Source: a virus (taxonomy: Duplodnaviria; Heunggongvirae; Uroviricota; Caudoviricetes). Taken from it: a stretch of DNA of 64,000 nt. The notes under the pieces were generated by a model. It searched no databases, was not told where the DNA came from, and was given only the letters and a program-made list of their open reading frames with translations. Below, one piece after another: positions 1 through 64,000 of this stretch. Positions within the stretch are counted from its first letter, which is position 1; each line of letters starts with the position of its first letter. The stretch is from the IMG/VR virus record IMGVR_UViG_3300029841_000009, positions 4,544 through 68,543 of that record; one strand, written 5' to 3'. Made by a program: the position numbers and the translations under genes.

Positions 1-980
1 ATCCCCCAGTTATATGCTGCTCCGGTCAATATTTCTGAGCCGTACTTACCATACAGTTGATTTACATAGTCACTGGCAAGCATTTCATGCTGTTGTTCGT
101 CCGTAGGGTTGTATTCAACGCCACGTTTGGCCGCCAGTTCTTTCCCTGTGCCCGGCATTAACTGGTATTTCCCCTGGGCCCTCTCTCCAGAAGATGTTTT
201 CGGTCCTTCAAGAATACTACCATCAGGATTAAAGTGACGATCACCTGATTCAACAAGGCGTATGGCACGCATGTCCATGCCTCCAGAATCATTTTTCTGA
301 AACTGACCATTTAACCATCCTTCCGGGTTAGCAGCGGCATAATTCTTCGCCCGCATTTCTGTGGCACTGCGATCATCACTTTCTATTTCTTCCAGAATGC
401 GTTCTTGTGACCATCCCCTGGCTGCTCCATATCTGGCAATGGCTACCATTCTGGAATTTCTGGCTAAAGTGGCAGTTTGCGGGTCATTCCAGGCATCCGC
501 TTCATTTTGTATCCATAATTTTCTCGTTGCCTGATATTGCTCATCTTCATAGGCATTTGTCTGCCCTATCTCATGTCTGAGAACTCCAGTACTGAACTGA
601 ATTTTCTGTGTTCTGGCTTGTTGCAAAAACATATTTCTTGCTGCTTCATCAGTCAATGAAGCAGCTATTTCTTCCACATCCTGATCAAATCCAGATATGT
701 ACTCTTGCCCCTTACCAATCGCATTTTTGCCTTGTTGTGCATAAAAACCGGTTTGAGGGTTATAAAGACGTTCATTGCTGCGCTGATTAAGCTGAAGTAT
801 GGCATCCTGAGACAATGCAACATTCGCTTTCTGCCTGGCTTCACCATATGCCACCGCATACTGATCTGCGACATTCGCCAGCACCTGACCTGCTTGAGGA
901 ACATCGAAGATCTGAAAACCACCGGTTTGCACACCACGACTTTGCACCTGGCGTCCGGATGTAGTAGGAACAACAGGCAT
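1..980 (-). CDS. Internal virion / ejection protein with lytic-transglycosylase-like motif (N-terminal part; gene runs off the left edge)
   Basis: Manual translation from ATG at 980 (overlaps the TGA of the upstream gene as TGATG) gives an uninterrupted frame to position 1: MPVVPTTSGRQ...GKYQLMPGTGKELAAKRGVEYNPTDEQQHEMLASDYVNQLYGKYGSEILTGAAYNWG. Not in the ORF track because no stop lies inside the window. Follows gp13/gp14-like genes as in T7. Confidence 0.55.
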   Translation of the reverse strand, partial: MPVVPTTSGRQVQSRGVQTGGFQIFDVPQAGQVLANVADQYAVAYGEARQKANVALSQDAILQLNQRSNERLYNPQTGFYAQQGKNAIGKGQEYISGFDQDVEEIAASLTDEAARNMFLQQARTQKIQFSTGVLRHEIGQTNAYEDEQYQATRKLWIQNEADAWNDPQTATLARNSRMVAIARYGAARGWSQERILEEIESDDRSATEMRAKNYAAANPEGWLNGQFQKNDSGGMDMRAIRLVESGDRHFNPDGSILEGPKTSSGERAQGKYQLMPGTGKELAAKRGVEYNPTDEQQHEMLASDYVNQLYGKYGSEILTGAAYNWG

Positions 981-1546
981 CAGTAACCTCCTATTTTGAA
1001 TCGGGAGTCAGAATTCATAAAACCTGAGTTAGATAACATTGGCGTGTTTCCTTGCTTACTAATCGGATTGATACTTCCGCTACCCAACTTATATGCACCG
1101 TATGCTTTTAGTGGTGCCGTTAACAAAGTGCTGGTCATCGATGATTTAGCAGCCGACTGAGCAGCAGCCCCCTGTGCCTGAGCATTCATTCCCTGAACCT
1201 GATACCCATATGCCTCACGCTGAGCATTATTCACTGTCGTTAACGCATCAAGAGTGCCGAACTGAGCATTATCCGCAAAAACGTCAAGAGCTGTTCCGCT
1301 ACTTAATTCCGCACCGGTAGCCCCCATAGTGGCCGCCGCAGTGCCTGAGCGTTGACGCATTTCACGACGACGCTGATCCGCTTCAATATTCCCACGATTG
1401 ATTGAATCCTGTGCCTGAGCTTCAGCAATTTCAGCATTCCGATCAGCTATGGCTGACTGGTATTTTGCCTGCTTGCTCTGGCTGTACATTGACGCGGCTG
1501 TGGATGCCACTGTGACGGCAACCAAAGCGATGGCTGGGTTACACAT
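980..1546 (-). CDS. Internal virion protein (T7 gp14-like position), Ala/Gln-rich
   Basis: 188-aa ORF tightly coupled to neighbours in the tubular-protein operon; size and position match T7 gp14. Confidence 0.45.
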   Translation of the reverse strand: MCNPAIALVAVTVASTAASMYSQSKQAKYQSAIADRNAEIAEAQAQDSINRGNIEADQRRREMRQRSGTAAATMGATGAELSSGTALDVFADNAQFGTLDALTTVNNAQREAYGYQVQGMNAQAQGAAAQSAAKSSMTSTLLTAPLKAYGAYKLGSGSINPISKQGNTPMLSNSGFMNSDSRFKIGGY

Positions 1547-2010
1547 TATTTTCTCTCCATGTGAAATCTGTGGAAATTAAGACCAAGAGCACCATAAGGC
1601 GCGGCTTCTTCAAGCCTGAATCCAAGCCAGTGCAGCCATGCTTTGGCAACATGGTTTCGCTCGTCGACATAGTTTTCCAGGCGCGGATAAACTGCCAGCA
1701 TCTGCTGCAATACAGGGCGGCAGTGGCGAAGAAATGTCTTCTGATATTTTTCGATACGGCTGGTTCCGACCAGCCAGGGCGTACCATTGCCACCGATCAT
1801 TGACGCCGGAGATACGCCAAACATGGTTACCAGTTCTCCGTTCGCGAACCCTGACCAGGCCATAGTCGCAGTGCGCAGACCAACACGCAGCGCATCTTTG
1901 GTAGTCATCAGCGATACCGCATACAGTTCGTCAATATCAGCCTGACGAACATCCGGCAAAATCATCTGAAGATGCTCTTCGGTTGCGGGAATAATTTGAA
2001 CATCGATCAT
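1546..2010 (-). CDS. Internal virion protein (T7 gp13-like position)
   Basis: 154-aa ORF directly downstream of the tubular B gene, sharing its stop/start junction. Confidence 0.4.
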   Translation of the reverse strand: MIDVQIIPATEEHLQMILPDVRQADIDELYAVSLMTTKDALRVGLRTATMAWSGFANGELVTMFGVSPASMIGGNGTPWLVGTSRIEKYQKTFLRHCRPVLQQMLAVYPRLENYVDERNHVAKAWLHWLGFRLEEAAPYGALGLNFHRFHMERK

Positions 2011-4481
2011 CAGAATCCCCCAACAGTAAGGCGAGGAATAACGGCAAGAACAGACAGCGGCAACGGATCAAGCTGACGGATTTTTACACGTCCGTTTTTG
2101 CCCCAGTTACTGTCCAGTTTCACTTCTACTTTTCCGGTAGCATCATCAACAGGATCATCGTAGAACTCGAATTCACGCTGTGGATATTCGTACCATTTAC
2201 CGCCGGGCGTAGTCGCCCAGATGCCGCGACTGGCATTCACAACCAGAGTAACGGACGGGATCACCTGTTTTTTGTCCAGCAGCGTTTCCTGTCCGTTAAT
2301 GTTGATATCCAGTGTTTCGAATTCAGCAGTTATTGGCAGGCCGATGTGCACTACAGCCCCCGGTGATTCCAGCGTGACGGCACCTCCGGAAACCACTTTC
2401 TGTGGTTCCACGTTCGCATCAGAGAGAATGTTTACGGTCTGGCCTTCAAGATGAGACAGGCCTCCAAATGTCCGGCGCGCCATCTGCCAGTTCGTGGTGG
2501 CCACATTCCTGAGGGATGGCGGGACGTTCCTGTTAGCACGAACCACTACAGCGGTATTGCTGGTTACAGAAATAATGTCGCAACGTAATTCTTTTGACAC
2601 CTCATCGCCAGTATCAGGATCAGTTCCGGTATAAGGGAACTGTAGTTGCGCGCCGACATCACTACTGGTGAAGTACGCACCACCAGAAACACTGATTGTA
2701 TATTCCGCGCGGTAATCCCATTCGCCAGAACCACCAGTGATGATCATCGTTCTGTCAGACGTATTTCTTCCATCATAGCTAAGGCCAGAATCAACAAAGA
2801 AAGCATCTTCATCGCTGGTAAATAAACGGCTGGACAGTCGCTCGATGTATCTCACTGTTTGCCCGTTAACGGTTCGGTTAACGACGAAATACACCGCATC
2901 TTCATTGCCTTCGCTGATACTGCATGTGCTTTCATATTTTCCGGTACTGGATTGTGGTGCCCATGCAAAAACCTGCTGATCACGCAAATAGGTCATCACC
3001 AGTAATTTACCGTCATCACGGATGCAGAAGGCGCTGGAGTAAGGGACTATTGAGAAGCACCAGTCAACAATGCTGTGCTTCTGAAAAAGATGATTGGCAA
3101 GGATAGTAAGGTCGTTCCCCTGATAGCCGTCAACATCGAATGAGTAGGCCAGATCACGGACAACACTGCCTTTCTCCTGGACGAACAGAGCAATATTCGC
3201 CACGGCAATTGGTGGGACATTGCTCGAGCCATTTGATCCCTGAGAGCTGAATGCAAATGATGATGGGGTAAGCACTTTGTTCTGGTCGCCAGTGATGACG
3301 TACTCACCTCCGGAAGTCAGCGCCACCAGCGAACCAACATCAATCAGGTGGCGGATCTCATTAACCTGACGCCCGGCATAGGTGTAGATAATTCTGTCGT
3401 CATCCTGCGTAGGATTGCTTTTGCCAAAATCCTTATAATCCCCGGTACGGCTGGCCCAGATAGTCTGAGGAAACGCAGTCGATGCGGCGAAGTAAAGACG
3501 TTGTTGATAATAAACAACAGTGCCAGGATAACCATTAACACTGTTCCAGGCATATTTAGCCCATTTATAGCTGGCATTATCCTCGCCAACTACCTGCGAA
3601 GGGATATAGGAAATCACCTCGGCAGTTGCAGTAGTTCCATTTGCAGCAGAGATACGGGCAATGCCAAAACCACTGTGCAGATACTCCCACTCAATGCCGG
3701 TATCATCATCACCGGATCCGCCCCAGCCATCCCATGATGTGCCTTCTGTATGCGAAGGGCGCAAAGTGCCTGTTTTGCCTACTGTAACGGCGCGATAGTA
3801 GTTACTGTCTGCACGGCGAATATCGCCAATTGACGTACTCTTACTGGTTTCCCATACCGGCACAGAATCCACTGCAGGCTGTTCCAGATAGAACAATTTG
3901 CCTACCTGCTCCGCGCCAAAAATAGAGGCGCTTGCCGTTAACGTAATTGTCCCGGTGCTGGCGCTGGCATAAACCGTCACTGACTCGTCAATATTGATAT
4001 CTTCAAATGGTCCGTTCTTCGTTACCACATCAACCAGTTGCCAGTTGTCATGCGCATAGCGACGCAACTCTTTCGGCGGGTATGCCGGATGAACAAGCGT
4101 AAGCACGTCGGCGCTTTGCGTGAATTTAATTCGGAACAGATCGGCTTCAGTATATGGCGTGGCAATTTCATAAATAACATTGCTGCTGTTCAGCACCAAC
4201 GCACCATCTTTGATAACGCGCATGTACTGGTGTCCGAACTCCAGAGCATAGGTCTGAACCGTCGAGAACTGGAACGGGATCAGGCGGCATTTCCGATTTG
4301 GGTATTTGGCGGCACCGACAAAACGCGTACCTGGTCGATTCTCAACGCCGCCATACTGCCGCACGATAAAGTTATCGCACTTGCGCAATGCCACCTGGTA
4401 CTTCGCCATGTCAATACGCCCGTACAACGACGGTCCAATCTCACCACCGGCAAAGCTGGGCTGGATCCAACTGATAGCCAT
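2010..4481 (-). CDS. Tail tubular protein B-like (T7 gp12-like)
   Basis: 823 aa; N-terminus MAISWIQPSFAGGEIGPSLYGR resembles the gp12 N-terminal pattern; follows the tubular A gene. Confidence 0.55.
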   Translation of the reverse strand: MAISWIQPSFAGGEIGPSLYGRIDMAKYQVALRKCDNFIVRQYGGVENRPGTRFVGAAKYPNRKCRLIPFQFSTVQTYALEFGHQYMRVIKDGALVLNSSNVIYEIATPYTEADLFRIKFTQSADVLTLVHPAYPPKELRRYAHDNWQLVDVVTKNGPFEDINIDESVTVYASASTGTITLTASASIFGAEQVGKLFYLEQPAVDSVPVWETSKSTSIGDIRRADSNYYRAVTVGKTGTLRPSHTEGTSWDGWGGSGDDDTGIEWEYLHSGFGIARISAANGTTATAEVISYIPSQVVGEDNASYKWAKYAWNSVNGYPGTVVYYQQRLYFAASTAFPQTIWASRTGDYKDFGKSNPTQDDDRIIYTYAGRQVNEIRHLIDVGSLVALTSGGEYVITGDQNKVLTPSSFAFSSQGSNGSSNVPPIAVANIALFVQEKGSVVRDLAYSFDVDGYQGNDLTILANHLFQKHSIVDWCFSIVPYSSAFCIRDDGKLLVMTYLRDQQVFAWAPQSSTGKYESTCSISEGNEDAVYFVVNRTVNGQTVRYIERLSSRLFTSDEDAFFVDSGLSYDGRNTSDRTMIITGGSGEWDYRAEYTISVSGGAYFTSSDVGAQLQFPYTGTDPDTGDEVSKELRCDIISVTSNTAVVVRANRNVPPSLRNVATTNWQMARRTFGGLSHLEGQTVNILSDANVEPQKVVSGGAVTLESPGAVVHIGLPITAEFETLDININGQETLLDKKQVIPSVTLVVNASRGIWATTPGGKWYEYPQREFEFYDDPVDDATGKVEVKLDSNWGKNGRVKIRQLDPLPLSVLAVIPRLTVGGF

Positions 4482-5086
4482 CAGGACAACCTCGCAATGG
4501 TAAACTCGTCAACCGGTGGCTGTGGTTCCTGTGATTCATTCTGGCTATGCGAGCCAGCACTAAGAATCACGCGATTGTACATATTGAGAGCAAATGTACC
4601 GAGATCCGCATTCCCAGTCAGCGCCATGTTAATGGCTGCCGCAAGACGCCAGGCCAGCGCCTCCATAAAAATGGCATCAAACATGTTTACATCTGAAACG
4701 CGAGAGACATACTTGAGCCATGCCTGCGGCTGGTCTGTGTAGATCAATTTTCCTGTTCCGTTGGTGTCTGCACCAACTTCGTACTGAACGCGCATTGCTG
4801 CTGTTGGATTGCGTACACCAGGAAGCATAATTTCAGTAATGCGCAGACAATCTGACGGGTACTGGTACGCATATTCCCAGTCAGGCGGTGGATTGCTCGT
4901 ATCTGCAAGCGCCACGCGTTTGGTAGCAAAGTTCCAGTCAAAATCAGAAAGCACAGCATCACGGCAGGCCTCAAAGTGCAGCGAACATTCCCCCGCTTCC
5001 TTGCTGGCTTCCGTCAGGCTGTTAATGCTGCGGCTGTTGCCAATATTGGACAGCGCACGATTGCAGATCTCTACTACAGAGGCCAT
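4481..5086 (-). CDS. Tail tubular protein A-like / head-tail adaptor (T7 gp11-like)
   Basis: 201 aa; N-terminal pattern ...ALSNIG...W.F resembles gp11-type adaptors; size and order fit. Confidence 0.55.
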   Translation of the reverse strand: MASVVEICNRALSNIGNSRSINSLTEASKEAGECSLHFEACRDAVLSDFDWNFATKRVALADTSNPPPDWEYAYQYPSDCLRITEIMLPGVRNPTAAMRVQYEVGADTNGTGKLIYTDQPQAWLKYVSRVSDVNMFDAIFMEALAWRLAAAINMALTGNADLGTFALNMYNRVILSAGSHSQNESQEPQPPVDEFTIARLS

Positions 5087-5142
5087 AAGTTTCTATACTC
5101 CTGCAATAAAGGGGCCGAAGCCCCTTGTCTGATTCGCGAGGC

Positions 5143-5487
5143 TTACACGCCCAGTTCTTTACGCTTATCTGCGATCTTCTCGCGTAGCGTTTCGGCTTTG
5201 GCGTTATGGTGTGGCTTCTCGTTAAAGAGCAATTCGTACTCTTCACGGAGCTTATCCAGTTCACCATCATCTGACACATCGTTGATGATTTTGGTGCTGG
5301 TTGCTGCCATTGACACCTTTCCTGCAACTTTTGCTTTTGCCTGTCTGGCTGCATCGTTAACAGGTTCCAGTGCGCTACCAGGCTCACCTTCGTATTCGAT
5401 TTCTGCCCCCTCCGGCCACAGAGTGTTATGGATATGAGAGAGGCGCAGAACGCGGTATCTTGGTTTCTCACCTGACATCGATATCAC
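5143..5487 (-). CDS. Hypothetical protein in virion module
   Basis: 114-aa ORF between capsid-associated genes and tubular A; charged C-terminus. Confidence 0.35.
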   Translation of the reverse strand: MISMSGEKPRYRVLRLSHIHNTLWPEGAEIEYEGEPGSALEPVNDAARQAKAKVAGKVSMAATSTKIINDVSDDGELDKLREEYELLFNEKPHHNAKAETLREKIADKRKELGV

Positions 5488-5488
5488 C

Positions 5489-5926
5489 TTAACCAGTTAC
5501 TTTTGAGCGGATCGGGTACGGCGTATTGGCATCAACATCCAGACTGATACCCGCAGTGAATTTGCCAGCCGTTAGTGGGCCAGTTGCGACGGAGTAGTTA
5601 ACACGCAGATATCGCTGAACACCGGCAGGCACCTTTGCAGAAACAACTCGTTTACCTGCTGTCAGGGCGGTCTTTGCCAGTGCGCCACTATCATAAATAG
5701 TGGTCCATGAGCTGTTATTCTCACTCGTCTGCAACTGGATGTTTACAGTTGCATCACCGCTTGCCGCGGCGGCTGCGTTAACCAGCGCCCAAAACTCAAG
5801 CGGGTAACCCACGCCGATATCACGACGTTTTCCGTCAATTGGACCGAGATCGATTACGTCAGTAGAAGCCGCGGTATTCGTAACCGCCTGAGCTTCGGAG
5901 AACATCAACAGTTTGTCGGTGATCAT
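5489..5926 (-). CDS. Hypothetical capsid-associated protein (possible decoration / minor capsid)
   Basis: 145-aa Ala/Thr/Gly-rich ORF immediately downstream of the major capsid gene. Confidence 0.35.
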   Translation of the reverse strand: MITDKLLMFSEAQAVTNTAASTDVIDLGPIDGKRRDIGVGYPLEFWALVNAAAAASGDATVNIQLQTSENNSSWTTIYDSGALAKTALTAGKRVVSAKVPAGVQRYLRVNYSVATGPLTAGKFTAGISLDVDANTPYPIRSKVTG

Positions 5927-5977
5927 CTTCTTTCTCCATTAGTGGGTCTGTTACGACCCACAGGTTAATAACAGGCG

Positions 5978-6970
5978 TTACACCACGCGGGCTTCTGTTT
6001 CCAGAAGCGCATCAGTTTCACGGATTGGTACACCACGGAATGAAGTCCACCACTCGCCTTCAGTCTCTTTTACGCTGATAGCCAGAGATGTTTTCTCCAG
6101 AGATTGCAGATCAAGAGCCTGGCCTACAGTGCGGTTCATGTAGAACACCGGGCGGCCCATGCCACGGTTTGGAATGCGATGTAGTGCTTTAACCATCAAC
6201 TTCGCAATATTTGCGGCAGAGGATGGTTCTGAAATATTGCTGACATCGATGTTTGCAATGCGAACAACATAACGCCAGTCACGCAGAGCAAGTCCGTTAT
6301 CCCATTTGTAATGGGTGCGATAGCCTTCGTACTTGCCGCCATTAGCATCTTCCAGTGTCACCTGGCCTTTATCTTCCATCTGGATGCCAGCCTTCTGCCC
6401 TTTCGGGAAGATGCCATGCACGGTGTTTTCGCCCCACACCACTAACCAGATTGAGGTGTTATCTGTACCCGTGCCACCAGCATCAATGATGTTCTGAGCA
6501 TTACCCGCAGACAGGCTGGAATAGCGGGAGGACAGTCCCATAAACTGCTGAGGGTTAACGCTGGAATCACCATAAAACAGCGTCTGCGCCATCTGCTGAT
6601 TCATCGCTTCAATAAATGCGCGGTCTTCAGACAGGCGGAATTCGGCGGTATTGCCGTTCAGATCAGCCAGTGACTTATCGACTTCCGCATAGGTTTCCAG
6701 CATGCCAACGGAATCGGTTACCTGCACTGTGGTTGATTTGCTTGGCTGTACGCCATAGTTCAGCAAACGCCAGGTAGCTGAAGGTAAACCAGAACGAATG
6801 GTGGTTCGGTGTCCGGTAGGAAGGTTCCCTTCGACAAAAGGCATATCCTGAAGGATCGGGTTAGTTTGACCGAGAAGCTCGATAATCTTATCGACTTTCC
6901 CGTTTGGATCGACGCGCTTACCCCAGTCAGCCAGCGTTAGCGCAGTTAAGCCTTTAACAGCCATTGTCAT
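5978..6970 (-). CDS. Major capsid protein
   Basis: 330 aa, between scaffold and tail genes; size and position of T7 gp10-like capsid protein. Confidence 0.65.
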   Translation of the reverse strand: MTMAVKGLTALTLADWGKRVDPNGKVDKIIELLGQTNPILQDMPFVEGNLPTGHRTTIRSGLPSATWRLLNYGVQPSKSTTVQVTDSVGMLETYAEVDKSLADLNGNTAEFRLSEDRAFIEAMNQQMAQTLFYGDSSVNPQQFMGLSSRYSSLSAGNAQNIIDAGGTGTDNTSIWLVVWGENTVHGIFPKGQKAGIQMEDKGQVTLEDANGGKYEGYRTHYKWDNGLALRDWRYVVRIANIDVSNISEPSSAANIAKLMVKALHRIPNRGMGRPVFYMNRTVGQALDLQSLEKTSLAISVKETEGEWWTSFRGVPIRETDALLETEARVV

Positions 6971-6978
6971 TTCCTCTC

Positions 6979-7680
6979 TTATTTGCCATAGAGCACTTCG
7001 GCCGCACTACGCTGGCCTTCATTACCACCGGTGACCATGCCATCTTCAGACATCGCCTTTCCGATTTTCACGAACGTTTTGACCAGATCAGGGTGATTAC
7101 CCAGCCCGGTGGTGTTCAGATATTCTTTGAGTTCAGGTGTCCCGAACTGGTCAAGCGCACGCTGTGCGGCGCTAAGGTTAGAAATCAACTTGTCGCCACC
7201 GATTTCTTTGTCGGCTTTTACATCCGCTGCCCACTGCTCGGTTGTTTTCTGCCAGGCTTCTGCCTGGCGCTGCTGAACACCTGCCAGAATCTTCGGATAA
7301 GCATCAACCAGCTTTTGCGCTTGCTCGTTGGTCAGGTTTAGTTCTCGCGCCACCGGCTCGAATTCCTTCAACGCTTCTGTATCCAGCTCTACGCCTTCGG
7401 CAGCCTGAAACTCGTACTTTTCAGGCGCACCCTCTGGTTTATCGCCGTCCTTTTTTTCATCCTGCTTATCGTTTTCAGGCTTTTTGTCATCAGCAGGTTT
7501 ATCGCCATCAGCAACAGGTTGTGGCTTATCACCTTCCTGTTGTGATGGATCACCAACTGGAGCAGGGTTATCACCTGCAGGCGCTGACGGTTCTGACGCA
7601 GCCGGAGCTGCTCCACCATCGACTGGTTGCTCATTGCAAAGACGGCGATACAGCAAACGCTCAAATAAATTCATGATCAC
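6979..7680 (-). CDS. Scaffolding protein
   Basis: 233 aa, highly acidic with a Pro/Ala/Asp/Lys-rich low-complexity N-terminus and helical C-terminus; lies between portal and capsid. Confidence 0.6.
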   Translation of the reverse strand: MIMNLFERLLYRRLCNEQPVDGGAAPAASEPSAPAGDNPAPVGDPSQQEGDKPQPVADGDKPADDKKPENDKQDEKKDGDKPEGAPEKYEFQAAEGVELDTEALKEFEPVARELNLTNEQAQKLVDAYPKILAGVQQRQAEAWQKTTEQWAADVKADKEIGGDKLISNLSAAQRALDQFGTPELKEYLNTTGLGNHPDLVKTFVKIGKAMSEDGMVTGGNEGQRSAAEVLYGK

Positions 7681-7973
7681 TCCTGTTCACTGGCCTCTTT
7701 GGCCATCTTCAAATACTGTTCAGGGCAATGCGCCATAACGCGCTGAAACAGTTCCAGCGCCAGATTGCGTTGCCCCTCATTAAATGCCATTGCCATAGCG
7801 TCCATCGGTGAGATAGCGGAAAACACACGGCCTTTCTCCAGCACCGACCAGACAACGCGACGCCCCTGTTCACTGCTCATGACAAAGCGAATGTCATCAA
7901 TTTCACGCTGTGCCATGTCACGTTGCTTACGGGCGTTTTCTTCTTTCAGTTGATCATCTTCGTAATCTGTCAT
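7677..7973 (-). CDS. Hypothetical small protein
   Basis: 98-aa ORF between portal and scaffold, overlapping both. Confidence 0.35.
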   Translation of the reverse strand: MTDYEDDQLKEENARKQRDMAQREIDDIRFVMSSEQGRRVVWSVLEKGRVFSAISPMDAMAMAFNEGQRNLALELFQRVMAHCPEQYLKMAKEASEQE

Positions 7974-9649
7974 TGTGATTGCCCACCCTGACCACTAACT
8001 GCATTCGCCATAGCTGACAAAACACTCGGATCCGAAGTTTTAGCTTCGCTTAGCGTCTTGGCACCCTGTGCCGCCGCCATCCCCATCGCCATCATTTGTT
8101 GCTGCTGTTGTTGCTGTGCCCGTTGCTGGCGAGCCTGCTCAACCTGTTCCTGCGGAACAATGACGGTTGGAGACACTCCGGACATATCAGCGAATGCATC
8201 GATCGCCTGATCAACGTTGAGTTTGTCGAGAGCTTCTGGTTTCGCTTGCGCAAGTTGACCAATGAAGTTAACCGTGGACGCCAGACTGGACAGGCCGATA
8301 GACTTCTGCGCCTGAGCCATGACGGAAATGTATTCGACCTTCAGGGGCATACCTTCCATCACGTCTGGCGGTGGCGGCAGCATGTTTTTACGCACCATCA
8401 TCGAGAAAGAGCGGTCAATGAGAGGATTAAGACATTCGTCGTTCAGACGCTCCAGAACCGGCCCCAACATCAGAAGTTTTTCTTCTTTCATTTCGATCAC
8501 CGCTTCAACAGGCATCGAGCGGGTATTGATGTTCTGCAACATCATGAACAGATCGACAAAGTAGGCGCTGTTAATGATTTGACGAGTGTCCTGAATGTCT
8601 GCCACCAAATCTGCTGTACTGGGGTTAACCAGATAAGCAGGCCTGAAACCATCCTGACCAGTAATCTGATCGATATACGTGATGTCGCCAGGAAGAAGGG
8701 AGGCACGCTGATTCTTGAGGGAAGTCGGAGCAACCATCGGCGGATTGGTGGCTTTATCAATCAACTGCGACTTGCGCTTCTGGAGAAGCTGCAATGCCTT
8801 AACAGGTCCAAGCGCCAGCATACCCGGGCATGATGATCCATAAACATCTTCGCCGTTAACTTCCCAGCGCGGGGCCATAATTGGAAACTCATCGAATCCG
8901 GACTCACGCAACAACTTGTCGTTATCGCCACCAACCTCGTAATAAACCGATTTGAATGGCTTGTTCTTGCTATCCAGCTTCGATGTATCGCGGTCAATGT
9001 TCGGGTAAACCGAATGCATCACTTCAATCCACTTCTCGTAGGTTCCGCTTTCCCACATGCTTTTTACGGATTCGCTGACGTTATTTAGCCCGAACTCCTG
9101 AACAAGCTGACGAACAGTCATAGAGAACTTGCGAAAACAGGTGTCCACACTGCCACGAGGTGAGTTAGCCAGGTAGTAACTGCCTATCGGGAATGGCATT
9201 GTGCGAATGATGTCCTCGTCATCCTCCAGCACTGCCATTGCACCAGTGCTGTATGTGCCGAGGCTTCCGTATAACTGCGGCAGCGACTGATAGAGATTCG
9301 ACTTATTGAACATATCGTTCATGCGGTTCTGCACCGCCTCAAGCCACAACTTAACAGGGCCATAATCCATCATTTCAGGATCTGGCGTAGCCAGGCGAAA
9401 CCACGGACGCGCGGGGCTTGTGATGCCTGACATCATGCCGCTGGCGAGAGTGCGCGCCGCCATAGTCCCGGTCGAATCAATAATGCGTGTATTGCGTCGA
9501 TCGTTACGGTTGACCTCAGAAGTCAGAAAGCGGGAACCACGCGGGTTGATGTAATCACTCAACTCGCGCCAGTGCGGCTCGAACGACTGACGCTCGCTTT
9601 CAAGTTGTGCGAACTGTTTGTTCAATCGCTCTTTAGTTGTTTCCGCCAT
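7970..9649 (-). CDS. Portal / head-to-tail connector (T7 gp8-like)
   Basis: 559 aa; C-terminus QQQQQQMMAMGMAAAQGAKTLSEAKTSDPSVLSAMANAV resembles the Gln/Ala/Met-rich C-terminus of T7-type connectors. Confidence 0.75.
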   Translation of the reverse strand: MAETTKERLNKQFAQLESERQSFEPHWRELSDYINPRGSRFLTSEVNRNDRRNTRIIDSTGTMAARTLASGMMSGITSPARPWFRLATPDPEMMDYGPVKLWLEAVQNRMNDMFNKSNLYQSLPQLYGSLGTYSTGAMAVLEDDEDIIRTMPFPIGSYYLANSPRGSVDTCFRKFSMTVRQLVQEFGLNNVSESVKSMWESGTYEKWIEVMHSVYPNIDRDTSKLDSKNKPFKSVYYEVGGDNDKLLRESGFDEFPIMAPRWEVNGEDVYGSSCPGMLALGPVKALQLLQKRKSQLIDKATNPPMVAPTSLKNQRASLLPGDITYIDQITGQDGFRPAYLVNPSTADLVADIQDTRQIINSAYFVDLFMMLQNINTRSMPVEAVIEMKEEKLLMLGPVLERLNDECLNPLIDRSFSMMVRKNMLPPPPDVMEGMPLKVEYISVMAQAQKSIGLSSLASTVNFIGQLAQAKPEALDKLNVDQAIDAFADMSGVSPTVIVPQEQVEQARQQRAQQQQQQQMMAMGMAAAQGAKTLSEAKTSDPSVLSAMANAVSGQGGQSQ

Positions 9650-9663
9650 TTCAATGACTCCGG

Positions 9664-9870
9664 TTACTGACCAAGCAGCGTTTTACCGCTGGTATTAGCG
9701 GTTGATGTGTCGCCCTGAGAACCGGTAAGCAGCGTAGAACTACGACCAGCAGCAGCGCGACGGCGACGAGTTTCTTCGTCGCGGGCATCAACAACGGCGG
9801 CATCCTGCTCCTGTGGTGCTGCCTGAACTTCTGGTGTTGCAGGCACTGATGGTGAGCTACCCATGCACAT
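9664..9870 (-). CDS. Hypothetical small low-complexity protein
   Basis: 68-aa ORF ending 15 nt before the portal start; Ala/Thr/Gln-rich; coding status uncertain. Confidence 0.25.
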   Translation of the reverse strand: MCMGSSPSVPATPEVQAAPQEQDAAVVDARDEETRRRRAAAGRSSTLLTGSQGDTSTANTSGKTLLGQ

Positions 9871-10297
9871 ATCAATGACTCCGTACGCAATTAAATTATT
9901 ACCAATTTAACCACATATGATTTATTTATCGTAGATAGTTGACATTTAACGCACAAATTATTACCTTTCAGGTAACCAAAGAATTCATTCCGGTTACTAA
10001 CCTGACTGGCTTGTCGTTAAATTGAACAGGTGGAGTGAGCTTTTATTTTGAGCAGTACGGCGTATGGCACATGCGCCGATAGCGGTCTGGATACGTTTAA
10101 GGGGCACCCTCCCTGGCTGTGGCAAACGAACCAGGTAGCCGGAATGTGCAAGTCGAGCGGTTTTATTCCGCGCACGGGGATTCACCATCCCGGCGATTCG
10201 GTGTGACGCCTCGGAAGAGACGAGGGTACAACGATGAGAGCATTTATGGAGCCGCGACAAAGTGTGGCGCCTTAACAGGCTAAGTGCTCTCAGCGTT

Positions 10298-10374
10298 GTG
10301 GCATTAGCTCAGTCGGACAGAGCAACCGCCTTCTAAGCGGTTGGTCGCAGGTTCGAATCCTGCATGCCACGCCA
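10298..10374 (+). tRNA. tRNA-Arg (anticodon UCU)
   Basis: Cloverleaf read by hand: acceptor GTGGCAT/ATGCCAC, D-arm GCTC..GAGC, anticodon stem ACCGC/GCGGT with loop CTTCTAA, T-arm GCAGG-TTCGAAT-CCTGC, discriminator G, CCA. Confidence 0.8.
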
Positions 10375-10537
10375 GAATCACGCCTAAGGACCGTGATGCC
10401 AGAAGTTCCAGGTGCTTGGCGGTGATGGTTTCCCTTGAAGGACTATCACCACCCTTTTTACAGCAGGACGCCATTGCGATGACTTCATGCTGTAAACCAG
10501 TACAGCCACGGAAGGCATAACTCATTGCTTCCAGTTC

Positions 10538-10561
10538 GCCCGATTCGCCGGGCATTTTTTT
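10538..10561 (+). terminator. Rho-independent terminator downstream of the tRNA
   Basis: GCCCG-attcgc-CGGGC hairpin followed by ATTTTTTT. Confidence 0.5.
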
Positions 10562-10572
10562 AAGGTGAGATT

Positions 10573-10944
10573 ATGAACGACCAGCAAATCGAAAAAGAAA
10601 TCGTTGAGAAAGGCAAAACGGCACCGCGCGTTACGCCAGACCATATCGAAGGCATTATTGCTCAGGAGGCATATTTCACAGCAGAAGATGGTGCCTTTGG
10701 CAAAGCCATAAAAGAGAAACATACTGGCGGAGAGGTAAACTACCAGCCGCACGAATCACTTTCTCTGCTGACGTTCTGCGTCCTGGTGCTGCGCAACGGC
10801 TTCACCGTCACCGGAGAGAGCGCCTGTGCAAGCCCGGAAAACTTTGATGCGGAAATTGGTCGGAAGATTGCCCGGCAGAATGCTGTAAACAAAATCTGGA
10901 TGCTCGAAGGTTACTTGCTGAAGCAGAAGCTAAGCGAGCAATAA
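10573..10944 (+). CDS. Hypothetical moron protein (opposite orientation to the structural operon)
   Basis: 123-aa ORF with strong SD (AAGGTGAG) 4 nt upstream of the ATG; sits with the tRNA between TerL and portal on the opposite strand. Confidence 0.5.
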   Translation: MNDQQIEKEIVEKGKTAPRVTPDHIEGIIAQEAYFTAEDGAFGKAIKEKHTGGEVNYQPHESLSLLTFCVLVLRNGFTVTGESACASPENFDAEIGRKIARQNAVNKIWMLEGYLLKQKLSEQ

Positions 10945-11034
10945 CGCCGTGACATGTCACAATCAGCCAGCCTATGAGCTGGCTTTGTTTTATCCTCACC
11001 AGAGGATATCAGCAGCATTATCCCATCCAGCGGA

Positions 11035-12510
11035 TTAAGCATAGGGATCGTAATCTGTGATGGCTTTGCCTTGCTGGTTCTGCTGCCCGGGAATTCGCAG
11101 ACGCTTCGACACAGGGAACGCAAACGTCAGCAGTAGCGCATCGCCTTTACCAGGAGAACGCCCAAGTCGCTCTTTGATATCTTCCTTCGGTTCGATAACG
11201 ATTTTACCGTCCACGCGAACTTTGTACTCTGCCGTCGACAGGTCGTCCGCTGTTTCCTGGTCATCCAGCATGCCGCCGAGCCTCAGCCATGTCTTGCATG
11301 AGTTGAACATCTCCCCACGCTTGTTGAGCATCTGCGGGTCAGTAGACGCGCCACCGAACGGAACAAGTTGCCATGTACGACCCCAGCCGTCACCGATTGA
11401 CTTCAAACCGGTTCCGTAACCGAAGTCGATGAACACCGCGTCAGCCTGATACTGGTCTTCAAAGTCAGCGATACGCTTCGCCATAATCAGATCGTCGGTA
11501 GTCTTGTTGCCAGTCCACAGCACCTTACTGTGTAGCCCCTGCCGCAGGTATATCACCGCGTCATCAACGCCTGAATATGCCGGGTCAACACCGATTATCA
11601 CCGGAGCATGTGCAACCTGCGCAGCGGTTACCACCCGTTTCATTGCCTCGTCAGTAAGACCGGTAGGGATAAACTGCAATTCAGATGCATCAGGGAATAT
11701 GCCACGCACACGGATTTTAACGAAGTCGCTATCTTCCCCGTAGTCATCAACCCATTTCTGCAACTGCTGTTTGTTGGTGCCTTCCACCGTCCTGCTGTCA
11801 ATCTGCGCAGTTTTCCAGCGGTGTTTGTATTTGCGGAAACATTCACGGAAACGCCCGGTGTTACGTGTAGGGTTTCCGAAAGCCACCCAGATAATCTCAG
11901 TGTCTTCGTCCGTTAGCGCACCCTCGGCAACTTCCCACACCAGATCCGCAATGTTCGACGCTTCATCAAATACCACAATGATGCGTTTACGCTCGTTGTG
12001 TAGTCCGGCGAATGCCTCAGTGTTGTGCTCAGACCAGGGGATTGCGTCAGCTCGCCACCGCTTGTCGTGCCCAGGGTCATTGCTGTACATCGCGGTAGCG
12101 GTACAGGTAAACCAGTCTTTCGTGATAGCAAGGTTTGACCACTTGATAATTTCCGGCCAGGTCTTCGTTCGTAGCTGGTTGTCGGTGTTGGCGGTCACCA
12201 CGACCTTACAATCCTCGCAAGTGGACATGCCCCAGTTGATCAGCATTGAGATGAATGCGGATTTACCAATACCGTGACCAGAAGCACGTGCCAGCATAAG
12301 CGGCTGATATCGCGTCTCTGGATTCTGCAGGTGATCACGTATCTCTCGGAACGCATCAGCCTGCCACTGACGTGGGCCGGTGGCATGTGCCAGTTCAGTC
12401 CCCTCTTCCCCCCATGGGAACGCATAGAGGGCATAGCCAAGCGGATCGTGAGTGAACCCTGCAATATCCTCGATTAACTGCTCTTCAGGAGATAACGCTG
12501 TATCTGTCAC
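11035..12510 (-). CDS. Terminase large subunit
   Basis: 491 aa; Walker-A-like GHGIGKS near the N-terminus; directly downstream of TerS. Confidence 0.8.
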   Translation of the reverse strand: MTDTALSPEEQLIEDIAGFTHDPLGYALYAFPWGEEGTELAHATGPRQWQADAFREIRDHLQNPETRYQPLMLARASGHGIGKSAFISMLINWGMSTCEDCKVVVTANTDNQLRTKTWPEIIKWSNLAITKDWFTCTATAMYSNDPGHDKRWRADAIPWSEHNTEAFAGLHNERKRIIVVFDEASNIADLVWEVAEGALTDEDTEIIWVAFGNPTRNTGRFRECFRKYKHRWKTAQIDSRTVEGTNKQQLQKWVDDYGEDSDFVKIRVRGIFPDASELQFIPTGLTDEAMKRVVTAAQVAHAPVIIGVDPAYSGVDDAVIYLRQGLHSKVLWTGNKTTDDLIMAKRIADFEDQYQADAVFIDFGYGTGLKSIGDGWGRTWQLVPFGGASTDPQMLNKRGEMFNSCKTWLRLGGMLDDQETADDLSTAEYKVRVDGKIVIEPKEDIKERLGRSPGKGDALLLTFAFPVSKRLRIPGQQNQQGKAITDYDPYA

Positions 12511-13184
12511 TGATTGCCATCCTGACGTTCTTTCAGTCTCTTCCTGGCTGCCGCTATGCGATCAGCAATTGTCACATTCACATTAACATCCAGGCGTTCT
12601 TTGAATGCGTTGACGTCGACGTGCTTACCAATCAGTTCGAGGTTCTTCACCTTGTCAGGCCATTTAATTTTTTTGAGGATGCCAACCAGCTCTTTCTCGT
12701 CTCCACGGCCTTCGAACATGTCGGCCAGTTCGAAACCTGTCAGGTACTGCCGCCAGACCTTAGGCCATTCCGAGACCGGCTTGATGCTCATATCGTCGTT
12801 GAGAATGTCAATCACGTCCATCTGGTCGATCTCCACCAGGCGCATGAGAACGTAATCAGCACTGACGCGCATTCGTTTGTTGCGCTCCTCCATCAACTCG
12901 GCAATCCGTTTCTGAATGCGTTCATCGCGCATCATGACACTGGCTTTAACTGCCGCTGTATTTGGGGAGAATCCTGCATTAATCGCAGCCTGAGTCTGGT
13001 TTTCAGGCGTTTTGATGTATGACTGGCAATAAGCCTCCTGCATTGCTGTTAGTGGCTTAAATTGCGTTGATTTGCGTTTATAGGTTTTAGGTTCAGCAGG
13101 CATCATAACCACCGTGGTAATAGTTACCGTTGTGGTAATAGTACCATGCAAAATAAAGCCGCCATAGTTGGCGGCAGTATTCAA
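12507..13184 (-). CDS. Terminase small subunit (true start probably near 13106)
   Basis: Helical DNA-binding N-domain pattern (QEAYCQSYIKTPENQTQAAINAGFSPNTAAVKAS) of small terminases; the poly-Thr N-terminal extension in the ORF is probably untranslated. Confidence 0.65.
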   Translation of the reverse strand: MNTAANYGGFILHGTITTTVTITTVVMMPAEPKTYKRKSTQFKPLTAMQEAYCQSYIKTPENQTQAAINAGFSPNTAAVKASVMMRDERIQKRIAELMEERNKRMRVSADYVLMRLVEIDQMDVIDILNDDMSIKPVSEWPKVWRQYLTGFELADMFEGRGDEKELVGILKKIKWPDKVKNLELIGKHVDVNAFKERLDVNVNVTIADRIAAARKRLKERQDGNQ

Positions 13185-13224
13185 AACCCATCAAATTCAT
13201 CATGCATAACCCACTCGTGACATG

Positions 13225-13578
13225 TCACAATATTAATTTCGTTTCATGCCAGCCTTTAGTCACCCAGCATTGCGAGTCACCATTACACGGGCATGAATTC
13301 ACAGGAACTCTCTCGCCGCACTTACCGCAACGTTTTCTGCTGATCGATTTTATACGCCCGTGCACGCGCGCATCATCCTGGCGGATCAGTAACGCTATAT
13401 ACTCACCAAATTCGTAAGGCGCACGCCCGGGGCGACGTGTGGCACAGTTACGCTCCAGCATTTCAATTTCCTGAGCATCAAGCACAATCTCCAGCTTACG
13501 CACACCAGATGCAGCTTGTCTGGCTCTCTGAGCGGCTTTGCGCTCTGCTGCTGCCTTAGCCATTACCATATCCACCAA
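13225..13578 (-). CDS. Hypothetical protein with Cys-rich C-terminus
   Basis: 117-aa ORF upstream of TerS; CGKCG...CPC motif suggests zinc binding. Confidence 0.35.
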   Translation of the reverse strand: MVDMVMAKAAAERKAAQRARQAASGVRKLEIVLDAQEIEMLERNCATRRPGRAPYEFGEYIALLIRQDDARVHGRIKSISRKRCGKCGERVPVNSCPCNGDSQCWVTKGWHETKLIL

Positions 13579-13648
13579 ACTTCACCAGACATGATTCTCG
13601 CAATCACTATCATCACCAAAGTGATAATCACAACTTTAACTGGCGGCA

Positions 13649-14026
13649 TCATTCACCATCCTGCTCCGGCGGTTCTGGCAGCGGCATCCAGTGGGTTACC
13701 TCCTTGAGATACAGGTCTTCGCCACCACCGTCATCCCAAGTGGGCTTGCCATCATTAAACCAGTCGCCATATACGCCGACCTGAGTGTTGGGGATGCTTG
13801 GTGGGTAGTTGTTTTTAAAGTCAGCAGCTAACACATAGCATTGTCGCTCTCCCATTTCTGGCATTCGTTCACTACAGCTTATCCAACTCTCCGGAGTTAC
13901 CGGAGAGTTGCCAGCCTCATACGCCACACGCATCCAGTGCATAAGCGTTTCAGTGCTCACACAGCCGCAATCAACATCAATTTTGCCGTGCTGCTGTTCC
14001 AGCCATTGCTCAAGCGTAGTGCTCAT
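13649..14026 (-). CDS. DUF551-like protein
   Basis: C-terminal THWMPLPEPPE motif typical of lambdoid DUF551 proteins. Confidence 0.55.
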   Translation of the reverse strand: MSTTLEQWLEQQHGKIDVDCGCVSTETLMHWMRVAYEAGNSPVTPESWISCSERMPEMGERQCYVLAADFKNNYPPSIPNTQVGVYGDWFNDGKPTWDDGGGEDLYLKEVTHWMPLPEPPEQDGE

Positions 14027-14256
14027 TTTTCATCCCCCCGATGATGCCATCTGCATCGCATCTCATAACACCCCCACTCAACACGAAAACCACATAGCCT
14101 GTGCAGATCCACCCACTTCTGCGCCATCGCTGGCGACGTGTAAATCACAGTGAATGCGTTATCTTCGTTGTCGATTTGCGTAAACGTCACTTTGTACAAC
14201 AACCCACCGTCGACACATGCTGTGTTCAACGATTTATTGCTAATACCCTCAATCAT
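14023..14256 (-). CDS. Hypothetical protein
   Basis: 77-aa ORF coupled to neighbours. Confidence 0.35.
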   Translation of the reverse strand: MIEGISNKSLNTACVDGGLLYKVTFTQIDNEDNAFTVIYTSPAMAQKWVDLHRLCGFRVEWGCYEMRCRWHHRGDEK

Positions 14257-14900
14257 TCGTACTCACCCCCCGCTGTTTTGAATTTGATCTCCGCTGCCTG
14301 CAATGCGTGTTCGACGTCGAAGCGGTCCAGCCATCCACCAAAGTGGTGCGGCATCATTACCACCCGCTCACCGCTATTTATTGGGTGGCCCATACGGGGT
14401 TCGTAGCCGTCCGGTAACTCGACTTCCCGCGCTTCCAGTTCTGCTATGCGCTTCTCTGATGCTTCAAGTAACGCCTGCTTATCGCGTAGCGCTTCTTCCA
14501 GTTCAGCAACATGGCACTCACTATCAATAAGGTTGTTCTCTGCGGCTTCCAGCTCAACACGCAGCTTCCCTACCGTTAGCGCAATATCCTCGTTCTCTTG
14601 GTCGCGGCGTTTGATGTATTGCTGGTTTCTTTCCCGTTCATCCAACAATGCCAGCACGGTAACTGGATTGGCTGCGGCGATGAATTCAGCATTGGCCTGC
14701 TGTTCCATTTGGAAATCTTCATCGAAACCGCTTTCAGGATGCGCTCCTTCAATTCTGCAAATGGGAAGATATCCAACAACTTCACGATGAATTAGCGCAT
14801 CACCAGCATCAAATCTCTCCTCTCCATATTCTAGCGACCACACACCACACGTTGCTTTTTCTGCCTTAGCACGCAGTGCCTGGTAATTAATTTCGCTCAC
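14253..14900 (-). CDS. Ead/Ea22-like protein
   Basis: N-terminus MSEINYQALRAKAEKA and coiled-coil core LLDERERNQQYIKRRDQENEDIALTVGKLRVELEAAE, as in lambdoid Ead/Ea22 proteins. Confidence 0.55.
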   Translation of the reverse strand: MSEINYQALRAKAEKATCGVWSLEYGEERFDAGDALIHREVVGYLPICRIEGAHPESGFDEDFQMEQQANAEFIAAANPVTVLALLDERERNQQYIKRRDQENEDIALTVGKLRVELEAAENNLIDSECHVAELEEALRDKQALLEASEKRIAELEAREVELPDGYEPRMGHPINSGERVVMMPHHFGGWLDRFDVEHALQAAEIKFKTAGGEYE

Positions 14901-15137
14901 TGGCTGCCTCCTGCTTTTCTGCCTTCAACACCATGCGAGAACCATCATCCAGCTCCCACACTATCTCACCACCTTCAGCCATGACCAGTTGCCACACCAA
15001 TTGAGCAGCCTCATTGGTAACATCACGACCTGGATCATTGCCAACGCGCATACGTCCACCTTCAACATCGCGCATTTTTGCCAGCATGATAGTTTTTGAT
15101 AGCGGTGAAAAACCAAGCTGTAGTCGTGCTGAATTAC

Positions 15138-15764
15138 TCACTGGTTGCCTCCTTTGCGAAGCTGTTCCGCCCATTCTTCAAGGGATTTCTCCGCATATTC
15201 ACCGGACAGGCCATCAATCGGATGCGCTTCATTAACCAACTCTTCTTTCGCTGACAAAATCATGCGTGTAACGTCGAAAACTTCACGCAAAGACTTATTG
15301 ATAAATCCGTGATTGAACGCAGCAGCAAGACGGCTGGCGGTATAGTTAATCCCCTCGTTGCGTGCTTCCGCACGAATTTCAGCCAGAAAAGCATCGGTAG
15401 CTGGAGTTTCGCTGTGGTGTAGGGCATCATTGATAATCATTGCAGCAACACCAGCCTGCCCTGCATCCGTGACCGACACATGCTCAAGAGTTACGGCCAT
15501 TGCGTGTTTCAGTCCGTCGTTCTCCACCACCAGCGCAGCGAGATTAGTCTCATACTCCGCAATTCGGCACATAGCATCGATATTTGTGTCCTCCAGCCGC
15601 TTAATTTCATCCAGTAGCGCCAGCACAACCTGCGGTGTGACCTTCATACGAAACGCGAGCAATTTTTGCGGCGTTGCCACGACTTTTATTGCTTCTGCTG
15701 CCTCACGCAGTGCCTGGTAATTAATTTCGCTCACTGGTTGCCTCCTGAATACGCTTAAACTCAA
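15138..15764 (-). CDS. Ead/Ea22-like protein (paralog)
   Basis: Contains SEINYQALREAAEA; its 3' ~250 bp is near-identical to 63750-64000. Confidence 0.5.
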   Translation of the reverse strand: MSLSVFRRQPVSEINYQALREAAEAIKVVATPQKLLAFRMKVTPQVVLALLDEIKRLEDTNIDAMCRIAEYETNLAALVVENDGLKHAMAVTLEHVSVTDAGQAGVAAMIINDALHHSETPATDAFLAEIRAEARNEGINYTASRLAAAFNHGFINKSLREVFDVTRMILSAKEELVNEAHPIDGLSGEYAEKSLEEWAEQLRKGGNQ

Positions 15765-16491
15765 TTACCCATACCCACGGGTTAGATAGCCAGTTCTCTT
15801 GCCCGTAAATACCGCGCCAGATATCACCAAAGCCAACGCGATAAACAGCTTCCGGCGGTGTAATCTTGTACGTCGCCGGAGATGCGCCTTCCGCTTTAGC
15901 ATCTGCCTCGCTCATGTCATGCAGCCGTTCCACACGCACGTCGGTAATTTCCAGCAAAATACGCGAAGCCCAGCGCGGCATGTGAATTGATGGACACCAC
16001 CCGCCATCAAACTTTTCATTCACAGTGTGAGGTTTCCAGTCGGCATCATCGGGTATCGACCACAGGCCGTAATCACCAGGCTTTTGCTCGCAACTGGCCC
16101 GATAAATCCTTGCTGCGTTCTTCTCATCGCCACGACAAAGGTTGTCGTTCCAGTCCACACTGCAACCATCCTCATTGCCTAATATCGCCCACGCTTCACG
16201 GACCCATATGCGATCACCAACGTTACCGAACGGACATAAACCATGTTCAGGTGCATCCATAACGTGGGTATAGACACCATTGCGTTTCTTTGTCGGTTTA
16301 CGGATAACCAGGCAGTTATCGGCCCTGACATTTTTTACAGGTCGGCGAGTCTGCGTCTTCCTGCCTTCGAGGATGGCCCTGACCATCGCATCATTAAAAA
16401 TCATGCCGCGCTCTTTCATCTTGCTCACTTCAACTCCTCCCGACGACGTTCCTGAAGCTCTAGCATTGCTGCTCGGAAATCCTGCCACCAT
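15721..16491 (-). CDS. Hypothetical phage protein (probable start at internal MKERGMIFNDAMVRAILEGRKTQTRR)
   Basis: 256-aa ORF; the conserved-looking segment starts about 24 codons in. Confidence 0.4.
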   Translation of the reverse strand: MVAGFPSSNARASGTSSGGVEVSKMKERGMIFNDAMVRAILEGRKTQTRRPVKNVRADNCLVIRKPTKKRNGVYTHVMDAPEHGLCPFGNVGDRIWVREAWAILGNEDGCSVDWNDNLCRGDEKNAARIYRASCEQKPGDYGLWSIPDDADWKPHTVNEKFDGGWCPSIHMPRWASRILLEITDVRVERLHDMSEADAKAEGASPATYKITPPEAVYRVGFGDIWRGIYGQENWLSNPWVWVIEFKRIQEATSERN

Positions 16492-16790
16492 TCCTCATCT
16501 GCAACGGGGGTGTTCCGCTCCAGCACCTTGTCCGCATCGGAGATCAGGTTTGCCAGACTCTTGTCTGAAATCTTCGTTACCGGAGTCGTTGGTTGCTCAA
16601 CCTGCCCGATAGGTTTTATCGTGCTCAAAAGGAGGCGACGGCGGGAAAGTGGTGCCCCACAACGACGGCCATCTTCCTTGCGATATGTTTCTTTCGGACC
16701 AACACACCAGGTTGTCGGCGTCTCGCGCAACTTCACTTTTTTCTCACCATCATTGGTAATGATTATTCCGGTATGGGTTTTGATGCTCAT
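16425..16790 (-). CDS. Hypothetical protein
   Basis: 121-aa ORF, charged. Confidence 0.35.
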   Translation of the reverse strand: MSIKTHTGIIITNDGEKKVKLRETPTTWCVGPKETYRKEDGRRCGAPLSRRRLLLSTIKPIGQVEQPTTPVTKISDKSLANLISDADKVLERNTPVADEEWWQDFRAAMLELQERRREELK

Positions 16791-17089
16791 GCCACAGCCC
16801 CTCTCAACGGCTTAACTTTGGCTAATAAGGTGTTAAACAACATGGAGTTAGGATTCATGCCAAATGGCAATTCCGGTTTAGCGGAGTAGTACAGGCAACC
16901 ATTTATTTTCCTGGTTGTTATCTGTCCTTCGGCAACCATGCTTCTCAGTCTGCAACGCATAGAGTTCTGCGACACACCAATGTGCTCCGCGATTACGTCC
17001 ACTTTTGAACATGGGTGATCGGTCAGGAAATTAATCACATCTTGGGGGTTAATAATTTTGCGTTTCATTGTCGAGGCGTCCTTATACAT
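16787..17089 (-). CDS. Putative DNA-binding protein (probable start at MKRKIINPQD, about 17068)
   Basis: Helix-turn-helix-like segment; AT-rich iteron lies just upstream. Confidence 0.4.
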   Translation of the reverse strand: MYKDASTMKRKIINPQDVINFLTDHPCSKVDVIAEHIGVSQNSMRCRLRSMVAEGQITTRKINGCLYYSAKPELPFGMNPNSMLFNTLLAKVKPLRGAVA

Positions 17090-17117
17090 TTATATAAATA
17101 TATAATTCTATATACGG
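17084..17117. repeat. AT-rich iteron (TATATAAAT..TATAATTCTATATA family)
   Basis: Shares the TATAAAT / TATAATT core with seven other copies in the window. Confidence 0.5.
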
Positions 17118-17145
17118 CGGGAGACATCCCGCCGTAGGCTTACTG

Positions 17146-18213
17146 TCAGGCTTTCAATAGCGATTCTTTCAGATATCGGGCATCAGCCAGGGCATTTGGA
17201 GTAATCTTGCGAACCCATGCATTACGGGTTGGACTCCACTTAAAGGCGCGTGATTTAAGCAGCGAACGAATGTTTGCCTCTGGTTTGCCAGGGAAATAAA
17301 ACAGGATGCGGTTATCCTCTGGATCTATCTCCATAGAAAAGTCGTCGTATTCTTCGCGCTGTGCTCCTGTTACAGACTTGACCGATTCAAGCTCCTTAAT
17401 ACGGCTCTGTAGTCGTTTGATCTCGGCGTTATTGTTGCTCAGTGCGTATGAAGGGAATCCGATGTGCCCACAGAAATCTCCGGCCAGTAACTCTTTGGCT
17501 TCGCTTTCTGTAAACCTGAGATCGATTAATGCAGAAAGCTGCTGTAATTGGTCTTTTTTGTATTTGCGAATGGCCTTATTTGCGGCCTTCATTTTGACGT
17601 GTGACTTCATGCAGCCTTGCAGCTTACGAAGCAACTTAAATAGCGCATCAGGATCATCAGACGAAATTCCATTACGACCAACACCTGCGGCTTTGCTCTC
17701 GTAGTGTGATGCTTTACTTTCGCATTCAACAAACGCTTTTCTTAATAACGCATCAGCTTTAGACAAACGGCGGCGATGGCCTTTCGCGCTATAATGGTCA
17801 ACTAAAATCGGCTGGCCTAACGGGATCACATCCAACAGGTCATGCGCTCGCTTATGCGCTACCGCACCTTCTTTTCTGGCTTTTTCTGCACGAGCAATAT
17901 ATCGGGCAAGACGCGCGTTCTGGCGTTCCTGATAGGTGTTTACGTAATCATCTCCGCGCTGCTGCTGTTCAAGCCATGCTTTGCGCAGATCTTCTGTTAC
18001 GTCCACCAGCTCCGCAGGGATACAACCAGTTTGGGCTTCATAAGAGTAACCATCCTCATAGATACGCCCATCATCTTCAACAAAGAAAAAGGTTTCGTGC
18101 TCATCGCTTTTGACCATACGACCATTAACATGGCGTAATAGGTAGCCAGTATCAGTGCTTAACAGGCTGTTAGGGTTGTTGATCCAGTCAGAAATAATTA
18201 CTTGTTTATTCAT
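17146..18213 (-). CDS. DUF3560-like protein
   Basis: 355 aa; central IPLGQPILVDHYSAKGHRRRLSKAD segment typical of DUF3560. Confidence 0.5.
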   Translation of the reverse strand: MNKQVIISDWINNPNSLLSTDTGYLLRHVNGRMVKSDEHETFFFVEDDGRIYEDGYSYEAQTGCIPAELVDVTEDLRKAWLEQQQRGDDYVNTYQERQNARLARYIARAEKARKEGAVAHKRAHDLLDVIPLGQPILVDHYSAKGHRRRLSKADALLRKAFVECESKASHYESKAAGVGRNGISSDDPDALFKLLRKLQGCMKSHVKMKAANKAIRKYKKDQLQQLSALIDLRFTESEAKELLAGDFCGHIGFPSYALSNNNAEIKRLQSRIKELESVKSVTGAQREEYDDFSMEIDPEDNRILFYFPGKPEANIRSLLKSRAFKWSPTRNAWVRKITPNALADARYLKESLLKA

Positions 18214-18335
18214 CAGATTTCTCCGGTTTAACCAGGGCGGGTATCGCTCGGTTTCGGGTATAACCTTAGGAAATTTTTTCCCACCTGTAAAGCACTTTTT
18301 ATATAAATCTATAATTATATATTTATAGATTTTCG
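18214..18335 (-). promoter_or_regulatory. Conserved promoter-leader cassette, copy 1
   Basis: AT-rich iteron, then -35 TTTACA, 17 bp, -10 TAAGGT, about 50-nt leader with GGAG SD; near-identical copies at 28215-28333 and 58794-58911. Confidence 0.5.
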
Positions 18336-18382
18336 ATGTTCCCGATGTCTACACACCATCAAAACAGCTCAAAATGACACTT

Positions 18383-18760
18383 TTACTCTCTTCGCTTTTT
18401 CAAATAGTCGACAACATACGCCCTGGCTTTTGCCAGCTTCCGGCGATACTGTCTGAGGCTAAGAGAAAGGGCGTGGGCTTTATCAATATGCGGTGCATTT
18501 ATGTCGAGGCCCCGAATCTCCCACGCCCCGTATTCAATTCGGACAACCAGCGCCGCAGTCTCATCAACTACCGTGAGGGCCGTCACCGCTCCCTCTATAC
18601 TGGTTTCCAGTGAGTCATTTGGTGCGCCGCCCCCTCCGGTAAACTGGCAGCGCGTAACCATCATCATTTCTAACATCGACGCGAAACCGCTACGGGCGTT
18701 GCAGCCATTGCGCACCCACAGCGCCCATAGCTCAAACAAGCTATCCAGATCGCGTCTCAC
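18383..18760 (-). CDS. Candidate late-gene antiterminator (Q-like), low confidence
   Basis: 125 aa; N-terminal MRRDLDSLFELWALW resembles the start of 82-type Q proteins; sits immediately upstream of the promoter cassette. Confidence 0.3.
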   Translation of the reverse strand: MRRDLDSLFELWALWVRNGCNARSGFASMLEMMMVTRCQFTGGGGAPNDSLETSIEGAVTALTVVDETAALVVRIEYGAWEIRGLDINAPHIDKAHALSLSLRQYRRKLAKARAYVVDYLKKRRE

Positions 18761-18763
18761 TGT

Positions 18764-19096
18764 TCAGATCTCCCGTATCGTGACGGGATAAAGCGCCTCT
18801 ACCTGCTTTTTCTTCATGATGTAGACGTCTGTTCGCACACCTTTAGTGTCGACACAATCAATCGTCCCATCGTCATAAAACACCATGAAATCAAGTTTAT
18901 AAACGACACCACCTGGCAGATGAAAAGGCACCTGCATAAGAAACGTCACAACGCGGCCAGCTTTTCTCAGTAGCTTCAGTTCGCAGTAGTAATCAGCCTC
19001 TTTTTTGCTATCAAAAGAGATATCATCGACAACAGTTTTTTTATTGCCGTATTTGCTTTTCCTGGTCGCTGGTTTGCGAAAGCCGGTATATCTCAT
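18764..19096 (-). CDS. DUF1064-like protein
   Basis: MRYTGFRKP...KSKYGNKKTVVDDISFDSKKEADYYCELKLL matches the DUF1064 pattern. Confidence 0.55.
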   Translation of the reverse strand: MRYTGFRKPATRKSKYGNKKTVVDDISFDSKKEADYYCELKLLRKAGRVVTFLMQVPFHLPGGVVYKLDFMVFYDDGTIDCVDTKGVRTDVYIMKKKQVEALYPVTIREI

Positions 19097-19497
19097 TTGG
19101 TATCCCCTGGTACTTCACCAAGACTAAGATCAAACCCAATTTCGTCTTTAACTGACTGCGGCAACAGCTCCCACGTCTGCGCACACAAAAATTCATCGGT
19201 GCCATAACGCTCAACAAAGCGAGCACAATTACTCAGGGGAGGGTGACGAACGGCAATATGCGGAGGCACGCGCCCACCACCAGGCACAACACCGCGATGA
19301 TGTGGTGCGCACAACCCAAAGCTATGGAAGTGGCAATTCTCATCAACGCTGCCGTAATCAGGATCGTGATGTAGCTCCGTCCACAGCTCTGGATTCTCAA
19401 TTTCACGGCCATCAATAATGCAAGCTATGCAACCCACGTGAGTGAGCACCGCTTGTATATAAAGTTTCTCTTTCTTCGTTGGTGTACGTCCGTTCAT
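19093..19497 (-). CDS. Ref-like HNH nuclease (recombination enhancement function family)
   Basis: GCIACIIDG...ELHHDPDYGSVDENCHFHSFGLCAPHHRG: His/Cys-rich HNH-like motif as in P1 Ref-type proteins. Confidence 0.45.
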   Translation of the reverse strand: MNGRTPTKKEKLYIQAVLTHVGCIACIIDGREIENPELWTELHHDPDYGSVDENCHFHSFGLCAPHHRGVVPGGGRVPPHIAVRHPPLSNCARFVERYGTDEFLCAQTWELLPQSVKDEIGFDLSLGEVPGDTK

Positions 19498-19730
19498 CAG
19501 CGCCCCTTACCATTGATAAAGAGGTTGAACTCGTTGATTAACTGGACATACATGCTTCTGGCCGCGTAGTTCTTTGCCAGCTCTTTACGGGATGAGATCC
19601 CGCAAAACTCACGCAGAATCACAGAGGCCTCAGAACTGTTTGAAACGTTCTTCCCTGTTTTACTGGTCAGAAAGCGCCAGAATTGGGGATTCTGGCAATG
19701 CATCGCAGCACCGCGAACATAACTACTCAT
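19497..19730 (-). CDS. Hypothetical protein
   Basis: 77-aa ORF, coupled. Confidence 0.35.
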   Translation of the reverse strand: MSSYVRGAAMHCQNPQFWRFLTSKTGKNVSNSSEASVILREFCGISSRKELAKNYAARSMYVQLINEFNLFINGKGR

Positions 19731-20242
19731 TGATGGCCCCCGTCATTTCTGGTGCTTTTCACCGTGCGGCTTCTTAAAAACCTGCCATCACGAACAACAG
19801 ACACTTCTCGTTTACCCAACCTCATTTCACGGCGGTAACATTCAGAAAATGCCTCGTCCGGCATCATATAAATGCGACGCTTCGCCTCCGTATCCAGAAG
19901 GGAACGGCTTGGGGTTACATATAAAAACGACTCATCAATAGGGACAAAACCACGAGCAAGAATTGCTGGCAGAATGCCAGGAAGAACGCAGAAAACAGCT
20001 CCACGATGCAGCAACATCTGGTACTCCATGACCTCCGTTATCCCCGTGACTACTGTTACGGTGTCACGTCTGTTACGGCTGGCAACCAGTCGCTGCACAC
20101 GTCCAATTTTCTGATCTACAGATAGATGTTTGCTATCGTTATCAATATGATCGATAGCAAATCCTTTAATCGTTTGATCAAGGTAGTGCACCACCTTCGA
20201 TTGAATCTGGTGATTATCACCAAAGAAGGCCAGAATCATCAT
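19727..20242 (-). CDS. Hypothetical protein
   Basis: 171-aa ORF. Confidence 0.35.
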   Translation of the reverse strand: MMILAFFGDNHQIQSKVVHYLDQTIKGFAIDHIDNDSKHLSVDQKIGRVQRLVASRNRRDTVTVVTGITEVMEYQMLLHRGAVFCVLPGILPAILARGFVPIDESFLYVTPSRSLLDTEAKRRIYMMPDEAFSECYRREMRLGKREVSVVRDGRFLRSRTVKSTRNDGGHQ

Positions 20243-20733
20243 TCCTCAAGCCTCCCAAGTGCTGAACGCCGGGCGTTGCTAATCTCCTTATGAATCAGCT
20301 CGATATCGCTGGAATCTTTATTCTTAAGCTCCAGCACGGTAATCGCATCACGAACCTCTGAAACGGTTACGTGTGAGTGTTTCCAGCGAGCAATGAATCG
20401 CGGACCGCGTAGATTGCAACGCTCCGCAGGCATCCCCAACTCAGAGAAAACCGCTTTCAGCCTTGATAAGCAGTTAACAGGGAGATTCCCTTTGATCTTG
20501 TTCTGCCGAACCGATGTGCCATCGCTACGCTGGCGCTGACGTTCGGCAAAATCTGCCGCCCATTGCTGGACGTTAATCCGGCCTTCCGAATACGCCACCA
20601 GCAGCGTCAGGTTATCCGCACGAGGGAATCTCTCGAAGCGATACCAGGCACCAATCAGTGATGACGTAAAGCCAAACTTTCTGGCAACACCAATTTGGCC
20701 TCCATTTTCGTCAACCCACTCCTGAAAGGTCAT
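20239..20733 (-). CDS. Cro-like HTH regulator with C-terminal extension
   Basis: N-terminal HTH (QIGVARKFGFTSSLIGAWYR); divergent from the CI-like repressor across an operator-containing intergenic region; GGAG SD 8 nt upstream. Confidence 0.45.
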   Translation of the reverse strand: MTFQEWVDENGGQIGVARKFGFTSSLIGAWYRFERFPRADNLTLLVAYSEGRINVQQWAADFAERQRQRSDGTSVRQNKIKGNLPVNCLSRLKAVFSELGMPAERCNLRGPRFIARWKHSHVTVSEVRDAITVLELKNKDSSDIELIHKEISNARRSALGRLEE

Positions 20734-20752
20734 TTAACGAACTCCAGTTAAA

Positions 20753-20870
20753 ACCACGATATGTGGTATTAAAACCACATATCGTGAGTTTTTCAATGGG
20801 CAAAACAAAAAATAACCTTCTATTTGTGGTCCACCTCTCGTCTTACCATGTGAAAACCACTAAATGTGGT
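20753..20870. promoter_or_regulatory. Operator cluster between cro-like and CI-like genes
   Basis: Three 15-bp palindromes: ACCAC-GATAT-GTGGT (20753-20767), ACCAC-ATATC-GTGAG (20774-20788), ACCAC-TAAAT-GTGGT (20856-20870). Confidence 0.55.
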
Positions 20871-20907
20871 AATGTATAAATAACCCACCATTCACGATTG
20901 ATGAGAC

Positions 20908-21564
20908 ATGAAAAGCAACGACGAGAACATCAAGAAAGAAATAGGTCTGCGCATTCAGACTCTACGGAAACAATCCGGCATGACTGCCGGAGATCTCCAG
21001 CAAGTCACTGGAATAGGCTTAAGCACCTTGCAGAACTATGAGGCCGGATTAAGACAACCATCTATACCTGCCATCAAGAAAATCGCGCACGCCCTGAAAG
21101 CATCAGCGCCTTATATCGCGTGCTTAACAGATAACCCGTTCCCACCCCAGAATACTAACGCTCCTGTTATTCCTGGGCTTGTAGCTATAAAAAATGACAT
21201 AGCATCGCACGCCGGAGAAAAGCCAGTGCTGGCGATAGAACAGGAGATTCTACGAAGCAAGAACATCAACCCATCGTCTCTGTCAGTTCTCCAGAGCAAC
21301 GATGAGTTAATGTCACCAACAATATCCCCTGGCTCCCAAGTCCTGATTGATACAGACGATACAGAGATTCATGAGGGGATCTATGCCCTTGAAGACAGAA
21401 ATGGCCTGGTTGTTTTGAGGCACTGTAGAGTCATACCGGGTGACAATGCTGTTATGCTGTCAACCGAAAGGGATGCTGAAATGAACACTAAGCATCTGAA
21501 TAACGAGGAATTTAAGCGTTATAAAGTTCTGGGCCGCGTAGTTAGTGTTGTCAACTGGTTATGA
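20908..21564 (+). CDS. CI-like repressor (HTH-XRE N-domain + S24 LexA-like peptidase C-domain)
   Basis: N-terminal HTH (IGLRIQTLRKQSGMTAGDLQQVTGIGLSTLQNYEAG); C-terminal S24-like segment (ELMSPTISPGSQVLIDTDD). Confidence 0.8.
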   Translation: MKSNDENIKKEIGLRIQTLRKQSGMTAGDLQQVTGIGLSTLQNYEAGLRQPSIPAIKKIAHALKASAPYIACLTDNPFPPQNTNAPVIPGLVAIKNDIASHAGEKPVLAIEQEILRSKNINPSSLSVLQSNDELMSPTISPGSQVLIDTDDTEIHEGIYALEDRNGLVVLRHCRVIPGDNAVMLSTERDAEMNTKHLNNEEFKRYKVLGRVVSVVNWL

Positions 21565-21570
21565 TACACA

Positions 21571-21594
21571 GCACGGCGAAAGCCGTGCATTTCT
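21571..21594 (+). terminator. Terminator-like hairpin after the repressor gene
   Basis: GCACGGC-gaaa-GCCGTGC followed by ATTTCT. Confidence 0.4.
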
Positions 21595-21606
21595 ACGCTC
21601 AAAAAA

Positions 21607-21621
21607 ACCACATTTTGTGGT
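21607..21621. promoter_or_regulatory. Operator site (ACCAC-ATTTT-GTGGT)
   Basis: Perfect palindrome of the same family, upstream of the 21657 gene. Confidence 0.5.
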
Positions 21622-21656
21622 TTTGACAACATGTGAAAGTATAAAAGAGGCTACGC

Positions 21657-22031
21657 ATGGAATTACATACAGCCAATAAAAACGAAACTCTGATCACTGC
21701 TGGAATCGAAATCCAAGCGTTGAACATAGCGATTGAGTGTATGTTATGCCAAATCATTGATAATGAGAAAGATATCGACTGGATATCATCTACCCTTCAT
21801 CTTGCTTACGAGCAAAAAGCCTGCCTCAAAACAGCCTTACAATACGATGTGCCTTCTGTATCAAAGCTGTGCCAGTCATTGATGGCATATAACAGAGCTA
21901 TCATTTCTGTATGCCTCATGATTCTCGATGAGAATACCCCTCTTAGCGACCGCTCAGAAGCAGCTCTAACCCTCTCACGTAAACAGCGACAGCTAGCAAA
22001 TCAACTGATATCAACGATAGCTGACCTCTGA
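21657..22031 (+). CDS. Hypothetical protein downstream of the repressor
   Basis: 124-aa ORF preceded by an operator and followed by a hairpin. Confidence 0.4.
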   Translation: MELHTANKNETLITAGIEIQALNIAIECMLCQIIDNEKDIDWISSTLHLAYEQKACLKTALQYDVPSVSKLCQSLMAYNRAIISVCLMILDENTPLSDRSEAALTLSRKQRQLANQLISTIADL

Positions 22032-22036
22032 CTGCA

Positions 22037-22054
22037 AGCGGGCTAACGCCCGCT
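22037..22054 (+). terminator. Terminator-like hairpin
   Basis: AGCGGGC-taac-GCCCGCT. Confidence 0.4.
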
Positions 22055-22055
22055 T

Positions 22056-22160
22056 ATATGATTATAGATTTATATAATTATATAAAACGCTTTTCATCCG
22101 CCAAAAAGTTGGTTATGCTTACCTCGTTCTATAAATATAGATTTATAGAATTATATAACC
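22056..22160. repeat. AT-rich iterons flanking the parA promoter (centromere/operator candidate)
   Basis: TATGATTATAGATTTATATAATTATATAA (22056-22088) and CTATAAATATAGATTTATAGAATTATATAA (22129-22160). Confidence 0.55.
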
Positions 22161-22166
22161 AAACAC

Positions 22167-22835
22167 ATGGAGTCTCGACAAATGACTATCTCTGTAGGTA
22201 TTTTCAACGGAAAAGGCGGCGTAACCAAATCAACAATTGCCCGTGCTTTAGCAGTTGCTTATGCAAAGGCTGGCTGGAATGTATGCCTGATCGATATGGA
22301 TGTGCTTAACGGAACGGTAACGCGTTGGGTACAACGCAGAATGGCCAACAATATCGAACCAGCAATCGCGGCGCAGCCGTGCGGCACACCATCACAAGTC
22401 CAGAAAATCATCGAATCAGAAGTATACGACCTGGTTATCGTCGATGGCGGTGCCTACGCATCTGAATCAGTACCGAAGCTCTCTGAATTTCTGGATATGG
22501 TTATTTTGCCAACCAGATTCTCTACCGATGACCTGGAAACCACCGTTAACACAGCTCACGGCATCGTTAAAAAGGGTGTACCAATCAAGAAAATTTGCAT
22601 GGTGTTTTCCGGCGCGGCTGAAAACGAAGCTGACTATATTGAAGCCCAAGAGTACCTGGCTAATACGCCATACTTTGTTGTCGATAAGTACATTCCCCAC
22701 AAGCCAGCTCTGAGCAAAGCTCAGGATAAGGGCTTAAGCCTTATTGAGTGCTCATACGTTGCGCCACGCAAAAAGGCAGACGATGTTATCCAGGGGATTA
22801 TCAATCAGCTTGAGGCTCTGACTACTGCCGCGTAA
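22167..22835 (+). CDS. parA: ParA/Soj-family partition ATPase (start possibly 22182)
   Basis: Deviant Walker A GIFNGKGGVTKST; about 220 aa, typical small ParA; GGAG SD 9 nt upstream of the second ATG. Confidence 0.8.
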   Translation: MESRQMTISVGIFNGKGGVTKSTIARALAVAYAKAGWNVCLIDMDVLNGTVTRWVQRRMANNIEPAIAAQPCGTPSQVQKIIESEVYDLVIVDGGAYASESVPKLSEFLDMVILPTRFSTDDLETTVNTAHGIVKKGVPIKKICMVFSGAAENEADYIEAQEYLANTPYFVVDKYIPHKPALSKAQDKGLSLIECSYVAPRKKADDVIQGIINQLEALTTAA

Positions 22836-22872
22836 TATATAATTATAGTTTTATAGATTTATATAAAAGGGG
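22835..22872. repeat. AT-rich iteron between parA and the RHH gene
   Basis: TAATATATAATTATAGTTTTATAGATTTATATAAAAGG. Confidence 0.5.
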
Positions 22873-22878
22873 ATACAC

Positions 22879-23127
22879 ATGGCCGCACCATCAAAACCAC
22901 CGAAAAAGAACAGCAAAGGCGTACCGCCATCAATCGAACAACCGCAGGTTTTCGACCCGACTGAAACGCCGACCAGAACCAAATCAGGTGGGGCACAAAT
23001 GGCGTTTAACGTCGACCCTGAATTTAAACGCGAGTACAAAACGTTCGCCAGCTCAATGGATATGTCATTGAAAGAAGTGCTGACAAAATCTTTTGAGTTA
23101 CTCAAGGCTCAATACAACCAGAAGTAA
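22879..23127 (+). CDS. ParG-like ribbon-helix-helix partition / centromere-binding protein
   Basis: 82 aa with disordered basic N-terminus and C-terminal RHH-like MAFNVDPEFKREYKTFASSMDMSLKEVLTKSFELLKAQ; directly downstream of parA. Confidence 0.55.
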   Translation: MAAPSKPPKKNSKGVPPSIEQPQVFDPTETPTRTKSGGAQMAFNVDPEFKREYKTFASSMDMSLKEVLTKSFELLKAQYNQK

Positions 23128-23156
23128 GAGAAGGTGACGGCCTCCAGCGCCAACTG

Positions 23157-23339
23157 TTGGCCGTCGCGACACAACAAGGGGAATTTGTTATGTCCGAGCA
23201 ACAATATACACGGTTACTGAAAACTCGTCTAACCGACCTCAAACGGCTGCAAGCTGGTTGCTTATTTGCCCTGCTATCTACCAGGCCAGAATGGGTACGT
23301 GAAGCAGTTCTGAAAGGTTTAATGCGCTCCAGCGTTTAA
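23157..23339 (+). CDS. Hypothetical small protein
   Basis: 60-aa ORF after the RHH gene. Confidence 0.3.
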   Translation: MAVATQQGEFVMSEQQYTRLLKTRLTDLKRLQAGCLFALLSTRPEWVREAVLKGLMRSSV

Positions 23340-23349
23340 ATTCAACCAT

Positions 23350-23371
23350 AAAAAAGGCCCCCGAAGGGGCC
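23350..23371 (-). terminator. Rho-independent terminator (minus-strand orientation)
   Basis: GGCCCC-cgaa-GGGGCC hairpin with T5 on the minus strand. Confidence 0.5.
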
Positions 23372-23377
23372 TAATCG

Positions 23378-23500
23378 CTACTTGCTGCTAATGTTTATCG
23401 TCACATTCAGAGCGTTATCAGTAATCTTCCAACCCTCCCCATGTGGCGTAAACAAAGCTCCAGTAACAACGATAAAAATACACATACAGTATTTTTTCAT
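23378..23500 (-). CDS. Small hydrophobic protein (40 aa, MKKYCMCIFIVVTGALFTPHGEGW...)
   Basis: Internal start of the 23378-23560 ORF with AAGGG SD 7 nt upstream; hydrophobic N-terminus; terminator downstream. Confidence 0.3.
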   Translation of the reverse strand: MKKYCMCIFIVVTGALFTPHGEGWKITDNALNVTINISSK

Positions 23501-23731
23501 TGTATGGCCCTTACAGGCCGTTTCACGGCATCCCCACCGACGAAAACAACGCGAGAGCAAGCACGGCTGCTTGTGCTTGCATGTACGGCAACGGAGAATC
23601 CTCCCCTAAAGTCGGTGCCCGGGTGCGAATCGGCGGGAAGGTCCACAGGTATTTTACGATTATTTTAAGATTAGTTATAGGAAAGAAATTAAACGAAAAA
23701 ACTCGTTTATTTTCACAAAATCAGTAACCTA

Positions 23732-23746
23732 CCCACAATCTGTGAG
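23732..23746. promoter_or_regulatory. Operator-like site (CCCAC-AATCT-GTGAG)
   Basis: Same half-site family as the cro/CI operators. Confidence 0.35.
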
Positions 23747-23943
23747 TTTGCAGGCACAACAAGAACCACAATTTTATGAAGCATAATAGTGGACTATTAT
23801 TACCTTTTGGGTAAAATTAACTTGCTGCTTGTGCTTGCGTGGTTGTTTATACAACAACGTAATGCTGAAAGGACCGCGAATCCGATCAGCACGAAAGAAC
23901 CGTCCTCAATAGGGCGGTTTTTTTGTTTCTGCCTACCAATAAA

Positions 23944-23958
23944 CCCACACTATGTGGT
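23944..23958. promoter_or_regulatory. Operator-like site (CCCAC-ACTAT-GTGGT) upstream of the antirepressor operon
   Basis: Palindrome of the operator family, next to a TTGACA -35-like hexamer at 23985. Confidence 0.45.
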
Positions 23959-24014
23959 TGTCTCTGTTAAAATCCCGCCGTATTGACATAAATGCGCCAT
24001 TGGTGGACACTTTC

Positions 24015-24095
24015 CGAGCCGTAGCAAAATCTACGGTCGGGATTGGAACCCCGATAATCATCATGGCGCATACCGCGTTAGCGGTTTTTTTATGC
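24015..24095 (+). ncRNA. Candidate c4-like antisense/regulatory RNA in the antirepressor leader
   Basis: Hairpins CCGTAG-caaaat-CTACGG and TCGGG-AUUGGAA-CCCGA, then terminator ACCGC-gtta-GCGGT plus T7; loop UUGGAAC is complementary to GUUCCAA at 24175-24181. Confidence 0.3.
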
Positions 24096-24256
24096 GTAAA
24101 GCACTGCTACACCCAAATTATGGTGGGGCGTGCGGGGGAGTCGTAAGACTCGCCGGATTCCATGGTGACCGGTAGTTCCAACCCTGTACGTCTCACCACC
24201 CAATGATTGGAACCAGACGGTGGTGAGTATCCTTAACCTTTAAGGGAACTATCACC

Positions 24257-24448
24257 ATGACAAACCTACCCCATGACTATTACGTCAACCTCGTAAAGAT
24301 CCTTCTCAAGAAAGCCTCATACGCCGATAAATTCCGCCTGGCTGAAATCATCGAGCGCGAAGCTATGCGCATCGCCAGCAACGATAACGCTGTTTCTGTC
24401 GCAAAAATCTCCCTCGTAACCAAAGTAGTTATGGGAGGTGCAAAATGA
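24257..24448 (+). CDS. Small protein translationally coupled to the antirepressor (Icd-like position)
   Basis: 63-aa ORF; its stop overlaps the ant ATG (ATGA). Confidence 0.4.
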   Translation: MTNLPHDYYVNLVKILLKKASYADKFRLAEIIEREAMRIASNDNAVSVAKISLVTKVVMGGAK

Positions 24449-25626
24449 AAACGCTTCCGACCGTTAACACCCTACAGCCTATCCTGCATAACCAGCTCCC
24501 CGTTATCACTACTGAACTACTGGCGCAATTGTATGGAACCGAGCGCCAACGTCTGACAAACAATTTCAATAGAAACAAGGAACGTTTTATAGAAGGTAAA
24601 CACTTTTTTAGGATAGAAGGTAAAGAGTTACGAGAGTTGAAGAACAAAAACTCTTTAAGAGTTCCTGTGAGAGTAGTTAACGAACCATCTTTAAGAGGGT
24701 TACAAATTCCCCCGAAAGTTCGCTCCCTCATCCTCTGGACAGAACGCGGGGCTGCACGTCACGCCAAAATGCTTGAAACTAACCAAGCGTGGGATGTGTT
24801 CGAACGGCTGGAAGACAGCTACTTCAACCAGAACGCACAAACGGCCGCGACCGTAACCGTCTCACCAAACAATGCTCGTGAGGTTGTCGATACGCTCAAC
24901 GCCAAACCAATGTATTACGTTAAGGTGTGCAACAACGAGCCACTCACAACCTCAGCCGATGTTGCCCAAGCATTCAGCACCACAAACAATTCCATCGTTA
25001 TGGCCATCGATGCGTTACGCATTCCTCGCACGGCTGCGGCGCGTCACTTCTTTAAAGAACAACGACCGCTGGAAGGAAGCGACCGCGAAATAACAATCTA
25101 TCGCATGACAAAAGACGGATTTACCTTGCTCATGGAAAGTATCGACGGTCCAGGCGTGAAGGATATCAAGCTGGCCTACATTGAAGCCTTTAACGCTATC
25201 AGCAGCGTGTTAAAGGCAGAATACGAGCGAATGCTATACAACCGACTGTATCAGGAAACAAAGATTATCCGAACGGCAACAGAACATCATCGGCTATTAA
25301 CGGAACCAAACTACCGCAAGACACTAATCAAAGAGTTTGACAAGGCGACGGAGAAAACTAAAGCGGCACTAAATCTACCAACAATGACTAAAGATGATGT
25401 GATATCAGCCTTACTTCTTGATCTGCTCAGAAACGCCAGAGCACTTATCAGTTTTGACGAAAACCTGAATCCTCAGCTCAAGCTACTACCACCGACAGGC
25501 AAAGTAGTCGACCAAGCAGATCACAACAGCATACTCAGCGTACTGGATGCAAACCTGCCAGCCAGGACACTACAGGAGCTGATAAAAATATCTGCGGATA
25601 AACTGGCCGCAGGTGCAAAACCATAA
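24445..25626 (+). CDS. Antirepressor (ORF6N-like N-domain + Rha-like domain)
   Basis: N-terminal LYGTERQRLTNNFNRNKERFIEGKHFFRIEGKELRELKN; central ITIYRMTKDGFTLLMESIDGPGVKDIKLAYIEAFN (Rha-type). Confidence 0.75.
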   Translation: MKTLPTVNTLQPILHNQLPVITTELLAQLYGTERQRLTNNFNRNKERFIEGKHFFRIEGKELRELKNKNSLRVPVRVVNEPSLRGLQIPPKVRSLILWTERGAARHAKMLETNQAWDVFERLEDSYFNQNAQTAATVTVSPNNAREVVDTLNAKPMYYVKVCNNEPLTTSADVAQAFSTTNNSIVMAIDALRIPRTAAARHFFKEQRPLEGSDREITIYRMTKDGFTLLMESIDGPGVKDIKLAYIEAFNAISSVLKAEYERMLYNRLYQETKIIRTATEHHRLLTEPNYRKTLIKEFDKATEKTKAALNLPTMTKDDVISALLLDLLRNARALISFDENLNPQLKLLPPTGKVVDQADHNSILSVLDANLPARTLQELIKISADKLAAGAKP

Positions 25627-25630
25627 AACA

Positions 25631-25650
25631 AAGCGCCCGATTTGGGCGCT
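25631..25650. terminator. Bidirectional terminator hairpin between convergent genes
   Basis: AGCGCCC-gatt-GGGCGCT with A/T runs on both sides. Confidence 0.5.
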
Positions 25651-25660
25651 TCTTCAATTC

Positions 25661-26296
25661 TTAATATTTCGGTGTAATCAGTAGCGATACATGCCCTGAT
25701 TTGTCACGAGAAACGTAATACTCGCCTCTCTTAGTCTTGAACTCAGCTTTCTGCATATCTGATTTAACAATCTGCTCTAACTGCGCAATCACGGTGTCTC
25801 TTTCACTTGACGCATCCAAGACTTCAACTGCTACGGCCATAGAAAGCAAGGAATCAGAGTTAGGCTTGGATACTCGCCATAATAACTCAGAAATCTTCCC
25901 ATCCTTATCAACTCTAGCCCGACCGTTAACAGATGAGTTGATGGCAAATTCAACGGTGTTATTACCTTGTTTAACAGACTTAATTCTTATAGTGGAGGTG
26001 GCTTTTCCTGATGTAACGATGCCTTCAAGGTCATCATTATATAACTGCTTAAACTTATCTACGGTCACACCATCAAAAGCAGCTCCGGTAGTAGCCGCAG
26101 TGTTGGAGTCTTCTGGGATCAAGGTCACAGCCGCAAGAGTATTAACAACTACAAAAGTAGCAATCCCGAGAAAGCCACTCACTAAAACAGCTTTGAACTT
26201 ACCACCAGAAGACGAGGCACATTGTTTCCGATATGCGCCACGAACTACGAAGAAACACAAAATCAGGCTAATAATAAACGCCACCAGCATCCCCAT
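25661..26296 (-). CDS. Membrane-anchored hypothetical protein
   Basis: 211 aa with two predicted N-terminal TM helices and a Ser/Thr/Asn-rich soluble domain. Confidence 0.45.
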   Translation of the reverse strand: MGMLVAFIISLILCFFVVRGAYRKQCASSSGGKFKAVLVSGFLGIATFVVVNTLAAVTLIPEDSNTAATTGAAFDGVTVDKFKQLYNDDLEGIVTSGKATSTIRIKSVKQGNNTVEFAINSSVNGRARVDKDGKISELLWRVSKPNSDSLLSMAVAVEVLDASSERDTVIAQLEQIVKSDMQKAEFKTKRGEYYVSRDKSGHVSLLITPKY

Positions 26297-26862
26297 AGAA
26301 ATCTCCTTTTAGATATAAGGGTAAAGCAATATCGTATTAGATCTTCCTTAAGACACAACCCCCCCTCCCCCCATACAGGGTGCCCTTTACCGGAGTTCCG
26401 GCCCCTTCTCAAAAGCATCAAAAAAAGCTCGAGATCGAGTACCGGAACTCATGCCACCAGATAGCTCCACATCGTTTCCAATGCTTCGCCGCCGTGTGCG
26501 CCCTGTGGCCCACAATCATGCCATTGGTCGTCTGATATACCTTCTTCTGCTCATTGAGCACAGGCGAGTTGTCGCACTCCTGCCTTTCTCAGACTCGACT
26601 TAGTTTAGATCGCTGTTCCTGGCTTGCGTCAGCACACTTTCCCCTTGTACGCATACCCGCGCGCCACTTCGCCCAAAAACACCGAACCCAACGAAGTAGC
26701 AAAGACAACGACGCGAGCGTGAGTCTGAAACGTGCACCAGTAAAAAAGGGGTTGCAGGCGCAAAAAGATTTGATTATCTTTAGACGCAAGAAAGCCGCCC
26801 CAATCAAGAGGTGTCTTTTTAAATCCAGCCTACCAAGCAAGATTTAAATTTCAGACTGAAAA

Positions 26863-26890
26863 CCGCCCGGCAAGGCGGTTTTTGTCTTTC
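26863..26890 (+). terminator. Rho-independent terminator closing a 600-bp noncoding island
   Basis: AACCGCC-cggcaa-GGCGGTT followed by TTTTTGTCTTT. Confidence 0.5.
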
Positions 26891-26931
26891 TGGCGCTTAC
26901 ATTACACCACCAGAAAACGATCCGTAAAGGA

Positions 26932-27204
26932 TCATTTGATCCCTTGTTCCAATTCTGCCGACACTTTAACCTTTTCCCATACAAGGGTTTGCAGCCTTAA
27001 CAGAATCGCATCTTTATCAAGGTGTGAAAGATCCTTAACCATATCGTCAAACGACAGAACGCGAATGGCCATCTCAATGACCCTCGGCGGCTCCCCCTTC
27101 TCATATCGCTTATATGTAGCCAACGATATCCCAAACTCTTCGGCTGCTCGCTCCTGCGTCCAGTTCATCCCACGACGCCATAATTTCAATTCGTAACCCG
27201 TCAT
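26932..27204 (-). CDS. HTH-XRE family transcriptional regulator
   Basis: ELKLWRRGMNWTQERAAEEFGISLATYKRYEKGE: Cro/C1-type HTH. Confidence 0.6.
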   Translation of the reverse strand: MTGYELKLWRRGMNWTQERAAEEFGISLATYKRYEKGEPPRVIEMAIRVLSFDDMVKDLSHLDKDAILLRLQTLVWEKVKVSAELEQGIK

Positions 27205-27305
27205 TACATCCTCTACCTTTCCCTAGATATTCAATAAATTAGACATAGCCACTCACGACAAAATAAGATGTATTAACAATCCAATCTTTAGGCTTTAGGT
27301 AAAAA

Positions 27306-27731
27306 ATGAGTTCATCTGCTTTTGTCACCGTGGTCACTGGTGTAAGTGTTTTTGTTCTAGGCCAACTCATCGTCAAAGGAGCTATTGAGCCTTACATTTC
27401 ATTCAGGGAACAACTAGGGAAAATATCCAATCTGTTATTATGTAACCAAGCAAAAATAGTGAATCCTAGCTCGAACTTAAAGCCAGAAATCATTCATGAT
27501 CTAAAAGATTCCGCAGCACAGTTAATGGCAAAATATTCCACTTTACCTTTCTATATCAAAAAGTTACATATCGGCTTTCGTCTTGTTCCATCAGCCACCG
27601 AGATTCTTGGGGCAGCTCGAAATTTGAACTATATAGCGTCAATACATGAAGGTAAGACTGGGGAGAATCCATCTAAGCATCTCGAAGAGATTGGCCATAT
27701 GCTCAAAATACCAACTACCTATTCAAGCTAA
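27306..27731 (+). CDS. Hypothetical protein with N-terminal TM helix (AT-rich gene)
   Basis: 141 aa; AFVTVVTGVSVFVLGQLIV TM segment; divergent from the HTH gene; visibly lower GC than its neighbours. Confidence 0.45.
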   Translation: MSSSAFVTVVTGVSVFVLGQLIVKGAIEPYISFREQLGKISNLLLCNQAKIVNPSSNLKPEIIHDLKDSAAQLMAKYSTLPFYIKKLHIGFRLVPSATEILGAARNLNYIASIHEGKTGENPSKHLEEIGHMLKIPTTYSS

Positions 27732-27833
27732 CCCAATGTAAGTTATCGGCTTGCCCCACAATAAGTTATCTATCTTCAAACGCCCCTATATTAACACTCG
27801 CAAAGTGTCAAAATGACACTTTGCGCATTGTGT

Positions 27834-28214
27834 TTACTTAACGAGGAATAAAAATGGTTTATCGTTCGGCGGTGTACTCGGGGCTGGCTCGCTTTTGCTC
27901 ATACGATCAGTGTACCAGGCCAGCTCCTTGTCAAAGTAAGCCTGATTAAAATAGGCCATGAATGTGGTTTCAAATCCATAACGACCGCTAATACGCAGCA
28001 TCTGATTGCCGTTCTCTGTTTCCAGATATACCTGGGCACGTTCCTGATTCTCCTTCAGCCAAGTTAAAGCCTCGTCGCACGAGGACACACGATACTCATC
28101 ATCGTAGCCGTCATCGATGCGGCTTGAAGAAGAACGGCAAATCACGCCAACAGAACCAGCCAGGATAGTTTGAATTTTAAGGAAAGCGTTTTTGCGGATT
28201 TTAATCATGCTCAT
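27834..28214 (-). CDS. Hypothetical protein driven by cassette copy 2
   Basis: 126-aa ORF directly downstream of the conserved promoter-leader cassette. Confidence 0.45.
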   Translation of the reverse strand: MSMIKIRKNAFLKIQTILAGSVGVICRSSSSRIDDGYDDEYRVSSCDEALTWLKENQERAQVYLETENGNQMLRISGRYGFETTFMAYFNQAYFDKELAWYTDRMSKSEPAPSTPPNDKPFLFLVK

Positions 28215-28333
28215 CGGGTTATCTCCGGTTTAACCAGGGCGGGTATCGCTCGGTTTCGGGTATAACCATAGGAAATTTTTTCCCACCTGTAAAGCACTTT
28301 TATATAAATCTATAATTATATAATTCTATGAGC
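28215..28333 (-). promoter_or_regulatory. Conserved promoter-leader cassette, copy 2
   Basis: Near-identical to 58794-58911; -35 TTTACA, 17 bp, -10 TATGGT, leader, GGAG SD, ATG. Confidence 0.5.
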
Positions 28334-28334
28334 A

Positions 28335-28361
28335 CAAAAAAGCCCCTTTGCAACAGGGGCT
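28335..28361 (-). terminator. Rho-independent terminator after the higBA operon
   Basis: AGCCCCT-ttgcaac-AGGGGCT with T6 on the minus strand. Confidence 0.55.
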
Positions 28362-28376
28362 TATCATTCGTTCTGA

Positions 28377-28676
28377 TCAGATGTTAAACGCTATTCGTTT
28401 TCCTGTGGGAAGCTCAACATCCAGGCTTAATTTGCCTCCCATAGCTTCAACGTAACGCTTTAATGTCGCCAGCTTTAAATCATTTCCGCGCTGCTCCAGC
28501 TTTGTTACTGCTGGCTGGCTTATACCCATCGCCTCAGCAACCTGCTTTTGTGATAACTGGAGTTCTTCACGCATCATCTGCAAGCCGACCTCAAGAATCA
28601 TCTCATCTGCCATTTCTTTAATTCGCGCCTGGCTTTCCGGTAAACGGCTGGCAATCACCTCATCTAATGTTCTCAT
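28377..28676 (-). CDS. higA: HigA-like antitoxin (HTH-XRE)
   Basis: 99 aa with HTH (LSQKQVAEAMGISQPAVTKLEQ); immediately downstream of and overlapping the toxin gene. Confidence 0.65.
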   Translation of the reverse strand: MRTLDEVIASRLPESQARIKEMADEMILEVGLQMMREELQLSQKQVAEAMGISQPAVTKLEQRGNDLKLATLKRYVEAMGGKLSLDVELPTGKRIAFNI

Positions 28677-29029
28677 TACTTGCTCTCCAGTGTGTTCAGA
28701 TGTGCTGCAAACTCATCCTCAGCTATACGCACCAGTTTTTTATAAAACCGCTTATCGTTACTTTTGTCTCCTGCACAAAGAACGATAGCCCGGCGAATCG
28801 GATCGAACGCATAAAAGGCTCTTATCGGACGGCCAGAAAACTGAACGCGAAGCTCTTTCATATTTTTGTACCGAGAACCTTTTACGGTATCGGCATATGG
28901 CCTGGGTAACTCAGGTCCGTAAACCTGTAGCTTTTTCAAATCAGCCAAAACCTTTTCCTGAAGAGCGTCTTCTTGCTCATTTAGCCAGCCGTCAAATCGC
29001 TGGCTAAAAAGTACCGTCCACATGCTCAA
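28676..29029 (-). CDS. higB: HigB-like toxin (RelE/ParE superfamily)
   Basis: 117 aa; toxin-first order; resembles the HigB / Gp49-like killer family. Confidence 0.65.
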   Translation of the reverse strand: MSMWTVLFSQRFDGWLNEQEDALQEKVLADLKKLQVYGPELPRPYADTVKGSRYKNMKELRVQFSGRPIRAFYAFDPIRRAIVLCAGDKSNDKRFYKKLVRIAEDEFAAHLNTLESK

Positions 29030-29267
29030 TCCTATAACCTGTAGTTTATATCACTAACTATATAACCTGTGAGTTATAATTTCAAGAAAAACGGGGCCAT
29101 TTAACATAATGGACGTTATCGGCACCACCGGATCACCGTTCATTGTCGGATCTAAAAAATCCGCTCAAAAGATCATGTTTTCCTGGGCGTTTTCCACCGT
29201 TTTTTATGTTGCTTATTTGTTAATGAAATCTCGTTTTCAGTTTCGCCTCATTTTCGACGCGAAAGCC

Positions 29268-29558
29268 CTATTTTTGTGACTTTACTCCTGGCATATGGAC
29301 TTCCCAGCGACGAATCCCCATAGCTGCGCAAAAATCAGCCACATAATTCAATCCCGCCCATTCGCGGATACCACCACGGGCTTTTTCAATGAAAACGGCA
29401 ATCCCTTTTTTATTGAGAGCAAAAAGCCGCCAGCTTTTTGTCACTTCGTCCTGGGTAGCCACAACACAAGTGAAAGCTCCCATGCGATACAGGTCCAAGA
29501 ACTCTTTGCGTGTTTTGCGTACAAGTTCCATAACAAACCTCATATTTGCATGTTTCAA
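29268..29558 (-). CDS. Hypothetical protein (plasmid backbone)
   Basis: 96-aa ORF near the replicon. Confidence 0.35.
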   Translation of the reverse strand: MKHANMRFVMELVRKTRKEFLDLYRMGAFTCVVATQDEVTKSWRLFALNKKGIAVFIEKARGGIREWAGLNYVADFCAAMGIRRWEVHMPGVKSQK

Positions 29559-29854
29559 ACATCTGTTTTGTTATCAATGAAGATTAACCCTAACCCAGCG
29601 AAGTAACACAGCAGCGCCCAGGCTGCATACGGAATGCTGGATCTGGATGTGGACTCCTTTAACATCTGCCAGTTGCGAACATTGCGACTATCTTTTAAGC
29701 CTAGTTTTTTGGCTAACTGCGAGCCGCTCATTCCGGTCAGGCCAATGACTGCCCGAACTTCTCCACATGTAGGAGATTCCCATTCATCCGCTTTTTTTAA
29801 ACAAGCCGGATTCAACATTTTTAAAACAGTATCTTTATCCATAACCATCTCCAT
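29555..29854 (-). CDS. Putative DNA-binding protein with C-terminal hydrophobic segment
   Basis: HTH-like GEVRAVIGLTGMSGSQLAKKLGL plus C-terminal IPYAAWALLCYFAGLGLIFI. Confidence 0.3.
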   Translation of the reverse strand: MEMVMDKDTVLKMLNPACLKKADEWESPTCGEVRAVIGLTGMSGSQLAKKLGLKDSRNVRNWQMLKESTSRSSIPYAAWALLCYFAGLGLIFIDNKTDV

Positions 29855-30039
29855 TTATTATATCTACGATGATAGGAAATCTTTTCCTATGTGGCAATAG
29901 AAATTTACTACATTGCGTATAAGACAAGTTTTCTATGTCTAATAGGAAATGATGTTTCTTACATTTTATCGCGTTCTGATGGCTACTGTGTGCGTATTTA
30001 TCGACGTTTATTGATAAGGCTCGCCCCTTCCTCCTGCAA

Positions 30040-30350
30040 AGCCCGGCCGTAGGCCTTATTTCGGCCTTATATAAATTGATTTTGTATAGTTCGAAACGTG
30101 CCGTTTCGAAAAGGATGATCAGGCTGCTCCATGCCTCCGGCAAGTGCCGGAGGAGGTATATTTGAGCGTAGCGACTCGAACCGGCGCGAGCTTTAGCTCG
30201 CTGCAAGGGCGAACATATTCACAGGCAAAGCCTGTGTAAGTTAAATAAAGAAAGTCTTAATAAAAGAAAGTGATTTTGCATTTATTTGTTTAGTGCATCT
30301 ATTATAAAAAACCATTTGCATATACATATCAGAACTGTGGATAACTTTAT
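30040..30350. other. Candidate oriR: hairpin cluster, AT-rich tract and DnaA box
   Basis: DnaA box TGTGGATAA at 30336-30344; palindromes at 30092-30108, 30134-30153, 30186-30201, 30221-30237; TTTGCAT repeats; directly downstream of repA. Confidence 0.5.
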
Positions 30351-30485
30351 TAGCCGATGCCTGTAAAGGCGATATTTTTGCTGTGTTCAGGTTTAGAGAA
30401 AATTAATTTAGATTGTTTTTTGAACAGATATTTTATTGCGACGTAGATAATCCTCCGGTAAAACCGGATTCATCATTCAGGTGGG

Positions 30486-31334
30486 TTAATGTTGGAGTGA
30501 TTTCCAGGTCTTTCTTAACCTGTTATAACGCTGCTCAACGAGGGATCGTAAATATGCAAGGTCAGCACCAGGATACATGCCATCAGCAAATTCCTGACTA
30601 ACCTCTCTGGTGATTTGATGACGAAGTTCGGCCTCTCCCTTTTCCCGAACAAGACGCGCAGCTCTCTCCGCTGCTTTCTGTTTTGCCTTTATCTCTCTGG
30701 CCGTCTTCCTCTGACGCCATACATTCTCCATCTGCTCCTGAATAACAATACGCTTATAATCAGCCTCCGTTATCGCTTTTTTAAGCCGTTCGCTATTCTT
30801 CGCATTGAAGTAATTAAGTTTCTGGCTAACCGCACGTCTCCATGCTTGTTCAGTAATACCAACGGTTTCCAGCAGTTGATCACGAATCTCTATTTTCGCT
30901 GGCCAATACTGTTTATTCACCCGATCCCAGCGACGTTCATAATCAATAAAACCTAACGCTTTCAGTTGCGACAACGCCCTTGTACAGCGCGTTATAGACT
31001 TGTTCCCAGCTTCGGATACGGTAGACAGGCCGCAAAAATCAGCCAACGCCTCAGCACTAGCCAGAACCCGCTTAGAAATGATGTTTACATGGTGCAAAAT
31101 CGCAGCGATCACAGCATTAATCGCCCGACGACGATGCTCGTTTATCCGGCGCTTCCGCTCTGACGGTTGATTAACGTAGAACGCAACCTCACACGTAAGA
31201 TCACGCCCATTAATGCGCTGTAAAGCATCAGATAACACCAGCGGCAGCTTGTGCGTATGGTGCTTTGGAGGCTGGAACTCCGGCGACAAATTACAAACGT
31301 AAGCTGAACGTAGAGACGGCATTGGTCTATCCAT
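30486..31334 (-). CDS. repA: IncFII-type replication initiator RepA (ORF extends to 31466 but likely starts at MDRPMPSL)
   Basis: Segment KSITRCTRALSQLKALGFIDYE and basic C-terminus resemble IncFII RepA1; the upstream in-frame extension overlaps an antisense promoter/terminator. Confidence 0.75.
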   Translation of the reverse strand: MDRPMPSLRSAYVCNLSPEFQPPKHHTHKLPLVLSDALQRINGRDLTCEVAFYVNQPSERKRRINEHRRRAINAVIAAILHHVNIISKRVLASAEALADFCGLSTVSEAGNKSITRCTRALSQLKALGFIDYERRWDRVNKQYWPAKIEIRDQLLETVGITEQAWRRAVSQKLNYFNAKNSERLKKAITEADYKRIVIQEQMENVWRQRKTAREIKAKQKAAERAARLVREKGEAELRHQITREVSQEFADGMYPGADLAYLRSLVEQRYNRLRKTWKSLQH

Positions 31335-31378
31335 ATGTTCGCTCTTGCGTCCACGGAAAACCAACGTATAATGGGAGT

Positions 31379-31460
31379 TGTCGAGGCGCCCATGGATTGT
31401 TGTTGTTGGTTTTCCGTGGATGTCGCAAGAAGCCCGCAGATTTATCTGCGGGCTTTTTGT
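31379..31460 (+). ncRNA. CopA-like antisense RNA candidate opposite the repA leader
   Basis: Plus-strand promoter TTGCGT-16 bp-TATAAT (31345-31372), stem-loop, and terminator GCCCGCAG-attta-TCTGCGGGC-TTTTT (31430-31458). Confidence 0.35.
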
Positions 31461-31502
31461 TTCCATATCTGGTCACTTTCCAACCAGACACCCACAATCA
31501 TA

Positions 31503-31517
31503 ACCACGTTACGTGGT
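31503..31517. promoter_or_regulatory. Operator site (ACCAC-GTTAC-GTGGT) in the repA promoter region
   Basis: Perfect palindrome of the same family as the cro/CI operators. Confidence 0.45.
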
Positions 31518-31829
31518 TTTAAGAGAACTCTACCACAACACTTTCGGTCATGCACGAAGTCTCTCACTGATCGAACGATAATCCACCAGTAAAAGGATCT
31601 AAATTGGATCTCGTTTTGCGAGCATCATACTACTGGCCTAACTCCAGTCAATGATTCCCAGCCAGAAACCTGCGGTAAACTCATCGTTCAGCAATATGCT
31701 GTCCGGCTTCAAAGATAAGGTGACATCATCCCTTAACAGCGCGGCCAGCTCCGTTAAAGGGTTGTTTTGACTTAATGCAAAACCGCTAATAAACATATTG
31801 GCGGTTTTGTTCCTTAAATCATCTTGCCT

Positions 31830-32405
31830 TTACACTAATTCTGGCCATTCGATATCAGGGGCATTTTCCGGCTGAACGCGATTCAGTAGCACACGGTATT
31901 TTTTCCAGTGTGTCAGGCTTAACTTTTCTTCCTCGGTAGCCATATCTAAATCGACAGCATCCTGCAGAGTGGCAATAATTTCACCTGCATATGCAATCAG
32001 CTCTTTCTTCTGAGAGTCAGCCGCTCTGACAAGCGCATCACGCTCTGCATTCTCATCATTCACCCACGCATTGCCGTTCCATTTCTGATAATCCCCCTCC
32101 GGGGAAATGGCTGTCACGTCTGGAGGTAATACGCCAAGTTCAGAAATATAAATGGCTGCTCCCGTTTTCGTTTCATAGACGGTCTTTCCGCGATGGTCTT
32201 CCATCAGTTCCCATTTCATTTCATCTGCATTGAAAACGGCTGCATAACCCGCCGGAATATCAGGCGGTGCAATATCTGTACTGTTTGCAGGCAGGCCAGT
32301 ATACGGTGGGATATATGCGTCACTTTCGCCAATAAATTCATTGGTTCCATCAAGTAAATTGAAAACGCGGATAGTTTGTGCTTCTGCACTCATTCTGAAA
32401 GCCAT
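31830..32405 (-). CDS. Tail fibre assembly protein
   Basis: 191 aa directly downstream of the tail fibre gene; Tfa-like size and composition. Confidence 0.7.
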
Positions 32406-35209
32406 TATGCAAGCCTCACAATATAGTTAAATGCGATGTTTTTGACGGTGTTTTCGGTATTACCCGTAGCATTTACCGTGATGGTGTGTCCGTGCGCACC
32501 TAATGCTACAGTGTGTGCATGGGCACCAATACCTACAGTGTGGTTATGCTGACCAATATCCACCGTATGGGCGTGCGCTCCGGCGGTGCTGGACACCTGA
32601 TTGTTTCCTGAAGCCTGTACACGCTGTTTTCCACCGACAGAGTCGCCGCCATAAACACCACCGACAGTGTGCGTATGATTGCCCGTATTGTTCGTTGATT
32701 TTGTGCCATGATTAAACGTACTGACCGTCTTCGTGCCGTAATCAAACGAACTGGTTGTTTTCGTTCCCAAATCCGTATTTGACGCACTGGCACTGTGAGT
32801 ATGCGATTTAATCCCGTCCTGTTCCTGTGACAATACGGCACGCCCACTGGCGGGTTTGCCCTTGATTGTCCAGCCGCGCATATCTGGAATAACACCAGAA
32901 GGATAGGCTATAGCCAGTTTCGGATATGCTGCCTTATCAAACGTCTGCCCCTGCATAATTGCATAGCCCGCAGGTGGTGTATCTGATGGCCACGGCAACG
33001 GAACACCTGGCGGAAATGCTTCAATATTTGCCGAGCCGTCAAATTTTACGCCGTTAATTGTCCTTGCCGTTTTCAGCTTTGTAGCTGTAGCCGCATTGCC
33101 GGACAGTTCACCAGAAAGACCACCGCTGAATGTCTGTTTCGCCGCCCATGTCTGAGCTTCGTCGATAATTGGCACACGTCTTGTCGTGATCGTGCGGCTT
33201 CCCGGATTTCCTGAAATACGCACCATAAAAAAGCGGTAATTCGCTTTACTTACAGTGCTGCGCCATACATGCATTGAGCGCCCCGTACCGGAATCATCAC
33301 TCGGACCAACTGCGATGTTTATCAGGTTGCCATCAATGACGCCCCAGTCCATACCGTCGGGAATGTTGGTCATGTTATCAAGCCGAACGGTTATCAGACT
33401 GCCCGGCACAAAGTCGTGGGTCTGCCAGTCCAGGCTGGTGAGCTTTGCCACTGCACCGCCGATACCCAGATTCAGGGGAAGTGAATACGAGGTGTAGACT
33501 TCCCGCCATTCGCTCCATGAGCTGCCGGTAAAAACGCGCTCAAACGTGCGACCTTTAAGGGTTGTACCTGTTCCGGCAGTTGTATAACGCTGCCATACGT
33601 TAACACCATCAAAGCGCCTCAACACTTCCAGAATACCGAGGACTGTCACGCCGTTTCCGTCCAGTATTGGACCATTGGTCGCTTTACCTGTAACGCTGTA
33701 AATACCTGGTGAAGTCACATCATTCAAATCCCCGTCGTAATAACGACTCTCTGACTGATGACCGACTCTTAACCACGGTTCCCACTGCGGATTTGATGCA
33801 TCCCAGCTTGCCGCAAGGCAGCGGACATACATATTTCCACGGCGAGTGGTATAACGTTGCGTTCTTCCATAATTCCCGCCTTCGAGGATCTCAAGCGTCC
33901 CCTGAGCAAAGCCGCCTTCCTCTGGATAATTGCGTTCATATGAAGCTATAGCCGAGCTACTGTTACGCCATAAACCAAGATGCTCGGCGGCTCCAAGCGT
34001 ATTCAGGTCTATAGTCGTACTCAAAGGGCGGGTAGCAGATTGAGTGTGACGCCATACGCCCCACGGACCATCAGTGCCATTCCACTTACTGGCGAGTTTA
34101 CGCATGTATACATTGCCGTCTCCCGTGGTAAAGCGTTGAGTACCTGCAAAATTGCCGGCAGCAAAAACCTCAAGCACACCGACAGCATTATCTTCCGGGA
34201 AATTTTTCTCCAGTGTTGCGTTAGTTGAGGTAGCTTTAGACCAGATCCCCAGATAAGCCTTAACGGGACCAAATGTATTCAGGTCGGCATCAACCGGCAT
34301 TTCGCCATTGTTTTTCATAAACGTCAGGCTAGTAACGCCAACATTGTCCAGAAAAGCTGATTTATCCTGGATATCTGCACCGTTCTGATTTTTCGCCAGA
34401 CGTGAATTTGCGTTGTCATTTGCTGCCTTGACCGCTTTTGGCGTTGCCGCCTGCGTTTCAGACGTACTGTTAGTGGCACTACTGAGCTGAACAATCCCTT
34501 TTCGCGCCGTGGTAGCGTCCTGTGCGGTGTATTTAGCGTTAGCCAGGTCATATGCAGCCTTAACAGCCTTAGGCGTCGCTGCGAGCTTTTCAGACGTGCT
34601 ATTGGTGGCATTACTGAGTTGAACAATGCCTTTTGATGTTAAAGTTGCATCAGGATGATTACGTGATTGCTCATGTTTTACAATAGCTTGCTTAAGCCGC
34701 TTTGCTGAAACAGCCAGGGAATCATCTGTACCTGCATCAATTTCTTGTTCATTAGCAAATCTTGCTACTCCAACAACAGTTTCGGTTGCGGGAGGGTTAA
34801 TAAACTCAACATCACCAAATGTAATGTTTTTAGTATCAAGATTTTTAATTGCTATATCACTTGATATTAAAGCAATTGTAGAAGATGCTTTATTTATTAT
34901 TACTTGTTCTTGCGAGTATACAGCAAACAATGTTCCTTTATTTGTATACAAACCTATTGTATGGACAACATACTCATCTTTACTATCATCCTTCGCAGTT
35001 ACATGAATGGTATCAGGAGAAACGACTTTGCCTCCTATTGTGGTAAGTCGCTTTATTTCATCTGTTATTTTTGTTTGTGTGGTTGATGTGGCATAATATC
35101 TACTACCTAAACCAACAGAAACGATCTCAACTTTATTTGTTCCAGTCTTGTTGGCATTAACCAGCGCCTTACGCCCGGCGTCAGTCATCGTAAATAATAA
35201 TTTACTCAC
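32405..35209 (-). CDS. Tail fibre protein
   Basis: 934 aa; internal tandem repeat [24 protein letters not shown] x2; C-terminal His-box repeats (HTHTV, AHAHTV, HNHTV, AHAHTV, HGHTI). Confidence 0.8.
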
Positions 35210-35239
35210 GCTTAATTCCTTGGATTAACAAATCGCAAA

Positions 35240-35821
35240 TTAGCACTCACCAATTAATCGTACATAAGACACAGGCTGGAAAGCACCGACAATACCAACA
35301 CCACCTGAAACATTGGTTGCTTGCGAAAATGTAAATAGTGTTCTTGCCGACTTTGCACTCTTGATACTTCTTAACGTATCCTCCAACATCTCTTTCGAAG
35401 GAACAGCACCATCAAAAGAGTTAATCGAAGCAACAATTGAGGCTGTATATGGTTCGCCAGGTGGTGATGTTTCAAACCATTCTGTTATGTTTACCTCTCC
35501 ACCCAAGCTATTTACTACATCTTCAACCGCTGCCCTTGTACCCTTTATTCGCTTTGTTCGTATTATTGATTTAAAAACAGAACGCTTTAACGATACAGGC
35601 CAACTATCCCTCCATGTATCAGCATTCCATTGCCAAGCTAAATGATCGAGAACAACTGAGTCCAGGTTATCAACAACGCTATATATTTCTGTCTTATATA
35701 TTAAATTGTTAATTGCTTGTAGTTCATCATCAATAGCTTTCGACATAGCTATCACGTTGGGATCGCTAGCTAAGTTAGGAGGTAAAACATCCAACAAGCT
35801 AACATTAAAGATATCAGCCAT
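35240..35821 (-). CDS. Tail protein I-like (baseplate)
   Basis: 193 aa between the J-like gene and tail fibre, P2 gpI position. Confidence 0.6.
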   Translation of the reverse strand: MADIFNVSLLDVLPPNLASDPNVIAMSKAIDDELQAINNLIYKTEIYSVVDNLDSVVLDHLAWQWNADTWRDSWPVSLKRSVFKSIIRTKRIKGTRAAVEDVVNSLGGEVNITEWFETSPPGEPYTASIVASINSFDGAVPSKEMLEDTLRSIKSAKSARTLFTFSQATNVSGGVGIVGAFQPVSYVRLIGEC

Positions 35822-36938
35822 CCTCTAACCCCGCATACTGGCAATTTATATTTCTCTCTCTGGCGACCTGTGTCTCTCCAACCACATTAAAAACAGGACT
35901 TGATATTTCTAATCTTTTAGCCCCAGCATTTTTTAAACGTTGAATAATTTCATCTGGATTTATATCTCTTCCCATAACCGAACGTTGCCATTGTTTATAC
36001 TCATCAATAGCTTTCTCAACCTCACTTTGAATTAAAGTTGTTCTGTTTTTGTCCGATGAGTTAATCCAGTATTTAATTATTATATCGTATTCAATGCTCT
36101 CTGGTTTCTTAACAAGAACTTTATCTGTGAATGGTCGAATATTAGTTGCAGAGAGAACGCTATTTATCTGCTCTAATAGTTCATCAGAAGGTATATCTCC
36201 GTTCTCTAACAAAGAACGGATTTCTACAATTCCGGGCGATGGTGTATATACATTCACATCTTTTATATTCTGATTGGCTGTTCTTGTCCAATATTTATAA
36301 GAATCCTCCGGCCCTGCTGTAGACAGTTTTTCCGGCGACAGTTTTATTCTTTCAGCATAATTATCATCTGACTCCGTATCAGCACCAGAATTAGATGTTG
36401 TTACATTCCTTACTCTGGAAACATACGGCAACGGAGTCACCAACTCATTTATTTGCCCTGGTAAAAAGCCATTCCCAGATAAACCAGGTATAACAGCATA
36501 TCCTGAGACTGTACCAACTGTTTTCCCAGCAGGTATTTCCAACAAAATATCTGTTTGGAAAATAACACCATTTCCAGTTGAAACTTGAGTGCCAGCAGGT
36601 ATTGTATATATCCCCGATAATTTTGTTGACAGATTAAACTCAAATGTAGTCAAGGCAGATTGAGCTTCCAGCCTAGGCGTATCCGTCAGATAGCCTATAT
36701 GGTCGAGATATTCACCTTCACCATATGTAAGAAGGTTTTGTTTTGCAGAAAAATCGATAGCTTTTCTTTGCTGTATAATAATCTCACACAATGATAAGAT
36801 GAATAATCTACGTGGATCAGCAGGTGCTAATGTTTCACCTGTTATACTCTCAAAAGCCCTGATTGAACGAGTTGTTATATCAGTCGGGTTAGAATCTGCG
36901 AAAGTAATATCTGGCAAACCACCACGCGGCAACGTCAT
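35814..36938 (-). CDS. Baseplate assembly protein J-like
   Basis: 374 aa; position and size of P2 gpJ / Mu gp47-type baseplate wedge. Confidence 0.7.
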   Translation of the reverse strand: MTLPRGGLPDITFADSNPTDITTRSIRAFESITGETLAPADPRRLFILSLCEIIIQQRKAIDFSAKQNLLTYGEGEYLDHIGYLTDTPRLEAQSALTTFEFNLSTKLSGIYTIPAGTQVSTGNGVIFQTDILLEIPAGKTVGTVSGYAVIPGLSGNGFLPGQINELVTPLPYVSRVRNVTTSNSGADTESDDNYAERIKLSPEKLSTAGPEDSYKYWTRTANQNIKDVNVYTPSPGIVEIRSLLENGDIPSDELLEQINSVLSATNIRPFTDKVLVKKPESIEYDIIIKYWINSSDKNRTTLIQSEVEKAIDEYKQWQRSVMGRDINPDEIIQRLKNAGAKRLEISSPVFNVVGETQVARERNINCQYAGLEDG

Positions 36939-37255
36939 TCTCTAACTCCTATCACAAGTTTTGGCCTAATAAAACCATCAGAAACGTCCGTTCTTTCAAA
37001 AGTAACAGAATGGATAATCGCTCTAGGCTCAAACTCACTAATTTTTTGAATTATTTCTCGTGTTGCTGTAGCAATAAAAATTGGACTAGAGCTATCAACA
37101 AGACTTGAATTAATTCCTAATTTTCTGGCATATGGTACAGTGCCAATTTGAGTATTAATAATAGTAGAGACATTTTGCAAAACTTCTTCTACAACTGTTT
37201 TGGGCGACCAATCAATCGAGTAAGAAGGTGATGATATGGTAAACGTATTATTCAT
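36935..37255 (-). CDS. Baseplate assembly protein W-like (gp25-like)
   Basis: 106 aa, coupled upstream of the J-like gene. Confidence 0.65.
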   Translation of the reverse strand: MNNTFTISSPSYSIDWSPKTVVEEVLQNVSTIINTQIGTVPYARKLGINSSLVDSSSPIFIATATREIIQKISEFEPRAIIHSVTFERTDVSDGFIRPKLVIGVRE

Positions 37256-37719
37256 AATAATTTACCTAACGCACTTCTAGTTTTTGACTCTATATTGCCA
37301 GCAATATCAACTAATGCTTCTTTCAGAGAGGTCTGTCCGACTTCCTGTAATTTAATGCCGACGATAATCACTCGTGGATTCCCAGTTGGACCGAAATAAG
37401 TCCATGATTCCTCTATATCTGTAATTATAAAATTACCAAAATACTGAATACCAATTACAACAGGATTTACTTCCTGAATTGATTGCATTGTCCTAAGTAA
37501 TGAAAGCGCAGCCAATGGAACAATGCCAAGTGTTGTATCCAACCGCATATTAAAACTAACTTCATCCAGATCTGGACCTATATCCTCCAGAACAGGTTTA
37601 AGCCCAATAACATCATGGCGCGCTACACGACGCTTTGACGTCCTTTTAAAATTGTTGAACGTATTCACCACTATTGATGAGGCAACAAAAGGCATTGTAC
37701 CAAGCATACCCACAATCAT
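37252..37719 (-). CDS. Baseplate protein (hypothetical)
   Basis: 155-aa ORF between the V-like and W-like genes. Confidence 0.4.
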   Translation of the reverse strand: MIVGMLGTMPFVASSIVVNTFNNFKRTSKRRVARHDVIGLKPVLEDIGPDLDEVSFNMRLDTTLGIVPLAALSLLRTMQSIQEVNPVVIGIQYFGNFIITDIEESWTYFGPTGNPRVIIVGIKLQEVGQTSLKEALVDIAGNIESKTRSALGKLL

Positions 37720-38336
37720 GCCTGAGCCTCCGTTGTCGGAGCGTATTCCCCCTGAGCTGTGTGATGGTGGCCTTTAGATTTAATCCCATCAACATCTATA
37801 TCACCACCAACAACCTTAACATTCCCAGAAATTGTAGCTGCAACACCTCCAGCAGAAGATCCTTTCATTCCACCTTTGAAGGTTAGTAATCCTTCAACTG
37901 TAGCATTTCCGGTAATGATGGTTTCTGGAGCATCAATAGTTACGGTTCCTGTAGCCTTAATGGTTACATCTCCGACAGCATCAACAAGGAGTAAATTAGA
38001 TTCTCTGTCTATCTCAATACGAGTTCCGTTATTAAATCTAATGACGCGTTTATTAACAGTATTAGATGGCGGCTTCTGTGTTTCATCATAAAAACTACCA
38101 AGAATAAAACCTTGTTGCGGCCCCGCGGGATGAAAGATACACAAAACTTGCTCACCAATATCTGGCATCCAGTAATCAGCATTCTTATCTGTATTTTTCA
38201 CAATAACTGATAACTTTGCCGAAGTGACGCTATCCTGATCATCGAAAGTAACTCTTGCTGTAACATCACCATCATCAATATCAGAAACAACGCCAACTCT
38301 TATAGTCTGACGTAATAATGTTTCTAAATCATTCAT
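37716..38336 (-). CDS. Baseplate spike protein V-like
   Basis: 206 aa; N-terminal pattern LLRQTIRVGVVSDID...WMPDIGEQVLCIFHPAG...GFILGSFY typical of gpV. Confidence 0.7.
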   Translation of the reverse strand: MNDLETLLRQTIRVGVVSDIDDGDVTARVTFDDQDSVTSAKLSVIVKNTDKNADYWMPDIGEQVLCIFHPAGPQQGFILGSFYDETQKPPSNTVNKRVIRFNNGTRIEIDRESNLLLVDAVGDVTIKATGTVTIDAPETIITGNATVEGLLTFKGGMKGSSAGGVAATISGNVKVVGGDIDVDGIKSKGHHHTAQGEYAPTTEAQA

Positions 38337-38338
38337 AA

Positions 38339-39340
38339 TTAATACCCATTAATTACTCTTCGGACATCAATCGAGGTGGTATAACCACTAGTCCCAATTG
38401 AATGCACAGCTTTCGATATAAGATATTTTCCAGAAAATGAACCGAATCCCTCCAGATTTATAGTTACACCAGCTACCAATCTGGTGTCTCCAACCAATAC
38501 TAAAGATCCGGTATTTTGATATCTATTTTTAAGCCGCAAAGCAGCCTTTGCCTTACGTTTTGCTTCATCTAAATTAGCTACCAGTTTTCTTATCTTAAGA
38601 TTCGACCCTTCTTCTACGGATGGATCTACCCAAGTATACGAAAGCGACTTTCTTTTTTTAGGTACGCGATATTTGCACGTGCAACTTTTATACAAATCTG
38701 TAGATTGTGTGCTAAAGCTATATCTGATTATCTCATCAATACCTAACGTAAGCGTAGCGATAGGATCTTTTTGCTCAAACATCTCTTGAGCAAATATTAT
38801 TAATTGGCTATCAGTGACCTTTAACGACAACCCTTCATCCTGGCAAAGTCGATGGAGAAATTTTAAATCGCTTTCCTCCATTTGATCTTCACGCGCATAA
38901 TATGGATTACTATCACCATCAATAAGAAACAACAGTTCAAGGTTAGCTAATTTAGCTATAGAAGTTGCTATATCTTTAAGAGTTGTTTTTTCCCATGCAT
39001 TACTTTTTAAATCACGTCTAATGCCTGATGAAACAGGAACAGAAACAGCAGTTACCTCAACCACAGAAGGTGGTCCAGAGCAAGTTATGCCATCTACCTG
39101 GAATTTCCCGCACTCAAGGACGATTTGATTTATAGGCTTAAAGCTCAAATCAATAAAATCACCCTTTTTAGGTGTCCAGTCTCCAGACCATTTCCCATCA
39201 TCATTTTTTAATATAATAGAAATATCATCGACCTGACCATCTTCATTATCTGTATAAGACATTGACAAAACATCAGGTGACATATGAGCGGTAATATTTA
39301 CATTCTGATATATAACATCAAAAAGCGTTTTACGTAACAC
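38339..39340 (-). CDS. Tail protein D-like (late control D family)
   Basis: 333 aa; N-terminal DVLSMSYTDNEDGQVDDISIILKNDDGKW resembles P2 gpD. Confidence 0.65.
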   Translation of the reverse strand: MLRKTLFDVIYQNVNITAHMSPDVLSMSYTDNEDGQVDDISIILKNDDGKWSGDWTPKKGDFIDLSFKPINQIVLECGKFQVDGITCSGPPSVVEVTAVSVPVSSGIRRDLKSNAWEKTTLKDIATSIAKLANLELLFLIDGDSNPYYAREDQMEESDLKFLHRLCQDEGLSLKVTDSQLIIFAQEMFEQKDPIATLTLGIDEIIRYSFSTQSTDLYKSCTCKYRVPKKRKSLSYTWVDPSVEEGSNLKIRKLVANLDEAKRKAKAALRLKNRYQNTGSLVLVGDTRLVAGVTINLEGFGSFSGKYLISKAVHSIGTSGYTTSIDVRRVINGY

Positions 39341-39548
39341 TATTGCGTCTCCACGGAGGAAAATTGTTTACTGATATTGGCATAACCGGAGCATCAGGAA
39401 CTTTAAGAATAATTCCCGCAGAAAAAAGCACCGTAAAGCGGTGCTCAGTATTAGCATCAATAAGAAGATAAGACAGGTACTCATTACCATACAACTTTAA
39501 AGCGATACTATCCCATGAGTCCCCTTGAACCGTTCTATAATCATCCAA
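39330..39548 (-). CDS. Tail protein X-like (LysM-like small protein)
   Basis: 72 aa; MDDYRTVQGDSWDSIALKLYG pattern of tail protein X. Confidence 0.55.
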   Translation of the reverse strand: MDDYRTVQGDSWDSIALKLYGNEYLSYLLIDANTEHRFTVLFSAGIILKVPDAPVMPISVNNFPPWRRNSVT

Positions 39549-42333
39549 AACTTAATCTCCGTTGTTGGAACATATGAGCACTCAATTTCTTCTCAAAATC
39601 AGAATATCCCGCATCTAATGCTCTTTTAGCTGCCGCCTCAGTTTCCTTTGGTGAACCAGCCGGAAGATTGATTACAGGTGAATAGGTTATTCCACCAGTC
39701 ACAGCGTTAACGTTCTGGCGAGGTCCAGAAGTCCCAGCGGCAGATATCCCGTGAGGTGATAAATTTGATTGCCCGAACTTGCTTGCTATTGCATTCTGTA
39801 AGCTGTTATTCCTGCTAACACCTGATGCCAGAGTAGTCATTATTGCACCACCTGACTTTGTTAGCTGTGAGAATGGACCTTTTTTCGCGTCAGAGAACGG
39901 TAAATACTCACGTACAGAAGAAAAAACGCCTTTCACTTCATTAATTAAAGCATTTGCTTTTGATTTTATCCCAGTGATTAACGTCTCAATTATTTTTGCG
40001 CCTGACTCACTCCAGTTTATTCCAGATAAATAAGTCGTTACAGATTGGAATGCTCTTATAAAGAGTCCAACTGGTGAAAAACGCATAAAAACAGATACCA
40101 GTGTATCTATGATTTTCTTTCCTGTTTCGCTCCAGTTAATGCCAGAAAGGTAATTTGTTGTAATTTTAAATGCTTTAATTAAGAACGGAAGCGGAGACAT
40201 CCATTTAAAAGCACTAATTAATGTACTGTAAATTCTTACTCCTGCCGAACTCCAGTTTATGTTGGAAAGATAATCCCATGCTTTACCAAACATAGATATA
40301 ATCCATCCATTGAGGTCAAAGTTTAAGATAAAGTTTTTTATAGCCTCAAATGATTTAACTGTATATTCCTTAACAGAAGGCCAAACTCTGACAGCATAAT
40401 CTCTGATCTTATCCCAATTCTGATAGAGCAATATTCCTGCGGCAACCAGCGCAGATATAGCCATCTGAATCCACCCGAAGGGTGTTAGCTTTGTCGCTAC
40501 AGATAAAGCCAGCATAGCTACCCTACACGCTATAACCACACTTTTCATGGTTAGAAACGCACCTGCCGCCATCACTATCTGAGACACAAAATTGGGGTTG
40601 TTAGCTACAAATTCACTAATTTTTGTAATCAGCGGAACCAAAACACTAAGCGCGGCATTCAAAGCAGGTTGCAAGGCCTGACCAAAACTTAATGATGCAT
40701 TGCTAGCCTGAATACGTAATTGTTTCAATCGCTCCGCATTATCTTTCGTTATGTTGGCAAAATCGCGGTCAATAACAGCACTTCCAGCTCCAAGAGATGT
40801 TGCTTTGATTCTCTGGTATTCCTTCCAGTTTTGAATCATCGGACGAACAAAGTTCTGAACCTGCATATCGCCAAATAGTTCACCAAGTAACTTCTGATCT
40901 CCGTTCTTAGTCATTTTCATGACAGAATGCATTGCAGCTTCGAATGGATTCTTCCCTTTTTTCTGCGCTGTTGTAACAATTTTATATAAATCTACACCGA
41001 AATTTTTCTTTGCTTTTTTTAGTGTTTCAGGGGAAAGTATTTTTGCCAAAAAGTTGTTCATATTATTAGCAGCCTCATCCGAAGTTGCAGCCCCCTTGCG
41101 AGCTATCTGCAAAGCTGCACCCATCGTCGCGGCTGCTTCTTTACCTCCCATTTTTAATGCCTGGAACTGAGCACCAAGCACAGGAAGATTTTTGGCCATA
41201 TCTTTAAATTCAAAGTTCCCCTCTTTCCCTGCCTGAACCAGAATCCCCATTGCAGACTTCATTTGAGATGGATCAATCTTCAATGAGTCACTTAATGTAA
41301 ATGATGCTTTCGAGACATCGAGGATATCAGAGCCAGTAGCTGTAGCTGTTCGCCCAATAGTTAGTAGATTCGCCTGAGCCTCTTTATAATCCTGCCCAGC
41401 AGCGACGAGAAAACCCTGAGCGGCCTGAATATCAGATGCAAACTGGTTGGTAGCCGTTCCGGTAACAAGCATCGCCTGCCCCATCGCCTGAACTTCTTCC
41501 GGCTTCATATCTGCCGTAAGACCAATCATTTTGTTTTCACGATTGAAATTTGCTGCATTGTTAGCAGCAGCAAATGCACCAGCCGCTACAGCACCAGTTT
41601 GTAATCCTGACCTTACAAGTTGACTCTTTGCCTCACCAAGATGCTCTCGCTTCAATTCACGCTGCCTTTCCAACGCGCGGTTTAACTCCTCCTGAGCACG
41701 TTTTACTGCAAGAACATTTTTCCGTGCTTCAGCCAACGCATTTTTATAGCTGTTAATTTTATCAATACGTTGTTTTTCTAATGCCCGGTTAAGTTCCTCC
41801 TGCTGTTTTTTCACTTGCTGAACATTTGCTCTGGCTAAAGCCAAAGCCGTTCTGTAGCGGTTAACCTGCTCAACGCTACGGGCCTGAGCCTCACGATTAC
41901 GATCAATGCTGGCTTTAAGCTCTTTCTCTCTTGAGGCCAAAGCTCTGGCAGATGTATCAGCTCCCTGATAGGCAGACTTTAAAGCGGCCAGTTCTTCACG
42001 CTGAGAACGTAGTGATGCTCGTAAATTTGATGAATGTGTTTTTGCCTTCTCAAAGTCACGAAGCATCGCTCTGGTTGGATTGGCCGTGTTTTTTATTTGC
42101 TTCTGTAACTCTTCAACGCGAGCGGCAGCTTTATGATATTCGAGGGCAGTCTGTCCAACCTTTACTTTTACAGATTGTAGCTTTTGAATTTCCCCATGTT
42201 CTTTCGTTAACCCAGCAAGCTCTGCATTTAATTTAGCAACAGCCTGATTAGCTGTAGTAAAACTTTTGGGGAGAGAGGCGGCAACTTTGCCGCCAATTTC
42301 AAAAGCCAGCTTAAAGTTCTTATTGCTGGCCAT
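39541..42333 (-). CDS. Tail tape measure protein
   Basis: 930 aa; long coiled-coil N-half, hydrophobic central segments, and repeated motif ..W(S/M)..G..I..T(L/Y)...F. Confidence 0.8.
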   Translation of the reverse strand: MASNKNFKLAFEIGGKVAASLPKSFTTANQAVAKLNAELAGLTKEHGEIQKLQSVKVKVGQTALEYHKAAARVEELQKQIKNTANPTRAMLRDFEKAKTHSSNLRASLRSQREELAALKSAYQGADTSARALASREKELKASIDRNREAQARSVEQVNRYRTALALARANVQQVKKQQEELNRALEKQRIDKINSYKNALAEARKNVLAVKRAQEELNRALERQRELKREHLGEAKSQLVRSGLQTGAVAAGAFAAANNAANFNRENKMIGLTADMKPEEVQAMGQAMLVTGTATNQFASDIQAAQGFLVAAGQDYKEAQANLLTIGRTATATGSDILDVSKASFTLSDSLKIDPSQMKSAMGILVQAGKEGNFEFKDMAKNLPVLGAQFQALKMGGKEAAATMGAALQIARKGAATSDEAANNMNNFLAKILSPETLKKAKKNFGVDLYKIVTTAQKKGKNPFEAAMHSVMKMTKNGDQKLLGELFGDMQVQNFVRPMIQNWKEYQRIKATSLGAGSAVIDRDFANITKDNAERLKQLRIQASNASLSFGQALQPALNAALSVLVPLITKISEFVANNPNFVSQIVMAAGAFLTMKSVVIACRVAMLALSVATKLTPFGWIQMAISALVAAGILLYQNWDKIRDYAVRVWPSVKEYTVKSFEAIKNFILNFDLNGWIISMFGKAWDYLSNINWSSAGVRIYSTLISAFKWMSPLPFLIKAFKITTNYLSGINWSETGKKIIDTLVSVFMRFSPVGLFIRAFQSVTTYLSGINWSESGAKIIETLITGIKSKANALINEVKGVFSSVREYLPFSDAKKGPFSQLTKSGGAIMTTLASGVSRNNSLQNAIASKFGQSNLSPHGISAAGTSGPRQNVNAVTGGITYSPVINLPAGSPKETEAAAKRALDAGYSDFEKKLSAHMFQQRRLSFG

Positions 42334-42338
42334 TAGTA

Positions 42339-42769
42339 TTAATCCTCATTAAACACGTCAATCCATGCGACGATTCGCCTCAACCGAAGAGAAAGCCAGT
42401 AGGATATAGGTGTTGATTGAGATGATTGAGATAGAGAACTCGCGGCCCTCATTATTTGCTTATCAATAGGTTTTTGCTCATCAAAACCTACGAGAGCAAA
42501 AAATTCTGTACCTTTTGACAAACTTTAACAAAGTCTTTCGCTGGTAATCCATTCAGATACTCTATTGGACGACCAATACAGCGAGCAGCCAAGGCTGCAT
42601 GGACTTTATTATCAAGTGATGTTTGAACTGAAACATGCCCTTGAGATTGCAGTAAGTCCGATACCTCTAAAATATCACTGCCTTTTAGGTTGTCTAAATC
42701 AAGGTTGAGTTCAGTCACCGGCTCAAAGTCTTCAAAACGATATTCTTTACTTAATTTAACGGTTTCCAT
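42339..42769 (-). CDS. Tail assembly chaperone with candidate frameshift extension
   Basis: 93-aa ORF (42488-42769) overlapped in another frame by a 60-aa ORF (42339-42521), between tube and tape measure as in E/E' or G/GT. Confidence 0.5.
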
Positions 42770-42778
42770 TTTGTCACC

Positions 42779-43300
42779 TTATAAACCTAAATCATCACGA
42801 ACGCTTTTTAATATATCTTCACCATCAAAGATACAAATAAAGTTCAACTTATCAATTTCCAGGACTTCTTTTCCATCAATAAATAATTTGATATAGAGAA
42901 CTTCAAATTCATTCTCTGAATCAGTAGCCTTTGCCACCTGTAGCGAACCTAAATCCAGTTTTTTAGGGTTTAGCTTCATTGAAGCCCGAATAGGAACCGT
43001 TTTATATTTTCCTGTTCCTGCATCATAAACCTGCTGGCTACCGCGAAAATCTACCTGATGCGATGAGGATAGAAATAATTTTGTACCAGCAGAGGTCAGA
43101 GTTCGCCATTTAAGAGAGACAGTCATTGGTTTGAAATGCCCCAGCGTTCCGCTCTCAAGCTCTCCAGCGATACCTGCACCACTAACAGTTTCTGTCATCA
43201 TCTCAATTGATGGCAGCTTTGCGTCAGCAACACCGATAATACGGTTTCCTTCACCGTATACTGTAAAGTTAATAAGTCTCTCAGGAATTTGATTGCTCAA
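42779..43300 (-). CDS. Tail tube protein
   Basis: 173 aa immediately downstream of the sheath gene (P2 FII size). Confidence 0.7.
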   Translation of the reverse strand: MSNQIPERLINFTVYGEGNRIIGVADAKLPSIEMMTETVSGAGIAGELESGTLGHFKPMTVSLKWRTLTSAGTKLFLSSSHQVDFRGSQQVYDAGTGKYKTVPIRASMKLNPKKLDLGSLQVAKATDSENEFEVLYIKLFIDGKEVLEIDKLNFICIFDGEDILKSVRDDLGL

Positions 43301-43316
43301 AGCAACCTCCTATTAT

Positions 43317-44780
43317 TTATTCAGAAAACAAGTTCAGCAGATAATCAGGATTATATTCCATGACGAACTCTATATCTCTGGCAGGTGAGAATGGTGTCAT
43401 TTTTACATGGAATTTAACAATCCCGTCCATCAATGACGTAATCGTGTTTTCAGACTGATCAAAGGTAACAACACCACCTGCAATATCCTGATTACCAGTG
43501 AGGCCGTTAAGCCAAATATTCGCACTAGTAACAATCGATTCAATTAATCGACGGTTTGCAGGATTGTCTATTTTTGACCAATGCGAAAGAATTAACGTAT
43601 TACCCACCCAGTTAAACATACGTCGGCAAACACGAAATGCGTCTTTGGGGTCTGTAGATGTTGGATAAATAGCATTACGGTTTCCCCATGATTTCCAACC
43701 ATCAAAATTAAGGCTTGTTACAATCCCCTGTCCATTTAAGTAGTTTGCCTGGCTAATGTTAAGCCATACCTCACTGCCATCTTTACGTACAGCACCGTCC
43801 ATCTGTAGTTTTATATTTGACGGAGAACGTGATGGAATATCACCATACTGACTATCCAGCAAGCATGTTGCTGCAGCTAAATGGGTTGAGTGATGGTAAA
43901 TATTGTCACCAAGTTTCACCATCGGCCAGCACACTGTCTGGTTAGCTGCCATATGATTATTGTTCTGCTTCCATTCAGGAACAGCAGAATAATCACTGAT
44001 AGTAGATTTATCAGTCGGCGCATCGGTGATAGCTTCTGCTTTGAACAATTCACTAATCAGCGCAGCTTTAGCCGCCATTAGCTGGCCAACTTCACTATCA
44101 GAACTAAATCCAGGCGCAATCACTTGTCCAGGAACCAACTTGAAGCGGGGATACACATCAGACAGTAACTCAAGCCCTGTATTGGCTTTAGTGTTGGAAT
44201 CCACACCACCGATAATGTCATTTTTAGTTACGGCACCGGGATCAAGATGCGTATAACTAACCTTAAGAGTAGCGTCTTTTTCGGTAATTTTTCCTCCGCT
44301 AATAGCGGTAATGACCGTATAGCCATTATCATCCAGCGCCAGCACATAATCGGTGTCAACCGTTAATCCTGCCGAATCACCATCTGCTTTTTTCACAACA
44401 ACAGATTTATATAAGACACCATCGTTAGAGAGCGTACCTTTCCCGCCAGAAAGTTTTACTACCTCATCAGGTACGTCTTTCTTATGCTTTGCTGGATCAA
44501 GCACATTAATAAATACAACTGGCGCAACACCATATATTCCAAATGCGACTTTAATTACTTCGCTTAAAGTATATTTCTCGAAGTTTGTGCTATATCCTAT
44601 TTTAGATACGGCCTCTGCGTATGTATAAGCAATGATAGGTTTATTTACCGCTGAGGCTGGATCTTCTAACTGATTAACAGGAGCTGTACCAAATGCGACA
44701 ATCAACCCAGCACTAACTTGTACTGGAGGAGTTATAGATGTAGCCAGCTCAGATATATAAATACCGTGGCGATATCCCAT
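43317..44780 (-). CDS. Contractile tail sheath protein
   Basis: 487 aa; N-terminus MGYRHGIYISELATSITPPVQVSAGLIVAFGTAP resembles P2 FI / Mu L sheath proteins. Confidence 0.8.
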   Translation of the reverse strand: MGYRHGIYISELATSITPPVQVSAGLIVAFGTAPVNQLEDPASAVNKPIIAYTYAEAVSKIGYSTNFEKYTLSEVIKVAFGIYGVAPVVFINVLDPAKHKKDVPDEVVKLSGGKGTLSNDGVLYKSVVVKKADGDSAGLTVDTDYVLALDDNGYTVITAISGGKITEKDATLKVSYTHLDPGAVTKNDIIGGVDSNTKANTGLELLSDVYPRFKLVPGQVIAPGFSSDSEVGQLMAAKAALISELFKAEAITDAPTDKSTISDYSAVPEWKQNNNHMAANQTVCWPMVKLGDNIYHHSTHLAAATCLLDSQYGDIPSRSPSNIKLQMDGAVRKDGSEVWLNISQANYLNGQGIVTSLNFDGWKSWGNRNAIYPTSTDPKDAFRVCRRMFNWVGNTLILSHWSKIDNPANRRLIESIVTSANIWLNGLTGNQDIAGGVVTFDQSENTITSLMDGIVKFHVKMTPFSPARDIEFVMEYNPDYLLNLFSE

Positions 44781-45070
44781 TATTTAATCTCCATGATAGA
44801 AGAAGAAACTCTAGAGTACATTACATACTCGACACTGGTTTTATCAGAAAGTCTTTTTTCTGCATCTGCAAAATCACTGGTTGCCACAAACAAACACTTT
44901 GCACCAGGAATATGTGATATTAATTTTTTACACTCTGGAGATAAACCATTCTTAAATAGTTTATGCTTCAAAATTGAGAGTTGAGGGATTGTTGGTCCTA
45001 TATATACAAATGTTTGAGCAACATCTTCCTTCTTTTCTATATCTTCTTTACTACTTTTCTTATTAGCCAT
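44780..45070 (-). CDS. Hypothetical protein (head-tail junction region)
   Basis: 96-aa ORF between head and tail modules. Confidence 0.35.
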   Translation of the reverse strand: MANKKSSKEDIEKKEDVAQTFVYIGPTIPQLSILKHKLFKNGLSPECKKLISHIPGAKCLFVATSDFADAEKRLSDKTSVEYVMYSRVSSSIMEIK

Positions 45071-45556
45071 TTAGATAAACTCCTGAGACTGAATATTCTG
45101 AGGCTTTAATACTAGCCACGTTCCAGTTGCTTCCGTTATCCAATATGGATATGGTTGATCATCAAACATTCGCCATCTGATATCACCCTGAAAGAGAAAT
45201 TTCTCTTCAAGTAAAGGCTTCTCCTGAAAATGAAACATCATCCTTTCAAGAAGAGCCATTACCCATTCATATCCAGTATGGTCCTCACAAAAACCACCTA
45301 GAAGAAACTTAACCTTAACTTCATCCGTTTCAGGCTGCATTCCTCCTTCCGTGGGCCTGATAATCACATGAGGAAATTCTGGCGGTTTATCTGGAGATGG
45401 TTGTGATTTAGGAGGCAAGTACCCTTTAAATATTGTTGGAACAAACAATTTAATATCGCTGTCTGTTTCATCATAAGGAGGCCCCTGCACTAATAAATCA
45501 TGGAAAACCTCATGTTCCAACCGATTTTTTATTGCATCTATCAAAAGATTAATCAA
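45071..45556 (-). CDS. Hypothetical protein (tail completion / neck candidate)
   Basis: 161-aa ORF, coupled. Confidence 0.35.
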   Translation of the reverse strand: MINLLIDAIKNRLEHEVFHDLLVQGPPYDETDSDIKLFVPTIFKGYLPPKSQPSPDKPPEFPHVIIRPTEGGMQPETDEVKVKFLLGGFCEDHTGYEWVMALLERMMFHFQEKPLLEEKFLFQGDIRWRMFDDQPYPYWITEATGTWLVLKPQNIQSQEFI

Positions 45557-45897
45557 ATCGGCATTCCTCTGTTAGTATTAACAGTGAGAGTTATTTCCAA
45601 TACACCAACATTATCTGATACTTCATCAATAATATAATTTTTACCGTTGATTTTCATTGACTGGTCTTTGACAGGGAGAACAGGAAAATCTTTTCTTGAA
45701 ACAAATAATATTATTTGCCCCTGATTTATTCCCTCTGCAAACTCAGCATATGAGCGTTTATTCCGCTCATGAATAAGGTCTGTATCAATAACGGCAAGGA
45801 TATCCTTGCCGTCTATGTTATATGTATCGGCAAACTCTTTTTCATTGAGGAATATTGCAGAAATATCTTGCGCTATAACCTCTTTGAAGGAGTTCAT
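45553..45897 (-). CDS. Hypothetical protein (head-tail connector candidate, FII position)
   Basis: 114 aa downstream of the capsid gene. Confidence 0.35.
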   Translation of the reverse strand: MNSFKEVIAQDISAIFLNEKEFADTYNIDGKDILAVIDTDLIHERNKRSYAEFAEGINQGQIILFVSRKDFPVLPVKDQSMKINGKNYIIDEVSDNVGVLEITLTVNTNRGMPI

Positions 45898-46289
45898 TAC
45901 TTCTTATTACCTTTTTTTTGCGTTGATTTTTTCGCATTACTGGTATCAGAAGTAGCTACAGATTCAGATGAATCATCAGCAACCGTTTCCTCATTGCCGC
46001 CATCATCCTCAAACTCAACCTCGAATACACAGCTACCCGCCTCCGTTCGCGTAATCAACCCCGCGTCCACAGCATCATTAACAGCAGATGCGTATCCATG
46101 CTCAAAAGCTAACTTAGCAGCATCATAGCCCCCGGCCGATGCCAAATCACCATCCTCTTCGGTGGCAATAGCATGTCCTGACGCAATCAGTTCGGCAATT
46201 CTGGAGTTATCCATTAGCCCATTAAGCAAACGGCCCGCTTTTAGCGAGCCGTGGCTTATCGTATCAATGTTTTTAATCAGTCTGGCCAT
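45897..46289 (-). CDS. Hypothetical acidic protein (FI position)
   Basis: 130 aa, acidic, immediately downstream of the major capsid gene. Confidence 0.35.
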   Translation of the reverse strand: MARLIKNIDTISHGSLKAGRLLNGLMDNSRIAELIASGHAIATEEDGDLASAGGYDAAKLAFEHGYASAVNDAVDAGLITRTEAGSCVFEVEFEDDGGNEETVADDSSESVATSDTSNAKKSTQKKGNKK

Positions 46290-47333
46290 TTAAACCACCT
46301 TAGCCACCAGATAGGCATCAGCCACACCAGGATTAGGCAGTGGAGATGACTTCATGGCAACATAACGGCCAGCCGGCTTACGAGTTACCCAGGTGTCTGG
46401 AACTCGTGGTGACTCAACAATCGTTAGAGTCTTTTCGGCGTCATCTACAAGCTCTACAGCACCATACAGCATCGTTCCTCGACCAGGAGAGCCAAAGAGG
46501 ATCTTATCTTCCGGTACTAATGGTTCTGGTTTTCCTGTTTTATCATTGCGAATAAGTTCGTCGTAACCATAAAAATCGACACCTTCAAGATTGCCATAAT
46601 GAGTTACGCCTTCTTCTAACTCCTTAGGCTCAATATACCCAAGCTCTTTTCGGCGATTATCAAGATATTTAGTTACTGCTTCATTTTTAACGAAAGCATC
46701 AACAACTTTTGCGCCCATTACGGCAACACGAGGTGTAAAACCTGAAGTTAGTGATACCCGACGTTTCCAGTTGCGAACATTGACCAACGGATCTGATTTT
46801 GCAGCACTCCATAAATCATCACCTGTCAGTTCAAGATATGGTTTATCTCCTTCCTCTTCAGGCCAAAAATAAACTGTGTCATCCACACCTTCACCAACAA
46901 TATCAACCTGCCCCGTAAACAAGACTTGTGCACACATCCATTCTTCACGGCGGTTAACCATTTCATCAAGCTCAAGCAAATCTTTACCTAATTGCTCGGC
47001 GGCTCGTTCTGCTGGCGATTTTGCGTTGTAAATATTCTCACCCGGAAGCCTGTTTAAAAGCAGCTCTGCTGTTGTTACCAAATCAGGTGCAACAAGTGGT
47101 GGCTCCAGAGTTCTCGTTACAAAGCCGCGTCGCTCAACGGTTTTTGAGCCAAAACCTTTACCAACAAACGGAGCCATAGTACGGCCACCGCGAACAAAAT
47201 CCAGATCAACTTTCTTTGTATTAAAGGTCTGAACACCAGGAAAAAAGGTACGAAGAAGAAAACGACGAGCCTTGAAATTCTGAATAACAGGCTCAAGCAT
47301 TGTACGTCGTTCAAAAATATCAATATTCGGCAT
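46290..47333 (-). CDS. Major capsid protein (lambda gpE-like)
   Basis: 347 aa; follows the D-like decoration gene; lambda E is 341 aa. Confidence 0.8.
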   Translation of the reverse strand: MPNIDIFERRTMLEPVIQNFKARRFLLRTFFPGVQTFNTKKVDLDFVRGGRTMAPFVGKGFGSKTVERRGFVTRTLEPPLVAPDLVTTAELLLNRLPGENIYNAKSPAERAAEQLGKDLLELDEMVNRREEWMCAQVLFTGQVDIVGEGVDDTVYFWPEEEGDKPYLELTGDDLWSAAKSDPLVNVRNWKRRVSLTSGFTPRVAVMGAKVVDAFVKNEAVTKYLDNRRKELGYIEPKELEEGVTHYGNLEGVDFYGYDELIRNDKTGKPEPLVPEDKILFGSPGRGTMLYGAVELVDDAEKTLTIVESPRVPDTWVTRKPAGRYVAMKSSPLPNPGVADAYLVAKVV

Positions 47334-47353
47334 AAAAATACGACCTCTTTATA

Positions 47354-47737
47354 TTATGCAGATGGATTTTGTTGTGCGGTGTTAAGGAATATCCCAACCT
47401 TCCGGCAAGCCAGATATACATCGGCAATCTTTGCTGATTCAGGAAGGATAACCGCATGTGCATTGAACATTCCGGTCAGCCATGCTGTTCCAACTTGCGC
47501 TGAATCAGTCGCATCAATACTGTGTTGAGCGATACAATACGGTTCTTTTGCCACCCCCTCACCAGAGAGATTTATTGGTGCTACAGTGACAACATTTGTT
47601 GTCTGATCAATACTGACAAAAGCAAGCAACTCACCTCGATTTACTTTACCGCTGGCAAGTTTAATACTTGTTGTAATTGCTGGCATACCACCAGAAATAA
47701 TCAGATTATCTGGTTCAAATGAAAAAGACTCTCGCAT
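47354..47737 (-). CDS. Head decoration protein (lambda gpD-like)
   Basis: 127 aa between protease and capsid genes. Confidence 0.65.
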   Translation of the reverse strand: MRESFSFEPDNLIISGGMPAITTSIKLASGKVNRGELLAFVSIDQTTNVVTVAPINLSGEGVAKEPYCIAQHSIDATDSAQVGTAWLTGMFNAHAVILPESAKIADVYLACRKVGIFLNTAQQNPSA

Positions 47738-47746
47738 AAACTCACC

Positions 47747-48835
47747 TTAATTTTTATCGCGGTTTTTAAATACTGACCCAATAACATTTTTTACTACTTC
47801 AGCTTGTTTATCTCCGTTGTTTTCTGGTTGATTAACATCAACTGAATCATTCACCTCATTTGCGTCTTCTTGCCGTTGATTAAGAAAGTTTTTGTTACGC
47901 GCTCGCTCTGCATTCATAATTTCCAAAGCAAGTTCAGCCGCAGAAACTCCCGTTTTGAATTTTGCATTCTTAACCAGGTCGTCATGACCTGGAATCACGC
48001 TATTCTCGATTGTTTCAATGCGCTCGCGTTCTGATTTAACGCCCTCGTCTTTACCAGCATTAAAAACCTGATTGTATAATTCTGGATGTTTATTTTTTAA
48101 TTCATCAAGAGTCACAACATCGTCCTCATTTTGTTCATTTAATTCAGTAGATAATTCATTTTTATTTTGTGGCAACTTTGCGAGCGAATCAGGTAATTTT
48201 GAAAACCTTGATGCTTCAAAAGTTATTCCATTGAGCGAAAGCATCCCTTCCTTTATAGAAGCGGATAAGCGCATTGGTTTTTCAACTTCGTCAGCAAATC
48301 CAAGCTCTACAGCCTCTTCTGCATTTAGCCATGTTTCCTGATCCATTAGTTCAATTAATTTATCCTCAGAAAGCCCTGTTTTCTCCTTATATGCAGATAA
48401 AATACTATCTCGTATCTTATCCATCATCTCAGCAATATCACGTAGTTCATCCGCATCACCAGCAGCAAATGTCCACGGATTATGGATCATCATCATAGCA
48501 TTAGATGGGATAACAACTTTATCACCTGCCATTGCAATAATGGTTGCAGCCGATGCAGCAATACCATCAATATAAACAGTAATATTAGCCTTATGACGTT
48601 TTAATGAAGAAAGAATAGCTTGAGCAGTAAAAACAGAACCACCATAACTATTAATTTTTACGTTGATAGCATTTGATGATATATCCTTTAATTTATTAAC
48701 TATGTCAGAAGAAGAAACCTCATCAAATTCGCCAATATATCCGTAGATTAAAAGTTCAGCCGGAGAGTCATCTTCACCCGTGCTATTTTTTATTTCCCAC
48801 CAATTAGGCATCATCTGTCTCCATATTTTGTTCAT
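47747..48835 (-). CDS. Head maturation protease (S49/ClpP-like, lambda gpC-like)
   Basis: 362 aa; ClpP-like core YGYIGEF...INSYGGSVFTAQAI...IDGIAASAATIIAMAGDK. Confidence 0.75.
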   Translation of the reverse strand: MNKIWRQMMPNWWEIKNSTGEDDSPAELLIYGYIGEFDEVSSSDIVNKLKDISSNAINVKINSYGGSVFTAQAILSSLKRHKANITVYIDGIAASAATIIAMAGDKVVIPSNAMMMIHNPWTFAAGDADELRDIAEMMDKIRDSILSAYKEKTGLSEDKLIELMDQETWLNAEEAVELGFADEVEKPMRLSASIKEGMLSLNGITFEASRFSKLPDSLAKLPQNKNELSTELNEQNEDDVVTLDELKNKHPELYNQVFNAGKDEGVKSERERIETIENSVIPGHDDLVKNAKFKTGVSAAELALEIMNAERARNKNFLNQRQEDANEVNDSVDVNQPENNGDKQAEVVKNVIGSVFKNRDKN

Positions 48836-50378
48836 TTACCTCAGAAACAGGAGGCGTAATCAGCCCCAACTCACGGCGAGCATTCTCTTCTCTGCCACAA
48901 ATTTGTGCGGTTTCTTCCCAGTTAAGACCTGACATTTCAGCCGCTTCCTTTTCACGGGTAGAGAATGTTTCCTCAACACGCAGTTTTGCAGCTTTGACTT
49001 CTTTAAGGGGATCTAATTGGCCTTGTGATGGGCCATACCATTGAGCGCCACTCCATGCAGCGCGATATTCAGGCCCATAAAAAAAACCAGGGGCAATAAC
49101 ACGACCTTTAGCAACGGCTTCGGCCAACCATTCCTCATAGATCGGTTGGCAAAATGACTGAACCATCCAGTCACGTCGCATACGGAACATTTTCCAGGCT
49201 TCAAGTAATGCGGCCCTGCTTGCGCTATAACTTGCTGTAAAATGCTTTACCAAGAGTTCGTAAGGGAGTTCTAAAGCAGCCCCAATTTGACGGCATATGG
49301 CGACAACAAAACCATCAAATGCCGTATTTGGTCGCCCGGGATTTGCTGTATCTATCGACTCACCTTCACCCAAACTTACTATGGAGCCATTCCCCATTTC
49401 TTGGGTGTTATCATCATGGTTATCGATCTGCTCGTACTGAGGGATACCCGATTCACCGACTGGTCCATCAGGAGCGTCTGTTTTAATAAAGACAGTAAAC
49501 ATCCCTGACACAACCGCAGCAACCAATTCAGCATCGGTGTATCGTCCTAACTGCTTCAATGCTTCAATAACAGGAGCAAGGACAGGAACGCCACGACGTT
49601 GCCCAGGCCTTTCAAAATCCTGCATGACATGCAGAATATTTCTTCTTCCTGTTTTACTCCCATATGCGGGAATACGTTCCCACTTGCGGGTTACAAAACC
49701 AGAAGTCCCGGCTGGGTGATGTTTTGCAACCCAGTACGCCACAGGCTCGCTAAATTCACCAACCTCTACGCCACCGTAAAGATTTGGTATAAAACGATCC
49801 TCTGGATTGCAAACACGATCACCTTCAATTAAATAGACGCACAAATCATATATAACACCCTTACGCTTAATAACTGGTAGCGCAGCAAATATATCGCCAG
49901 ATGTTAACGCAGATATTTGGACCAATGATTGCAATTGTCCAAAAGTACACATTCTTGATGCATCACAATTTGGAGAATCAGCCCATAATCTAAACTCACG
50001 CTCAACATGCTTTTCCCATGCTCGCGCTTCTTCCTGCGTCATCCCCAAGAAATCGGCATCAATGTTCGCATTTAGTTTTAAACCGGAACCAACAACGTTT
50101 GTCCTGATAGTTTTTATTGCGCCAACCGATAGCGGGTTTCCCATGAAGAGATCACGAGAACGCTCACGCAATTTATCTATATTTTTAACAATATCATCAT
50201 CAGGAGAACCAGCTTTACTAAACCAACCCCTTAATGATTTTTTATGAGTGCTTGCACCATGACGTGAATATCCAAGGTTATTAATACCTTCAAGTGCTTC
50301 TAACCGTTTTCTTGCCAAAGCTCGATTTAATGCCCTCTGAGGTGAAAACGGCGCAATAACTCGATCAAGAATATTCAT
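48804..50378 (-). CDS. Portal protein (lambda gpB-like)
   Basis: 524 aa between the W-like gene and protease; lambda B is 533 aa. Confidence 0.8.
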   Translation of the reverse strand: MNILDRVIAPFSPQRALNRALARKRLEALEGINNLGYSRHGASTHKKSLRGWFSKAGSPDDDIVKNIDKLRERSRDLFMGNPLSVGAIKTIRTNVVGSGLKLNANIDADFLGMTQEEARAWEKHVEREFRLWADSPNCDASRMCTFGQLQSLVQISALTSGDIFAALPVIKRKGVIYDLCVYLIEGDRVCNPEDRFIPNLYGGVEVGEFSEPVAYWVAKHHPAGTSGFVTRKWERIPAYGSKTGRRNILHVMQDFERPGQRRGVPVLAPVIEALKQLGRYTDAELVAAVVSGMFTVFIKTDAPDGPVGESGIPQYEQIDNHDDNTQEMGNGSIVSLGEGESIDTANPGRPNTAFDGFVVAICRQIGAALELPYELLVKHFTASYSASRAALLEAWKMFRMRRDWMVQSFCQPIYEEWLAEAVAKGRVIAPGFFYGPEYRAAWSGAQWYGPSQGQLDPLKEVKAAKLRVEETFSTREKEAAEMSGLNWEETAQICGREENARRELGLITPPVSEVNEQNMETDDA

Positions 50379-50614
50379 AAATCTCTTATCACCACTCGTT
50401 TAATTCGTGGGCCTCGGCGTATACCTGCTGATAATCTTTCTACTTCATTACGCCAGTAATCCATCTCTTTTCTGACTTCTGATAAATCCGCACGAGTTAA
50501 CTGCCGCGTACCAAATTTATATGACTGACCGCCAATAGCAATAGCGCGATATGCTTCCCGCCAGACAGATAACATCTCTCTGGCTTCAGTCAGAGAAAAT
50601 GCTTCATTGTTCAT
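50375..50614 (-). CDS. Head-tail joining protein W-like
   Basis: 79 aa between TerL and portal, as lambda gpW. Confidence 0.6.
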   Translation of the reverse strand: MNNEAFSLTEAREMLSVWREAYRAIAIGGQSYKFGTRQLTRADLSEVRKEMDYWRNEVERLSAGIRRGPRIKRVVIRDL

Positions 50615-50625
50615 TTATATTTCCT

Positions 50626-52482
50626 CTATATGGTTACGCCTTTACTTATAACTCTACGGCGTCTTCTACGTATACCTGACGAGTTCTGCACATACACATT
50701 ACCTCGCATTTCCTGTTCGGCAAGCCAGTTAAAATTAGGGTTCAGAATTTCCATCGCGGCAGTTGCATAGTTACGGCAATCAAGAGGCTCGTTACGCTCG
50801 TAGACTTTCACCCACTTTTCTTTTGTCTGCCCATTTTTATATTCAAATATTTTCTTCTCTGATAATAATCCTTTAAAGTATTCGGTATCATATCCTCTGT
50901 CAGAATCTAATGGGAAATGCATATAACCAGGACCAGGATCATGTAGTTTAATTCTTGCCATGATGGTCCCTTTACCATCATCAACCCCCAAATTAAACAA
51001 CATAGCACCCACACGGTTATTATTACTTGGCTTTCCTATAAATGGTAAACCTACCCCACCACGCCCCCTGATAGAGTATATTCGCCTTGATTCTCTCGGC
51101 TTAGTAAAGCGATATACCTCTGTCGTAAAATGCCCACCAGAGTCAATACAAACGGAAGAAATCTGTAATTTTCGACCGTCACGGAATGACCAGCTACGGA
51201 GTAAGTATTCATCAAGTTGTTTCCAGACAACATCTTGTGCGGGATCACCTGGGAATATTTTATATTCTATCCCCCATGACTCCTTACCTTTTCCCCAACC
51301 GACCAATTCACAAACTAAATACGTGTCCTGTACGTCAACACCAGCACTTAACAATAAAACATCATCTGGTAAAAACTCTTCAAACCTTATTCTGCGTTGC
51401 AACAAGTATTCAGGATCGATATCGTCTTTAGCATCCTCTTTCCATGGCTCACCCAGCTTAAGGTTAATAAACTCCATTAATCCATTTTTATCGCGGTTTC
51501 TGGTTGCTTCCGTAAATTCTTCAACCAGCTCTGACAATGCAACCCACGGGGAGTAAAGACTGTTAATATGAAAACCAACAATACCTTTAACTCCAGTATG
51601 TTCAGCTATCCATACCCCCTTCGCCAACCAATCAACGTCTGGTTTACCAGATCCGCGCATAATCCCGCCGCACTCACAGCACTCATATCTGGCCGTTTCC
51701 GGTAACGCCTCACCTGAATCGCTCTTATCCCATCTGACTTGCGACCATTTCATCACCTGCATGGTGCCACAACATGGGCAAGGAACATGGTAGTAACGCT
51801 GATCGGAGAGCTTAAACCACTTGTGGATTTTGCTCGTTTCCTCCAAAACAGGAGTAGAAACAAAAACTTTCTTACGATTATGAAAGTTGGTAGTACGCTG
51901 AATACCTAGTTTTAGTGGGTCGCCCTCCTGCGTCACACCGTAACGATCAATCTCATCAGCTAACAGTATTCGAATTGGCCTGGATGCAAGACCTGCTGGG
52001 GAATTAGCACCAACAAGTGCTATATATCCACCAGCGTAATGCTTCATACGTATAGTCGTGCTGGACTTTTTGGCTGCACCGCGCCCCTCTTTCCCTTCAT
52101 GCAGCTTGTGTTTCAAACCAGGGGAATATTTGAACGTCGGATCAATACGCTCTTTTGAAAAAGCCTCAGCCGCCTCTACCGTTGGATAAATCATCAACTG
52201 AGGAGATGGCTCCTGATCTGCAAAGTAACCCATAACATTTAGCTGTAATTCGGATTTACCAATTTGCGAGCTACATTGCATCACTACTGTTTCTGTATCA
52301 GCGTCACCAATAACATCCATTGGTTCACGCAAATATGGCACTCGGCTTGTACGCCACGGCCCTGGCTCTGGAGACGTTCCCGGCGCTACATGACGATACT
52401 TATCAGCCCATTCGGAAACAGTTAGCCGTGATTTAGGGCGAAGCGCACGGAAAAAAGCGGTGCTCCATACTGTTTCGCCCAT
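50626..52482 (-). CDS. Terminase large subunit (GpA-type)
   Basis: 618 aa with Walker-A-like QCSSQIGKSE; Cys-rich segments VPCPCCG and CCECGG; lambda gpA-like size. Confidence 0.85.
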   Translation of the reverse strand: MGETVWSTAFFRALRPKSRLTVSEWADKYRHVAPGTSPEPGPWRTSRVPYLREPMDVIGDADTETVVMQCSSQIGKSELQLNVMGYFADQEPSPQLMIYPTVEAAEAFSKERIDPTFKYSPGLKHKLHEGKEGRGAAKKSSTTIRMKHYAGGYIALVGANSPAGLASRPIRILLADEIDRYGVTQEGDPLKLGIQRTTNFHNRKKVFVSTPVLEETSKIHKWFKLSDQRYYHVPCPCCGTMQVMKWSQVRWDKSDSGEALPETARYECCECGGIMRGSGKPDVDWLAKGVWIAEHTGVKGIVGFHINSLYSPWVALSELVEEFTEATRNRDKNGLMEFINLKLGEPWKEDAKDDIDPEYLLQRRIRFEEFLPDDVLLLSAGVDVQDTYLVCELVGWGKGKESWGIEYKIFPGDPAQDVVWKQLDEYLLRSWSFRDGRKLQISSVCIDSGGHFTTEVYRFTKPRESRRIYSIRGRGGVGLPFIGKPSNNNRVGAMLFNLGVDDGKGTIMARIKLHDPGPGYMHFPLDSDRGYDTEYFKGLLSEKKIFEYKNGQTKEKWVKVYERNEPLDCRNYATAAMEILNPNFNWLAEQEMRGNVYVQNSSGIRRRRRRVISKGVTI

Positions 52483-52487
52483 GAGGT

Positions 52488-53048
52488 TTATTCTTCCTGC
52501 TTAATAAATCGGGATTCCTGGAGCGCCTGAAGCGCAAAATTAATCTCGTCTTCAATAATGCGTTCGATCTCCCTGGCTGTTTTGCCTTCACAACGGGGAG
52601 CTGCTCTTGGAGCAATACTAAATAAGCGGCTACGCAATTCATTAGCTGCCAGAAATGCATCATCCCTGACCGCATCTTTAGCGATGAGAGAGCCTTCCTT
52701 TTCTTCAAATTCAAGGCGTTTCAGCTTTGCCTGATAAATTTTTTCTGCGGTCTTAGCCTTGTTGAATTGCACCGCAACACCGGAAGTACCACCAGCTAAT
52801 CCGGCATCATCAGCGGGTAACTCTGGTTGTTCCGAAGATATCCCATGCCCTCTTTTTCCATTTTCAGCAGATACCTCACGACCAACCTGTCGGCTCGCTT
52901 CATAAGCCGCACTGGCTTTATCAAAATCCAGCTTGCCGCTTTTCAGCACTGGAATGCGACCGGAACGACAGAGCTTCGTAACCATTGCCGGAGAAATACC
53001 TTTCCGGCGAGCAAACTCTGACTTACTGACGATGGCCATTACTTGCAA
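52488..53048 (-). CDS. Terminase small subunit (HTH-containing; start possibly 53039)
   Basis: N-terminal HTH (SKSEFARRKGISPAMVTKLCRSGRIP); directly upstream of TerL. Confidence 0.55.
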   Translation of the reverse strand: MQVMAIVSKSEFARRKGISPAMVTKLCRSGRIPVLKSGKLDFDKASAAYEASRQVGREVSAENGKRGHGISSEQPELPADDAGLAGGTSGVAVQFNKAKTAEKIYQAKLKRLEFEEKEGSLIAKDAVRDDAFLAANELRSRLFSIAPRAAPRCEGKTAREIERIIEDEINFALQALQESRFIKQEE

Positions 53049-53629
53049 CCATTAGCAAGATACTGAACAAATCCCTCATGCGTTTCATGCGCGTCGTGGT
53101 ACTGACGATAAACATCCAGCAACAATGCAATTTCCATATCCGTCGCGGGAATACGTTCTTTATCAATAGCCAGGTACTTAATTTGAACAACAGGGGAAGA
53201 ATTATCGTCTTCTTCCTGCGGCTGTTCATCGCTTAACATTTCGTCAAGCTCTGCATCATTAAACCCAAGCAGATCAATATCAAAATCATCATCCATTAAC
53301 TCTTTGACTTCTTCGGCCAGAAGCTGCATATCCCAGCCAGCATTTAAGGCCAGCTTGTTATCTGCAATCCTGTAAGCCTTCTTCTGTTTTTCAGAAAGGT
53401 TACTCAACCGAATCGCCGGAACTTTATCCATTTCCAGAATTTCGGCTGCTGCAAGCCGACCATGCCCCGCAATCAGTTCATTCTTTTCATCGATCAGCAC
53501 AGGATTAGTGAAACCGAACTCACGGATACTGTTCACCAACTGTTCAACCTGCTCATCTGAATGAGTCCGTGAATTTTTGGCGTATCTGAGCAGCTTACCG
53601 ACTGGTAAATATTCGATTTTTAGAGCCAT
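53039..53629 (-). CDS. ParB-like nuclease domain protein
   Basis: ParB/Srx N-domain motif LIAGHGRLAAA; paralog of 56296-56919. Confidence 0.65.
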   Translation of the reverse strand: MALKIEYLPVGKLLRYAKNSRTHSDEQVEQLVNSIREFGFTNPVLIDEKNELIAGHGRLAAAEILEMDKVPAIRLSNLSEKQKKAYRIADNKLALNAGWDMQLLAEEVKELMDDDFDIDLLGFNDAELDEMLSDEQPQEEDDNSSPVVQIKYLAIDKERIPATDMEIALLLDVYRQYHDAHETHEGFVQYLANGCK

Positions 53630-53639
53630 TTTTTAACCG

Positions 53640-54000
53640 CCATAACACAACAGGTTAAAGAAAACTGTTTAACTTATTGATACTAAAAGAGAAAAATGAC
53701 GATCTTTTTACTCATAAAAAATCACACAAACCAGCATAATCATCTGATTTTATTAAGTTTTTATAAGTAAAAAGGATCTTGAGATGGTGTTTTGGTTAAA
53801 AGATTGGATGTATTTGCATGATTTATAACGATTTTTATCAGAACAACATCACATTGGTTAAAGATCTGCGCGTATCTTGATGATCTAAAAGAAAATTTTC
53901 TACTTTCTTTTTACCAGCACAAATACAGCAAAAAATCACGTTTTCCCGATATTTTTCAATGAGATGAGTAAATTTCTTTTACCGCAACTTTTAACCTAAC
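53640..54000. repeat. AT-rich region with direct repeats TGGTTAAA(A)GAT (candidate cos/pac or late-promoter region)
   Basis: GGTTAAAG at 53652, 53794, 53856 and inverted TTTAACC at 53989; GATCTTGA repeated. Confidence 0.35.
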
Positions 54001-54186
54001 TTTTTTCACGTTTAGCTAGCCGAACATCGGGGTTCGAATGACCCGCATCCAACGCTTTTGTCCAGAAGGACCCAATTCTGCCGGACGATGAAACGATGCT
54101 CGTGCACCCCCACAGACAGCCAGCGAGCGACGCTACAGAACACAGTGAATACACTCTGCATAACAACACCATCAACCACACGATGA

Positions 54187-54906
54187 TTAACGAGAGAAGG
54201 TCTTGGAAAGAATGTCATCAATAGCCTTTGTGACTTCATCAGCAAACGCATCCTCACCAGCACGCAGCGCCACGCCATGCCAATCAAGACGCTGCGAATA
54301 GTTAGGTTGCTGGATAAACGTAAGGATCAACGTAGGACGCCGCCCAACGCGCTGCCAGACGCCTGGTTGAAGCGGGTTACTTGTACCAGGTCGAACAACA
54401 AAAAACTCCGTAGGCTTGCCCTGACGGCGATTTTGATGCGCATCTCGCTGAACTCTTAGGCCAGATAAGACCTGCTGTAATTGCCCCCGCGAAATATTCC
54501 CGTATTTGTCCAGCTTTGCGCCGGGACCAGGAGCAATCTGCCAGCCGTTAGGCAAATATCCACCAGCCCTTAGCGCCCCTTCTGAGCGTTTGTACTGTCG
54601 TTGGCCACCTTCGATTTGCGGAGTCAACGTTACAGGGGCTGGCGTTCCTCCCCATTCACGAGCATACACAATGGCTGTAGGATCACTCTTCTTTGCGGCC
54701 AAAACGTAAGTAGAGTTCTGAATCCACGGCGTGGGCCTGTCAAATACCCGATTAATTTCATTCTTAATCGCAGCCTGAGAAGCCTTTGCCGTTCTGGTTG
54801 CCGCAAGCGCCATTGCGAACGGCAATTCGCGTTCTTCAAGGCGCTGGAGTTGTCGTTGAATATCCTGAGAAGAAAAATCCATCTTTATCTCAATTCTGTC
54901 AGCCAC
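54187..54906 (-). CDS. Hypothetical protein
   Basis: 239-aa ORF between the ParB-methyltransferase gene and the AT-rich region. Confidence 0.4.
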   Translation of the reverse strand: MADRIEIKMDFSSQDIQRQLQRLEERELPFAMALAATRTAKASQAAIKNEINRVFDRPTPWIQNSTYVLAAKKSDPTAIVYAREWGGTPAPVTLTPQIEGGQRQYKRSEGALRAGGYLPNGWQIAPGPGAKLDKYGNISRGQLQQVLSGLRVQRDAHQNRRQGKPTEFFVVRPGTSNPLQPGVWQRVGRRPTLILTFIQQPNYSQRLDWHGVALRAGEDAFADEVTKAIDDILSKTFSR

Positions 54907-54922
54907 CAGCGCCTCCTACACA

Positions 54923-56302
54923 CTACTTAATCAACGGCCGGAAAGCCGCCAGCACATCATCAGATCGTCCGATTGTTGAACCACCAGGCAACGGCAACTC
55001 AAACTCAAAACGAACAGCTTTCTCCAGACTCGCCCAACTAAGGGAATCATCGTTAATGACGTGCAAATACCAGCTCTTACAGTTGAATATTGACCGCTTA
55101 ATCCTGAAACCATGTACACGACACAACTGCTTCACTTCCTCATCAGAGTGAAACTTCTGGTAAAACCAGTGCCCCTTCCGGTACAACGCGGTAAAACCGT
55201 CATGATCAATAAAATAAAGCCGGCTTTTGGAACTCGCCGCTTGTGTTTGCTTCAGGACTGTTTCCAGTTCTCCACGGCTACGGCCAGAAAAGAATATTGA
55301 CCCACCAGCTTTACACAGGCCTTTCAGAACCGTCAGAACGGACCATTCAGCCTCGACACTATCGACCGAGTTCAAAACGCTATCGCAAATCACGTAGTCG
55401 TAACGCCCTCGCGTTTTTAAGTCGTCCACCAGCGTATCAATCATCCGGTTTGTTGCGGCCCTATCCAGAGTGTTTCCAGCGCCCTTACGGCGGAAAAGCT
55501 CGAGATCATGCAGGTTATATCCCTTTGCCCTGAGCATTCGCGCGTAGTCTCCCTGCCCCGAACCAAAATCAATTCCTCTTGGCGTCTTGGCAATGATCGG
55601 GAGGATCAACGACTCATACAGATTTGATTTCAGGCTGCCACCATTACGCAACCGCATAAGCTGCGCATACGTCTGGATGTATGTTGTTTTCTCCAGATGA
55701 GAATACTCAAATACACCATAAGTTTTATTCAGATAACTTTGGTATTTTTCCTTCTCAACATCAGGGATCACAAACACCGTTAGCGGTGTGCGCGTCATTT
55801 TCGCTGCTAATGCATACTGAGCACAGTGAATAACCTCACCAGACTGAGTAGCAACACAACCACCCCACGGACCATACTTGATAACCAGTTCCGCTATGTT
55901 CTTTCGAACATATGCCATTTTCGCGCGCATATTGCCTGAGATCTGGCTTGCCGATACCTGAACAAAACCATGCTTATCTTCCAGACCGGACACCCTGCAA
56001 CGCTCATCTCCGCTATCAAAATCCGTTCCGTTATGCAGTTGGTTAAACCGTACTTCGTCGTATACCGTCGTTTCACAGGGCAACACATACACCGCAGCAC
56101 GCGTTATTCCCAACTTACGTAGCGCCTTCGTCCTTTGGTGTCCCGCCACCAGCAAATCGCCGCGCACTATCAATGGCTTCACAAGCCCCAGCTCCCTGAC
56201 GCTTTCCGCCAGCCTCGCAAGATCATCCTCACCGATAAAACGCGGGTTATATTCCGCGCCGCGTAGGTGCGTTATGTCGTAATTGAGGTGAAGCATCAGC
56301 AC
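54923..56302 (-). CDS. ParB-like N-domain fused to class I SAM-dependent methyltransferase
   Basis: N-terminal ParB/Srx motif LVAGHQRTKALRKLG; C-terminal motif I IDFGSGQGDYARML and post-I DYVICDSVLN. Confidence 0.65.
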   Translation of the reverse strand: MLMLHLNYDITHLRGAEYNPRFIGEDDLARLAESVRELGLVKPLIVRGDLLVAGHQRTKALRKLGITRAAVYVLPCETTVYDEVRFNQLHNGTDFDSGDERCRVSGLEDKHGFVQVSASQISGNMRAKMAYVRKNIAELVIKYGPWGGCVATQSGEVIHCAQYALAAKMTRTPLTVFVIPDVEKEKYQSYLNKTYGVFEYSHLEKTTYIQTYAQLMRLRNGGSLKSNLYESLILPIIAKTPRGIDFGSGQGDYARMLRAKGYNLHDLELFRRKGAGNTLDRAATNRMIDTLVDDLKTRGRYDYVICDSVLNSVDSVEAEWSVLTVLKGLCKAGGSIFFSGRSRGELETVLKQTQAASSKSRLYFIDHDGFTALYRKGHWFYQKFHSDEEVKQLCRVHGFRIKRSIFNCKSWYLHVINDDSLSWASLEKAVRFEFELPLPGGSTIGRSDDVLAAFRPLIK

Positions 56303-56919
56303 ACCTCCCCAGCCAGCAATGCGGATACAAATCCGATATAGCTGCCATTATCATCAACATAACGAGACACCGCGCAGTCAAAACGATCCGCTTCCTCATC
56401 CGTTGCCGGGATTTTATGACCTCCAAATGACAGGTACTGAACTTTTACGCCTGATTTGGCCTCATCCTTCTCAAATGGGATATCCATACCCTCTGTGTCA
56501 TCGTAGACTGCCGCACTCAATAAGTTATCCAGTTCGCGCTGAGTAAAACCAATTGAGTCCAGAGCAAAATCATCGGCCGCAAGATCTGCAAGCTCCGCGC
56601 TTAACAACTCTTCATCCCAACCAGCATTCAGCGGAATACGGTTGTCGGCCAGACGATATGCCTTCTTCTGATTCTCCGTTAGCCCAGCCAGAACAATGCA
56701 GGGAACATCATCCATCCCCAACTGAGTGGCCGCAGCAATTCGACCATGACCAGCAATTACAACGTTGTTCTCGTCTATCAGGATCGGATTAGTCCATCCG
56801 TACTCCTGTATGCTGGCAACAATCTGATCTACCTGCTCCACGGAGTGTGTGCGAGCGTTCTTTTCATAACCAATCAACACAGAAAGTGGTAAAGAAACCA
56901 CATTAAGATGTTTTGTCAT
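56296..56919 (-). CDS. ParB-like nuclease domain protein (paralog)
   Basis: VIAGHGRIAAA motif; shares architecture and the C-terminal IPATD segment with 53039-53629. Confidence 0.65.
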   Translation of the reverse strand: MTKHLNVVSLPLSVLIGYEKNARTHSVEQVDQIVASIQEYGWTNPILIDENNVVIAGHGRIAAATQLGMDDVPCIVLAGLTENQKKAYRLADNRIPLNAGWDEELLSAELADLAADDFALDSIGFTQRELDNLLSAAVYDDTEGMDIPFEKDEAKSGVKVQYLSFGGHKIPATDEEADRFDCAVSRYVDDNGSYIGFVSALLAGEVC

Positions 56920-57153
56920 GCCGTTTATCCGCTAAAATCCCCTCGCTTGTGCAAGCAAGTGGGCCTCGGTTTGTATCCACGGCACCCTGTGGGTATGAAT
57001 GACTGTCGTCAGGTCGCAACTGACGGCGGTCGCCCACCTTCCAGTAATAAAAAAGCCACCAGCATTAACTCCACAGCGAGCAGGAGTTAATGAGGCAGCT
57101 TTGGTTTGCGCATTATCGCAGCCCCTGATTAGCACAAGAGCTGCTGTAATGCG

Positions 57154-57564
57154 TTACGCAGGGATCAAACAGATGTGGCCGTTATTTACCTCAATACGGG
57201 AATATTCCGGCTTACCATCCACGATTCCGGTAATGACAAGTTCGCCATCAGGCGACCATTCTTCTTTGTCGTCTTCAAGTACCGCGCCTTCTGGCAAATC
57301 AATACAGGCAAAAACAGGGCAGCCAGGATGACGTTTATCCTCCATCGCAATCAGCATCGACTCACCGAACCACTCTGTGGTAGCACGGCCATCAGCCGCC
57401 TGATAGTGAATCAGATACTGGTTTTCGCCATTTGCATACTGAGCACGGGCTTGAACTTCTCCCCACTCTTCACTGATACGCATTGTTACCAGTTGGGATA
57501 ATTCAAACTTAAACGGAACAGACTCTGCACCAATGGCAATCGGTTTATCTTCTTTCTTTTCCAT
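57154..57564 (-). CDS. Hypothetical protein (start at MEKKEDKP)
   Basis: ORF-track start at 57633 lies upstream of a terminator; internal ATG at 57564 has AGGTGA SD. Confidence 0.4.
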   Translation of the reverse strand: MEKKEDKPIAIGAESVPFKFELSQLVTMRISEEWGEVQARAQYANGENQYLIHYQAADGRATTEWFGESMLIAMEDKRHPGCPVFACIDLPEGAVLEDDKEEWSPDGELVITGIVDGKPEYSRIEVNNGHICLIPA

Positions 57565-57581
57565 AACATCACCTGAAAATA

Positions 57582-57606
57582 AAAAGCCCCGCGACACCGC
57601 GAGGCT
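57582..57606 (-). terminator. Rho-independent terminator after the small membrane-peptide pair
   Basis: GCCTCGCG-gtgt-CGCGGGGC hairpin with T5 on the minus strand. Confidence 0.5.
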
Positions 57607-57607
57607 G

Positions 57608-57766
57608 TAAGAGTTACTTTCGATATAAATCAAGGCGCATTTGCTCCCGCTTAAGCCGAAAAGCCCTCTGCGCCACTAAGATGCGCCACAGGACACCAGC
57701 GATAACCACCAGCGAGATACAAAAACACACGGCCACAACCATCAGAAAAATGCCAACACCATTCAT
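57608..57766 (-). CDS. Small hydrophobic peptide (52 aa), toxin-like
   Basis: Manual translation: MNGVGIFLMVVAVCFCISLVVIAGVLWRILVAQRAFRLKREQMRLDLYRK; ATG overlaps the upstream stop (ATGA); below the ORF-track size cutoff. Confidence 0.4.
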
Positions 57767-57975
57767 GAAACTATCCATTCTTCAATGAATATCTCCAGTA
57801 ATGTCAAGAGATACGCCGTCCCCAGCGCGGTTCCTACCGATATAGCTAAGACAAACCTCAAAGATAACGAGGTGTCTTTCGCTTTTCTCCAGACGTAAGC
57901 GCCAGCTAGAAATACCAACAAATCTCTTATTGGAAGCGGAAACCAGAACAAATCACTCGGCATAAGCACGATCAT
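57763..57975 (-). CDS. Small membrane protein (70 aa, two hydrophobic segments)
   Basis: LLVFLAGAYVW and FVLAISVGTALGTAYLLTLL segments; coupled to the 52-aa peptide. Confidence 0.4.
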   Translation of the reverse strand: MIVLMPSDLFWFPLPIRDLLVFLAGAYVWRKAKDTSLSLRFVLAISVGTALGTAYLLTLLEIFIEEWIVS

Positions 57976-58252
57976 CTTCCGCTGCTGATTTACATGCCGC
58001 AGTTACTGATATATTGATAACCGGTGCGCTAATCGTGATGGACGACGCTGTCGGTTGACGCGATATAACTGAACGATGGCTATCAATGAAGTCCACAATC
58101 TCATTCAGGCACTCTTTAGCTGCCTCATCGTGACTTTTTCCGTATGCTTCATGGAGGACTTTCATCCTCATCATTGCTCCGTCACATATAGTCGAAAGCG
58201 CGTAAAGCACATCACTAACCGCCATTTCTTTTTTGGTGCTTGTCGAAGGCAT
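57953..58252 (-). CDS. Hypothetical protein
   Basis: 99-aa ORF. Confidence 0.35.
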   Translation of the reverse strand: MPSTSTKKEMAVSDVLYALSTICDGAMMRMKVLHEAYGKSHDEAAKECLNEIVDFIDSHRSVISRQPTASSITISAPVINISVTAACKSAAEDDRAYAE

Positions 58253-58326
58253 CCCATGTTCTCCTTTGTCTGGATGTAAAAAAGCCCCGGCAATTGCCGA
58301 GGCTCGTTGTTCGTTATCGTTACGGT

Positions 58327-58527
58327 TTAATGCTCGCGTCGTCCGGCGACAACTTCGGATTTGTATTTCAGGTCGCCCAGCAAGAATTGCAGTTTAAGCA
58401 TCTTTGCCGCCGTGTAGTTCCCTGATTCCACAACCTCTTTCATGAGGTCATAAACGGCCGCTACATCATCAGCCAGGAACTCTTTGCGTTGCTGCTCAGT
58501 CGCACGTTTGAAGGAAATACGCATCAC
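58327..58527 (-). CDS. Hypothetical protein
   Basis: 66-aa ORF coupled to the 58524 gene. Confidence 0.35.
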   Translation of the reverse strand: MMRISFKRATEQQRKEFLADDVAAVYDLMKEVVESGNYTAAKMLKLQFLLGDLKYKSEVVAGRREH

Positions 58528-58793
58528 TCATCATCTCCTGCCGCACATACAACCTCACAAAAAAAATCAGCAGAATGTTTCTCCTTGAACGAATGACGCT
58601 CAAAACCGCACTCAATATCAGGCGCAAAAACATCCACCACATACGGTCTTTCAGAATGTTTGTTTTCCCAACGATAAACCGTAGTGACGTTGAAATGTTT
58701 TAACGCTTCACGGAACTCAACGCTGCCAGTCAGGTTTTTTGAGGTCAGGTATTGCAGGAGGTTTTTTACTACTTCACGGTCTTGTACTTTCAT
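58524..58793 (-). CDS. Hypothetical protein driven by cassette copy 3
   Basis: 89-aa ORF immediately downstream of the conserved promoter-leader cassette. Confidence 0.45.
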   Translation of the reverse strand: MKVQDREVVKNLLQYLTSKNLTGSVEFREALKHFNVTTVYRWENKHSERPYVVDVFAPDIECGFERHSFKEKHSADFFCEVVCAAGDDE

Positions 58794-58911
58794 CGGGTTA
58801 TCTCCGGTTTAACCAGGGCGGGTATCGCTCGGTTTCGGGTATAACCATAGGAAATTTTTTCCCACCTGTAAAGCACTTTTATATAAATCTATAATTATAT
58901 AATTCTATACC
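58794..58911 (-). promoter_or_regulatory. Conserved promoter-leader cassette, copy 3
   Basis: -35 TTTACA (58872-58867), 17 bp, -10 TATGGT (58849-58844), leader with GGAG SD; AT-rich iteron 58877-58911. Confidence 0.5.
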
Positions 58912-59492
58912 ACTTGCCAGAGAGCATCATGCAACTGGATACTTCCATTGCACTGGTTGCCCCAGCCATGCCAACCATCAGGTAAATCACCGCGAGCAAA
59001 CAGCTCAATACGAGGAACATCACCTAACAGCCTTACCAGCTTGTCACGAACCACATCAGGCTTCCGAGAATGCTCCAGACGAGGCGATGTAAACGACTGA
59101 ATGATCCCCGCATCAAGGCGGGTCGGCAATTTGCCTTTTACCGCAAACAAGCAATCTTCACTGTTTGCACGAGTCATATGCCCCATCCCCATCACCAGCT
59201 TATCTGGTTGTCGGCTACCACATTTGTTCCATGTGAAGCCCTTCATGGTCATAAGCCTGAATCCCCATGCTTTCACCACCAGCAACGCTTCTTCTGGCTG
59301 AGTCGGAACCCACCACATGGCCAACAAACACGATTCAGGATTAGCAAGCTGCCAGACAGGAATACGAGCAATATCCTCAGCTTTCATCGTTGGATACTTA
59401 AAACCAGCTCCACGATTCCCATCCTTACACTTATCTTTGTATTCCCAGGGGGGATCTGCATAAATCAGATTAAACAATGCAATTGCCTCCAT
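58905..59492 (-). CDS. MT-A70 family DNA adenine methyltransferase
   Basis: N-terminal LIYADPPWEY (DPPW catalytic motif); 195 aa. Confidence 0.75.
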   Translation of the reverse strand: MEAIALFNLIYADPPWEYKDKCKDGNRGAGFKYPTMKAEDIARIPVWQLANPESCLLAMWWVPTQPEEALLVVKAWGFRLMTMKGFTWNKCGSRQPDKLVMGMGHMTRANSEDCLFAVKGKLPTRLDAGIIQSFTSPRLEHSRKPDVVRDKLVRLLGDVPRIELFARGDLPDGWHGWGNQCNGSIQLHDALWQVV

Positions 59493-59800
59493 GTTAGTTG
59501 TGCCTCCGGCGCTTATCTCCGGCAGTCATAACGCTGGCCAGCTCTACAGCAGACGCAACGAAAAGGGCACTAACCAGACTGATTAATGCCCTTGCCTGTT
59601 GTGTGCCGGATATCGCCCGACAACGCTGTTTTGGTAACACGGCTACAGTTCCGTGCCGCTCCAGCTTTTACCCCTTTGCGGATAACAGGCCCTGCCTGTA
59701 ACTTAGCCCCACGTTCGCCCGAAATGCGCACCAGGCACGCATAAAGATGAGCACGAAGGAAGTAACTCCACCGCGCTTATCTTTATGTGTGAGAGTGAAT

Positions 59801-59876
59801 TGGTGGCCCCTACCGGATTTGAACCGATGACCGTGCGATTATGAGTCGCCTGCTCTAACCACTGAGCTAAGGGGCC
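59801..59876 (-). tRNA. tRNA with CAU anticodon (tRNA-Ile2-like, or Met)
   Basis: Minus-strand read GGCCCCTTAGCTCAGTGGTTAGAGCAGGCGACTCATAATCGC...GGTTCAAATCC...GGGGCCACCA; close to my recollection of E. coli ileX in acceptor, D and anticodon arms. Confidence 0.8.
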
Positions 59877-59883
59877 ATATTTG

Positions 59884-59972
59884 ATCTGTTTGTCTGGTGT
59901 GGCGCCGCGCACGAAAATCCCAGCCAATAAATTCAGGATTTTTGGGCGCGGCGGCATATCAGACAAACATGG
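59884..59972. repeat. Large imperfect palindrome upstream of the tRNA
   Basis: Arms CTGTTTGTCTGG..GGCGCCGCGC and GCGCGGCGGC..CAGACAAACATGG around an inner inverted repeat GAAAATCC...GGATTTT. Confidence 0.45.
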
Positions 59973-60012
59973 TTGATGCGTGCGCCCATGAGAAAAGCGC
60001 ATAGAATGTTGT

Positions 60013-60047
60013 AACTATATATTTATATAATTATAGAAATATATATT
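60013..60047. repeat. AT-rich iteron downstream of the spanin genes
   Basis: AACTATATATTTATATAATTATAGAAATATATATT, same family as the parA-flanking iterons. Confidence 0.45.
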
Positions 60048-60255
60048 ACTTGGGGCAGTTGATTTCCCATGCCCTGTTATGAGCCAGAATATCTTTCTTT
60101 GTCTGGCGGTCCATAACATCGATATCGTGATCAGTCAGGTAGATGGGCTTTACCCAATCACAGGCGGTATCAACCACCACCGGGACGCTTCCACGACTCC
60201 CGCAGCTCGCGATCAACATCGTCATCAGCCATATGGTTAACACTCTGCTGTACAT
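60046..60255 (-). CDS. o-spanin (outer-membrane lipoprotein, Rz1-like), overlapped arrangement
   Basis: 69 aa with signal peptide and lipobox IASC; start lies inside the i-spanin gene in another frame. Confidence 0.55.
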   Translation of the reverse strand: MYSRVLTIWLMTMLIASCGSRGSVPVVVDTACDWVKPIYLTDHDIDVMDRQTKKDILAHNRAWEINCPK

Positions 60256-60448
60256 TGCCCACCTCTTTTGTCACTTCTATACGCCGCTCCGCAGTGGCTT
60301 TTACGGCGGCTGCATTCTCATTAATGCGCTGCTTTTCAGCTTCATCTTCGGCCTTTTCTCGCCCCTTCATACGACCAAAACCAAACGCACCGAATGCAAC
60401 CAATATAACGGTGCCGATAAATGACAAAACGGCTTTCAAACCAGTCAT
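60170..60448 (-). CDS. i-spanin (Rz-like) candidate
   Basis: 92 aa; N-terminal TM (AVLSFIGTVILVAFGAFGFG) then charged helical region; follows the endolysin. Confidence 0.5.
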   Translation of the reverse strand: MTGLKAVLSFIGTVILVAFGAFGFGRMKGREKAEDEAEKQRINENAAAVKATAERRIEVTKEVGNVQQSVNHMADDDVDRELRESWKRPGGG

Positions 60449-60987
60449 ACCACCACTCGCTCTTTCATCCAGCCATAGACAAACGACTCATTTGCTTCGC
60501 GTTTCTCCGCCAGGTCCAGATAACGGTCGCCCTGCGTACAGTTCAGGGCCGTCAGCATTACCCGTTCGCCGTCTTTTCCCCGATTCCCAAGATAAGCACG
60601 TAATGCCGCAATGGTGCGCGGGCCGATTCGCCCATCCACATCCATATCTGGATACAACTTCCCGCCACGGTTGAAAACATTCAGCCAACGTTGAAGCATC
60701 TTCGTAGCCACAGTCGGCCCCATGTTGACGCCCGTATCGCACATCTCAGCCGCAATATCAGGGGAAAATTGCGCCACCTGGTCAAAACGAGGCCCATACC
60801 AATAATCACCTTCAAGAATCATCAGAGCCTGTTCTCGCGTCAGATCTCGCATATCGCCACGGTATCCGTGAGCACGGGCAGTATTCTGAGTAATGCCCCA
60901 CTTTGTTGGGCCTCCCTTGTCGTCAGGGTGATCCACATAGCCGCCCTCTTTTCCAAGAATGCTGTTAAAAATCTCATCTTTGGTCAT
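60445..60987 (-). CDS. Endolysin (GH108-type lysozyme with peptidoglycan-binding domain)
   Basis: N-terminal ILGKEGGYVDHPDDKGGPTKWGIT motif characteristic of GH108 endolysins. Confidence 0.75.
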   Translation of the reverse strand: MTKDEIFNSILGKEGGYVDHPDDKGGPTKWGITQNTARAHGYRGDMRDLTREQALMILEGDYWYGPRFDQVAQFSPDIAAEMCDTGVNMGPTVATKMLQRWLNVFNRGGKLYPDMDVDGRIGPRTIAALRAYLGNRGKDGERVMLTALNCTQGDRYLDLAEKREANESFVYGWMKERVVV

Positions 60988-61270
60988 GATTAAACCCTAA
61001 TGCGTCAACTATCCGCGCCAGATTGCCCCTGAAATACAGAACAACGATGCAGATAATCAGATTTCCAATAACCACCAGCCAGTGGGATTCTTGATAAAGA
61101 CCGAACACATAACGGAAGGGAACATTGGCGTATACAATGACGTAGATATAAGCCAGAAAGGAAACAAATGGACGATGCCTGGAGTCTTTCCGTCGATAAA
61201 GCATCAGCGCCATTACTATTACTGTGCAAAGCACCGCATTAATCAGTGCTGACGGGTCACTGCTTACCAT
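60974..61270 (-). CDS. Membrane protein (antiholin/holin candidate; start at MVSSDPS)
   Basis: About 98 aa with 2-3 predicted TM helices, between the holin candidate and endolysin. Confidence 0.4.
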   Translation of the reverse strand: MVSSDPSALINAVLCTVIVMALMLYRRKDSRHRPFVSFLAYIYVIVYANVPFRYVFGLYQESHWLVVIGNLIICIVVLYFRGNLARIVDALGFNHDQR

Positions 61271-61652
61271 TTGAACCCCCTCCACGTAAGCGGGAAAGCA
61301 TTCCAAAGATGCTACCGAGATCCTGGCTGTTTACGAACGTGAGGATTTTAATGGTCAATGCAGCCACAATAACCGCACCAAGCGCATCCAGAGGACGATC
61401 GTTGTAGCTGGTCCATTTGGCAAGAAATGAGCCAACTAACGGCGCTCCAATCACTCCAACAATGAACGATGTAAAGAAATAGCCAATCAGCTTGAGACGG
61501 CTAATATTCACCGCTGTAGCAACATAGAAAACAGCGCCAGCAAATGCCCCGAATACAACGCCGTAATCAATACCAGTTGCAATACCAAAAACGCTGGCAC
61601 CCATCAGGCCACCAGCAGCAACGGCCGTACCGGAAATTGGTTCTGCTGACAT
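61257..61652 (-). CDS. Holin candidate (start at MSAEPISG)
   Basis: About 131 aa, multiple Gly/Ala-rich TM helices and charged C-terminus; first gene of the lysis cassette with GAGGA SD. Confidence 0.45.
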   Translation of the reverse strand: MSAEPISGTAVAAGGLMGASVFGIATGIDYGVVFGAFAGAVFYVATAVNISRLKLIGYFFTSFIVGVIGAPLVGSFLAKWTSYNDRPLDALGAVIVAALTIKILTFVNSQDLGSIFGMLSRLRGGGSNGKQ

Positions 61653-61665
61653 TGAAATCCTCGTT

Positions 61666-61694
61666 AAAAAAAAGCCCCGCCGAAAAGGCAGGGC
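61666..61694 (-). terminator. Rho-independent terminator immediately upstream of the lysis cassette (tR'-like)
   Basis: GCCCTGCC-ttttc-GGCGGGGC hairpin followed by T8 on the minus strand, ending about 12 nt before the holin SD. Confidence 0.55.
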
Positions 61695-61840
61695 TTCATA
61701 AAGCAACAAATTACGCGGTAATCGCTTAACGCAGTTTTACTACGTTAAATGAAACACTACACCCAGTTACCACCTAAAACAAGGTTTCTTCATAAAAAAA
61801 CCTTCAAAATGTGGTTGATCGATCAATAAAAAAACAATAC

Positions 61841-62158
61841 TCACAGTAGTGCAGAAAAGAATAGCGGCTTAACTGCTTTCCTCACCTCACTAGCGTACAT
61901 CCCCGCAGCTATCTCAGTTGTGAACAAACGCCCTCCAACTAGCCATGCAACAGGTGCAGATGCCAGGGATGCCAGTGCAATTTCATCTGTAGCAAGCTCT
62001 CTTTCAAGATATTCACGAAATCCGGGGTTAATAGTTACCGTATCCAACATTCTCTGGCGCGCTTCCTTACGTTCACGAATATGGGCAATCAATTGCTCTT
62101 TGGTAAAAGTAGCCATATCACTTTCCTTTCCCATGAAGCATAGCCGCGCGGCAGGCAT
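61841..62158 (-). CDS. Hypothetical protein (probable start at MATFTKEQ, 62116)
   Basis: Contains the LASLASAPVAWL motif shared with the 62118 gene. Confidence 0.35.
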   Translation of the reverse strand: MPAARLCFMGKESDMATFTKEQLIAHIRERKEARQRMLDTVTINPGFREYLERELATDEIALASLASAPVAWLVGGRLFTTEIAAGMYASEVRKAVKPLFFSALL

Positions 62159-62492
62159 TCCAGCCTCTCACCTCTGCAATAGCGGCAACAGCATCAACCG
62201 CGTACATGCTAAGAGGATTAGGCATTGGTTTTTCTTCCGGTACTACTGGCACTGGAGGGGTGGCGTAGAGTGGAACTCCTCCCCCTCCACCAGAAAATTC
62301 ATTGCGAGCGTTATACTCACGACCATCTGCGTCATCACGCATCCACGCCACCGGTTCTGCTTCCAGCGATGCAAGTGCAATTCGTGCCAGTTCTTCCGCT
62401 TCTTCTGCTGGCAGTACAACGTTGCTATCAGGTCCGTATGTTTCGCGCCACTGCTTGATTGTCAGCAGTCGCTCTTTGGTAATAGTGATCAT
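62118..62492 (-). CDS. Hypothetical protein
   Basis: 124-aa ORF with LASLEAEPVAWM motif. Confidence 0.35.
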   Translation of the reverse strand: MITITKERLLTIKQWRETYGPDSNVVLPAEEAEELARIALASLEAEPVAWMRDDADGREYNARNEFSGGGGGVPLYATPPVPVVPEEKPMPNPLSMYAVDAVAAIAEVRGWNACRAAMLHGKGK

Positions 62493-62848
62493 GCCGTATC
62501 CCCTTCTTGATATTTACCGTACCACCAACCATCAGCATTTTTTTCCAGCTCGATGAAAGCTTTTTTATGTCCTGAAGGTATAACCACATCCCCAAACTTT
62601 TTAGTTACTGAGAATGTCCCTCTGCTTGCACCAGACATCTTTGCACCCTTTTCATCCGAGGTTGGCATCACCCTGATCTGCCTGTTTTCCTCATCCAACT
62701 CAACGAAAATAAATCGACTGTTCGATCTGACATCAACTCCGATATAGCACTGCACAGATCCTGATTTTGAATATCTAACGGATATTCCTGCCGTGTCACG
62801 CTTGCGACCTCTGCCACCAGTTATGATTGATACAAAAGCCATACTCAT
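62489..62848 (-). CDS. Hypothetical protein
   Basis: 119-aa ORF coupled to neighbours. Confidence 0.35.
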   Translation of the reverse strand: MSMAFVSIITGGRGRKRDTAGISVRYSKSGSVQCYIGVDVRSNSRFIFVELDEENRQIRVMPTSDEKGAKMSGASRGTFSVTKKFGDVVIPSGHKKAFIELEKNADGWWYGKYQEGDTA

Positions 62849-63531
62849 TCCCCCTTCACGCCAATGCCAGCGGCGCGCTCGGCTTTACTTTGTTCCCAAA
62901 ACCACTTGTGAAGCTCCATAAGCTTTTCGTCAATCGGTGCATATTTGCGATTAAAGTAGGCCTGAGCATCTTTCTCAGATTCGTCCGGCAATTCGCCTGG
63001 GCCAAACAGTGTGTTATAAATCCATGCCAGTCCGCTCTTAGCGTCGCCAGTTGCCTGCCATTCGATAATCGCAGCCTGCATGACCAGAATGTTTTTCCCG
63101 ATTAACAGGTCCAGTTCTTTGTACCGGTTGCGGATGTATGCATTCTCGCTTTGTAATTTTGCGTTGCGCTTCTCTGCGGCTTCCAGCTCAACACGCAGCT
63201 TCCCTACCGTTAGCGCAATTTCCTCGTTCTCCTGGTCGCGTGATTTGATGTATTGCTGGTTTCTTTCCCGTTCATCCAGCAGCGCCTGCACTACTTCAGG
63301 GTTGAAAGCTGCGATATAACGAGCGTTGTTCTCTGCGTTTTTCTGTTCGTCGAATCCTGGCCAGTCGACAATATCTCCGTGATGATTATCACCTGGTGTG
63401 TGTACGGCGTACGTGCCGTATTTGCCCGGCGAAATAAATGCGACCCATTCACCCTGTGTTGCCTTTTCTGCCGCATCACGCAGTGCCTGATAGTCAATTT
63501 TGCTCATTGTGCCTCCTCGATTTCGTCCCAT
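62845..63531 (-). CDS. Ead/Ea22-like protein (probable start at MSKIDYQALRDAAEKA, 63507)
   Basis: Shares MS.I.YQALR.AAEKA and the coiled-coil core LLDERERNQQYIKSRDQENEEIALTVGKLRVELEAAE with 14253-14900. Confidence 0.5.
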   Translation of the reverse strand: MGRNRGGTMSKIDYQALRDAAEKATQGEWVAFISPGKYGTYAVHTPGDNHHGDIVDWPGFDEQKNAENNARYIAAFNPEVVQALLDERERNQQYIKSRDQENEEIALTVGKLRVELEAAEKRNAKLQSENAYIRNRYKELDLLIGKNILVMQAAIIEWQATGDAKSGLAWIYNTLFGPGELPDESEKDAQAYFNRKYAPIDEKLMELHKWFWEQSKAERAAGIGVKGE

Positions 63532-63737
63532 TCCACCCAGGCATTCTCTCCATCAGCATCGATTTCACCTTTGTGACCGCATTTGGAACAGACAGCCTCA
63601 TCACCCGCCCACAAAGAATCTTTGGTTACCGACCATCCTGTTACCTTGGCTTTGCCGTGCTGGCACTTAGGGCAATCATCAAGCCATTCGACTTCGACTG
63701 TTGAAGGACCAAATCCATGTTCAGTTCGGATGCTCAT
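63504..63737 (-). CDS. Small zinc-ribbon-like protein (start at MSIRTEHGF, 63737)
   Basis: Two CxxC pairs (CPKCQ, CSKCG); ATG overlaps the stop of the upstream Ead-like gene. Confidence 0.4.
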   Translation of the reverse strand: MSIRTEHGFGPSTVEVEWLDDCPKCQHGKAKVTGWSVTKDSLWAGDEAVCSKCGHKGEIDADGENAWVEWDEIEEAQ

Positions 63738-64000
63738 AACTGAACTCCTTTGCGAATCTGTTCCGCCCATTCTTCAAGGGATTTCTCCGCATATTCACCG
63801 GACAGGCCATCAATCGGGTACGGTTCATTAGCCAACTCTTCTTTCGCTGACAGAATCATGCGCGTAACGTCGAAAACTTCACGCAAAGACTTATTGATAA
63901 ATCCGTGATTGAACGCAGCAGCAAGACGGCTGGCGGTATAGTTAATCCCCTCGTTGCGTGCTTCCGCACGAATTTCAGCCAGAAAAGCATCGGTAGCTGG
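63734..64000 (-). CDS. Ead/Ea22-like protein, C-terminal part (gene runs off the right edge)
   Basis: Near-identical at DNA level to the 3' end of 15138-15764; stop TGA at 63734-63736. Confidence 0.5.
   Translation of the reverse strand, partial: PATDAFLAEIRAEARNEGINYTASRLAAAFNHGFINKSLREVFDVTRMILSAKEELANEPYPIDGLSGEYAEKSLEEWAEQIRKGVQL

Follow-up and report, generated by a model that had tools for sequence, protein, structure and literature searches.

Three promoter-leader cassettes of an enterobacterial phage-plasmid are most likely relatives of the KorC-repressed kil-kor promoters of IncP and IncU plasmids

KorC binds 'palindrome C' in vitro. On the IncU plasmid RA3, both orf02p and klcAp have been shown experimentally to be KorC-repressed (PMC7414963), and on pOXA-48 the KorC sites are located between the -35 and -10 elements (PMC12365149). 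The klcA gene of RP4 is subject to repression by KorA plus KorC and undergoes ~120- to 220-fold induction in new transconjugants (PMC7314908). The IncP-1 co-repressor KorA, which is encoded in the partition operon, is bound just upstream of the -35 (PMC2665229). Centromere-binding proteins of type Ib partition systems have a ribbon-helix-helix fold, recognize short repeats, and control promoters; on pSM19035, three separate iteron sites, each linked to a promoter, act at once as operators and centromeres (PMC5016525). Here we describe three cassettes which, judging from their sequences, are most likely the phage-plasmid version of the KorC-repressed IncP/IncU kil-kor promoters, with the KorA operator replaced by repeats that flank the partition genes.

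The cassettes lie within the 64,000-nucleotide stretch of viral DNA that was analyzed as a whole (the window), and their host replicon is a 48.6-kb myovirus-type phage-plasmid with 98% identity to a 48.5-kb plasmid of E. coli ATCC 25922 (NZ_CP009073), on which the three cassettes are likewise found. Carriers of the element make up 74 of 5,426 complete E. coli genomes, nearly all having it as a ~48-kb plasmid, and the median number of cassette places per carrier is 3. Three Yersinia phage isolates likewise have 3 cassettes each, and cassette triplets are retained in four diverged phage-plasmid lineages with differing structural modules. Three copies per element is the normal state. A pattern scan of IMG/VR yielded many chance matches, with true cassettes solely of the E. 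coli and Salmonella types and little added diversity, and a contig profile search with the ParA alignment returned unrelated ParA fragments only. A pSLy3-type identity for the phage-plasmid was rejected, as pSLy3 types are SSU5-like and 85-134 kb in size.

Each cassette comprises, from 5' to 3', four 8-bp AT-rich units, a sigma-70 promoter with a palindrome in its spacer, a hairpin leader, GGAG, and ATG. The cassettes, their core promoters and the first genes behind them are as follows.

18211-18328, minus strand: cassette copy 1
18263..18291, minus strand: copy 1 core promoter, -35 TTTACA at 18291-18286, 17-bp spacer, -10 TAAGGT at 18268-18263
17146-18213, minus strand: first gene of copy 1, DUF3560
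28212-28329, minus strand: cassette copy 2
28265..28293, minus strand: copy 2 core promoter, TTTACA-17-TATGGT
27834-28214, minus strand: first gene of copy 2, 126-aa ORF, PHROG 8090
58791-58908, minus strand: cassette copy 3
58844..58872, minus strand: copy 3 core promoter, TTTACA-17-TATGGT
58524-58793, minus strand: first gene of copy 3, 89-aa ORF, PHROG 6143

The initial annotation had described three near-identical minus-strand copies, each with TTTACA, a 17-bp spacer, TATGGT or TAAGGT, a leader of ~50 nt, GGAG, and ATG, and all of these elements are present. By self-BLAST, copies 2 and 3 are 100% identical over 119 bp and copy 1 shares 94-96% identity with the others; a 51-nt core pattern has exactly 3 matches in the window and none in 100 dinucleotide-preserving shuffles. 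Homology among the copies extends from the first AT-rich unit up to the start codon and no further, so that every cassette ends precisely at ATG, and the genes downstream (DUF3560, the 126-aa ORF, and the 89-aa ORF) are mutually unrelated. The proposal of a portable promoter-leader module, reused ahead of unrelated genes, is borne out. Control of this module by DNA-binding proteins is very probable, and one such protein plausibly recognizes the AT-rich repeats.

In the promoter scan, copies 2 and 3 match the hexamers at 9/12 positions; copy 1, with TAAGGT, scores 8/12 and falls under the scanner's threshold. The E. coli-type -10 (TATGGT/TAAGGT) is only a modest match to the consensus. Across lineages, the hexamers, their spacing, the palindrome symmetry, and the Shine-Dalgarno sequence are kept despite sequence change.

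No kil gene (klcA or kleA-F) was found behind the cassettes, and the three first genes have no assigned function. The copy 3 operon, oriented towards the packaging genes, runs on into ParB_N and ParB_N-methyltransferase genes, and the stop codon of an MT-A70 methyltransferase gene (58905-59492) overlaps the distal end of the copy 3 array. Copy 2 heads a small gene pair beside the replication and toxin-antitoxin region, with an intrinsic-terminator-like hairpin (28362-28340) immediately upstream of its array. Copy 1 comes after the last early-operon gene.

The cassettes align with the klcA and kleA promoter regions of R772 (IncP-1 beta). The alignment begins at AAAGTGCTT(T/G)ACA and continues through the palindrome, the -10, GGCCGGGCA...GCCCAGGTC, ACCGGAG, and CCGATG, with the window hexamers aligned with R772 TTGACA/TAATAT. 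Reciprocal, independent nhmmer profiles were built, one from phage-plasmid copies only and one from IncP copies only. Searched against the IncP loci, the former picked out klcAp and kleAp and nothing else (E 1e-12 to 2e-8). With the latter, E values were 6e-14 to 5e-9 for the Serratia copies, 2.7e-4 for those of Salmonella, and 5e-4 for copies 2 and 3 of the window, with no match to window copy 1 at E <= 1. An IncU plasmid has cassettes matching the same profile ahead of orf02 and klcA. The palindromes at the equivalent position are TAGGGCATTTTGCCCTA and TAGGACATTTTGCCCTA in R772, TAGGACAAAATGTCCTA in a Klebsiella IncP-type plasmid, and TAGGCCAAAATGGCCTA in the IncU plasmid. The KorA operator GTTTAGCTAAAC is absent beside the cassette -35, where the last of the four 8-bp AT-rich units is found instead, and no KorA or KorB homologue was found in the element.

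The 17-bp palindrome, TGGGAAA-AAA-TTTCCTA, lies within the -35/-10 spacer and overlaps the -10 in all three cassettes. The initial annotation had passed over this palindrome and its likely binder, as well as the leader hairpin and the link between the iteron and the partition locus. Within the window TGGGAAAAAATTTCCTA occurs three times and TAGGAAAAGATTTCCTA once, the latter in a fourth promoter ahead of a korC homologue.

18283-18267, minus strand: copy 1 KorC-type palindrome, TGGGAAAAAATTTCCTA
28285-28269, minus strand: copy 2 palindrome
58864-58848, minus strand: copy 3 palindrome
29869..29897, minus strand: fourth promoter, TTGCCA-17-TATCAT, with the perfect palindrome TAGGAAAAGATTTCCTA at 29889-29873
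29555-29842, minus strand: korC homologue, 95 aa, helix-turn-helix (HTH), the presumed palindrome binder

The fourth promoter has neither the AT-rich array nor the conserved leader and is kept, with its palindrome, in lineages L001, L002, L003, and L103. The 95-aa HTH protein has 51% identity with R772 KorC (BLASTP, E 4e-23) and matches annotated korC genes by tblastn, with korC homologues on 1,994 PLSDB plasmids; a PDB profile search linked it to AcrIF24 (HTH domain, E 3e-7) and to Aca3 (E 0.017). All four palindromes of a genome change in concert across four phage-plasmid lineages, with half-sites TTTCCTA in E. coli and Salmonella and AGTCCTA in two Serratia plasmids. The palindromes are kept in both Serratia phage-plasmids and the KorC homologue in L003. 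Two other candidate binders were rejected. One was a CI-like repressor, whose operators in the cI/early intergenic region (20750-20880) belong to the ACCAC/GTGGT palindrome type and resemble nothing in the cassette. The other, an HTH_3 protein of 90 aa from the copy 2 operon (26932-27204), has no counterpart in Serratia L003.

Upstream of the -35, the initial annotation had recognized an AT-rich iteron. Repeats are indeed there, their true form being four tandem 8-bp units, 32 bp in total, with consensus ATATAATT/ATAGATTT and abutting the -35. Arrays of the same kind are found at the partition genes and at two other places.

18297..18328, minus strand: copy 1 array, CTATAAAT ATATAATT ATAGATTT ATATAAAA, PWM score 39.4 versus a null maximum of 17.5
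28298..28329, minus strand: copy 2 array, ATAGAATT ATATAATT ATAGATTT ATATAAAA, PWM score 43.1
58877..58908, minus strand: copy 3 array, four 8-bp units
22056..22160, plus strand: parA regulatory region, two arrays of cassette-type 8-bp units
22182..22835, plus strand: parA, small Walker-type partition ATPase of 217 aa, Pfam CbiA/ParA/MipZ
22837..22868, plus strand: array between parA and the ParG-like gene, four 8-bp units
22879..23127, plus strand: gene of a ParG/omega-like protein of 82 aa, the presumed binder of the 8-bp arrays
17080..17115, minus strand: extra array between the DUF3560 gene and ORF 16787-17089, followed by a parA-like RBS/start, CCTCGACAATG
60013..60048, minus strand: extra array between ORFs 60046-60255 and 59703-60002

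The eight arrays in the window (three belonging to cassettes, three to the parA/parG locus, and two to other places) have PWM scores of 30-43, against the null maximum of 17.5. Of the two ahead of parA, that at 22056-22087 abuts a -35-like TTTTCA, as the cassette arrays abut their -35, and that at 22129-22160 is directly before the parA RBS. Cassette and par-locus repeats co-vary between an E. coli/Salmonella type and a Serratia type: the 10-mers common to cassette arrays and par-locus spacers number 15-26 when both are of the E. coli/Salmonella type, 7-26 when both are of the Serratia type, and 0 between the two types. The arrays were rejected as replication iterons, none being near repA (30486-31466).

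The 82-aa ORF begins 43 bp downstream of parA and is conserved in four lineages. AF2 models its product with a disordered basic tail (residues 1-40), an extended segment (41-46), and helices at 47-59 and 62-81, at a mean pLDDT of 66. Its family profile gives a borderline match (E 0.0096), over the strand-helix-helix part, to PDB 2KEL, which we take to be SvtR of SIRV1, a ribbon-helix-helix protein. The protein has no Pfam match, and its sequence does not significantly resemble ParG or omega. We presume it to be the array binder on the basis of its position and of co-variation in only two specificity groups; because every backbone protein diverges between these groups, a different protein might bind the arrays. 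A 124-aa ORF before parA was rejected as a KorA analogue, having no KorA similarity, no PDB match, and no DNA-binding features.

It is conceivable, albeit doubtful, that the arrays are mainly dispersed centromeres for the ParA/ParG-like system, their adjacency to promoters being incidental or secondary, comparable to the multiple centromere sites of N15 and the three parS sites of pSM19035. The eight arrays are scattered over the element, two of them away from any recognizable KorC-type promoter, and type Ib centromeres are short-repeat arrays, of which pSM19035 has three separate ones (PMC5016525). However, array and -35 abut at a fixed distance not only in the three cassettes but also at the parA promoter, and the cassette array occupies exactly the place of the IncP-1 KorA operator. 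Since the pSM19035 sites serve both functions, a centromere role is more a complement to promoter control than a rival to it.

Downstream of the -10, the cassettes share a leader of ~45-50 nt, in which a stem-loop begins 1-4 nt from the predicted 5' end (near 28258-28256 in copy 2), GGAG stands 8-9 nt from ATG, and ACCGGAG...GATG is invariant.

18211..18262, minus strand: copy 1 leader, hairpin 18253-18230, SD GGAG 18224-18221, ATG 18213-18211 (DUF3560)
28212..28264, minus strand: copy 2 leader, hairpin 28255-28232, GGAG 28226-28223, ATG 28214-28212
58791..58843, minus strand: copy 3 leader, hairpin 58834-58811, GGAG 58805-58802, ATG 58793-58791

Across 25 leaders, the hairpin is paired in 92% of cells, versus 10-47% for slid controls, and its score was reached by 0 of 500 shuffles. 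Compensatory changes occur at two hairpin pairs in separate lineages, along with G-U wobbles; this amounts to ~2 independent covariation events, most stem positions being invariant. The stretches GGCCGGGCA...GCC.AGG..., ACCGGAG, and CCGATG are kept from alphaproteobacterial IncP-like plasmids to enterobacterial phage-plasmids, whereas the palindrome and upstream operators diverge freely. No Rfam 15 family was found in the window at gathering thresholds, and a permissive scan of copy 2 gave noise only (E > 5). The conserved hairpin is a candidate new RNA motif. These features raise the alternative, which we think unlikely, that the leader is a post-transcriptional control element (a translational-repressor operator or a host-factor target) and the main reason for cassette integrity up to ATG. 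While its conservation over divergent operators, the compensatory and G-U pairs, and the lack of a covering Rfam family are in line with such a role, fold stability is not unusual (z-scores of -0.8 to -1.9), independent covariation events are few, and a plain 5' stabilizer hairpin with a strong RBS accounts for the data. Antisense control by the element's C4, isrK, or ryfA RNAs was rejected, as duplex energies are within the shuffled range and complementarity is at chance level.

The initial annotation had also placed a Q-like candidate beside copy 1 and offered a Q-dependent late promoter as one reading, in which the 125-aa protein encoded upstream of copy 1 would activate the cassette or antiterminate transcription from it. 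Neither is supported, and we regard this reading as very improbable. The location of copy 1 after the early operon and the heading of the copy 3 operon towards packaging genes would suit it, and the lambda Q binding element also lies between -35 and -10. However, the 125-aa ORF (18383-18760) matches no Q or antiterminator family: it belongs to PHROG 5285, annotated as of unknown function, has no Pfam match at E <= 0.01 (at E <= 10 only EIIA-man, 0.079), and scores 21 bits against the NCBIfam PA0613-family, whose cutoff is 100. Furthermore, a full -35 is present, no terminator lies between any -10 and ATG, and the copy 2 genes adjoin the replication/toxin-antitoxin region rather than late genes. 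The spacer palindrome also precedes the korC homologue, and homologous cassettes with this palindrome are found in IncP-1 and IncU conjugative plasmids without phage genes. It is scarcely credible that the copies are mere scars of recent duplication or gene conversion, without a function of their own: copies within one genome are 88-91% alike including flanks, against 81-85% for E. coli versus Salmonella and only 56-59% for these versus the Serratia lineages, which indicates homogenization within a genome, but three copies are kept in four diverged lineages, sequence change has left their hexamers, spacing, palindrome symmetry, and SD intact, and the homologous IncP/IncU promoters are experimentally active.

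We consider it likely that every cassette works as a complete sigma-70 promoter unit with leader and RBS, and that it belongs to a repressor-controlled regulon and is homologous to the KorC/KorA kil-kor promoters. The analysis establishes the sequence anatomy, the IncP/IncU homology, the existence of a KorC homologue, and the co-variation of sites among lineages; from these we infer which protein binds which site, with what effect on transcription, when the operons are expressed, and what the hairpin does. A dimer of the KorC homologue would bind the spacer palindrome overlapping the -10 and block RNA polymerase, and would regulate its own synthesis through the fourth palindrome-bearing promoter. 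The 82-aa ParG/omega-like protein would bind the four units abutting the -35, where IncP-1 has the KorA operator; this binding may add repression and tie the three operons to the level of the partition protein, and the arrays may in addition act as dispersed centromeres. In a resident element, with both repressors present, the three operons would be kept low. In a naive cell entered by infection or transfer there would be no repressor, and a promoter burst ('zygotic induction') would follow until the repressors accumulate. The 5' stem-loop and the invariant ACCGGAG...GATG probably give a stable, well-translated mRNA.

Because the genes behind the cassettes are not homologues of klcA or kle and have no assigned function, a role in establishment or anti-defence is proposed by analogy, with the ParB_N-methyltransferase of the copy 3 operon and a Lar-family gene from the L103 operon of Serratia as its basis. 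In RP4 the homologous promoters fire on entry into a new cell and control klcA, an antirestriction gene, and kil genes toxic to the host; DUF3560, PHROG 8090, and PHROG 6143 are therefore good candidates for establishment, host-takeover, or anti-defence functions. We put forward, tentatively, a broader possibility: that the partition protein, via the arrays, and KorC jointly gate three burst-on-entry operons and that, separately, the leader hairpin/RBS is an undescribed post-transcriptional element of entry genes. If true, expression of phage genes for establishment or anti-defence would be coupled to plasmid segregation status, and a temperate tailed phage living as a plasmid would have taken over the control logic of the IncP/IncU kil-kor systems. 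The result is a concrete, testable regulatory map of a common yet uncharacterized phage-plasmid, with KorC-type operators at four sites, partition-type arrays at eight, and three operons predicted to be co-regulated.

Among described systems, the nearest solved relatives of the KorC homologue, the AcrIF24 HTH domain and Aca3, lead to the Aca-controlled anti-CRISPR promoters. Such proteins repress their own expression by binding inverted repeats within strong, early-acting promoters of mobile elements. However, the kinship goes no further than the HTH fold family, and no anti-CRISPR gene was identified downstream of the cassettes. In the linear phage-plasmid N15, partition-protein sites are reportedly scattered over the genome, some of them by phage promoters, and the present element likewise has partition-type sites (here putative) dispersed over a phage-plasmid. 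In contrast, the type Ia SopAB system of N15 uses inverted-repeat sites, and N15 is not known to have a KorC-type operator or a shared promoter-leader cassette. What resembles omega of pSM19035 and ParG of TP228 is a gene after a small ParA whose short product is predicted to have a disordered N-terminus followed by a strand-helix-helix part, together with short tandem repeats at its own operon and at other promoters. Compared with these, the phage-plasmid unit is 8 bp long, very AT-rich, and combined with a KorC-type operator, and its binding is a prediction only.

In IncU RA3, KorC is a global repressor of dispersed promoters (orf02p, klcAp, and transfer) (PMC7414963). The leader of the IncU cassettes is as in the phage-plasmid, whereas the upstream elements differ from the phage-plasmid arrays. 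The RA3 korC promoter is weak and constitutive (PMC7414963), whereas that of the phage-plasmid korC homologue carries the palindrome. The klcA, kleA, and kleC promoters of IncP-1 RK2/RP4/R751 are homologous to the cassettes at the DNA level from -35 to ATG. Both have a 17-bp TAGG-N9-CCTA palindrome in a 17-bp spacer, overlapping the -10, a leader hairpin with ACCGGAG...CCGATG conserved, several near-identical copies before different genes, and korC on the same replicon. They differ in that the palindrome core is AAA/TTT-rich in the phage-plasmid, its downstream genes are unrelated to the IncP-1 klcA/kle genes, and the cassette host is a tailed temperate phage living as a plasmid. A promoter-operator-leader module of conjugative broad-host-range plasmids is thus also found in tailed phages. 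IncP-1 has the KorA site GTTTAGCTAAAC as its upstream operator; in the phage-plasmid this place is taken by four AT-rich units of 8 bp that also occur at its type Ib par locus, and such an exchange of one operator to suit a different partition system would represent modular rewiring of plasmid and phage regulation.

Reading all three places in the window bore out the initial annotation's description of three near-identical copies; each spans about 120 bp on the minus strand, and the genes that follow them are indeed unrelated to one another. When aligned, the copies are invariant save for a few positions over the span bounded by the AT-rich units and the ATG, and similarity is lost past either end. 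In a self-BLAST of the window, copies 2 and 3 share 100% identity over 119 bp, and copy 1 is 94-96% identical to both. A 51-nt core pattern has 3 exact matches in the window, as opposed to 0 in 100 dinucleotide-preserving shuffles.

Cassette copies and cassette parts
18211-18328, minus strand: copy 1, before the DUF3560 gene (355 aa)
28212-28329, minus strand: copy 2, before a 126-aa ORF
58791-58908, minus strand: copy 3, before an 89-aa ORF
Part (a): four tandem 8-bp units 5' of the -35, e.g., ATAGAATT ATATAATT ATAGATTT ATATAAAA
Part (b): promoter with -35 TTTACA, a 17-bp spacer and -10 TATGGT (TAAGGT in copy 1)
Part (c): 17-bp palindrome TGGGAAA-AAA-TTTCCTA filling the spacer, its final 2 bases being the first 2 of the -10
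Part (d): leader of ~45-50 nt, its 5' part foldable as a stem-loop, AACCG.GCG-loop-CGC..UGGUU; then AAACCGGAG and ATG

A terminator-like hairpin directly 5' of copy 2 suggests a fresh transcription start at the cassette. Between both genes of the copy 2 operon lie ~575 bp (27213-27788) that are without counterpart in the E. coli ATCC 25922 plasmid and contain a plus-strand 141-aa ORF (27306-27731); this stretch may be an insertion splitting the operon.

From ~15.1 to 64 kb the window matches the circular E. coli ATCC 25922 plasmid (48,488 bp) at 98% identity. By its gene content this plasmid is a phage-plasmid, with myovirus-type head and tail, lysis genes and a CI-like repressor alongside toxin-antitoxin genes, RepA and ParA. 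At 1-15,128 the window holds the late region of a lambdoid prophage that is common in chromosomes. A 256-bp ead/Ea22-like repeat at 15149-15404 and 63745-64000 (97% identical; spacing, 48,596 bp) flanks one full phage-plasmid genome, and homologous recombination therefore appears to have inserted the phage-plasmid into a resident prophage. Among 5,426 complete E. coli genomes, 74 carry the cassette, at a median of 3 places per genome; 214 of the 217 places are plasmid-borne and 3 are chromosomal, which fits such integration. Three Yersinia phage isolates have 3 cassettes each.

RNA genes and RNA-family matches in the window
10298-10371, plus strand: tRNA gene in the lambdoid prophage part
59804-59876, minus strand: tRNA gene in the phage-plasmid, tRNA-Ile by the annotation of the ATCC 25922 plasmid
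23350-23646 (minus), 24018-24091 (plus), 24116-24203 (plus) and 24257-25626 (plus): ryfA/isrK/C4 antisense RNA and ORF6N-domain region

The Rfam matches to ryfA, isrK and C4 antisense RNA fall in the phage-plasmid part. Those to isrK and C4 lie just 5' of a small ORF and the gene for a 393-aa ORF6N-domain protein, and this block, adjoining the par locus, resembles the P1/P7 immI-type antisense-controlled antirepressor module. Several ACCAC(A)-N-GTGGT type palindromes, among them a 43-bp inverted repeat at 20750-20792, lie in the gap separating the early operon from the CI-like repressor gene (20750-20880); they are the likely CI operators, unrelated to those of the cassette.

Three further phage-plasmids, L002 (Salmonella), L003 (Serratia, myovirus-type) and L103 (Serratia, siphovirus-type), have their replication, partition and immunity backbone in common with the E. 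coli element and carry three cassettes each, before different genes. The copies in a genome evolve together: with flanks, they are most alike inside one genome (88-91% identity), whereas E. coli-type and Salmonella-type copies are 81-85% identical and both share 56-59% with copies of the Serratia types; hexamers, spacing, dyad symmetry and Shine-Dalgarno sequence are preserved despite the sequence change. The conjugative resistance plasmid L007 (NZ_CP037908.1; 28.5 kb; cfr, IS26) also has a cassette, at 4001-4048, truncated by IS26 immediately past GGTGGGAAAAA. Its neighbours are a related locus of ParA/ParG-like type, with similar AT-rich units, and the same RelE/HTH toxin-antitoxin pair, so the module circulates on non-phage plasmids as well.

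A search of the window for the palindrome yielded one more perfect copy, TAGGAAAAGATTTCCTA (29873-29889), inside a promoter-like site, TTGCCA-17-TATCAT, directly 5' of ORF 29555-29842 (minus strand). This fourth site is found in 4/4 lineages, and in both Serratia plasmids all four sites have jointly become TAGGA-N7-TCCTA, their half-sites being AGTCCTA. The product of the ORF, a 95-aa helix-turn-helix protein, is conserved across E. coli, Salmonella and Serratia L003; its counterpart in L103 is an unannotated ORF reading closely like the L003 protein. Among solved structures, its profile matches the AcrIF24 HTH domain (E 3e-7) and Aca3 (E 0.017). With tblastn against plasmids, matches lie in genes annotated korC, and BLASTP gives 51% identity to KorC of the IncP-1 beta plasmid R772 (E 4e-23). 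Judged from sequence, this KorC homologue is the likely binder of the 17-bp palindrome.

Sequence 5' of klcA and kleA in R772 reads ...GTTTAGCTAAAGTGCTTGACAGGCTAGGGCATTTTGCCCTAATATAGCACTTGAAGGCCGGGCA....GCCCAGGTCAACTACCGGAGAAAGTCCGATG, and aligns with the window cassette at AAAGTGCTT(T/G)ACA, a 17-bp TAGG...CCTA palindrome, the -10, the hairpin, ACCGGAG and CCGATG. Homology was checked with two separate profiles, one built from phage-plasmid copies only and the other from IncP copies only. The former matches exactly the klcA and kleA promoters of IncP loci (E 1e-12 to 2e-8), while the latter matches the Serratia copies (E 6e-14 to 5e-9), the Salmonella copies (E 2.7e-4) and window copies 2 and 3 (E 5e-4), so the relationship does not stem from mixing both sets in one model. 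This makes the cassette a homologue of the promoters that KorC controls in IncP and IncU plasmids. More members are present in IncP-type plasmids of Delftia, Pseudomonas, Novosphingobium and Klebsiella, and an IncU plasmid has cassettes before orf02 and klcA.

Multi-copy cassettes in other plasmids
L108 (NZ_CP081817.1), Klebsiella IncP-type plasmid, 6548-9009 and 32011: palindrome TAGGACAAAATGTCCTA
L109 (NZ_MH328007.1), IncU plasmid, 20690-21163: palindrome TAGGCCAAAATGGCCTA

In these two plasmids the palindromes are lineage specific and the leader is almost unchanged, indicating that across the whole family the leader is more conserved than the operators. Kornacki et al. reportedly described the kleA and kleC promoter regions in 1993 as highly homologous duplicates, and a fragment with "palindrome C" is said to have been shifted by korC extracts. 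Global repression by KorC covers klcAp, kleAp and kleCp in RP4 (PMC12365149; PMC7314908); these promoters also have class II KorA operators (PMC2665229). In RA3, orf02p, klcAp and three other promoters are under KorC repression (PMC7414963). A KorC site is predicted between the -35 and -10 in pOXA-48 (PMC12365149). At steady state there is almost no klcA expression, and in fresh transconjugants the gene is induced ~120- to 220-fold (PMC7314908), and derepressed kil genes are harmful (PMC10871194).

A weak profile match first flagged the flanks of parA (22182-22835, plus strand), and reading confirmed the 8-bp AT-rich units of the cassette there.

8-bp units at the par locus
Site 1: 5' of parA, abutting a -35-like hexamer
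Site 2: just 5' of the parA RBS
Site 3: between parA and an 82-aa gene (22879-23127, plus strand)

When the window was scanned with position weights for runs of four units, 8 arrays emerged, with scores of 30-43 where simulated sequence reached at most 17.5: the three cassettes, the three par sites, 17080-17115 and 60013-60048. The array at 17080-17115 is followed by CCTCGACAATG, nearly the RBS/start context of parA (TCTCGACAAATG), so ORF 16787-17089 may be controlled like parA. In the Serratia plasmids, cassette and par-locus units are both of another type (TAAAGA/TAAATA); cassette and par units share 15-26 10-mers in the E. coli/Salmonella group, 7-26 in the Serratia group and 0 across groups. 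On sequence grounds, then, the AT-rich cassette units are those of the partition locus. In the 82-aa protein, a basic first half predicted to be disordered precedes an extended segment and two helices, and the protein's family profile gives a borderline match (E 0.0096), over exactly the latter part, to PDB 2KEL (SvtR, a ribbon-helix-helix protein). Fold searches with the protein gave no match, so the fold assignment is provisional. The predicted build is that of the type Ib centromere-binding proteins ParG and omega. Short repeats are the binding sites of such proteins, which also control promoters; pSM19035 carries three separate iteron sites (PMC5016525).

Pairing in the leader was counted for an 8-bp stem with one bulge in 25 distinct leaders from phage-plasmids and IncP-type and IncU plasmids. 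We find 92% of cells paired, falling to 10-47% when the stem partners are slid, and a covariation score reached by 0/500 shuffles. In two pairs, from separate lineages, both partners have changed (G-C to A-U in E. coli/Salmonella; C-G to U-A in a Klebsiella plasmid), and one is seen as G-U, A-U and G-C. The G-U pairs argue for a sense-strand RNA rather than a DNA site; support for the hairpin is moderate, as most stem positions never vary. No Rfam family matches the leader, and the element's own small RNAs have no complementarity to it above chance level. A hairpin at the 5' end of an mRNA can shield it from 5'-end-dependent decay, as in ompA-type stabilisers. The stem starts 1-4 nt past the transcription start predicted from the -10, where such a hairpin would protect the mRNA.

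We infer the pairing of binders with sites, the sign of regulation and its timing as follows. The promoters would need no activator. In established carriers, the KorC homologue on the spacer and the partition protein beside the -35 would keep them low, whereas in a naive cell they would fire until both proteins accumulate. The copy 3 operon includes ParB_N and ParB_N-methyltransferase genes, and the corresponding Serratia L103 operon a Lar-family restriction-alleviation gene; all of these would be in keeping with a role in establishment or against restriction, as for klcA. Of the two proposals in the initial annotation, a portable operator-promoter module is broadly right; a Q-dependent late promoter lacks support: the 125-aa candidate ORF matches no Q-like family, none of the three promoters has a terminator 3' of it, and non-phage plasmids carry the same cassettes.

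IncP-1 work of 1988-1993 had already established the promoter family, its repressor and the multi-copy arrangement. Of the papers searched that mention KorC as well as phage-plasmids, none names either in its title or abstract; no description of the family in a tailed phage-plasmid thus emerged, and its presence there appears to be new, as do the conservation of the 5' leader over very distant replicons and the exchange of the KorA operator for type Ib partition repeats. IncP-1 promoters have a KorA operator where the phage-plasmid cassette has the 8-bp array, and just as IncP-1 KorA is encoded in the partition operon, the 82-aa gene lies in the par locus.

Follow-up and report, generated by a model that had tools for sequence, protein, structure and literature searches.

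Our data suggest that the palindrome AAACCAC-N5-GTGGTTT is the operator of a CI-type repressor dimer in the 64,000-nucleotide stretch of viral DNA that was analysed (here called the window), and that such operators hold together a five-part regulon, of which the lytic operon and repA would be de-repressed jointly when an antirepressor inactivates CI; we put the probability of this reading at roughly 0.65. Judged from the sequence, six sites, starting at 20753, 20774, 20856, 21607, 23944 and 31503, look like real operators. Their conservation at homologous positions makes the action of one repressor at dispersed promoters the best reading of the pattern, and direct control by CI of repA, and in some lineages also of the antirepressor operon, is well supported by comparison. 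The dispersed-operator control that had originally been predicted for this DNA is borne out to the extent that the same motif stands at the immunity region, at repA and, in E. coli-type members, at the antirepressor promoter; it falls short at 23732.

Positions of approximately 15.1 to 63.7 kb of the window represent one complete copy of a circular 48.6-kb phage-plasmid of E. coli, and the first 15 kb are an unrelated phage module. The stretch 19500-23500 has 100% identity to the plasmid NZ_CP069971.1 of E. coli and 98.6% identity to the Yersinia phages vB_YpM_39/41/44, which are 49 kb long. Some of the related elements are infectious Yersinia phages. The family comprises about 60 PLSDB plasmids, one of them from E. 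coli ATCC 25922, and relatives are known in Salmonella, Citrobacter, Klebsiella, Yokenella and Serratia. Among 5426 complete E. coli genomes, 72 match a 681-bp stretch with the ryfA cassette and the antirepressor (ant) operator. The phage-plasmid records are circular and without an annotated protelomerase, and apart from an IncFII-type RepA neither an initiator nor a helicase or primase is annotated. The minus strand encodes nearly all lytic and structural functions, and the plus-strand genes are cI, orf124, parA, a parB-like gene, a small ORF and the antirepressor operon. The genes of the family carry the annotation "hypothetical" almost throughout, and our literature search found no publication on this 48.6-kb phage-plasmid family. 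A ParA query against genome contigs returned only unrelated Clostridia. Membership in the "pSLy3" phage-plasmid group was also considered and is wrong, as pSLy3 is a 114-kb relative of SSU5.

All seven 15-bp sites of the original prediction are present in the window, namely at 20753 (ACCACGATATGTGGT), 20774 (ACCACATATCGTGAG), 20856 (ACCACTAAATGTGGT), 21607 (ACCACATTTTGTGGT), 23732 (CCCACAATCTGTGAG), 23944 (CCCACACTATGTGGT) and 31503 (ACCACGTTACGTGGT). The core CCAC-N5-GTGG occurs 8 times in the window against 0.44 expected, a count reached in 0 of 100 shuffles, and the degenerate pattern in which the family was first described gives 16 strand-matches against 0.56 expected. When all 1024 pentamers were compared as X-N5-rc(X) pairs, ACCAC ranked top with 6 pairs (runner-up 3), and for ACCAC the spacing of 5 alone is enriched (6 pairs, with 0-1 at the others across spacings 0-12). 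Perfect copies of ACCAC-N5-GTGGT number 6 in the 64 kb, and pentamer counts predict 0.066. Four of these six are intergenic (20753, 20856, 21607 and 31503) and the remaining two, at 2392 and 39060, are in coding DNA and absent from the original list, as is a one-mismatch match at 33836, also in coding DNA. At 39060 the two nearest relatives (about 98-99% identity over that stretch) have ACAAC, and the copy at 2392 sits inside the unrelated phage module; both perfect matches are probably due to chance. The two illustrate that chance or unexplained perfect copies do arise. A paired site at 56876/56897 is located in coding sequence and is not separable from protein-level constraint.

The immunity region contains three of the operators. 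O1 (20753-20767) is the perfect palindrome ACCAC-GATAT-GTGGT that directly follows the -10 of the leftward (lytic) promoter, and at approximately -155 from the cI start it is kept in 5 lineages. O2 (20774-20788, ACCAC-ATATC-GTGAG) occupies the 17-bp spacer of the same promoter. A distance of 21 bp separates the centres of O1 and O2, which together form an inverted repeat with 13-bp arms. The putative leftward early promoter P_L (20768-20796, minus strand) has the -35 TTGAAA (20796-20791), a 17-bp spacer and the -10 TTTAAT (20773-20768), as read by eye from the sequence, where a simple promoter scanner made no call. The layout of -35, operator in the spacer, -10 and operator is found in every lineage, even with a CI of 30% identity. 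O3 (20856-20870), the perfect palindrome ACCAC-TAAAT-GTGGT, is situated 38 bp ahead of the cI ATG, where it overlaps the likely cI promoter (-10 TATAAA, 20875-20880), and for this reason it would give autoregulation of cI. There is also a weak candidate for a fourth operator at 20816-20830 (CCTTC-TATTT-GTGGT, CCTTCTATTTGTGGT) with a good right half and a poor left half, of which the half-site GTGGT is kept across lineages and reads GTAGT in the ACTAC-type lineages. The first gene of the leftward operon (20239-20733, minus strand) encodes 164 aa, matches phrog_7452 (unknown function) and is syntenic in all relatives. Its original designation as cro-like fits the position of the gene and not its family, as the product gave no Pfam match even at E<10 and no DNA-binding domain was detected.

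The repressor gene (20908-21564, plus strand) encodes 218 aa with an XRE-type HTH and a CI-like C-terminal domain. The N-terminus matches HTH_3 (E=4.5e-11, residues 16-69), the full length matches phrog_4, "transcriptional repressor" (E=2e-27), and residues 110-214 match phrog_6201, "CI-like repressor". The protein had been described as LexA-like, a description that suits its C-terminal domain only marginally. Against Pfam Peptidase_S24 the C-terminal domain scores 20.0 bits, under the cut-off of 23.3, and S24 is annotated in 0 of 13 homologues. PDB sequence and profile searches with CI gave only XRE/Cro-type HTH proteins and no S24 chain, and in an AlphaFold model built from a 12-sequence alignment the C-terminal domain has a pLDDT below 50. 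The position of the catalytic Ser corresponds to E133 or L134 and that of the Lys to R174 or L170, in an alignment to LexA and lambda CI. The CI proteins of the relatives likewise have no Ser/Lys dyad, apart from one Ser in lineage L019. An Ala-Gly pair is present in the linker of the E. coli allele (A102-G103, in HAGEK) and as AG in Salmonella, and is SG in lineage L016, and the Serratia-type proteins have a deletion here. LexA boxes are not enriched, and none is near the antirepressor operon. Since the C-terminal domain is without the dyad, autocleavage of CI in the SOS response is unlikely, and for the same reason induction probably proceeds by inactivation of CI by the ORF6N+Rha antirepressor, as for the Gifsy repressors (PMC4825925).

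Downstream of cI is a hairpin terminator (21571-21588, plus strand, GCACGGC-GAAA-GCCGTGC), which is present in all lineages and has a better T-run in the relatives. Between this terminator and orf124-parA-parB is the post-cI operator (21607-21621), the perfect palindrome ACCAC-ATTTT-GTGGT, and in every lineage one or two operator-like sites are found here, at about +700 relative to the start of cI. In the ACTAC-type L017 group there are two tandem sites that copy the group's own O1 and O2. The maintenance genes that follow (21657-23339, plus strand) are orf124, parA (22182-22835), whose product has ParA/CbiA domain matches, a parB-like gene (22879-23127, 82 aa) and a conserved 49-aa ORF (23190-23339, plus strand); synteny in relatives backs the assignment of this block. 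A promoter between the 21607 site and orf124 was considered and rejected, since the 36 bp to the ATG are too short. With no workable promoter before orf124, the role of the post-cI site may be looping with the immunity operators about 750 bp off across cI, or control of read-through into par.

The antirepressor operon (24018-25626, plus strand) consists of isrK RNA (24018-24091, Rfam 70 bits), a C4 antisense RNA (24116-24203, Rfam 84 bits) upstream of orf63 and ant, orf63 (24257-24448), and the ORF6N+Rha antirepressor gene ant (24445-25626; Pfam ORF6N and Phage_pRha, and anti-repressor PHROGs), all on the plus strand, with an ATGA overlap of the orf63 stop and the ant start. The operator at 23944-23958 (CCCAC-ACTAT-GTGGT, 1 mismatch) would cover about -36 to -22 of a putative extended -10 promoter at 23965-23973 (plus strand, TGTTAAAAT), read by eye. 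Yokenella and Citrobacter have TGGTAGATT in place of this TGTTAAAAT, and their ant operator reads ACCACAATGCGTGAT. A further putative promoter, P_isrK (23983-24011, plus strand; TTGACA, 17-bp spacer, GACACT; also by eye), is identical in Salmonella, and its position suits the isrK 5' end given by Rfam at 24018. The 23944 site is 66 bp upstream of the isrK start and outside P_isrK, and it is retained beside the ant promoter whichever of three different cassettes lies upstream. Salmonella has neither the ant site nor the extra upstream promoter, and the predicted control of the antirepressor operon by CI is for this reason confined to some lineages (E. coli-type); in Serratia-like members the ant site is ambiguous. 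The site at 23732-23746 (CCCAC-AATCT-GTGAG), originally placed with the ant operator, is off the ant promoter and lies between the ryfA promoter and the promoter of a TimR-like sRNA. It mismatches ACCAC-N5-GTGGT in 3 of the 10 positions, a level expected many times by chance, and the ryfA/TimR-like cassette that encloses it is missing from many relatives, which makes the site indistinguishable from chance; most likely it is a chance match.

The repA operator (31503-31517) is a perfect palindrome that reads ACCAC-GTAAC-GTGGT on the minus strand, and an operator-like site is present at the equivalent position in all lineages examined. The palindrome begins 9 bp past an extended -10 element (31527-31535, minus strand, TGGTAGAGT) that was assigned by eye as the putative repA promoter P2, which puts the centre of the palindrome at about +11. 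The element, TGnTAGAGT, is found in every lineage, with TGCTAAAGT (A for G) in L020. The canonical upstream promoter P1 (31624-31651, minus strand, TTGACT-16-TATGAT) was matched at 10/12 by the scanner and has equivalent hexamers in Citrobacter and Serratia; the operator is about 100 nt downstream of the P1 start, a roadblock position. All promoters other than P1 were read by eye, and the scanner called none of them. A TATGAT just past the operator was considered as a -10 and rejected, as it is not conserved. In the leader, a putative CopA-like antisense RNA (31379-31458, plus strand) of about 80 nt has two stem-loops, a strong terminator (stem 31432-31453) and z = -5.2, and is preceded by the promoter TTGCGT-16-TATAAT (31345-31372). 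Hairpin and promoter are kept across relatives, and an Rfam scan of the repA leader gave no match to a CopA-like family. The repA gene itself (30486-31322, minus strand) belongs to the IncFII_repA family (Pfam E=1.3e-43). Its annotated start, the ATG at 31466, is 37 bp from the operator and not conserved in relatives, and the Salmonella RepA is 86% identical from residue 49, which is the basis for a start at 31322 (278 aa). The annotated start is probably wrong and the real one about 181 bp downstream of the operator. No ORF for copB is found in the approximately 100 bp between P1 and P2 and there is no room for it before repA; the gene upstream of the repA promoters encodes a tail-fibre assembly protein or an invertase. 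In PLSDB the repA leader is confined to this phage-plasmid family, and plasmids with the same leader and without CI are thus not available for comparison.

For the comparison across lineages, relatives were drawn from PLSDB, IMG/VR and NCBI assemblies. The close group (Salmonella, Yokenella, Citrobacter and K. aerogenes) has CI proteins of 61-67% identity, and the distant groups are the Serratia-like members (CI about 33% identical) and L017, L018, L020, L021 and L022 (CI about 30% identical). Enrichment, positions, conservation, the contrast of half-sites and spacers, and the domain and RNA family matches were all computed. In the close group, sites with at most one mismatch are found at -155, -135, -53 and +700 relative to cI and, where the sequence covers them, also at repA and, Salmonella excepted, at the ant promoter. 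The core matches of Citrobacter in 19 kb number exactly 5 and are without exception at operator loci, Salmonella has 5 of 6 core matches there (44.5 kb), and the stretch of the ATCC 25922 plasmid NZ_CP009073.1 has 5 matches with at most one mismatch against 0.28 expected. Across lineages 4 of 60 half-site columns are variable against 24 of 30 spacer columns (Fisher p = 2e-12), a contrast in which the half-site conservation is partly built in and therefore inflated, because the sites of the relatives were located by searching for the motif. The spacers differ between lineages, and the site regions are therefore not simply frozen. The repA site of the L017 group is ACTAC-AAAAC-GTAGC, with both arms altered, and ACTAC half-sites are found in most of the immunity and post-cI operators of the same group. 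In Serratia-like members the repA site keeps the GTGGT half and has a spacer like that of their own immunity operators (CAATTTG in L019). Since the recognition helix STLQNYE of CI is nearly invariant across the family and DNA specificity differs little among its members, the covariation test hinges on the C/T difference at one half-site position.

These comparisons also bear on other explanations of the motif. It could be bound mainly by another regulator, with or instead of CI, for example by the 164-aa protein as a Cro by position, in which case the dispersed sites would silence repA, par and ant in lytic growth and not in the plasmid state. In lambdoid switches Cro and CI use common operators, and the 164-aa gene is divergent from cI across a common operator region, in addition to its synteny in every relative. 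However, the 164-aa protein is without a detectable DNA-binding domain, whereas CI has clear HTH and repressor-family matches, and the Cro of PY54 binds one OR site only and not the repA sites (PMC4488713); we consider this explanation improbable. Equally, a leader element at repA, either a 5' RNA hairpin or a site for a host or Rep factor, could resemble an operator by coincidence or inheritance. P1 transcripts include the repA site, as do P2 transcripts from about +4, the site can form a 5-bp stem with a 5-nt loop, and the ACTAC/GTAGC change retains 4 of 5 pairs. In Serratia-like members, however, the pairing is broken (ACCCC/GTGGT, GGCCC/GTGGT and CTCCC/GTGGT) and the DNA half-site and operator-like spacer remain, and a DNA site is therefore favoured over an RNA hairpin. 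The probability of a perfect 10/10 match at this spot by chance is about 1e-6 per position, and the motif is also found at the post-cI and ant promoters, which makes a leader element unlikely as well.

A reading of the sites beyond the immunity region as chance palindromes without function holds for some of them, in that 23732 has three mismatches, 39060 is unconserved and 2392 belongs to a foreign module. As an explanation for the whole set it is very improbable, given the 6 perfect pairs against 0.066 expected in 64 kb and the finding of 21607, 23944 and 31503 at homologous positions in several genera despite different spacers. The original prediction had itself named a chance palindrome outside the immunity region as its counter-case, and for 21607 and 31503 this is contradicted by the comparison across lineages.

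From this pattern we infer that CI is the binder, which promoters are used and how copy number and induction are affected. With CI bound to O1 and O2, at the start site and in the spacer of P_L, the leftward lytic promoter would be shut, and at O3, on the cI promoter, CI would regulate its own synthesis. The post-cI site could either anchor a loop with the immunity region or gate transcription that reads through into the partition genes, and the 23944 site would put a transcriptional layer over the RNA-level control of Ant. At repA, CI would lower transcription from the usual place of CopB, in addition to the effect of the CopA-like antisense RNA. The antirepressor, by inactivating CI, would then de-repress the lytic operon and repA together. 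As sites are found at the lytic promoter, repA, the partition genes and the antirepressor, one protein probably couples plasmid copy number to the switch between dormant and lytic states, and by analogy CI may fill the role of CopB in an IncFII-type replicon. It is tempting to go further and to speculate that the IncFII-type replicon is the sole replicon, that CI replaces CopB, and that the lytic replication is an R1-style runaway once the antirepressor inactivates CI; in the plasmid state repA would be kept low by CI and the antisense RNA, and CI dosage would feed back on copy number. We regard this extension as tentative and rather doubtful. If it is true, a single operator turns a plasmid origin into a phage origin.

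The map of sites is a testable wiring diagram that links copy number, partition and the lytic decision in a phage-plasmid family that is common yet uncharacterised, and it can be tested in ATCC 25922. It offers an example of a phage repressor that appears to be grafted onto an IncFII antisense-RNA replicon at the position of CopB. The analysis also revises the repA start and predicts induction by the antirepressor over self-cleavage of the repressor.

The antirepressor operon can be compared to isrK-orf45-anrP of Gifsy-1, where the antirepressor inactivates the lysogenic repressor and where isrK RNA is likewise followed by a short ORF that is coupled by an ATGA overlap to the antirepressor gene (PMC4825925). 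Unlike in Gifsy-1, isrK and the short ORF are here separated by a C4 RNA, ORF6N and Rha are fused in the antirepressor and, in E. coli-type members, there is an extra operator-bearing promoter upstream. The replicon resembles IncFII (R1/R100) in having an IncFII_repA initiator, two predicted tandem promoters upstream of the leader and, within the leader, a putative countertranscript of approximately 80 nt and two stem-loops with its own strong promoter, for which Rfam gave no CopA match. In R1, CopB represses P_repA alongside the CopA antisense RNA, whereas the phage-plasmid has no copB and a predicted operator of the phage repressor is instead found at the regulated promoter.

The dispersed operators were originally likened to those of P1, a likeness that applies to the logic and to the C4-ant module and not to operator type, operator number or repressor. 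As in P1, a C4 antisense RNA of one Rfam family (84 bits here) is ahead of the antirepressor gene. In P1, one promoter of immI is controlled by C1 (Op51), and the plasmid replicon (repA with iterons) is not known to be under C1 control, whereas the lytic replicon repL is. The C1 repressor of P1 uses 22 asymmetric 17-bp operators (ATTGCTCTAATAAATTT) scattered over the genome (PMC8546580). The phage-plasmid has in contrast about 6-7 credible, symmetric 15-bp sites, and its CI is an XRE-HTH protein unrelated to C1.

By analogy, the closest functional precedent is N15, nearer than P1. The phage-plasmid is similar to N15 in having operators between the repressor and a divergent lytic gene (O1, O2 and O3) and a predicted operator beside the repA promoter elements (31503-31517, in all lineages). 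N15 has a large RepA of primase/helicase type, encoded near its immunity region. In the phage-plasmid 10.6 kb separate the repA site from cI, and a repressor operator is also predicted at the antirepressor operon. N15 is linear with a protelomerase, whereas the phage-plasmid is circular, and its RepA is of the IncFII family and accompanied by an antisense RNA. The operators of the N15 repressor CB are three OR sites between cB and cro and two OL sites at the repA promoter, and CB thereby sets the copy number of the prophage (PMC4488713, citing Lobocka 1996 and Ravin 2011). Induction of N15 runs through an antirepressor that is in turn controlled by a small RNA (references in PMC4488713). The general logic, known from both N15 and P1, is found here on a replicon of another kind.

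The annotated start of RepA, the IncFII_repA-family initiator, lies at 31466 and gives a protein of 326 aa, but this start is not conserved among the relatives. Translation is likely to begin at 31322, giving 278 aa, and the "N-terminal extension" of the annotated protein (31322-31466) overlaps the target of an antisense RNA. This RNA, a predicted CopA-like countertranscript of the repA leader (31345-31458 with its promoter), is preceded by a near-consensus promoter, contains two stem-loops and is kept from E. coli to Serratia; it was matched by no Rfam family. GATC-containing direct repeats of the form AGATCC-N6-AGATCC are located between the two repA promoters (31560-31615) and are also kept in the Salmonella and Serratia relatives, and they may constitute a Dam/SeqA site or a site for another regulator.

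A candidate pair of operator-like sites, ACCACATTAAGATGT and AACACAGAAAGTGGT, is found at 56876-56911, within the first 17 codons of a ParB/Srx-like gene that heads the packaging and late gene block. The two sites are 21 bp apart, which is the spacing of O1 and O2, the proposed immunity operators of the cI repressor gene. The inner halves of the pair are conserved in Salmonella, and coding constraint may be the source of this conservation.

The cassette at 23350-23925 has the appearance of a type I toxin-antitoxin system, as it contains on the minus strand a homologue of ryfA (TimP-type toxin mRNA) and, divergent from it, a TimR-like sRNA (promoter 23790-23817, terminator approximately 23898-23925) with complementarity to ryfA in its 5' portion. 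In relatives, the same slot is occupied by at least two other cassettes. A 49-aa ORF (MSEQQYTRLLKTRLTDL...) located directly 3' of the parB-like gene (23190-23339) is kept from E. coli to Serratia, and its sole match was a weak PHROG of unknown function.

Positions 1-15150 of the window comprise a capsid/portal/terminase module from a phage unrelated to the phage-plasmid, with a tRNA gene at 10298-10371, and this module is related to 41-kb E. coli plasmids, e.g. NZ_CP079771.1. The phage-plasmid has its own tRNA gene (59804-59876), annotated as tRNA-Met in a Yersinia phage relative. A 256-bp repeat, with copies 97% identical at 15149-15404 and 63745-64000, encloses exactly one 48.6-kb phage-plasmid unit, and this bracketing suggests a cointegrate or recombinant whose joint lies in the region of the ead/Ea22-like gene. 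The junction of the 15-kb module with the phage-plasmid is spanned by no complete E. coli record in RefSeq.

The cI-par-ant-repA backbone of the window is also present in a plasmid of Serratia sp. JSRIV006 (L005). The tail module joined to it is of the lambda-like siphovirus kind in L005 and of the P2-like contractile kind in the window; the block of maintenance and immunity genes therefore moves from one type of virion to another.

Follow-up and report, generated by a model that had tools for sequence, protein, structure and literature searches.

Eight four-unit repeat arrays in an Escherichia coli phage-plasmid as probable sites of its RHH partition protein

Results

The partition locus contains three arrays of short repeats

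The window (the whole stretch of 64,000 nucleotides that was analysed) contains a partition locus composed of parA, a downstream gene for an 82-aa protein and three arrays of short repeats, A to C (Table 1). The window ParA has no N-terminal HTH and its Pfam matches were confined to CbiA/ParA/MipZ. It is weakly similar to the TP228 ParF/ParA structures (4dzz), and it is annotated as ParA in locus L001.

Array A lies 3' of a terminator-like hairpin that follows orf124, and it ends 4 nt before the -35 hexamer of the inferred par promoter. This promoter was read by eye from the sequence and falls below the threshold of a consensus scan. Between arrays A and B, diverged relatives have hexamers at the equivalent position (TTGCAC-17-TACGCT and TTTACA-17-TATCAT), as do further relatives (TTCCAA-17-TATCAT/TATGAT and TTTACT-17-TAATCT). 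Array B is found 3' of the -10 hexamer and the inferred start, 9 nt before the parA Shine-Dalgarno sequence GGAG, an operator-like position. The first base of array C directly follows the parA stop codon, and the array ends 11 nt before the start codon of the RHH gene. The locus thus holds 12 units in total. The initial annotation had the motif flanking the ParA/RHH operon. All three arrays are real, but since array C sits between parA and the RHH gene, they flank parA and not the whole operon. The positions of A and B upstream and of C inside the operon are kept in about 20 relatives; L017, L018, L006 and L033 have an equivalent of array C, L004 has a partial one and the L002 type has none.

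Table 1. Repeat arrays, partition genes and associated promoters in the window. The last column gives the loci matched by the pattern TATANNNNTATANNNNTATA.
Feature	Position	Strand	Units, hexamers or description	Pattern match
Array A	22055-22086	+	TATATGAT TATAGATT TATATAAT TATATAAA	22055-22082
par promoter (inferred)	22091-22119	+	TTTTCA (22091-22096), 17-nt spacer, TATGCT (22114-22119)	
Array B	22128-22159	+	TCTATAAA TATAGATT TATAGAAT TATATAAC	22136-22155
parA	22182-22835	+	217 aa, small Walker-type, GKGGVTKST	
Array C	22836-22867	+	TATATAAT TATAGTTT TATAGATT TATATAAA	22836-22863
RHH gene	22879-23127	+	82 aa, RHH-type centromere-binding protein candidate	
Array D	17081-17112	-	TATAGAAT TATATATT TATATAAA TGTATAAG	17083-17112
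Array E	18298-18329	-	TCTATAAA TATATAAT TATAGATT TATATAAA	18302-18321
Cassette E, predicted promoter and leader	18214-18297	-	TTTACA (18291-18286), 17-nt spacer, TAAGGT (18268-18263)	
Array F	28299-28330	-	CATAGAAT TATATAAT TATAGATT TATATAAA	28303-28322
Cassette F, predicted promoter and leader	28215-28298	-	TTTACA (28293-28288), 17-nt spacer, TATGGT (28270-28265)	
Array G	58878-58909	-	TATAGAAT TATATAAT TATAGATT TATATAAA	58882-58909
Cassette G, predicted promoter and leader	58794-58877	-	TTTACA (58872-58867), 17-nt spacer, TATGGT (58849-58844)	
Array H	60016-60047	ambiguous	TATATATT TATATAAT TATAGAAA TATATATT as read on +	60016-60043

Arrays are all-or-none sites confined to one arc of a phage-plasmid

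Every site consists of four contiguous 8-bp units (32 bp) in strict 8-bp phasing, with the consensus TATAKAWW. The pattern TATANNNNTATANNNNTATA gave 13 overlapping matches that collapsed into exactly eight loci, with 0.00 expected from dinucleotide shuffles. A search for three TATAKAWW units with at most 3 mismatches returned the same eight loci and no others in the window, and TATA-N4-TATA-N4-TATA occurs at eight loci in the 64 kb and nowhere else. Since a two-unit pattern added merely 3 weak matches against 1.6 expected, the sites are all-or-none. The eight places at which the motif had initially been listed proved to be real to within 1-4 nt, and this search of the whole window, with an expectation of 0, brought up none elsewhere.

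The part of the window from 14.5 to 63.3 kb is a 48.7-kb phage-plasmid of E. coli that is 99% identical to the circular plasmid NZ_CP069971. The same eight arrays make up the entire inventory of NZ_CP069971, where all eight are non-coding (non-coding fraction 0.16; P ~5e-7) and occupy 7 of the 24 gaps that measure 40 bp or more. They are not spread around the circle and lie within a 17-kb early/maintenance arc. The window par region matched 62 plasmids in PLSDB, of which 58 were at least 95% identical; enterobacterial phage-plasmids of the window type are common in clinical E. coli by this count. A search of complete E. coli genomes found no prophage/phage-plasmid junction, and a literature search on this phage-plasmid family and on the Yersinia phage accessions found nothing. 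pSLy3 was considered as the window element and rejected; it belongs to the SSU5-type group. The comparisons below use about 20 relatives with ParA 35-96% identical to that of the window, one of which (L033) is a conjugative-type plasmid carrying ParA-RHH and arrays. A profile search of genome contigs with the ParA alignment yielded one true relative.

The arrays were initially called iterons. Replication iterons bound by RepA would fit that word and the direct-repeat form of the arrays, and nothing further speaks for them. However, there is no array in or next to repA (~30486-31466), the AT-rich gap upstream of repA is without the motif, and the Rep of the element is of the IncFII_repA type. 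Rep proteins of this type are controlled by antisense RNA and are iteron-independent. We regard replication iterons as extremely improbable, and the name as a misnomer for arrays that are not near repA.

Distal arrays occur with and without promoter cassettes

Arrays E, F and G each belong to a cassette, and the three cassettes are 92-100% identical to one another. In cassette E the promoter is followed by a leader hairpin, a Shine-Dalgarno sequence and the ATG of a DUF3560 gene (17146-18213). The genes behind the predicted promoters of cassettes F and G are a 126-aa orf (27834-28214) and an 89-aa orf (58524-58793), respectively. Array F follows a terminator at 28362-28340, and the first unit of array G overlaps the stop codon of an MT-A70 methyltransferase gene. 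Arrays E, F and G end 5-6 bp upstream of the cassette -35, and with A included the distance is 4-6 bp. In the leader hairpin, MAFFT offset two sequence classes by one base, and the homology of base pairs between these classes is therefore ambiguous.

Array D lies 3' of the hairpin that follows the DUF3560 gene and runs up to the Shine-Dalgarno/ATG (17068) of a MarR-like gene of 93 aa. Read in the - direction, tRNA-Met (59801-59876) and the MT-A70 gene follow array H after about 140 nt, and no convincing promoter was found at H. Both positions are conserved in L017 and L018. Arrays B, C and D are directly 5' of a Shine-Dalgarno sequence, and no recognisable promoter was found at C, D or H. The claim that the motif adjoins promoters at all five distal sites is consequently borne out by a recognisable sigma-70 promoter at E, F and G, but not at D and H.

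We explored the possibility that the arrays have no dedicated binder and are passive AT-rich elements copied with the promoter cassettes by recombination. Their roles could then be those of RNA polymerase alpha UP elements, A/U-rich translational enhancers or H-NS/IHF targets. The arrays indeed exceed every other 32-mer of the element in AT content, three of them sit in near-identical cassettes, and B, C and D lie just where A/U-rich enhancers act. Against this stand the strict 8-bp phasing and the limit of exactly four units. Moreover, nothing but the array is common to the cassette sites (E, F and G) and the five sites outside cassettes (A, B, C, D and H). One promoter with the same spacer palindrome as the cassettes has no array. 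The initial annotation had raised the prospect of a similar motif density in other AT-rich DNA; this was checked, and the motif is absent from the three other AT-rich gaps of NZ_CP069971. Replicon-specific sequences would not be required for UP activity or for a general host factor. Some relatives have units that are more than plain AT-rich DNA (TTTCTGKM and TTCGTTAA), and these recur at par and at distal sites. Passive elements are improbable in light of these observations.

The 82-aa protein belongs to an RHH family distantly similar to ParG

The 82-aa protein is predicted to have a disordered basic N-terminal tail (KPPKK..KG.PP) followed by the strand QMAFNV and two helices (residues 47-59 and 62-79). 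A homologue search with this protein gave close relatives only, whereas an exhaustive search with representatives reached a family of about 50 small proteins, throughout which the basic N-terminal motif KPPK..KG.PP is conserved. Pfam RHH_10 matched 18 of 51 family members and Antitox_RHH matched 11 of 51. When the family profile was compared with ParG (1p94), the two aligned over the strand and both helices (43 columns, hhalign P=1.7e-4), and PDB ParG matched the family profile at E=0.74.

The window protein itself had no Pfam match. Pfam ParG (PF09274) did not match it either, and one of 51 homologues reached E=0.018. A phmmer search of PDB with the 82-aa protein found no match, and a profile of close homologues gave noise only. 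The AlphaFold monomer was of low confidence (pLDDT 65), and with it Foldseek returned only meaningless matches in PDB. The strand of RHH proteins forms only in the dimer. Taken at the family level, these sequence comparisons place the 82-aa protein among RHH proteins, distantly like ParG. The locus has the features of a type Ib system, namely a small Walker ParA without HTH, a downstream gene for an RHH protein and an adjoining cis site made of repeats. The family assignment and the 8-bp site geometry support the initial proposal that the par arrays are a ParG-type centromere/operator, which we consider likely.

The repeat unit co-varies with the partition module

Arrays in relatives were found by searches anchored at par; a generic lag-8 autocorrelation scan missed most of them. 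The approximately 20 relatives keep the par layout yet use at least six different 8-bp units. These include ATATAAAT/ATATCTTT in the L002 type, TTTAA-core units in L004, L021, L025 and L034, TTCGTTAA in L006, TTTCTGKM in L026 and TTTCTACA in L027/L028. The order array, -35, -10, array, Shine-Dalgarno, parA and RHH gene is retained in relatives with ParA 35-56% identical and other units. Array and promoter sequences both differ in diverged relatives, where the array is nevertheless found at an unchanged position a few bp upstream of the -35.

In each of these replicons the distal intergenic arrays carry the unit of the replicon's own par locus. Par-upstream DNA used in cross-searches had 1-6 matches at distal sites within its own locus or its own motif type, compared with mostly 0-1 in loci of other motif types. 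The outlier was L028, whose TATA-rich upstream DNA cross-matched TATA-type loci. Only the ParA and RHH genes always adjoin arrays; arrays are also found in several loci from which orf164, orf124, the MarR-like gene and HTH90 are absent.

Since backbone and par module co-diverge in most loci, only the mosaics L017 and L018 separate the two. Their ParA (96/93%) and RHH proteins (91/95%) are highly identical to those of the window, and their backbone is at 50-76%, with the CI-like repressor at 66/62%, orf124 at 60/50% and DUF3560 at 68/69%. Both keep TATAKAWW at par and at the equivalents of D, E, F and H, indicating that the array unit tracks the par module in these mosaics. The mosaics, together with the co-variation of the unit replicon by replicon, support the initial suggestion that the same binder probably acts at other transcription units.

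The binder could instead be another replicon-specific protein, such as the CI-like S24 repressor, the fast-evolving orf124 product or another small regulator, with the par operon as one member of its regulon. Co-variation by itself does not point to the RHH protein in particular, given that the majority of the proteins encoded by these elements have diverged along with the arrays. In many loci, moreover, an orf124-like gene occupies a syntenic position just 5' of array A. However, L017 and L018 preserve the unit with the well-conserved RHH protein while the CI-like repressor and orf124 have diverged to the values given above. L006, L027, L028 and L033, which are without the CI/orf124 context, keep ParA-RHH and the arrays in the same layout. 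The CI-like repressor has separate palindromic candidate operators (CCAC-N5-GTGG) in the divergent promoter region of its gene and upstream of immI, none of them at an array, and its own control region has no array. In addition, short phased 8-bp direct repeats conform to the binding mode of RHH proteins and not to that of dimeric HTH repressors (PMC3130281). Another binder is thus unlikely, though less so than passive elements.

Discussion

We propose that the eight arrays are sites of the RHH protein, which would serve as centromere and operator at par and probably as repressor sites elsewhere; we give this reading a probability of roughly 0.6. Across relatives the small partition protein and the array sequence have changed in concert, and this protein therefore probably doubles as a regulator of several other genes. 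What we infer about RHH binding, its cooperativity, its effect on transcription and its biological role is as follows. One RHH dimer would bind each 8-bp unit (TATA core and 4-bp spacer), as ParG does on parH/OF, and four dimers would coat each 32-bp array cooperatively. With A and B bracketing the par promoter and C preceding the RHH gene, the 12 par units would serve a type Ib ParA/RHH system both as centromere and as operator for autoregulation. The five arrays elsewhere in the early/maintenance arc would be occupied by the RHH protein as well. At the terminator-insulated, near-identical cassettes E, F and G, the bound protein would most likely repress by occluding the -35/upstream region, although an array upstream of -35 could mediate activation instead. 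The DUF3560 protein, the 126-aa orf and the 89-aa orf would be under this control, and at D and H the MarR-like gene and the tRNA-Met/methyltransferase genes may be controlled as well. Expression of such small accessory genes would depend on the level of the partition protein, starting high when the element enters a naive cell and being switched off once the plasmid state is established.

The distal arrays may also add centromere capacity. It is conceivable that they do nothing else: the RHH protein would bind all eight arrays, with the distal ones serving partition through more ParA-stimulating complexes and not regulation, and their proximity to promoters would be incidental or the result of cassette duplication. 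N15 has four centromere sites, IR1-4 (PMC7205306), described in a review as scattered over its genome (PMC5016525), and pSM19035 has six copies of parS (PMC9499535). A functional parS for the RHH ParB omega takes at least four contiguous repeats, and four suffice for ParA activation in pSM19035 (PMC9499535), which is the number that each array has; C, D and H are not at promoters. On the other hand, the place of the array next to the -35 has survived sequence change in diverged relatives, A and B bracket the par promoter in all types, and the arrays are confined to the 17-kb arc. Partition and regulatory roles coincide in pSM19035 in any case. We consider a purely partitional role rather unlikely, though the least so of the alternatives, and retain the dual role as the preferred reading.

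The closest analogue is omega of pSM19035. The omega/delta pair of this inc18 plasmid resembles the window system in combining a small RHH protein that has a flexible N-terminal tail with a small Walker ParA. Contiguous short-repeat arrays are common to both systems. Those of omega lie at the promoters of several separate transcription units, as A, E, F and G probably do in the window, and are parS sites and operators at once, as is proposed here (PMC5016525; PMC9499535). Omega uses arrays of 7-10 heptads (7 bp, WATCACW) whereas the window has four 8-bp TATA-core units; omega and delta are transcribed separately while parA-RHH is an operon; and pSM19035 is a plasmid of a Firmicute host, not a phage-plasmid. 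The omega regulon comprises copy control and toxin-antitoxin genes, in contrast to mostly small genes without assigned function in the putative regulon of the window. A sequence relationship between omega and the window RHH protein was not detectable.

For site geometry the closest analogue is ParG of TP228. Its parH/OF has 4-bp boxes separated by 4-bp AT-rich spacers, giving an 8-bp period with one ParG dimer per box (PMC3130281), and the box-plus-spacer geometry of the window is equal. ParF-ParG is likewise an operon in which the gene for a small ATPase of the ParA superfamily precedes that for an RHH protein whose tail is disordered, with a site upstream that is both operator and centromere (PMC3130281). 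The box is ACTC in TP228 and TATA in the window, TP228 has 12 + 8 units in one block compared with 3 x 4 units at the window par locus, and the window ParA is only remotely similar to ParF. Dispersed sites are not reported for TP228, unlike the five distal arrays here. Since four TP228 boxes alone bind ParG weakly (PMC3130281), isolated four-unit arrays might be poorly occupied.

The initial annotation had likened the arrays to the sites of KorB in IncP plasmids. KorB, a member of the HTH ParB family, recognises 13-bp palindromic OB sites and can act at a distance. According to PMC5016525, which cites Balzer 1992, this partition protein has a dozen sites in dispersed positions and acts as a global repressor. 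The window par operon, in contrast, encodes no KorB-type protein (ParA and RHH only) and its sites are direct 8-bp repeats. The analogy is therefore a loose one, an HTH ParB on palindromes being a poorer match than omega. N15 SopB is closer in concept than KorB: N15 (like phiKO2/PY54) is a phage-plasmid with scattered sites for its partition protein (PMC7205306; PMC5016525). Its SopAB system, however, is of type Ia with a large HTH ParB acting on single 16-bp palindromes of a linear replicon, and its sites lie over the genome, whereas the window has type Ib RHH direct-repeat arrays confined to the early/maintenance arc. In pB171 par2 (ParA-ParB, type Ib), repeat clusters (parC1 and parC2) flank the partition gene(s) as in the window, but they are two large clusters of 6-bp repeats, and the system is not known to have a dispersed regulon.

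If the RHH protein occupies all eight arrays, segregation would be coupled to the control of a small regulon comprising genes for lysogeny, establishment or accessory functions. The principle of coupling is already known from pSM19035 omega and IncP KorB, and from N15 for site dispersal; in the literature we found no account of it for enterobacterial phage-plasmids with type Ib systems. When cloned, one 32-bp array would then be expected to titrate the RHH protein, destabilising the element and derepressing the cassettes.

More tentatively, and with somewhat less than even odds, a type Ib RHH protein may be the master regulator of terminator-insulated, moron-like cassettes throughout a widespread family of enterobacterial phage-plasmids and in at least some small conjugative-type plasmids. 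There would be at least six private specificities, each a strand variant with its own 8-bp unit, and all sites of a replicon would switch together. Such replicons would fall into partition and regulatory incompatibility groups and provide a natural look-up table for RHH-DNA recognition. The concerted switching of units at par and at distal sites across the family is a comparative data set that could serve to derive rules of RHH recognition and to predict incompatibility between co-resident phage-plasmids. Loci with the strand MNFN (L004, L021, L025 and L034) have the TTTAA core in common. The strand-to-unit code is not clean, as the strands QMAFNV, QLLLRL and QLNLYI all go with TATA/ATAT-type units, and L006 and L026 have N and K alike at the putative contact positions, yet use different units.

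Distribution of the arrays

A search of the window for TATA-N4-TATA-N4-TATA returned exactly eight loci and nothing elsewhere in the 64 kb, against a chance expectation of 0 from dinucleotide shuffles. These are the eight places at which the initial annotation had reported AT-rich iterons, and the observation of repeats there is borne out. A degenerate three-unit pattern recovered only the same eight loci in the window, and a two-unit pattern added just three weak matches there against 1.6 expected. Each array (A to H in the table below) is a run of four adjoining 8-bp units whose consensus is TATA-K-A-W-W. In NZ_CP069971, a 99%-identical circular plasmid, the replicon-wide motif search suggested with the initial annotation gave these eight as the complete set. 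All are non-coding and occupy 7 of the 24 gaps. Arrays were missing from three other AT-rich gaps of this plasmid, including that upstream of repA. The 17-kb early/maintenance arc holds 8/8 arrays and the 31-kb structural region none. A two-unit near-match, TGTAGATTTATATAAA at 40981-40996 (-) within the tape-measure gene, is single and at chance level, and is probably meaningless.

Arrays and associated features (window positions, except for plasmid NZ_CP077701)
Feature	Position	Strand	Remark
Array A	22055-22086	+	par
Array B	22128-22159	+	par
Array C	22836-22867	+	par
Array D	17081-17112	-	distal
Array E	18298-18329	-	distal
Array F	28299-28330	-	distal
Array G	58878-58909	-	distal
Array H	60016-60047	ambiguous	distal
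Cassette copies (E, F, G)	18210-18329, 28211-28330, 58790-58909	-	
Putative par promoter	22091-22119		TTTTCA, 17 nt, TATGCT
CI-like HTH/S24 repressor	20908-21564		
Small ParA gene	22182-22835		217-aa product
82-aa orf (RHH protein)	22879-23127		
CCAC-N5-GTGG palindromes	20755-20786, 20858-20870, 21607-21619, 23946-23958		candidate CI-like repressor operators
ryfA-like RNA	23350-23646	-	Rfam, 142 bits, above gathering score; just 3' of par operon
isrK + C4 antisense RNA	24018-24203	+	Rfam, above gathering score; upstream of ORF6N antirepressor
tRNA-Met(CAT)	59801-59876	-	downstream of array H
NZ_CP077701 arrays	14418-14439, 15100-15198, 6217-6236, 13222-13241, 13722-13741, 19191-19210		

The partition operon

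Array A comes after the hairpin that follows orf124, and 4 nt separate its end from the TTTTCA of what we infer to be the par promoter. Array B begins about 8 nt past the -10, and its end is 9 nt short of the parA GGAG. Array C directly follows the last base of the parA stop codon, and its end is 11 nt short of the 82-aa orf's start codon. The promoter fell below the threshold of the promoter consensus scan; in relatives of otherwise different sequence, promoter hexamers recur at the same place between two arrays. The parA translation-initiation region, GGAG(N)CTCGACAA(A)TG (22169-22184), hardly varies in nucleotide sequence among relatives with only ~52-56% ParA identity, and its CCTCGACAATG also precedes the MarR-like gene at array D (17068-17083, -).

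ParA is a 217-aa Walker ATPase without HTH. The 82-aa product (RHH protein, for ribbon-helix-helix type) matched neither Pfam nor PDB on its own. An exhaustive search gave about 50 small homologues (74-92 aa, 33-48% identical), in whose alignment a variable tail carrying the basic motif MA..KPPK...KG.PP, which is conserved, precedes alternating residues of the LNFKV type and two amphipathic helices. Pfam RHH_10 is matched by 18 of the 51 family members and Antitox_RHH by 11, and the family profile aligns with TP228 ParG over the strand and both helices. The AlphaFold monomer has residues 1-40 disordered and helices at 47-59 and 62-79. Taken together, the RHH family evidence and a Walker ParA without HTH define a type Ib partition operon. 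The ParA/RHH operon proposed initially is supported, with the RHH assignment made at family level.

Promoter cassettes and distal arrays

Arrays E, F and G sit in a ~120-bp cassette whose three copies are 92-100% identical. The array comes after the upstream gene's terminator and is separated by 5-6 nt from TTTACA; 17 nt further on is TATGGT (in E, TAAGGT), and then come a ~45-nt leader containing a small hairpin, the Shine-Dalgarno and the ATG. The genes behind E, F and G encode a DUF3560 protein and products of a 126-aa and an 89-aa orf, respectively. Across 26 cassette copies in 10 loci, the array lies just upstream of the -35, while array and promoter sequences vary by type. Array D abuts the Shine-Dalgarno of a 93-aa MarR-like gene, straight after the hairpin ending the DUF3560 gene, and about 140 nt separate array H from tRNA-Met and an MT-A70 methyltransferase downstream. 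No convincing promoter was found at D or H. Arrays with a recognisable promoter beside them are A (at the putative par promoter), E, F and G.

The cassette contains a second conserved element, the palindrome TAGGAAA-N-TTTCCCA within the 17-bp spacer between -35 and -10, with TAGGACTAAAAGTCCTA or TAGGAAAAAAAGTCCTA as counterparts in relatives. A fourth promoter (TTGCCA-17-TATCAT, 29873-29889) has a perfect copy of this palindrome without an array. The two elements can thus be separated, and there is likely a second regulator, one that is more conserved. The leader hairpin keeps a constant shape (4-5 bp stem, bulge, 3 bp stem, 5-nt loop; 28212-28262 and 18211-18261 (-); L002 13284-13340; L004 13641-13695), with stem sequences that vary by replicon type and z-scores of -2.1 to -4.4; its alignment was ambiguous for covariation counting. 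In the related loci L002 and L004, an additional outer stem pairs with the Shine-Dalgarno region.

Unit switching among relatives

About 20 syntenic loci were reached via ParA homologues in Escherichia, Serratia, Lelliottia, Pantoea and metagenomes. ParA is followed by an RHH homologue in all of them, and those inspected closely all show the order array, -35, -10, array, Shine-Dalgarno, parA. The unit differs from group to group of these loci, and in every replicon its own par unit is repeated at distal intergenic sites (L026 has 5 such arrays, L002 has 5 sites and L004 has several; ~0 expected in each case). In an all-against-all comparison, the distal sites matched by par-upstream DNA numbered 1-6 when the target was its own locus or one sharing its unit type, and mostly 0-1 for other targets. 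The single outlier was L028, whose TATA-rich upstream DNA cross-matches TATA-type loci.

RHH strand and array unit in the window and related loci
Loci	RHH strand	Unit
Window, L017, L018	QMAFNV / QMSFNV	TATAKAWW
L002, L019, L020, L022-L024	QLLLRL (L022: QLLLQL)	ATATAAAT / ATATCTTT
L004, L021, L025/L007, L034	MNFN	TTTAA-core units
L006	PMNFKV	TTCGTTAA
L026	GLNFKV	TTTCTGKM
L027, L028	GLNTEV	TTTCTACA-like

NZ_CP077701 (L033), a 26-kb IncFII/MPF_T colicin plasmid, has a ParA-RHH operon homologous to that of the window, and its TATA-phased arrays follow the A/B/C layout. Further short phased arrays are found immediately 5' of the Shine-Dalgarno of three genes: virB10, one for a thermonuclease and another orf. 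In this plasmid 8 matches were obtained, 0.04 being expected. The dispersed-array design may reach conjugative-type plasmids too.

The candidate array-binding protein

Because most proteins diverge along with the arrays, co-variation alone singles out no one protein. The evidence nonetheless points to the RHH protein as the probable binder, on four grounds. First, L017 and L018 are mosaics in which ParA (96/93%) and RHH (91/95%) are close to those of the window, as against the CI-like repressor (66/62%), orf124 (60/50%), orf164 (76/73%) and DUF3560 (68/69%), and TATAKAWW is kept both at par and at the sites equivalent to D, E, F and H. Second, ParA-RHH and the arrays remain in L006, L027, L028 and L033, where the CI/orf124 neighbourhood is missing. 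Third, the CI-like repressor has candidate operators of its own and no array in its control region: CCAC-N5-GTGG (7 matches against 1.3 expected, including a 14-bp-stem inverted repeat) occurs in the CI-like repressor/orf164 divergent region, past the repressor gene and ahead of the C4/isrK immI unit. Fourth, the site mode is that of ParG, which binds short direct repeats with 8-bp phasing, one dimer per box (PMC3130281); with the RHH ParB omega, a functional site takes at least four contiguous repeats (PMC9499535). Against this binder, RHH strand and unit follow no strict code.

Concerted unit switching and the mosaics lend comparative support to the initial reading of a ParG-type centromere/operator whose binder, apparently the RHH protein, would regulate other sites as well. 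We propose that RHH dimers would coat every four-unit array. Of the 12 units at par, which would serve as partition complex and autoregulatory operator, those of A lie against the -35 and those of B past the start. The coat on E, F and G would end 5-6 bp from the -35, and repression is more likely than activation, since these promoters (TTTACA-17-TATGGT) are fairly good unaided. Omega likewise represses at its promoters. The parS arrays of pSM19035 overlap those promoters (PMC5016525). The regulon would be on when the element enters a naive cell, to be damped with the build-up of partition protein. Arrays of the B, C and D type, which immediately precede a Shine-Dalgarno, could, speculatively, be roadblocks inside transcripts. 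It is also possible that distal arrays serve as additional centromere sites; centromere and operator roles coincide in pSM19035.

Comparison with known systems

Closest in function is omega/delta of pSM19035, whose RHH protein has repeat arrays at several promoters, each array being parS and operator at once (PMC5016525), although the window arrays do not use omega heptads. TP228 ParFG-parH/OF is similar in site geometry and operon form, but the window RHH protein is no member of Pfam ParG. N15 likewise has partition sites scattered in a phage-plasmid (PMC7205306). The analogy to KorB drawn initially survives as the concept of a partition protein acting as regulator; nothing else is shared. 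The literature searched, with incomplete coverage, contained no description of this phage-plasmid family or its arrays. What is new is that the system sits on a phage-plasmid, that uniform arrays of four units are placed in insulated promoter cassettes, and that at least six specificities have arisen by diversification in concert.

The phage-plasmid and its surroundings

One complete phage-plasmid copy of ~48.7 kb occupies ~14.5-63.3 kb of the window. About 60 E. coli plasmids of 47-50 kb, circular and non-mobilizable (e.g. NZ_CP069971), share 98-99% identity with it; for Yersinia phages vB_YpM_39/41/44 the figure is 96-98%. Its genes include those for a contractile tail, capsid, terminase and lysis, for an IncFII-type RepA and for a RelE/ParE toxin pair; it also has C4 and isrK RNAs and a downstream ORF6N antirepressor, an organisation similar to P1 immI. 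Adjoining it, window 1-14.5 kb is part of a phiV10/TL-2011b-like prophage, and this junction was absent from complete E. coli genomes in RefSeq. The arrangement resembles a cointegrate that arose through homologous recombination, or else a join made in assembly. Segments of ead/Ea22-like sequence, 92-97% identical, bracket the full-length phage-plasmid (14536-14657 vs 63170-63291; 15149-15404 vs 63745-64000).
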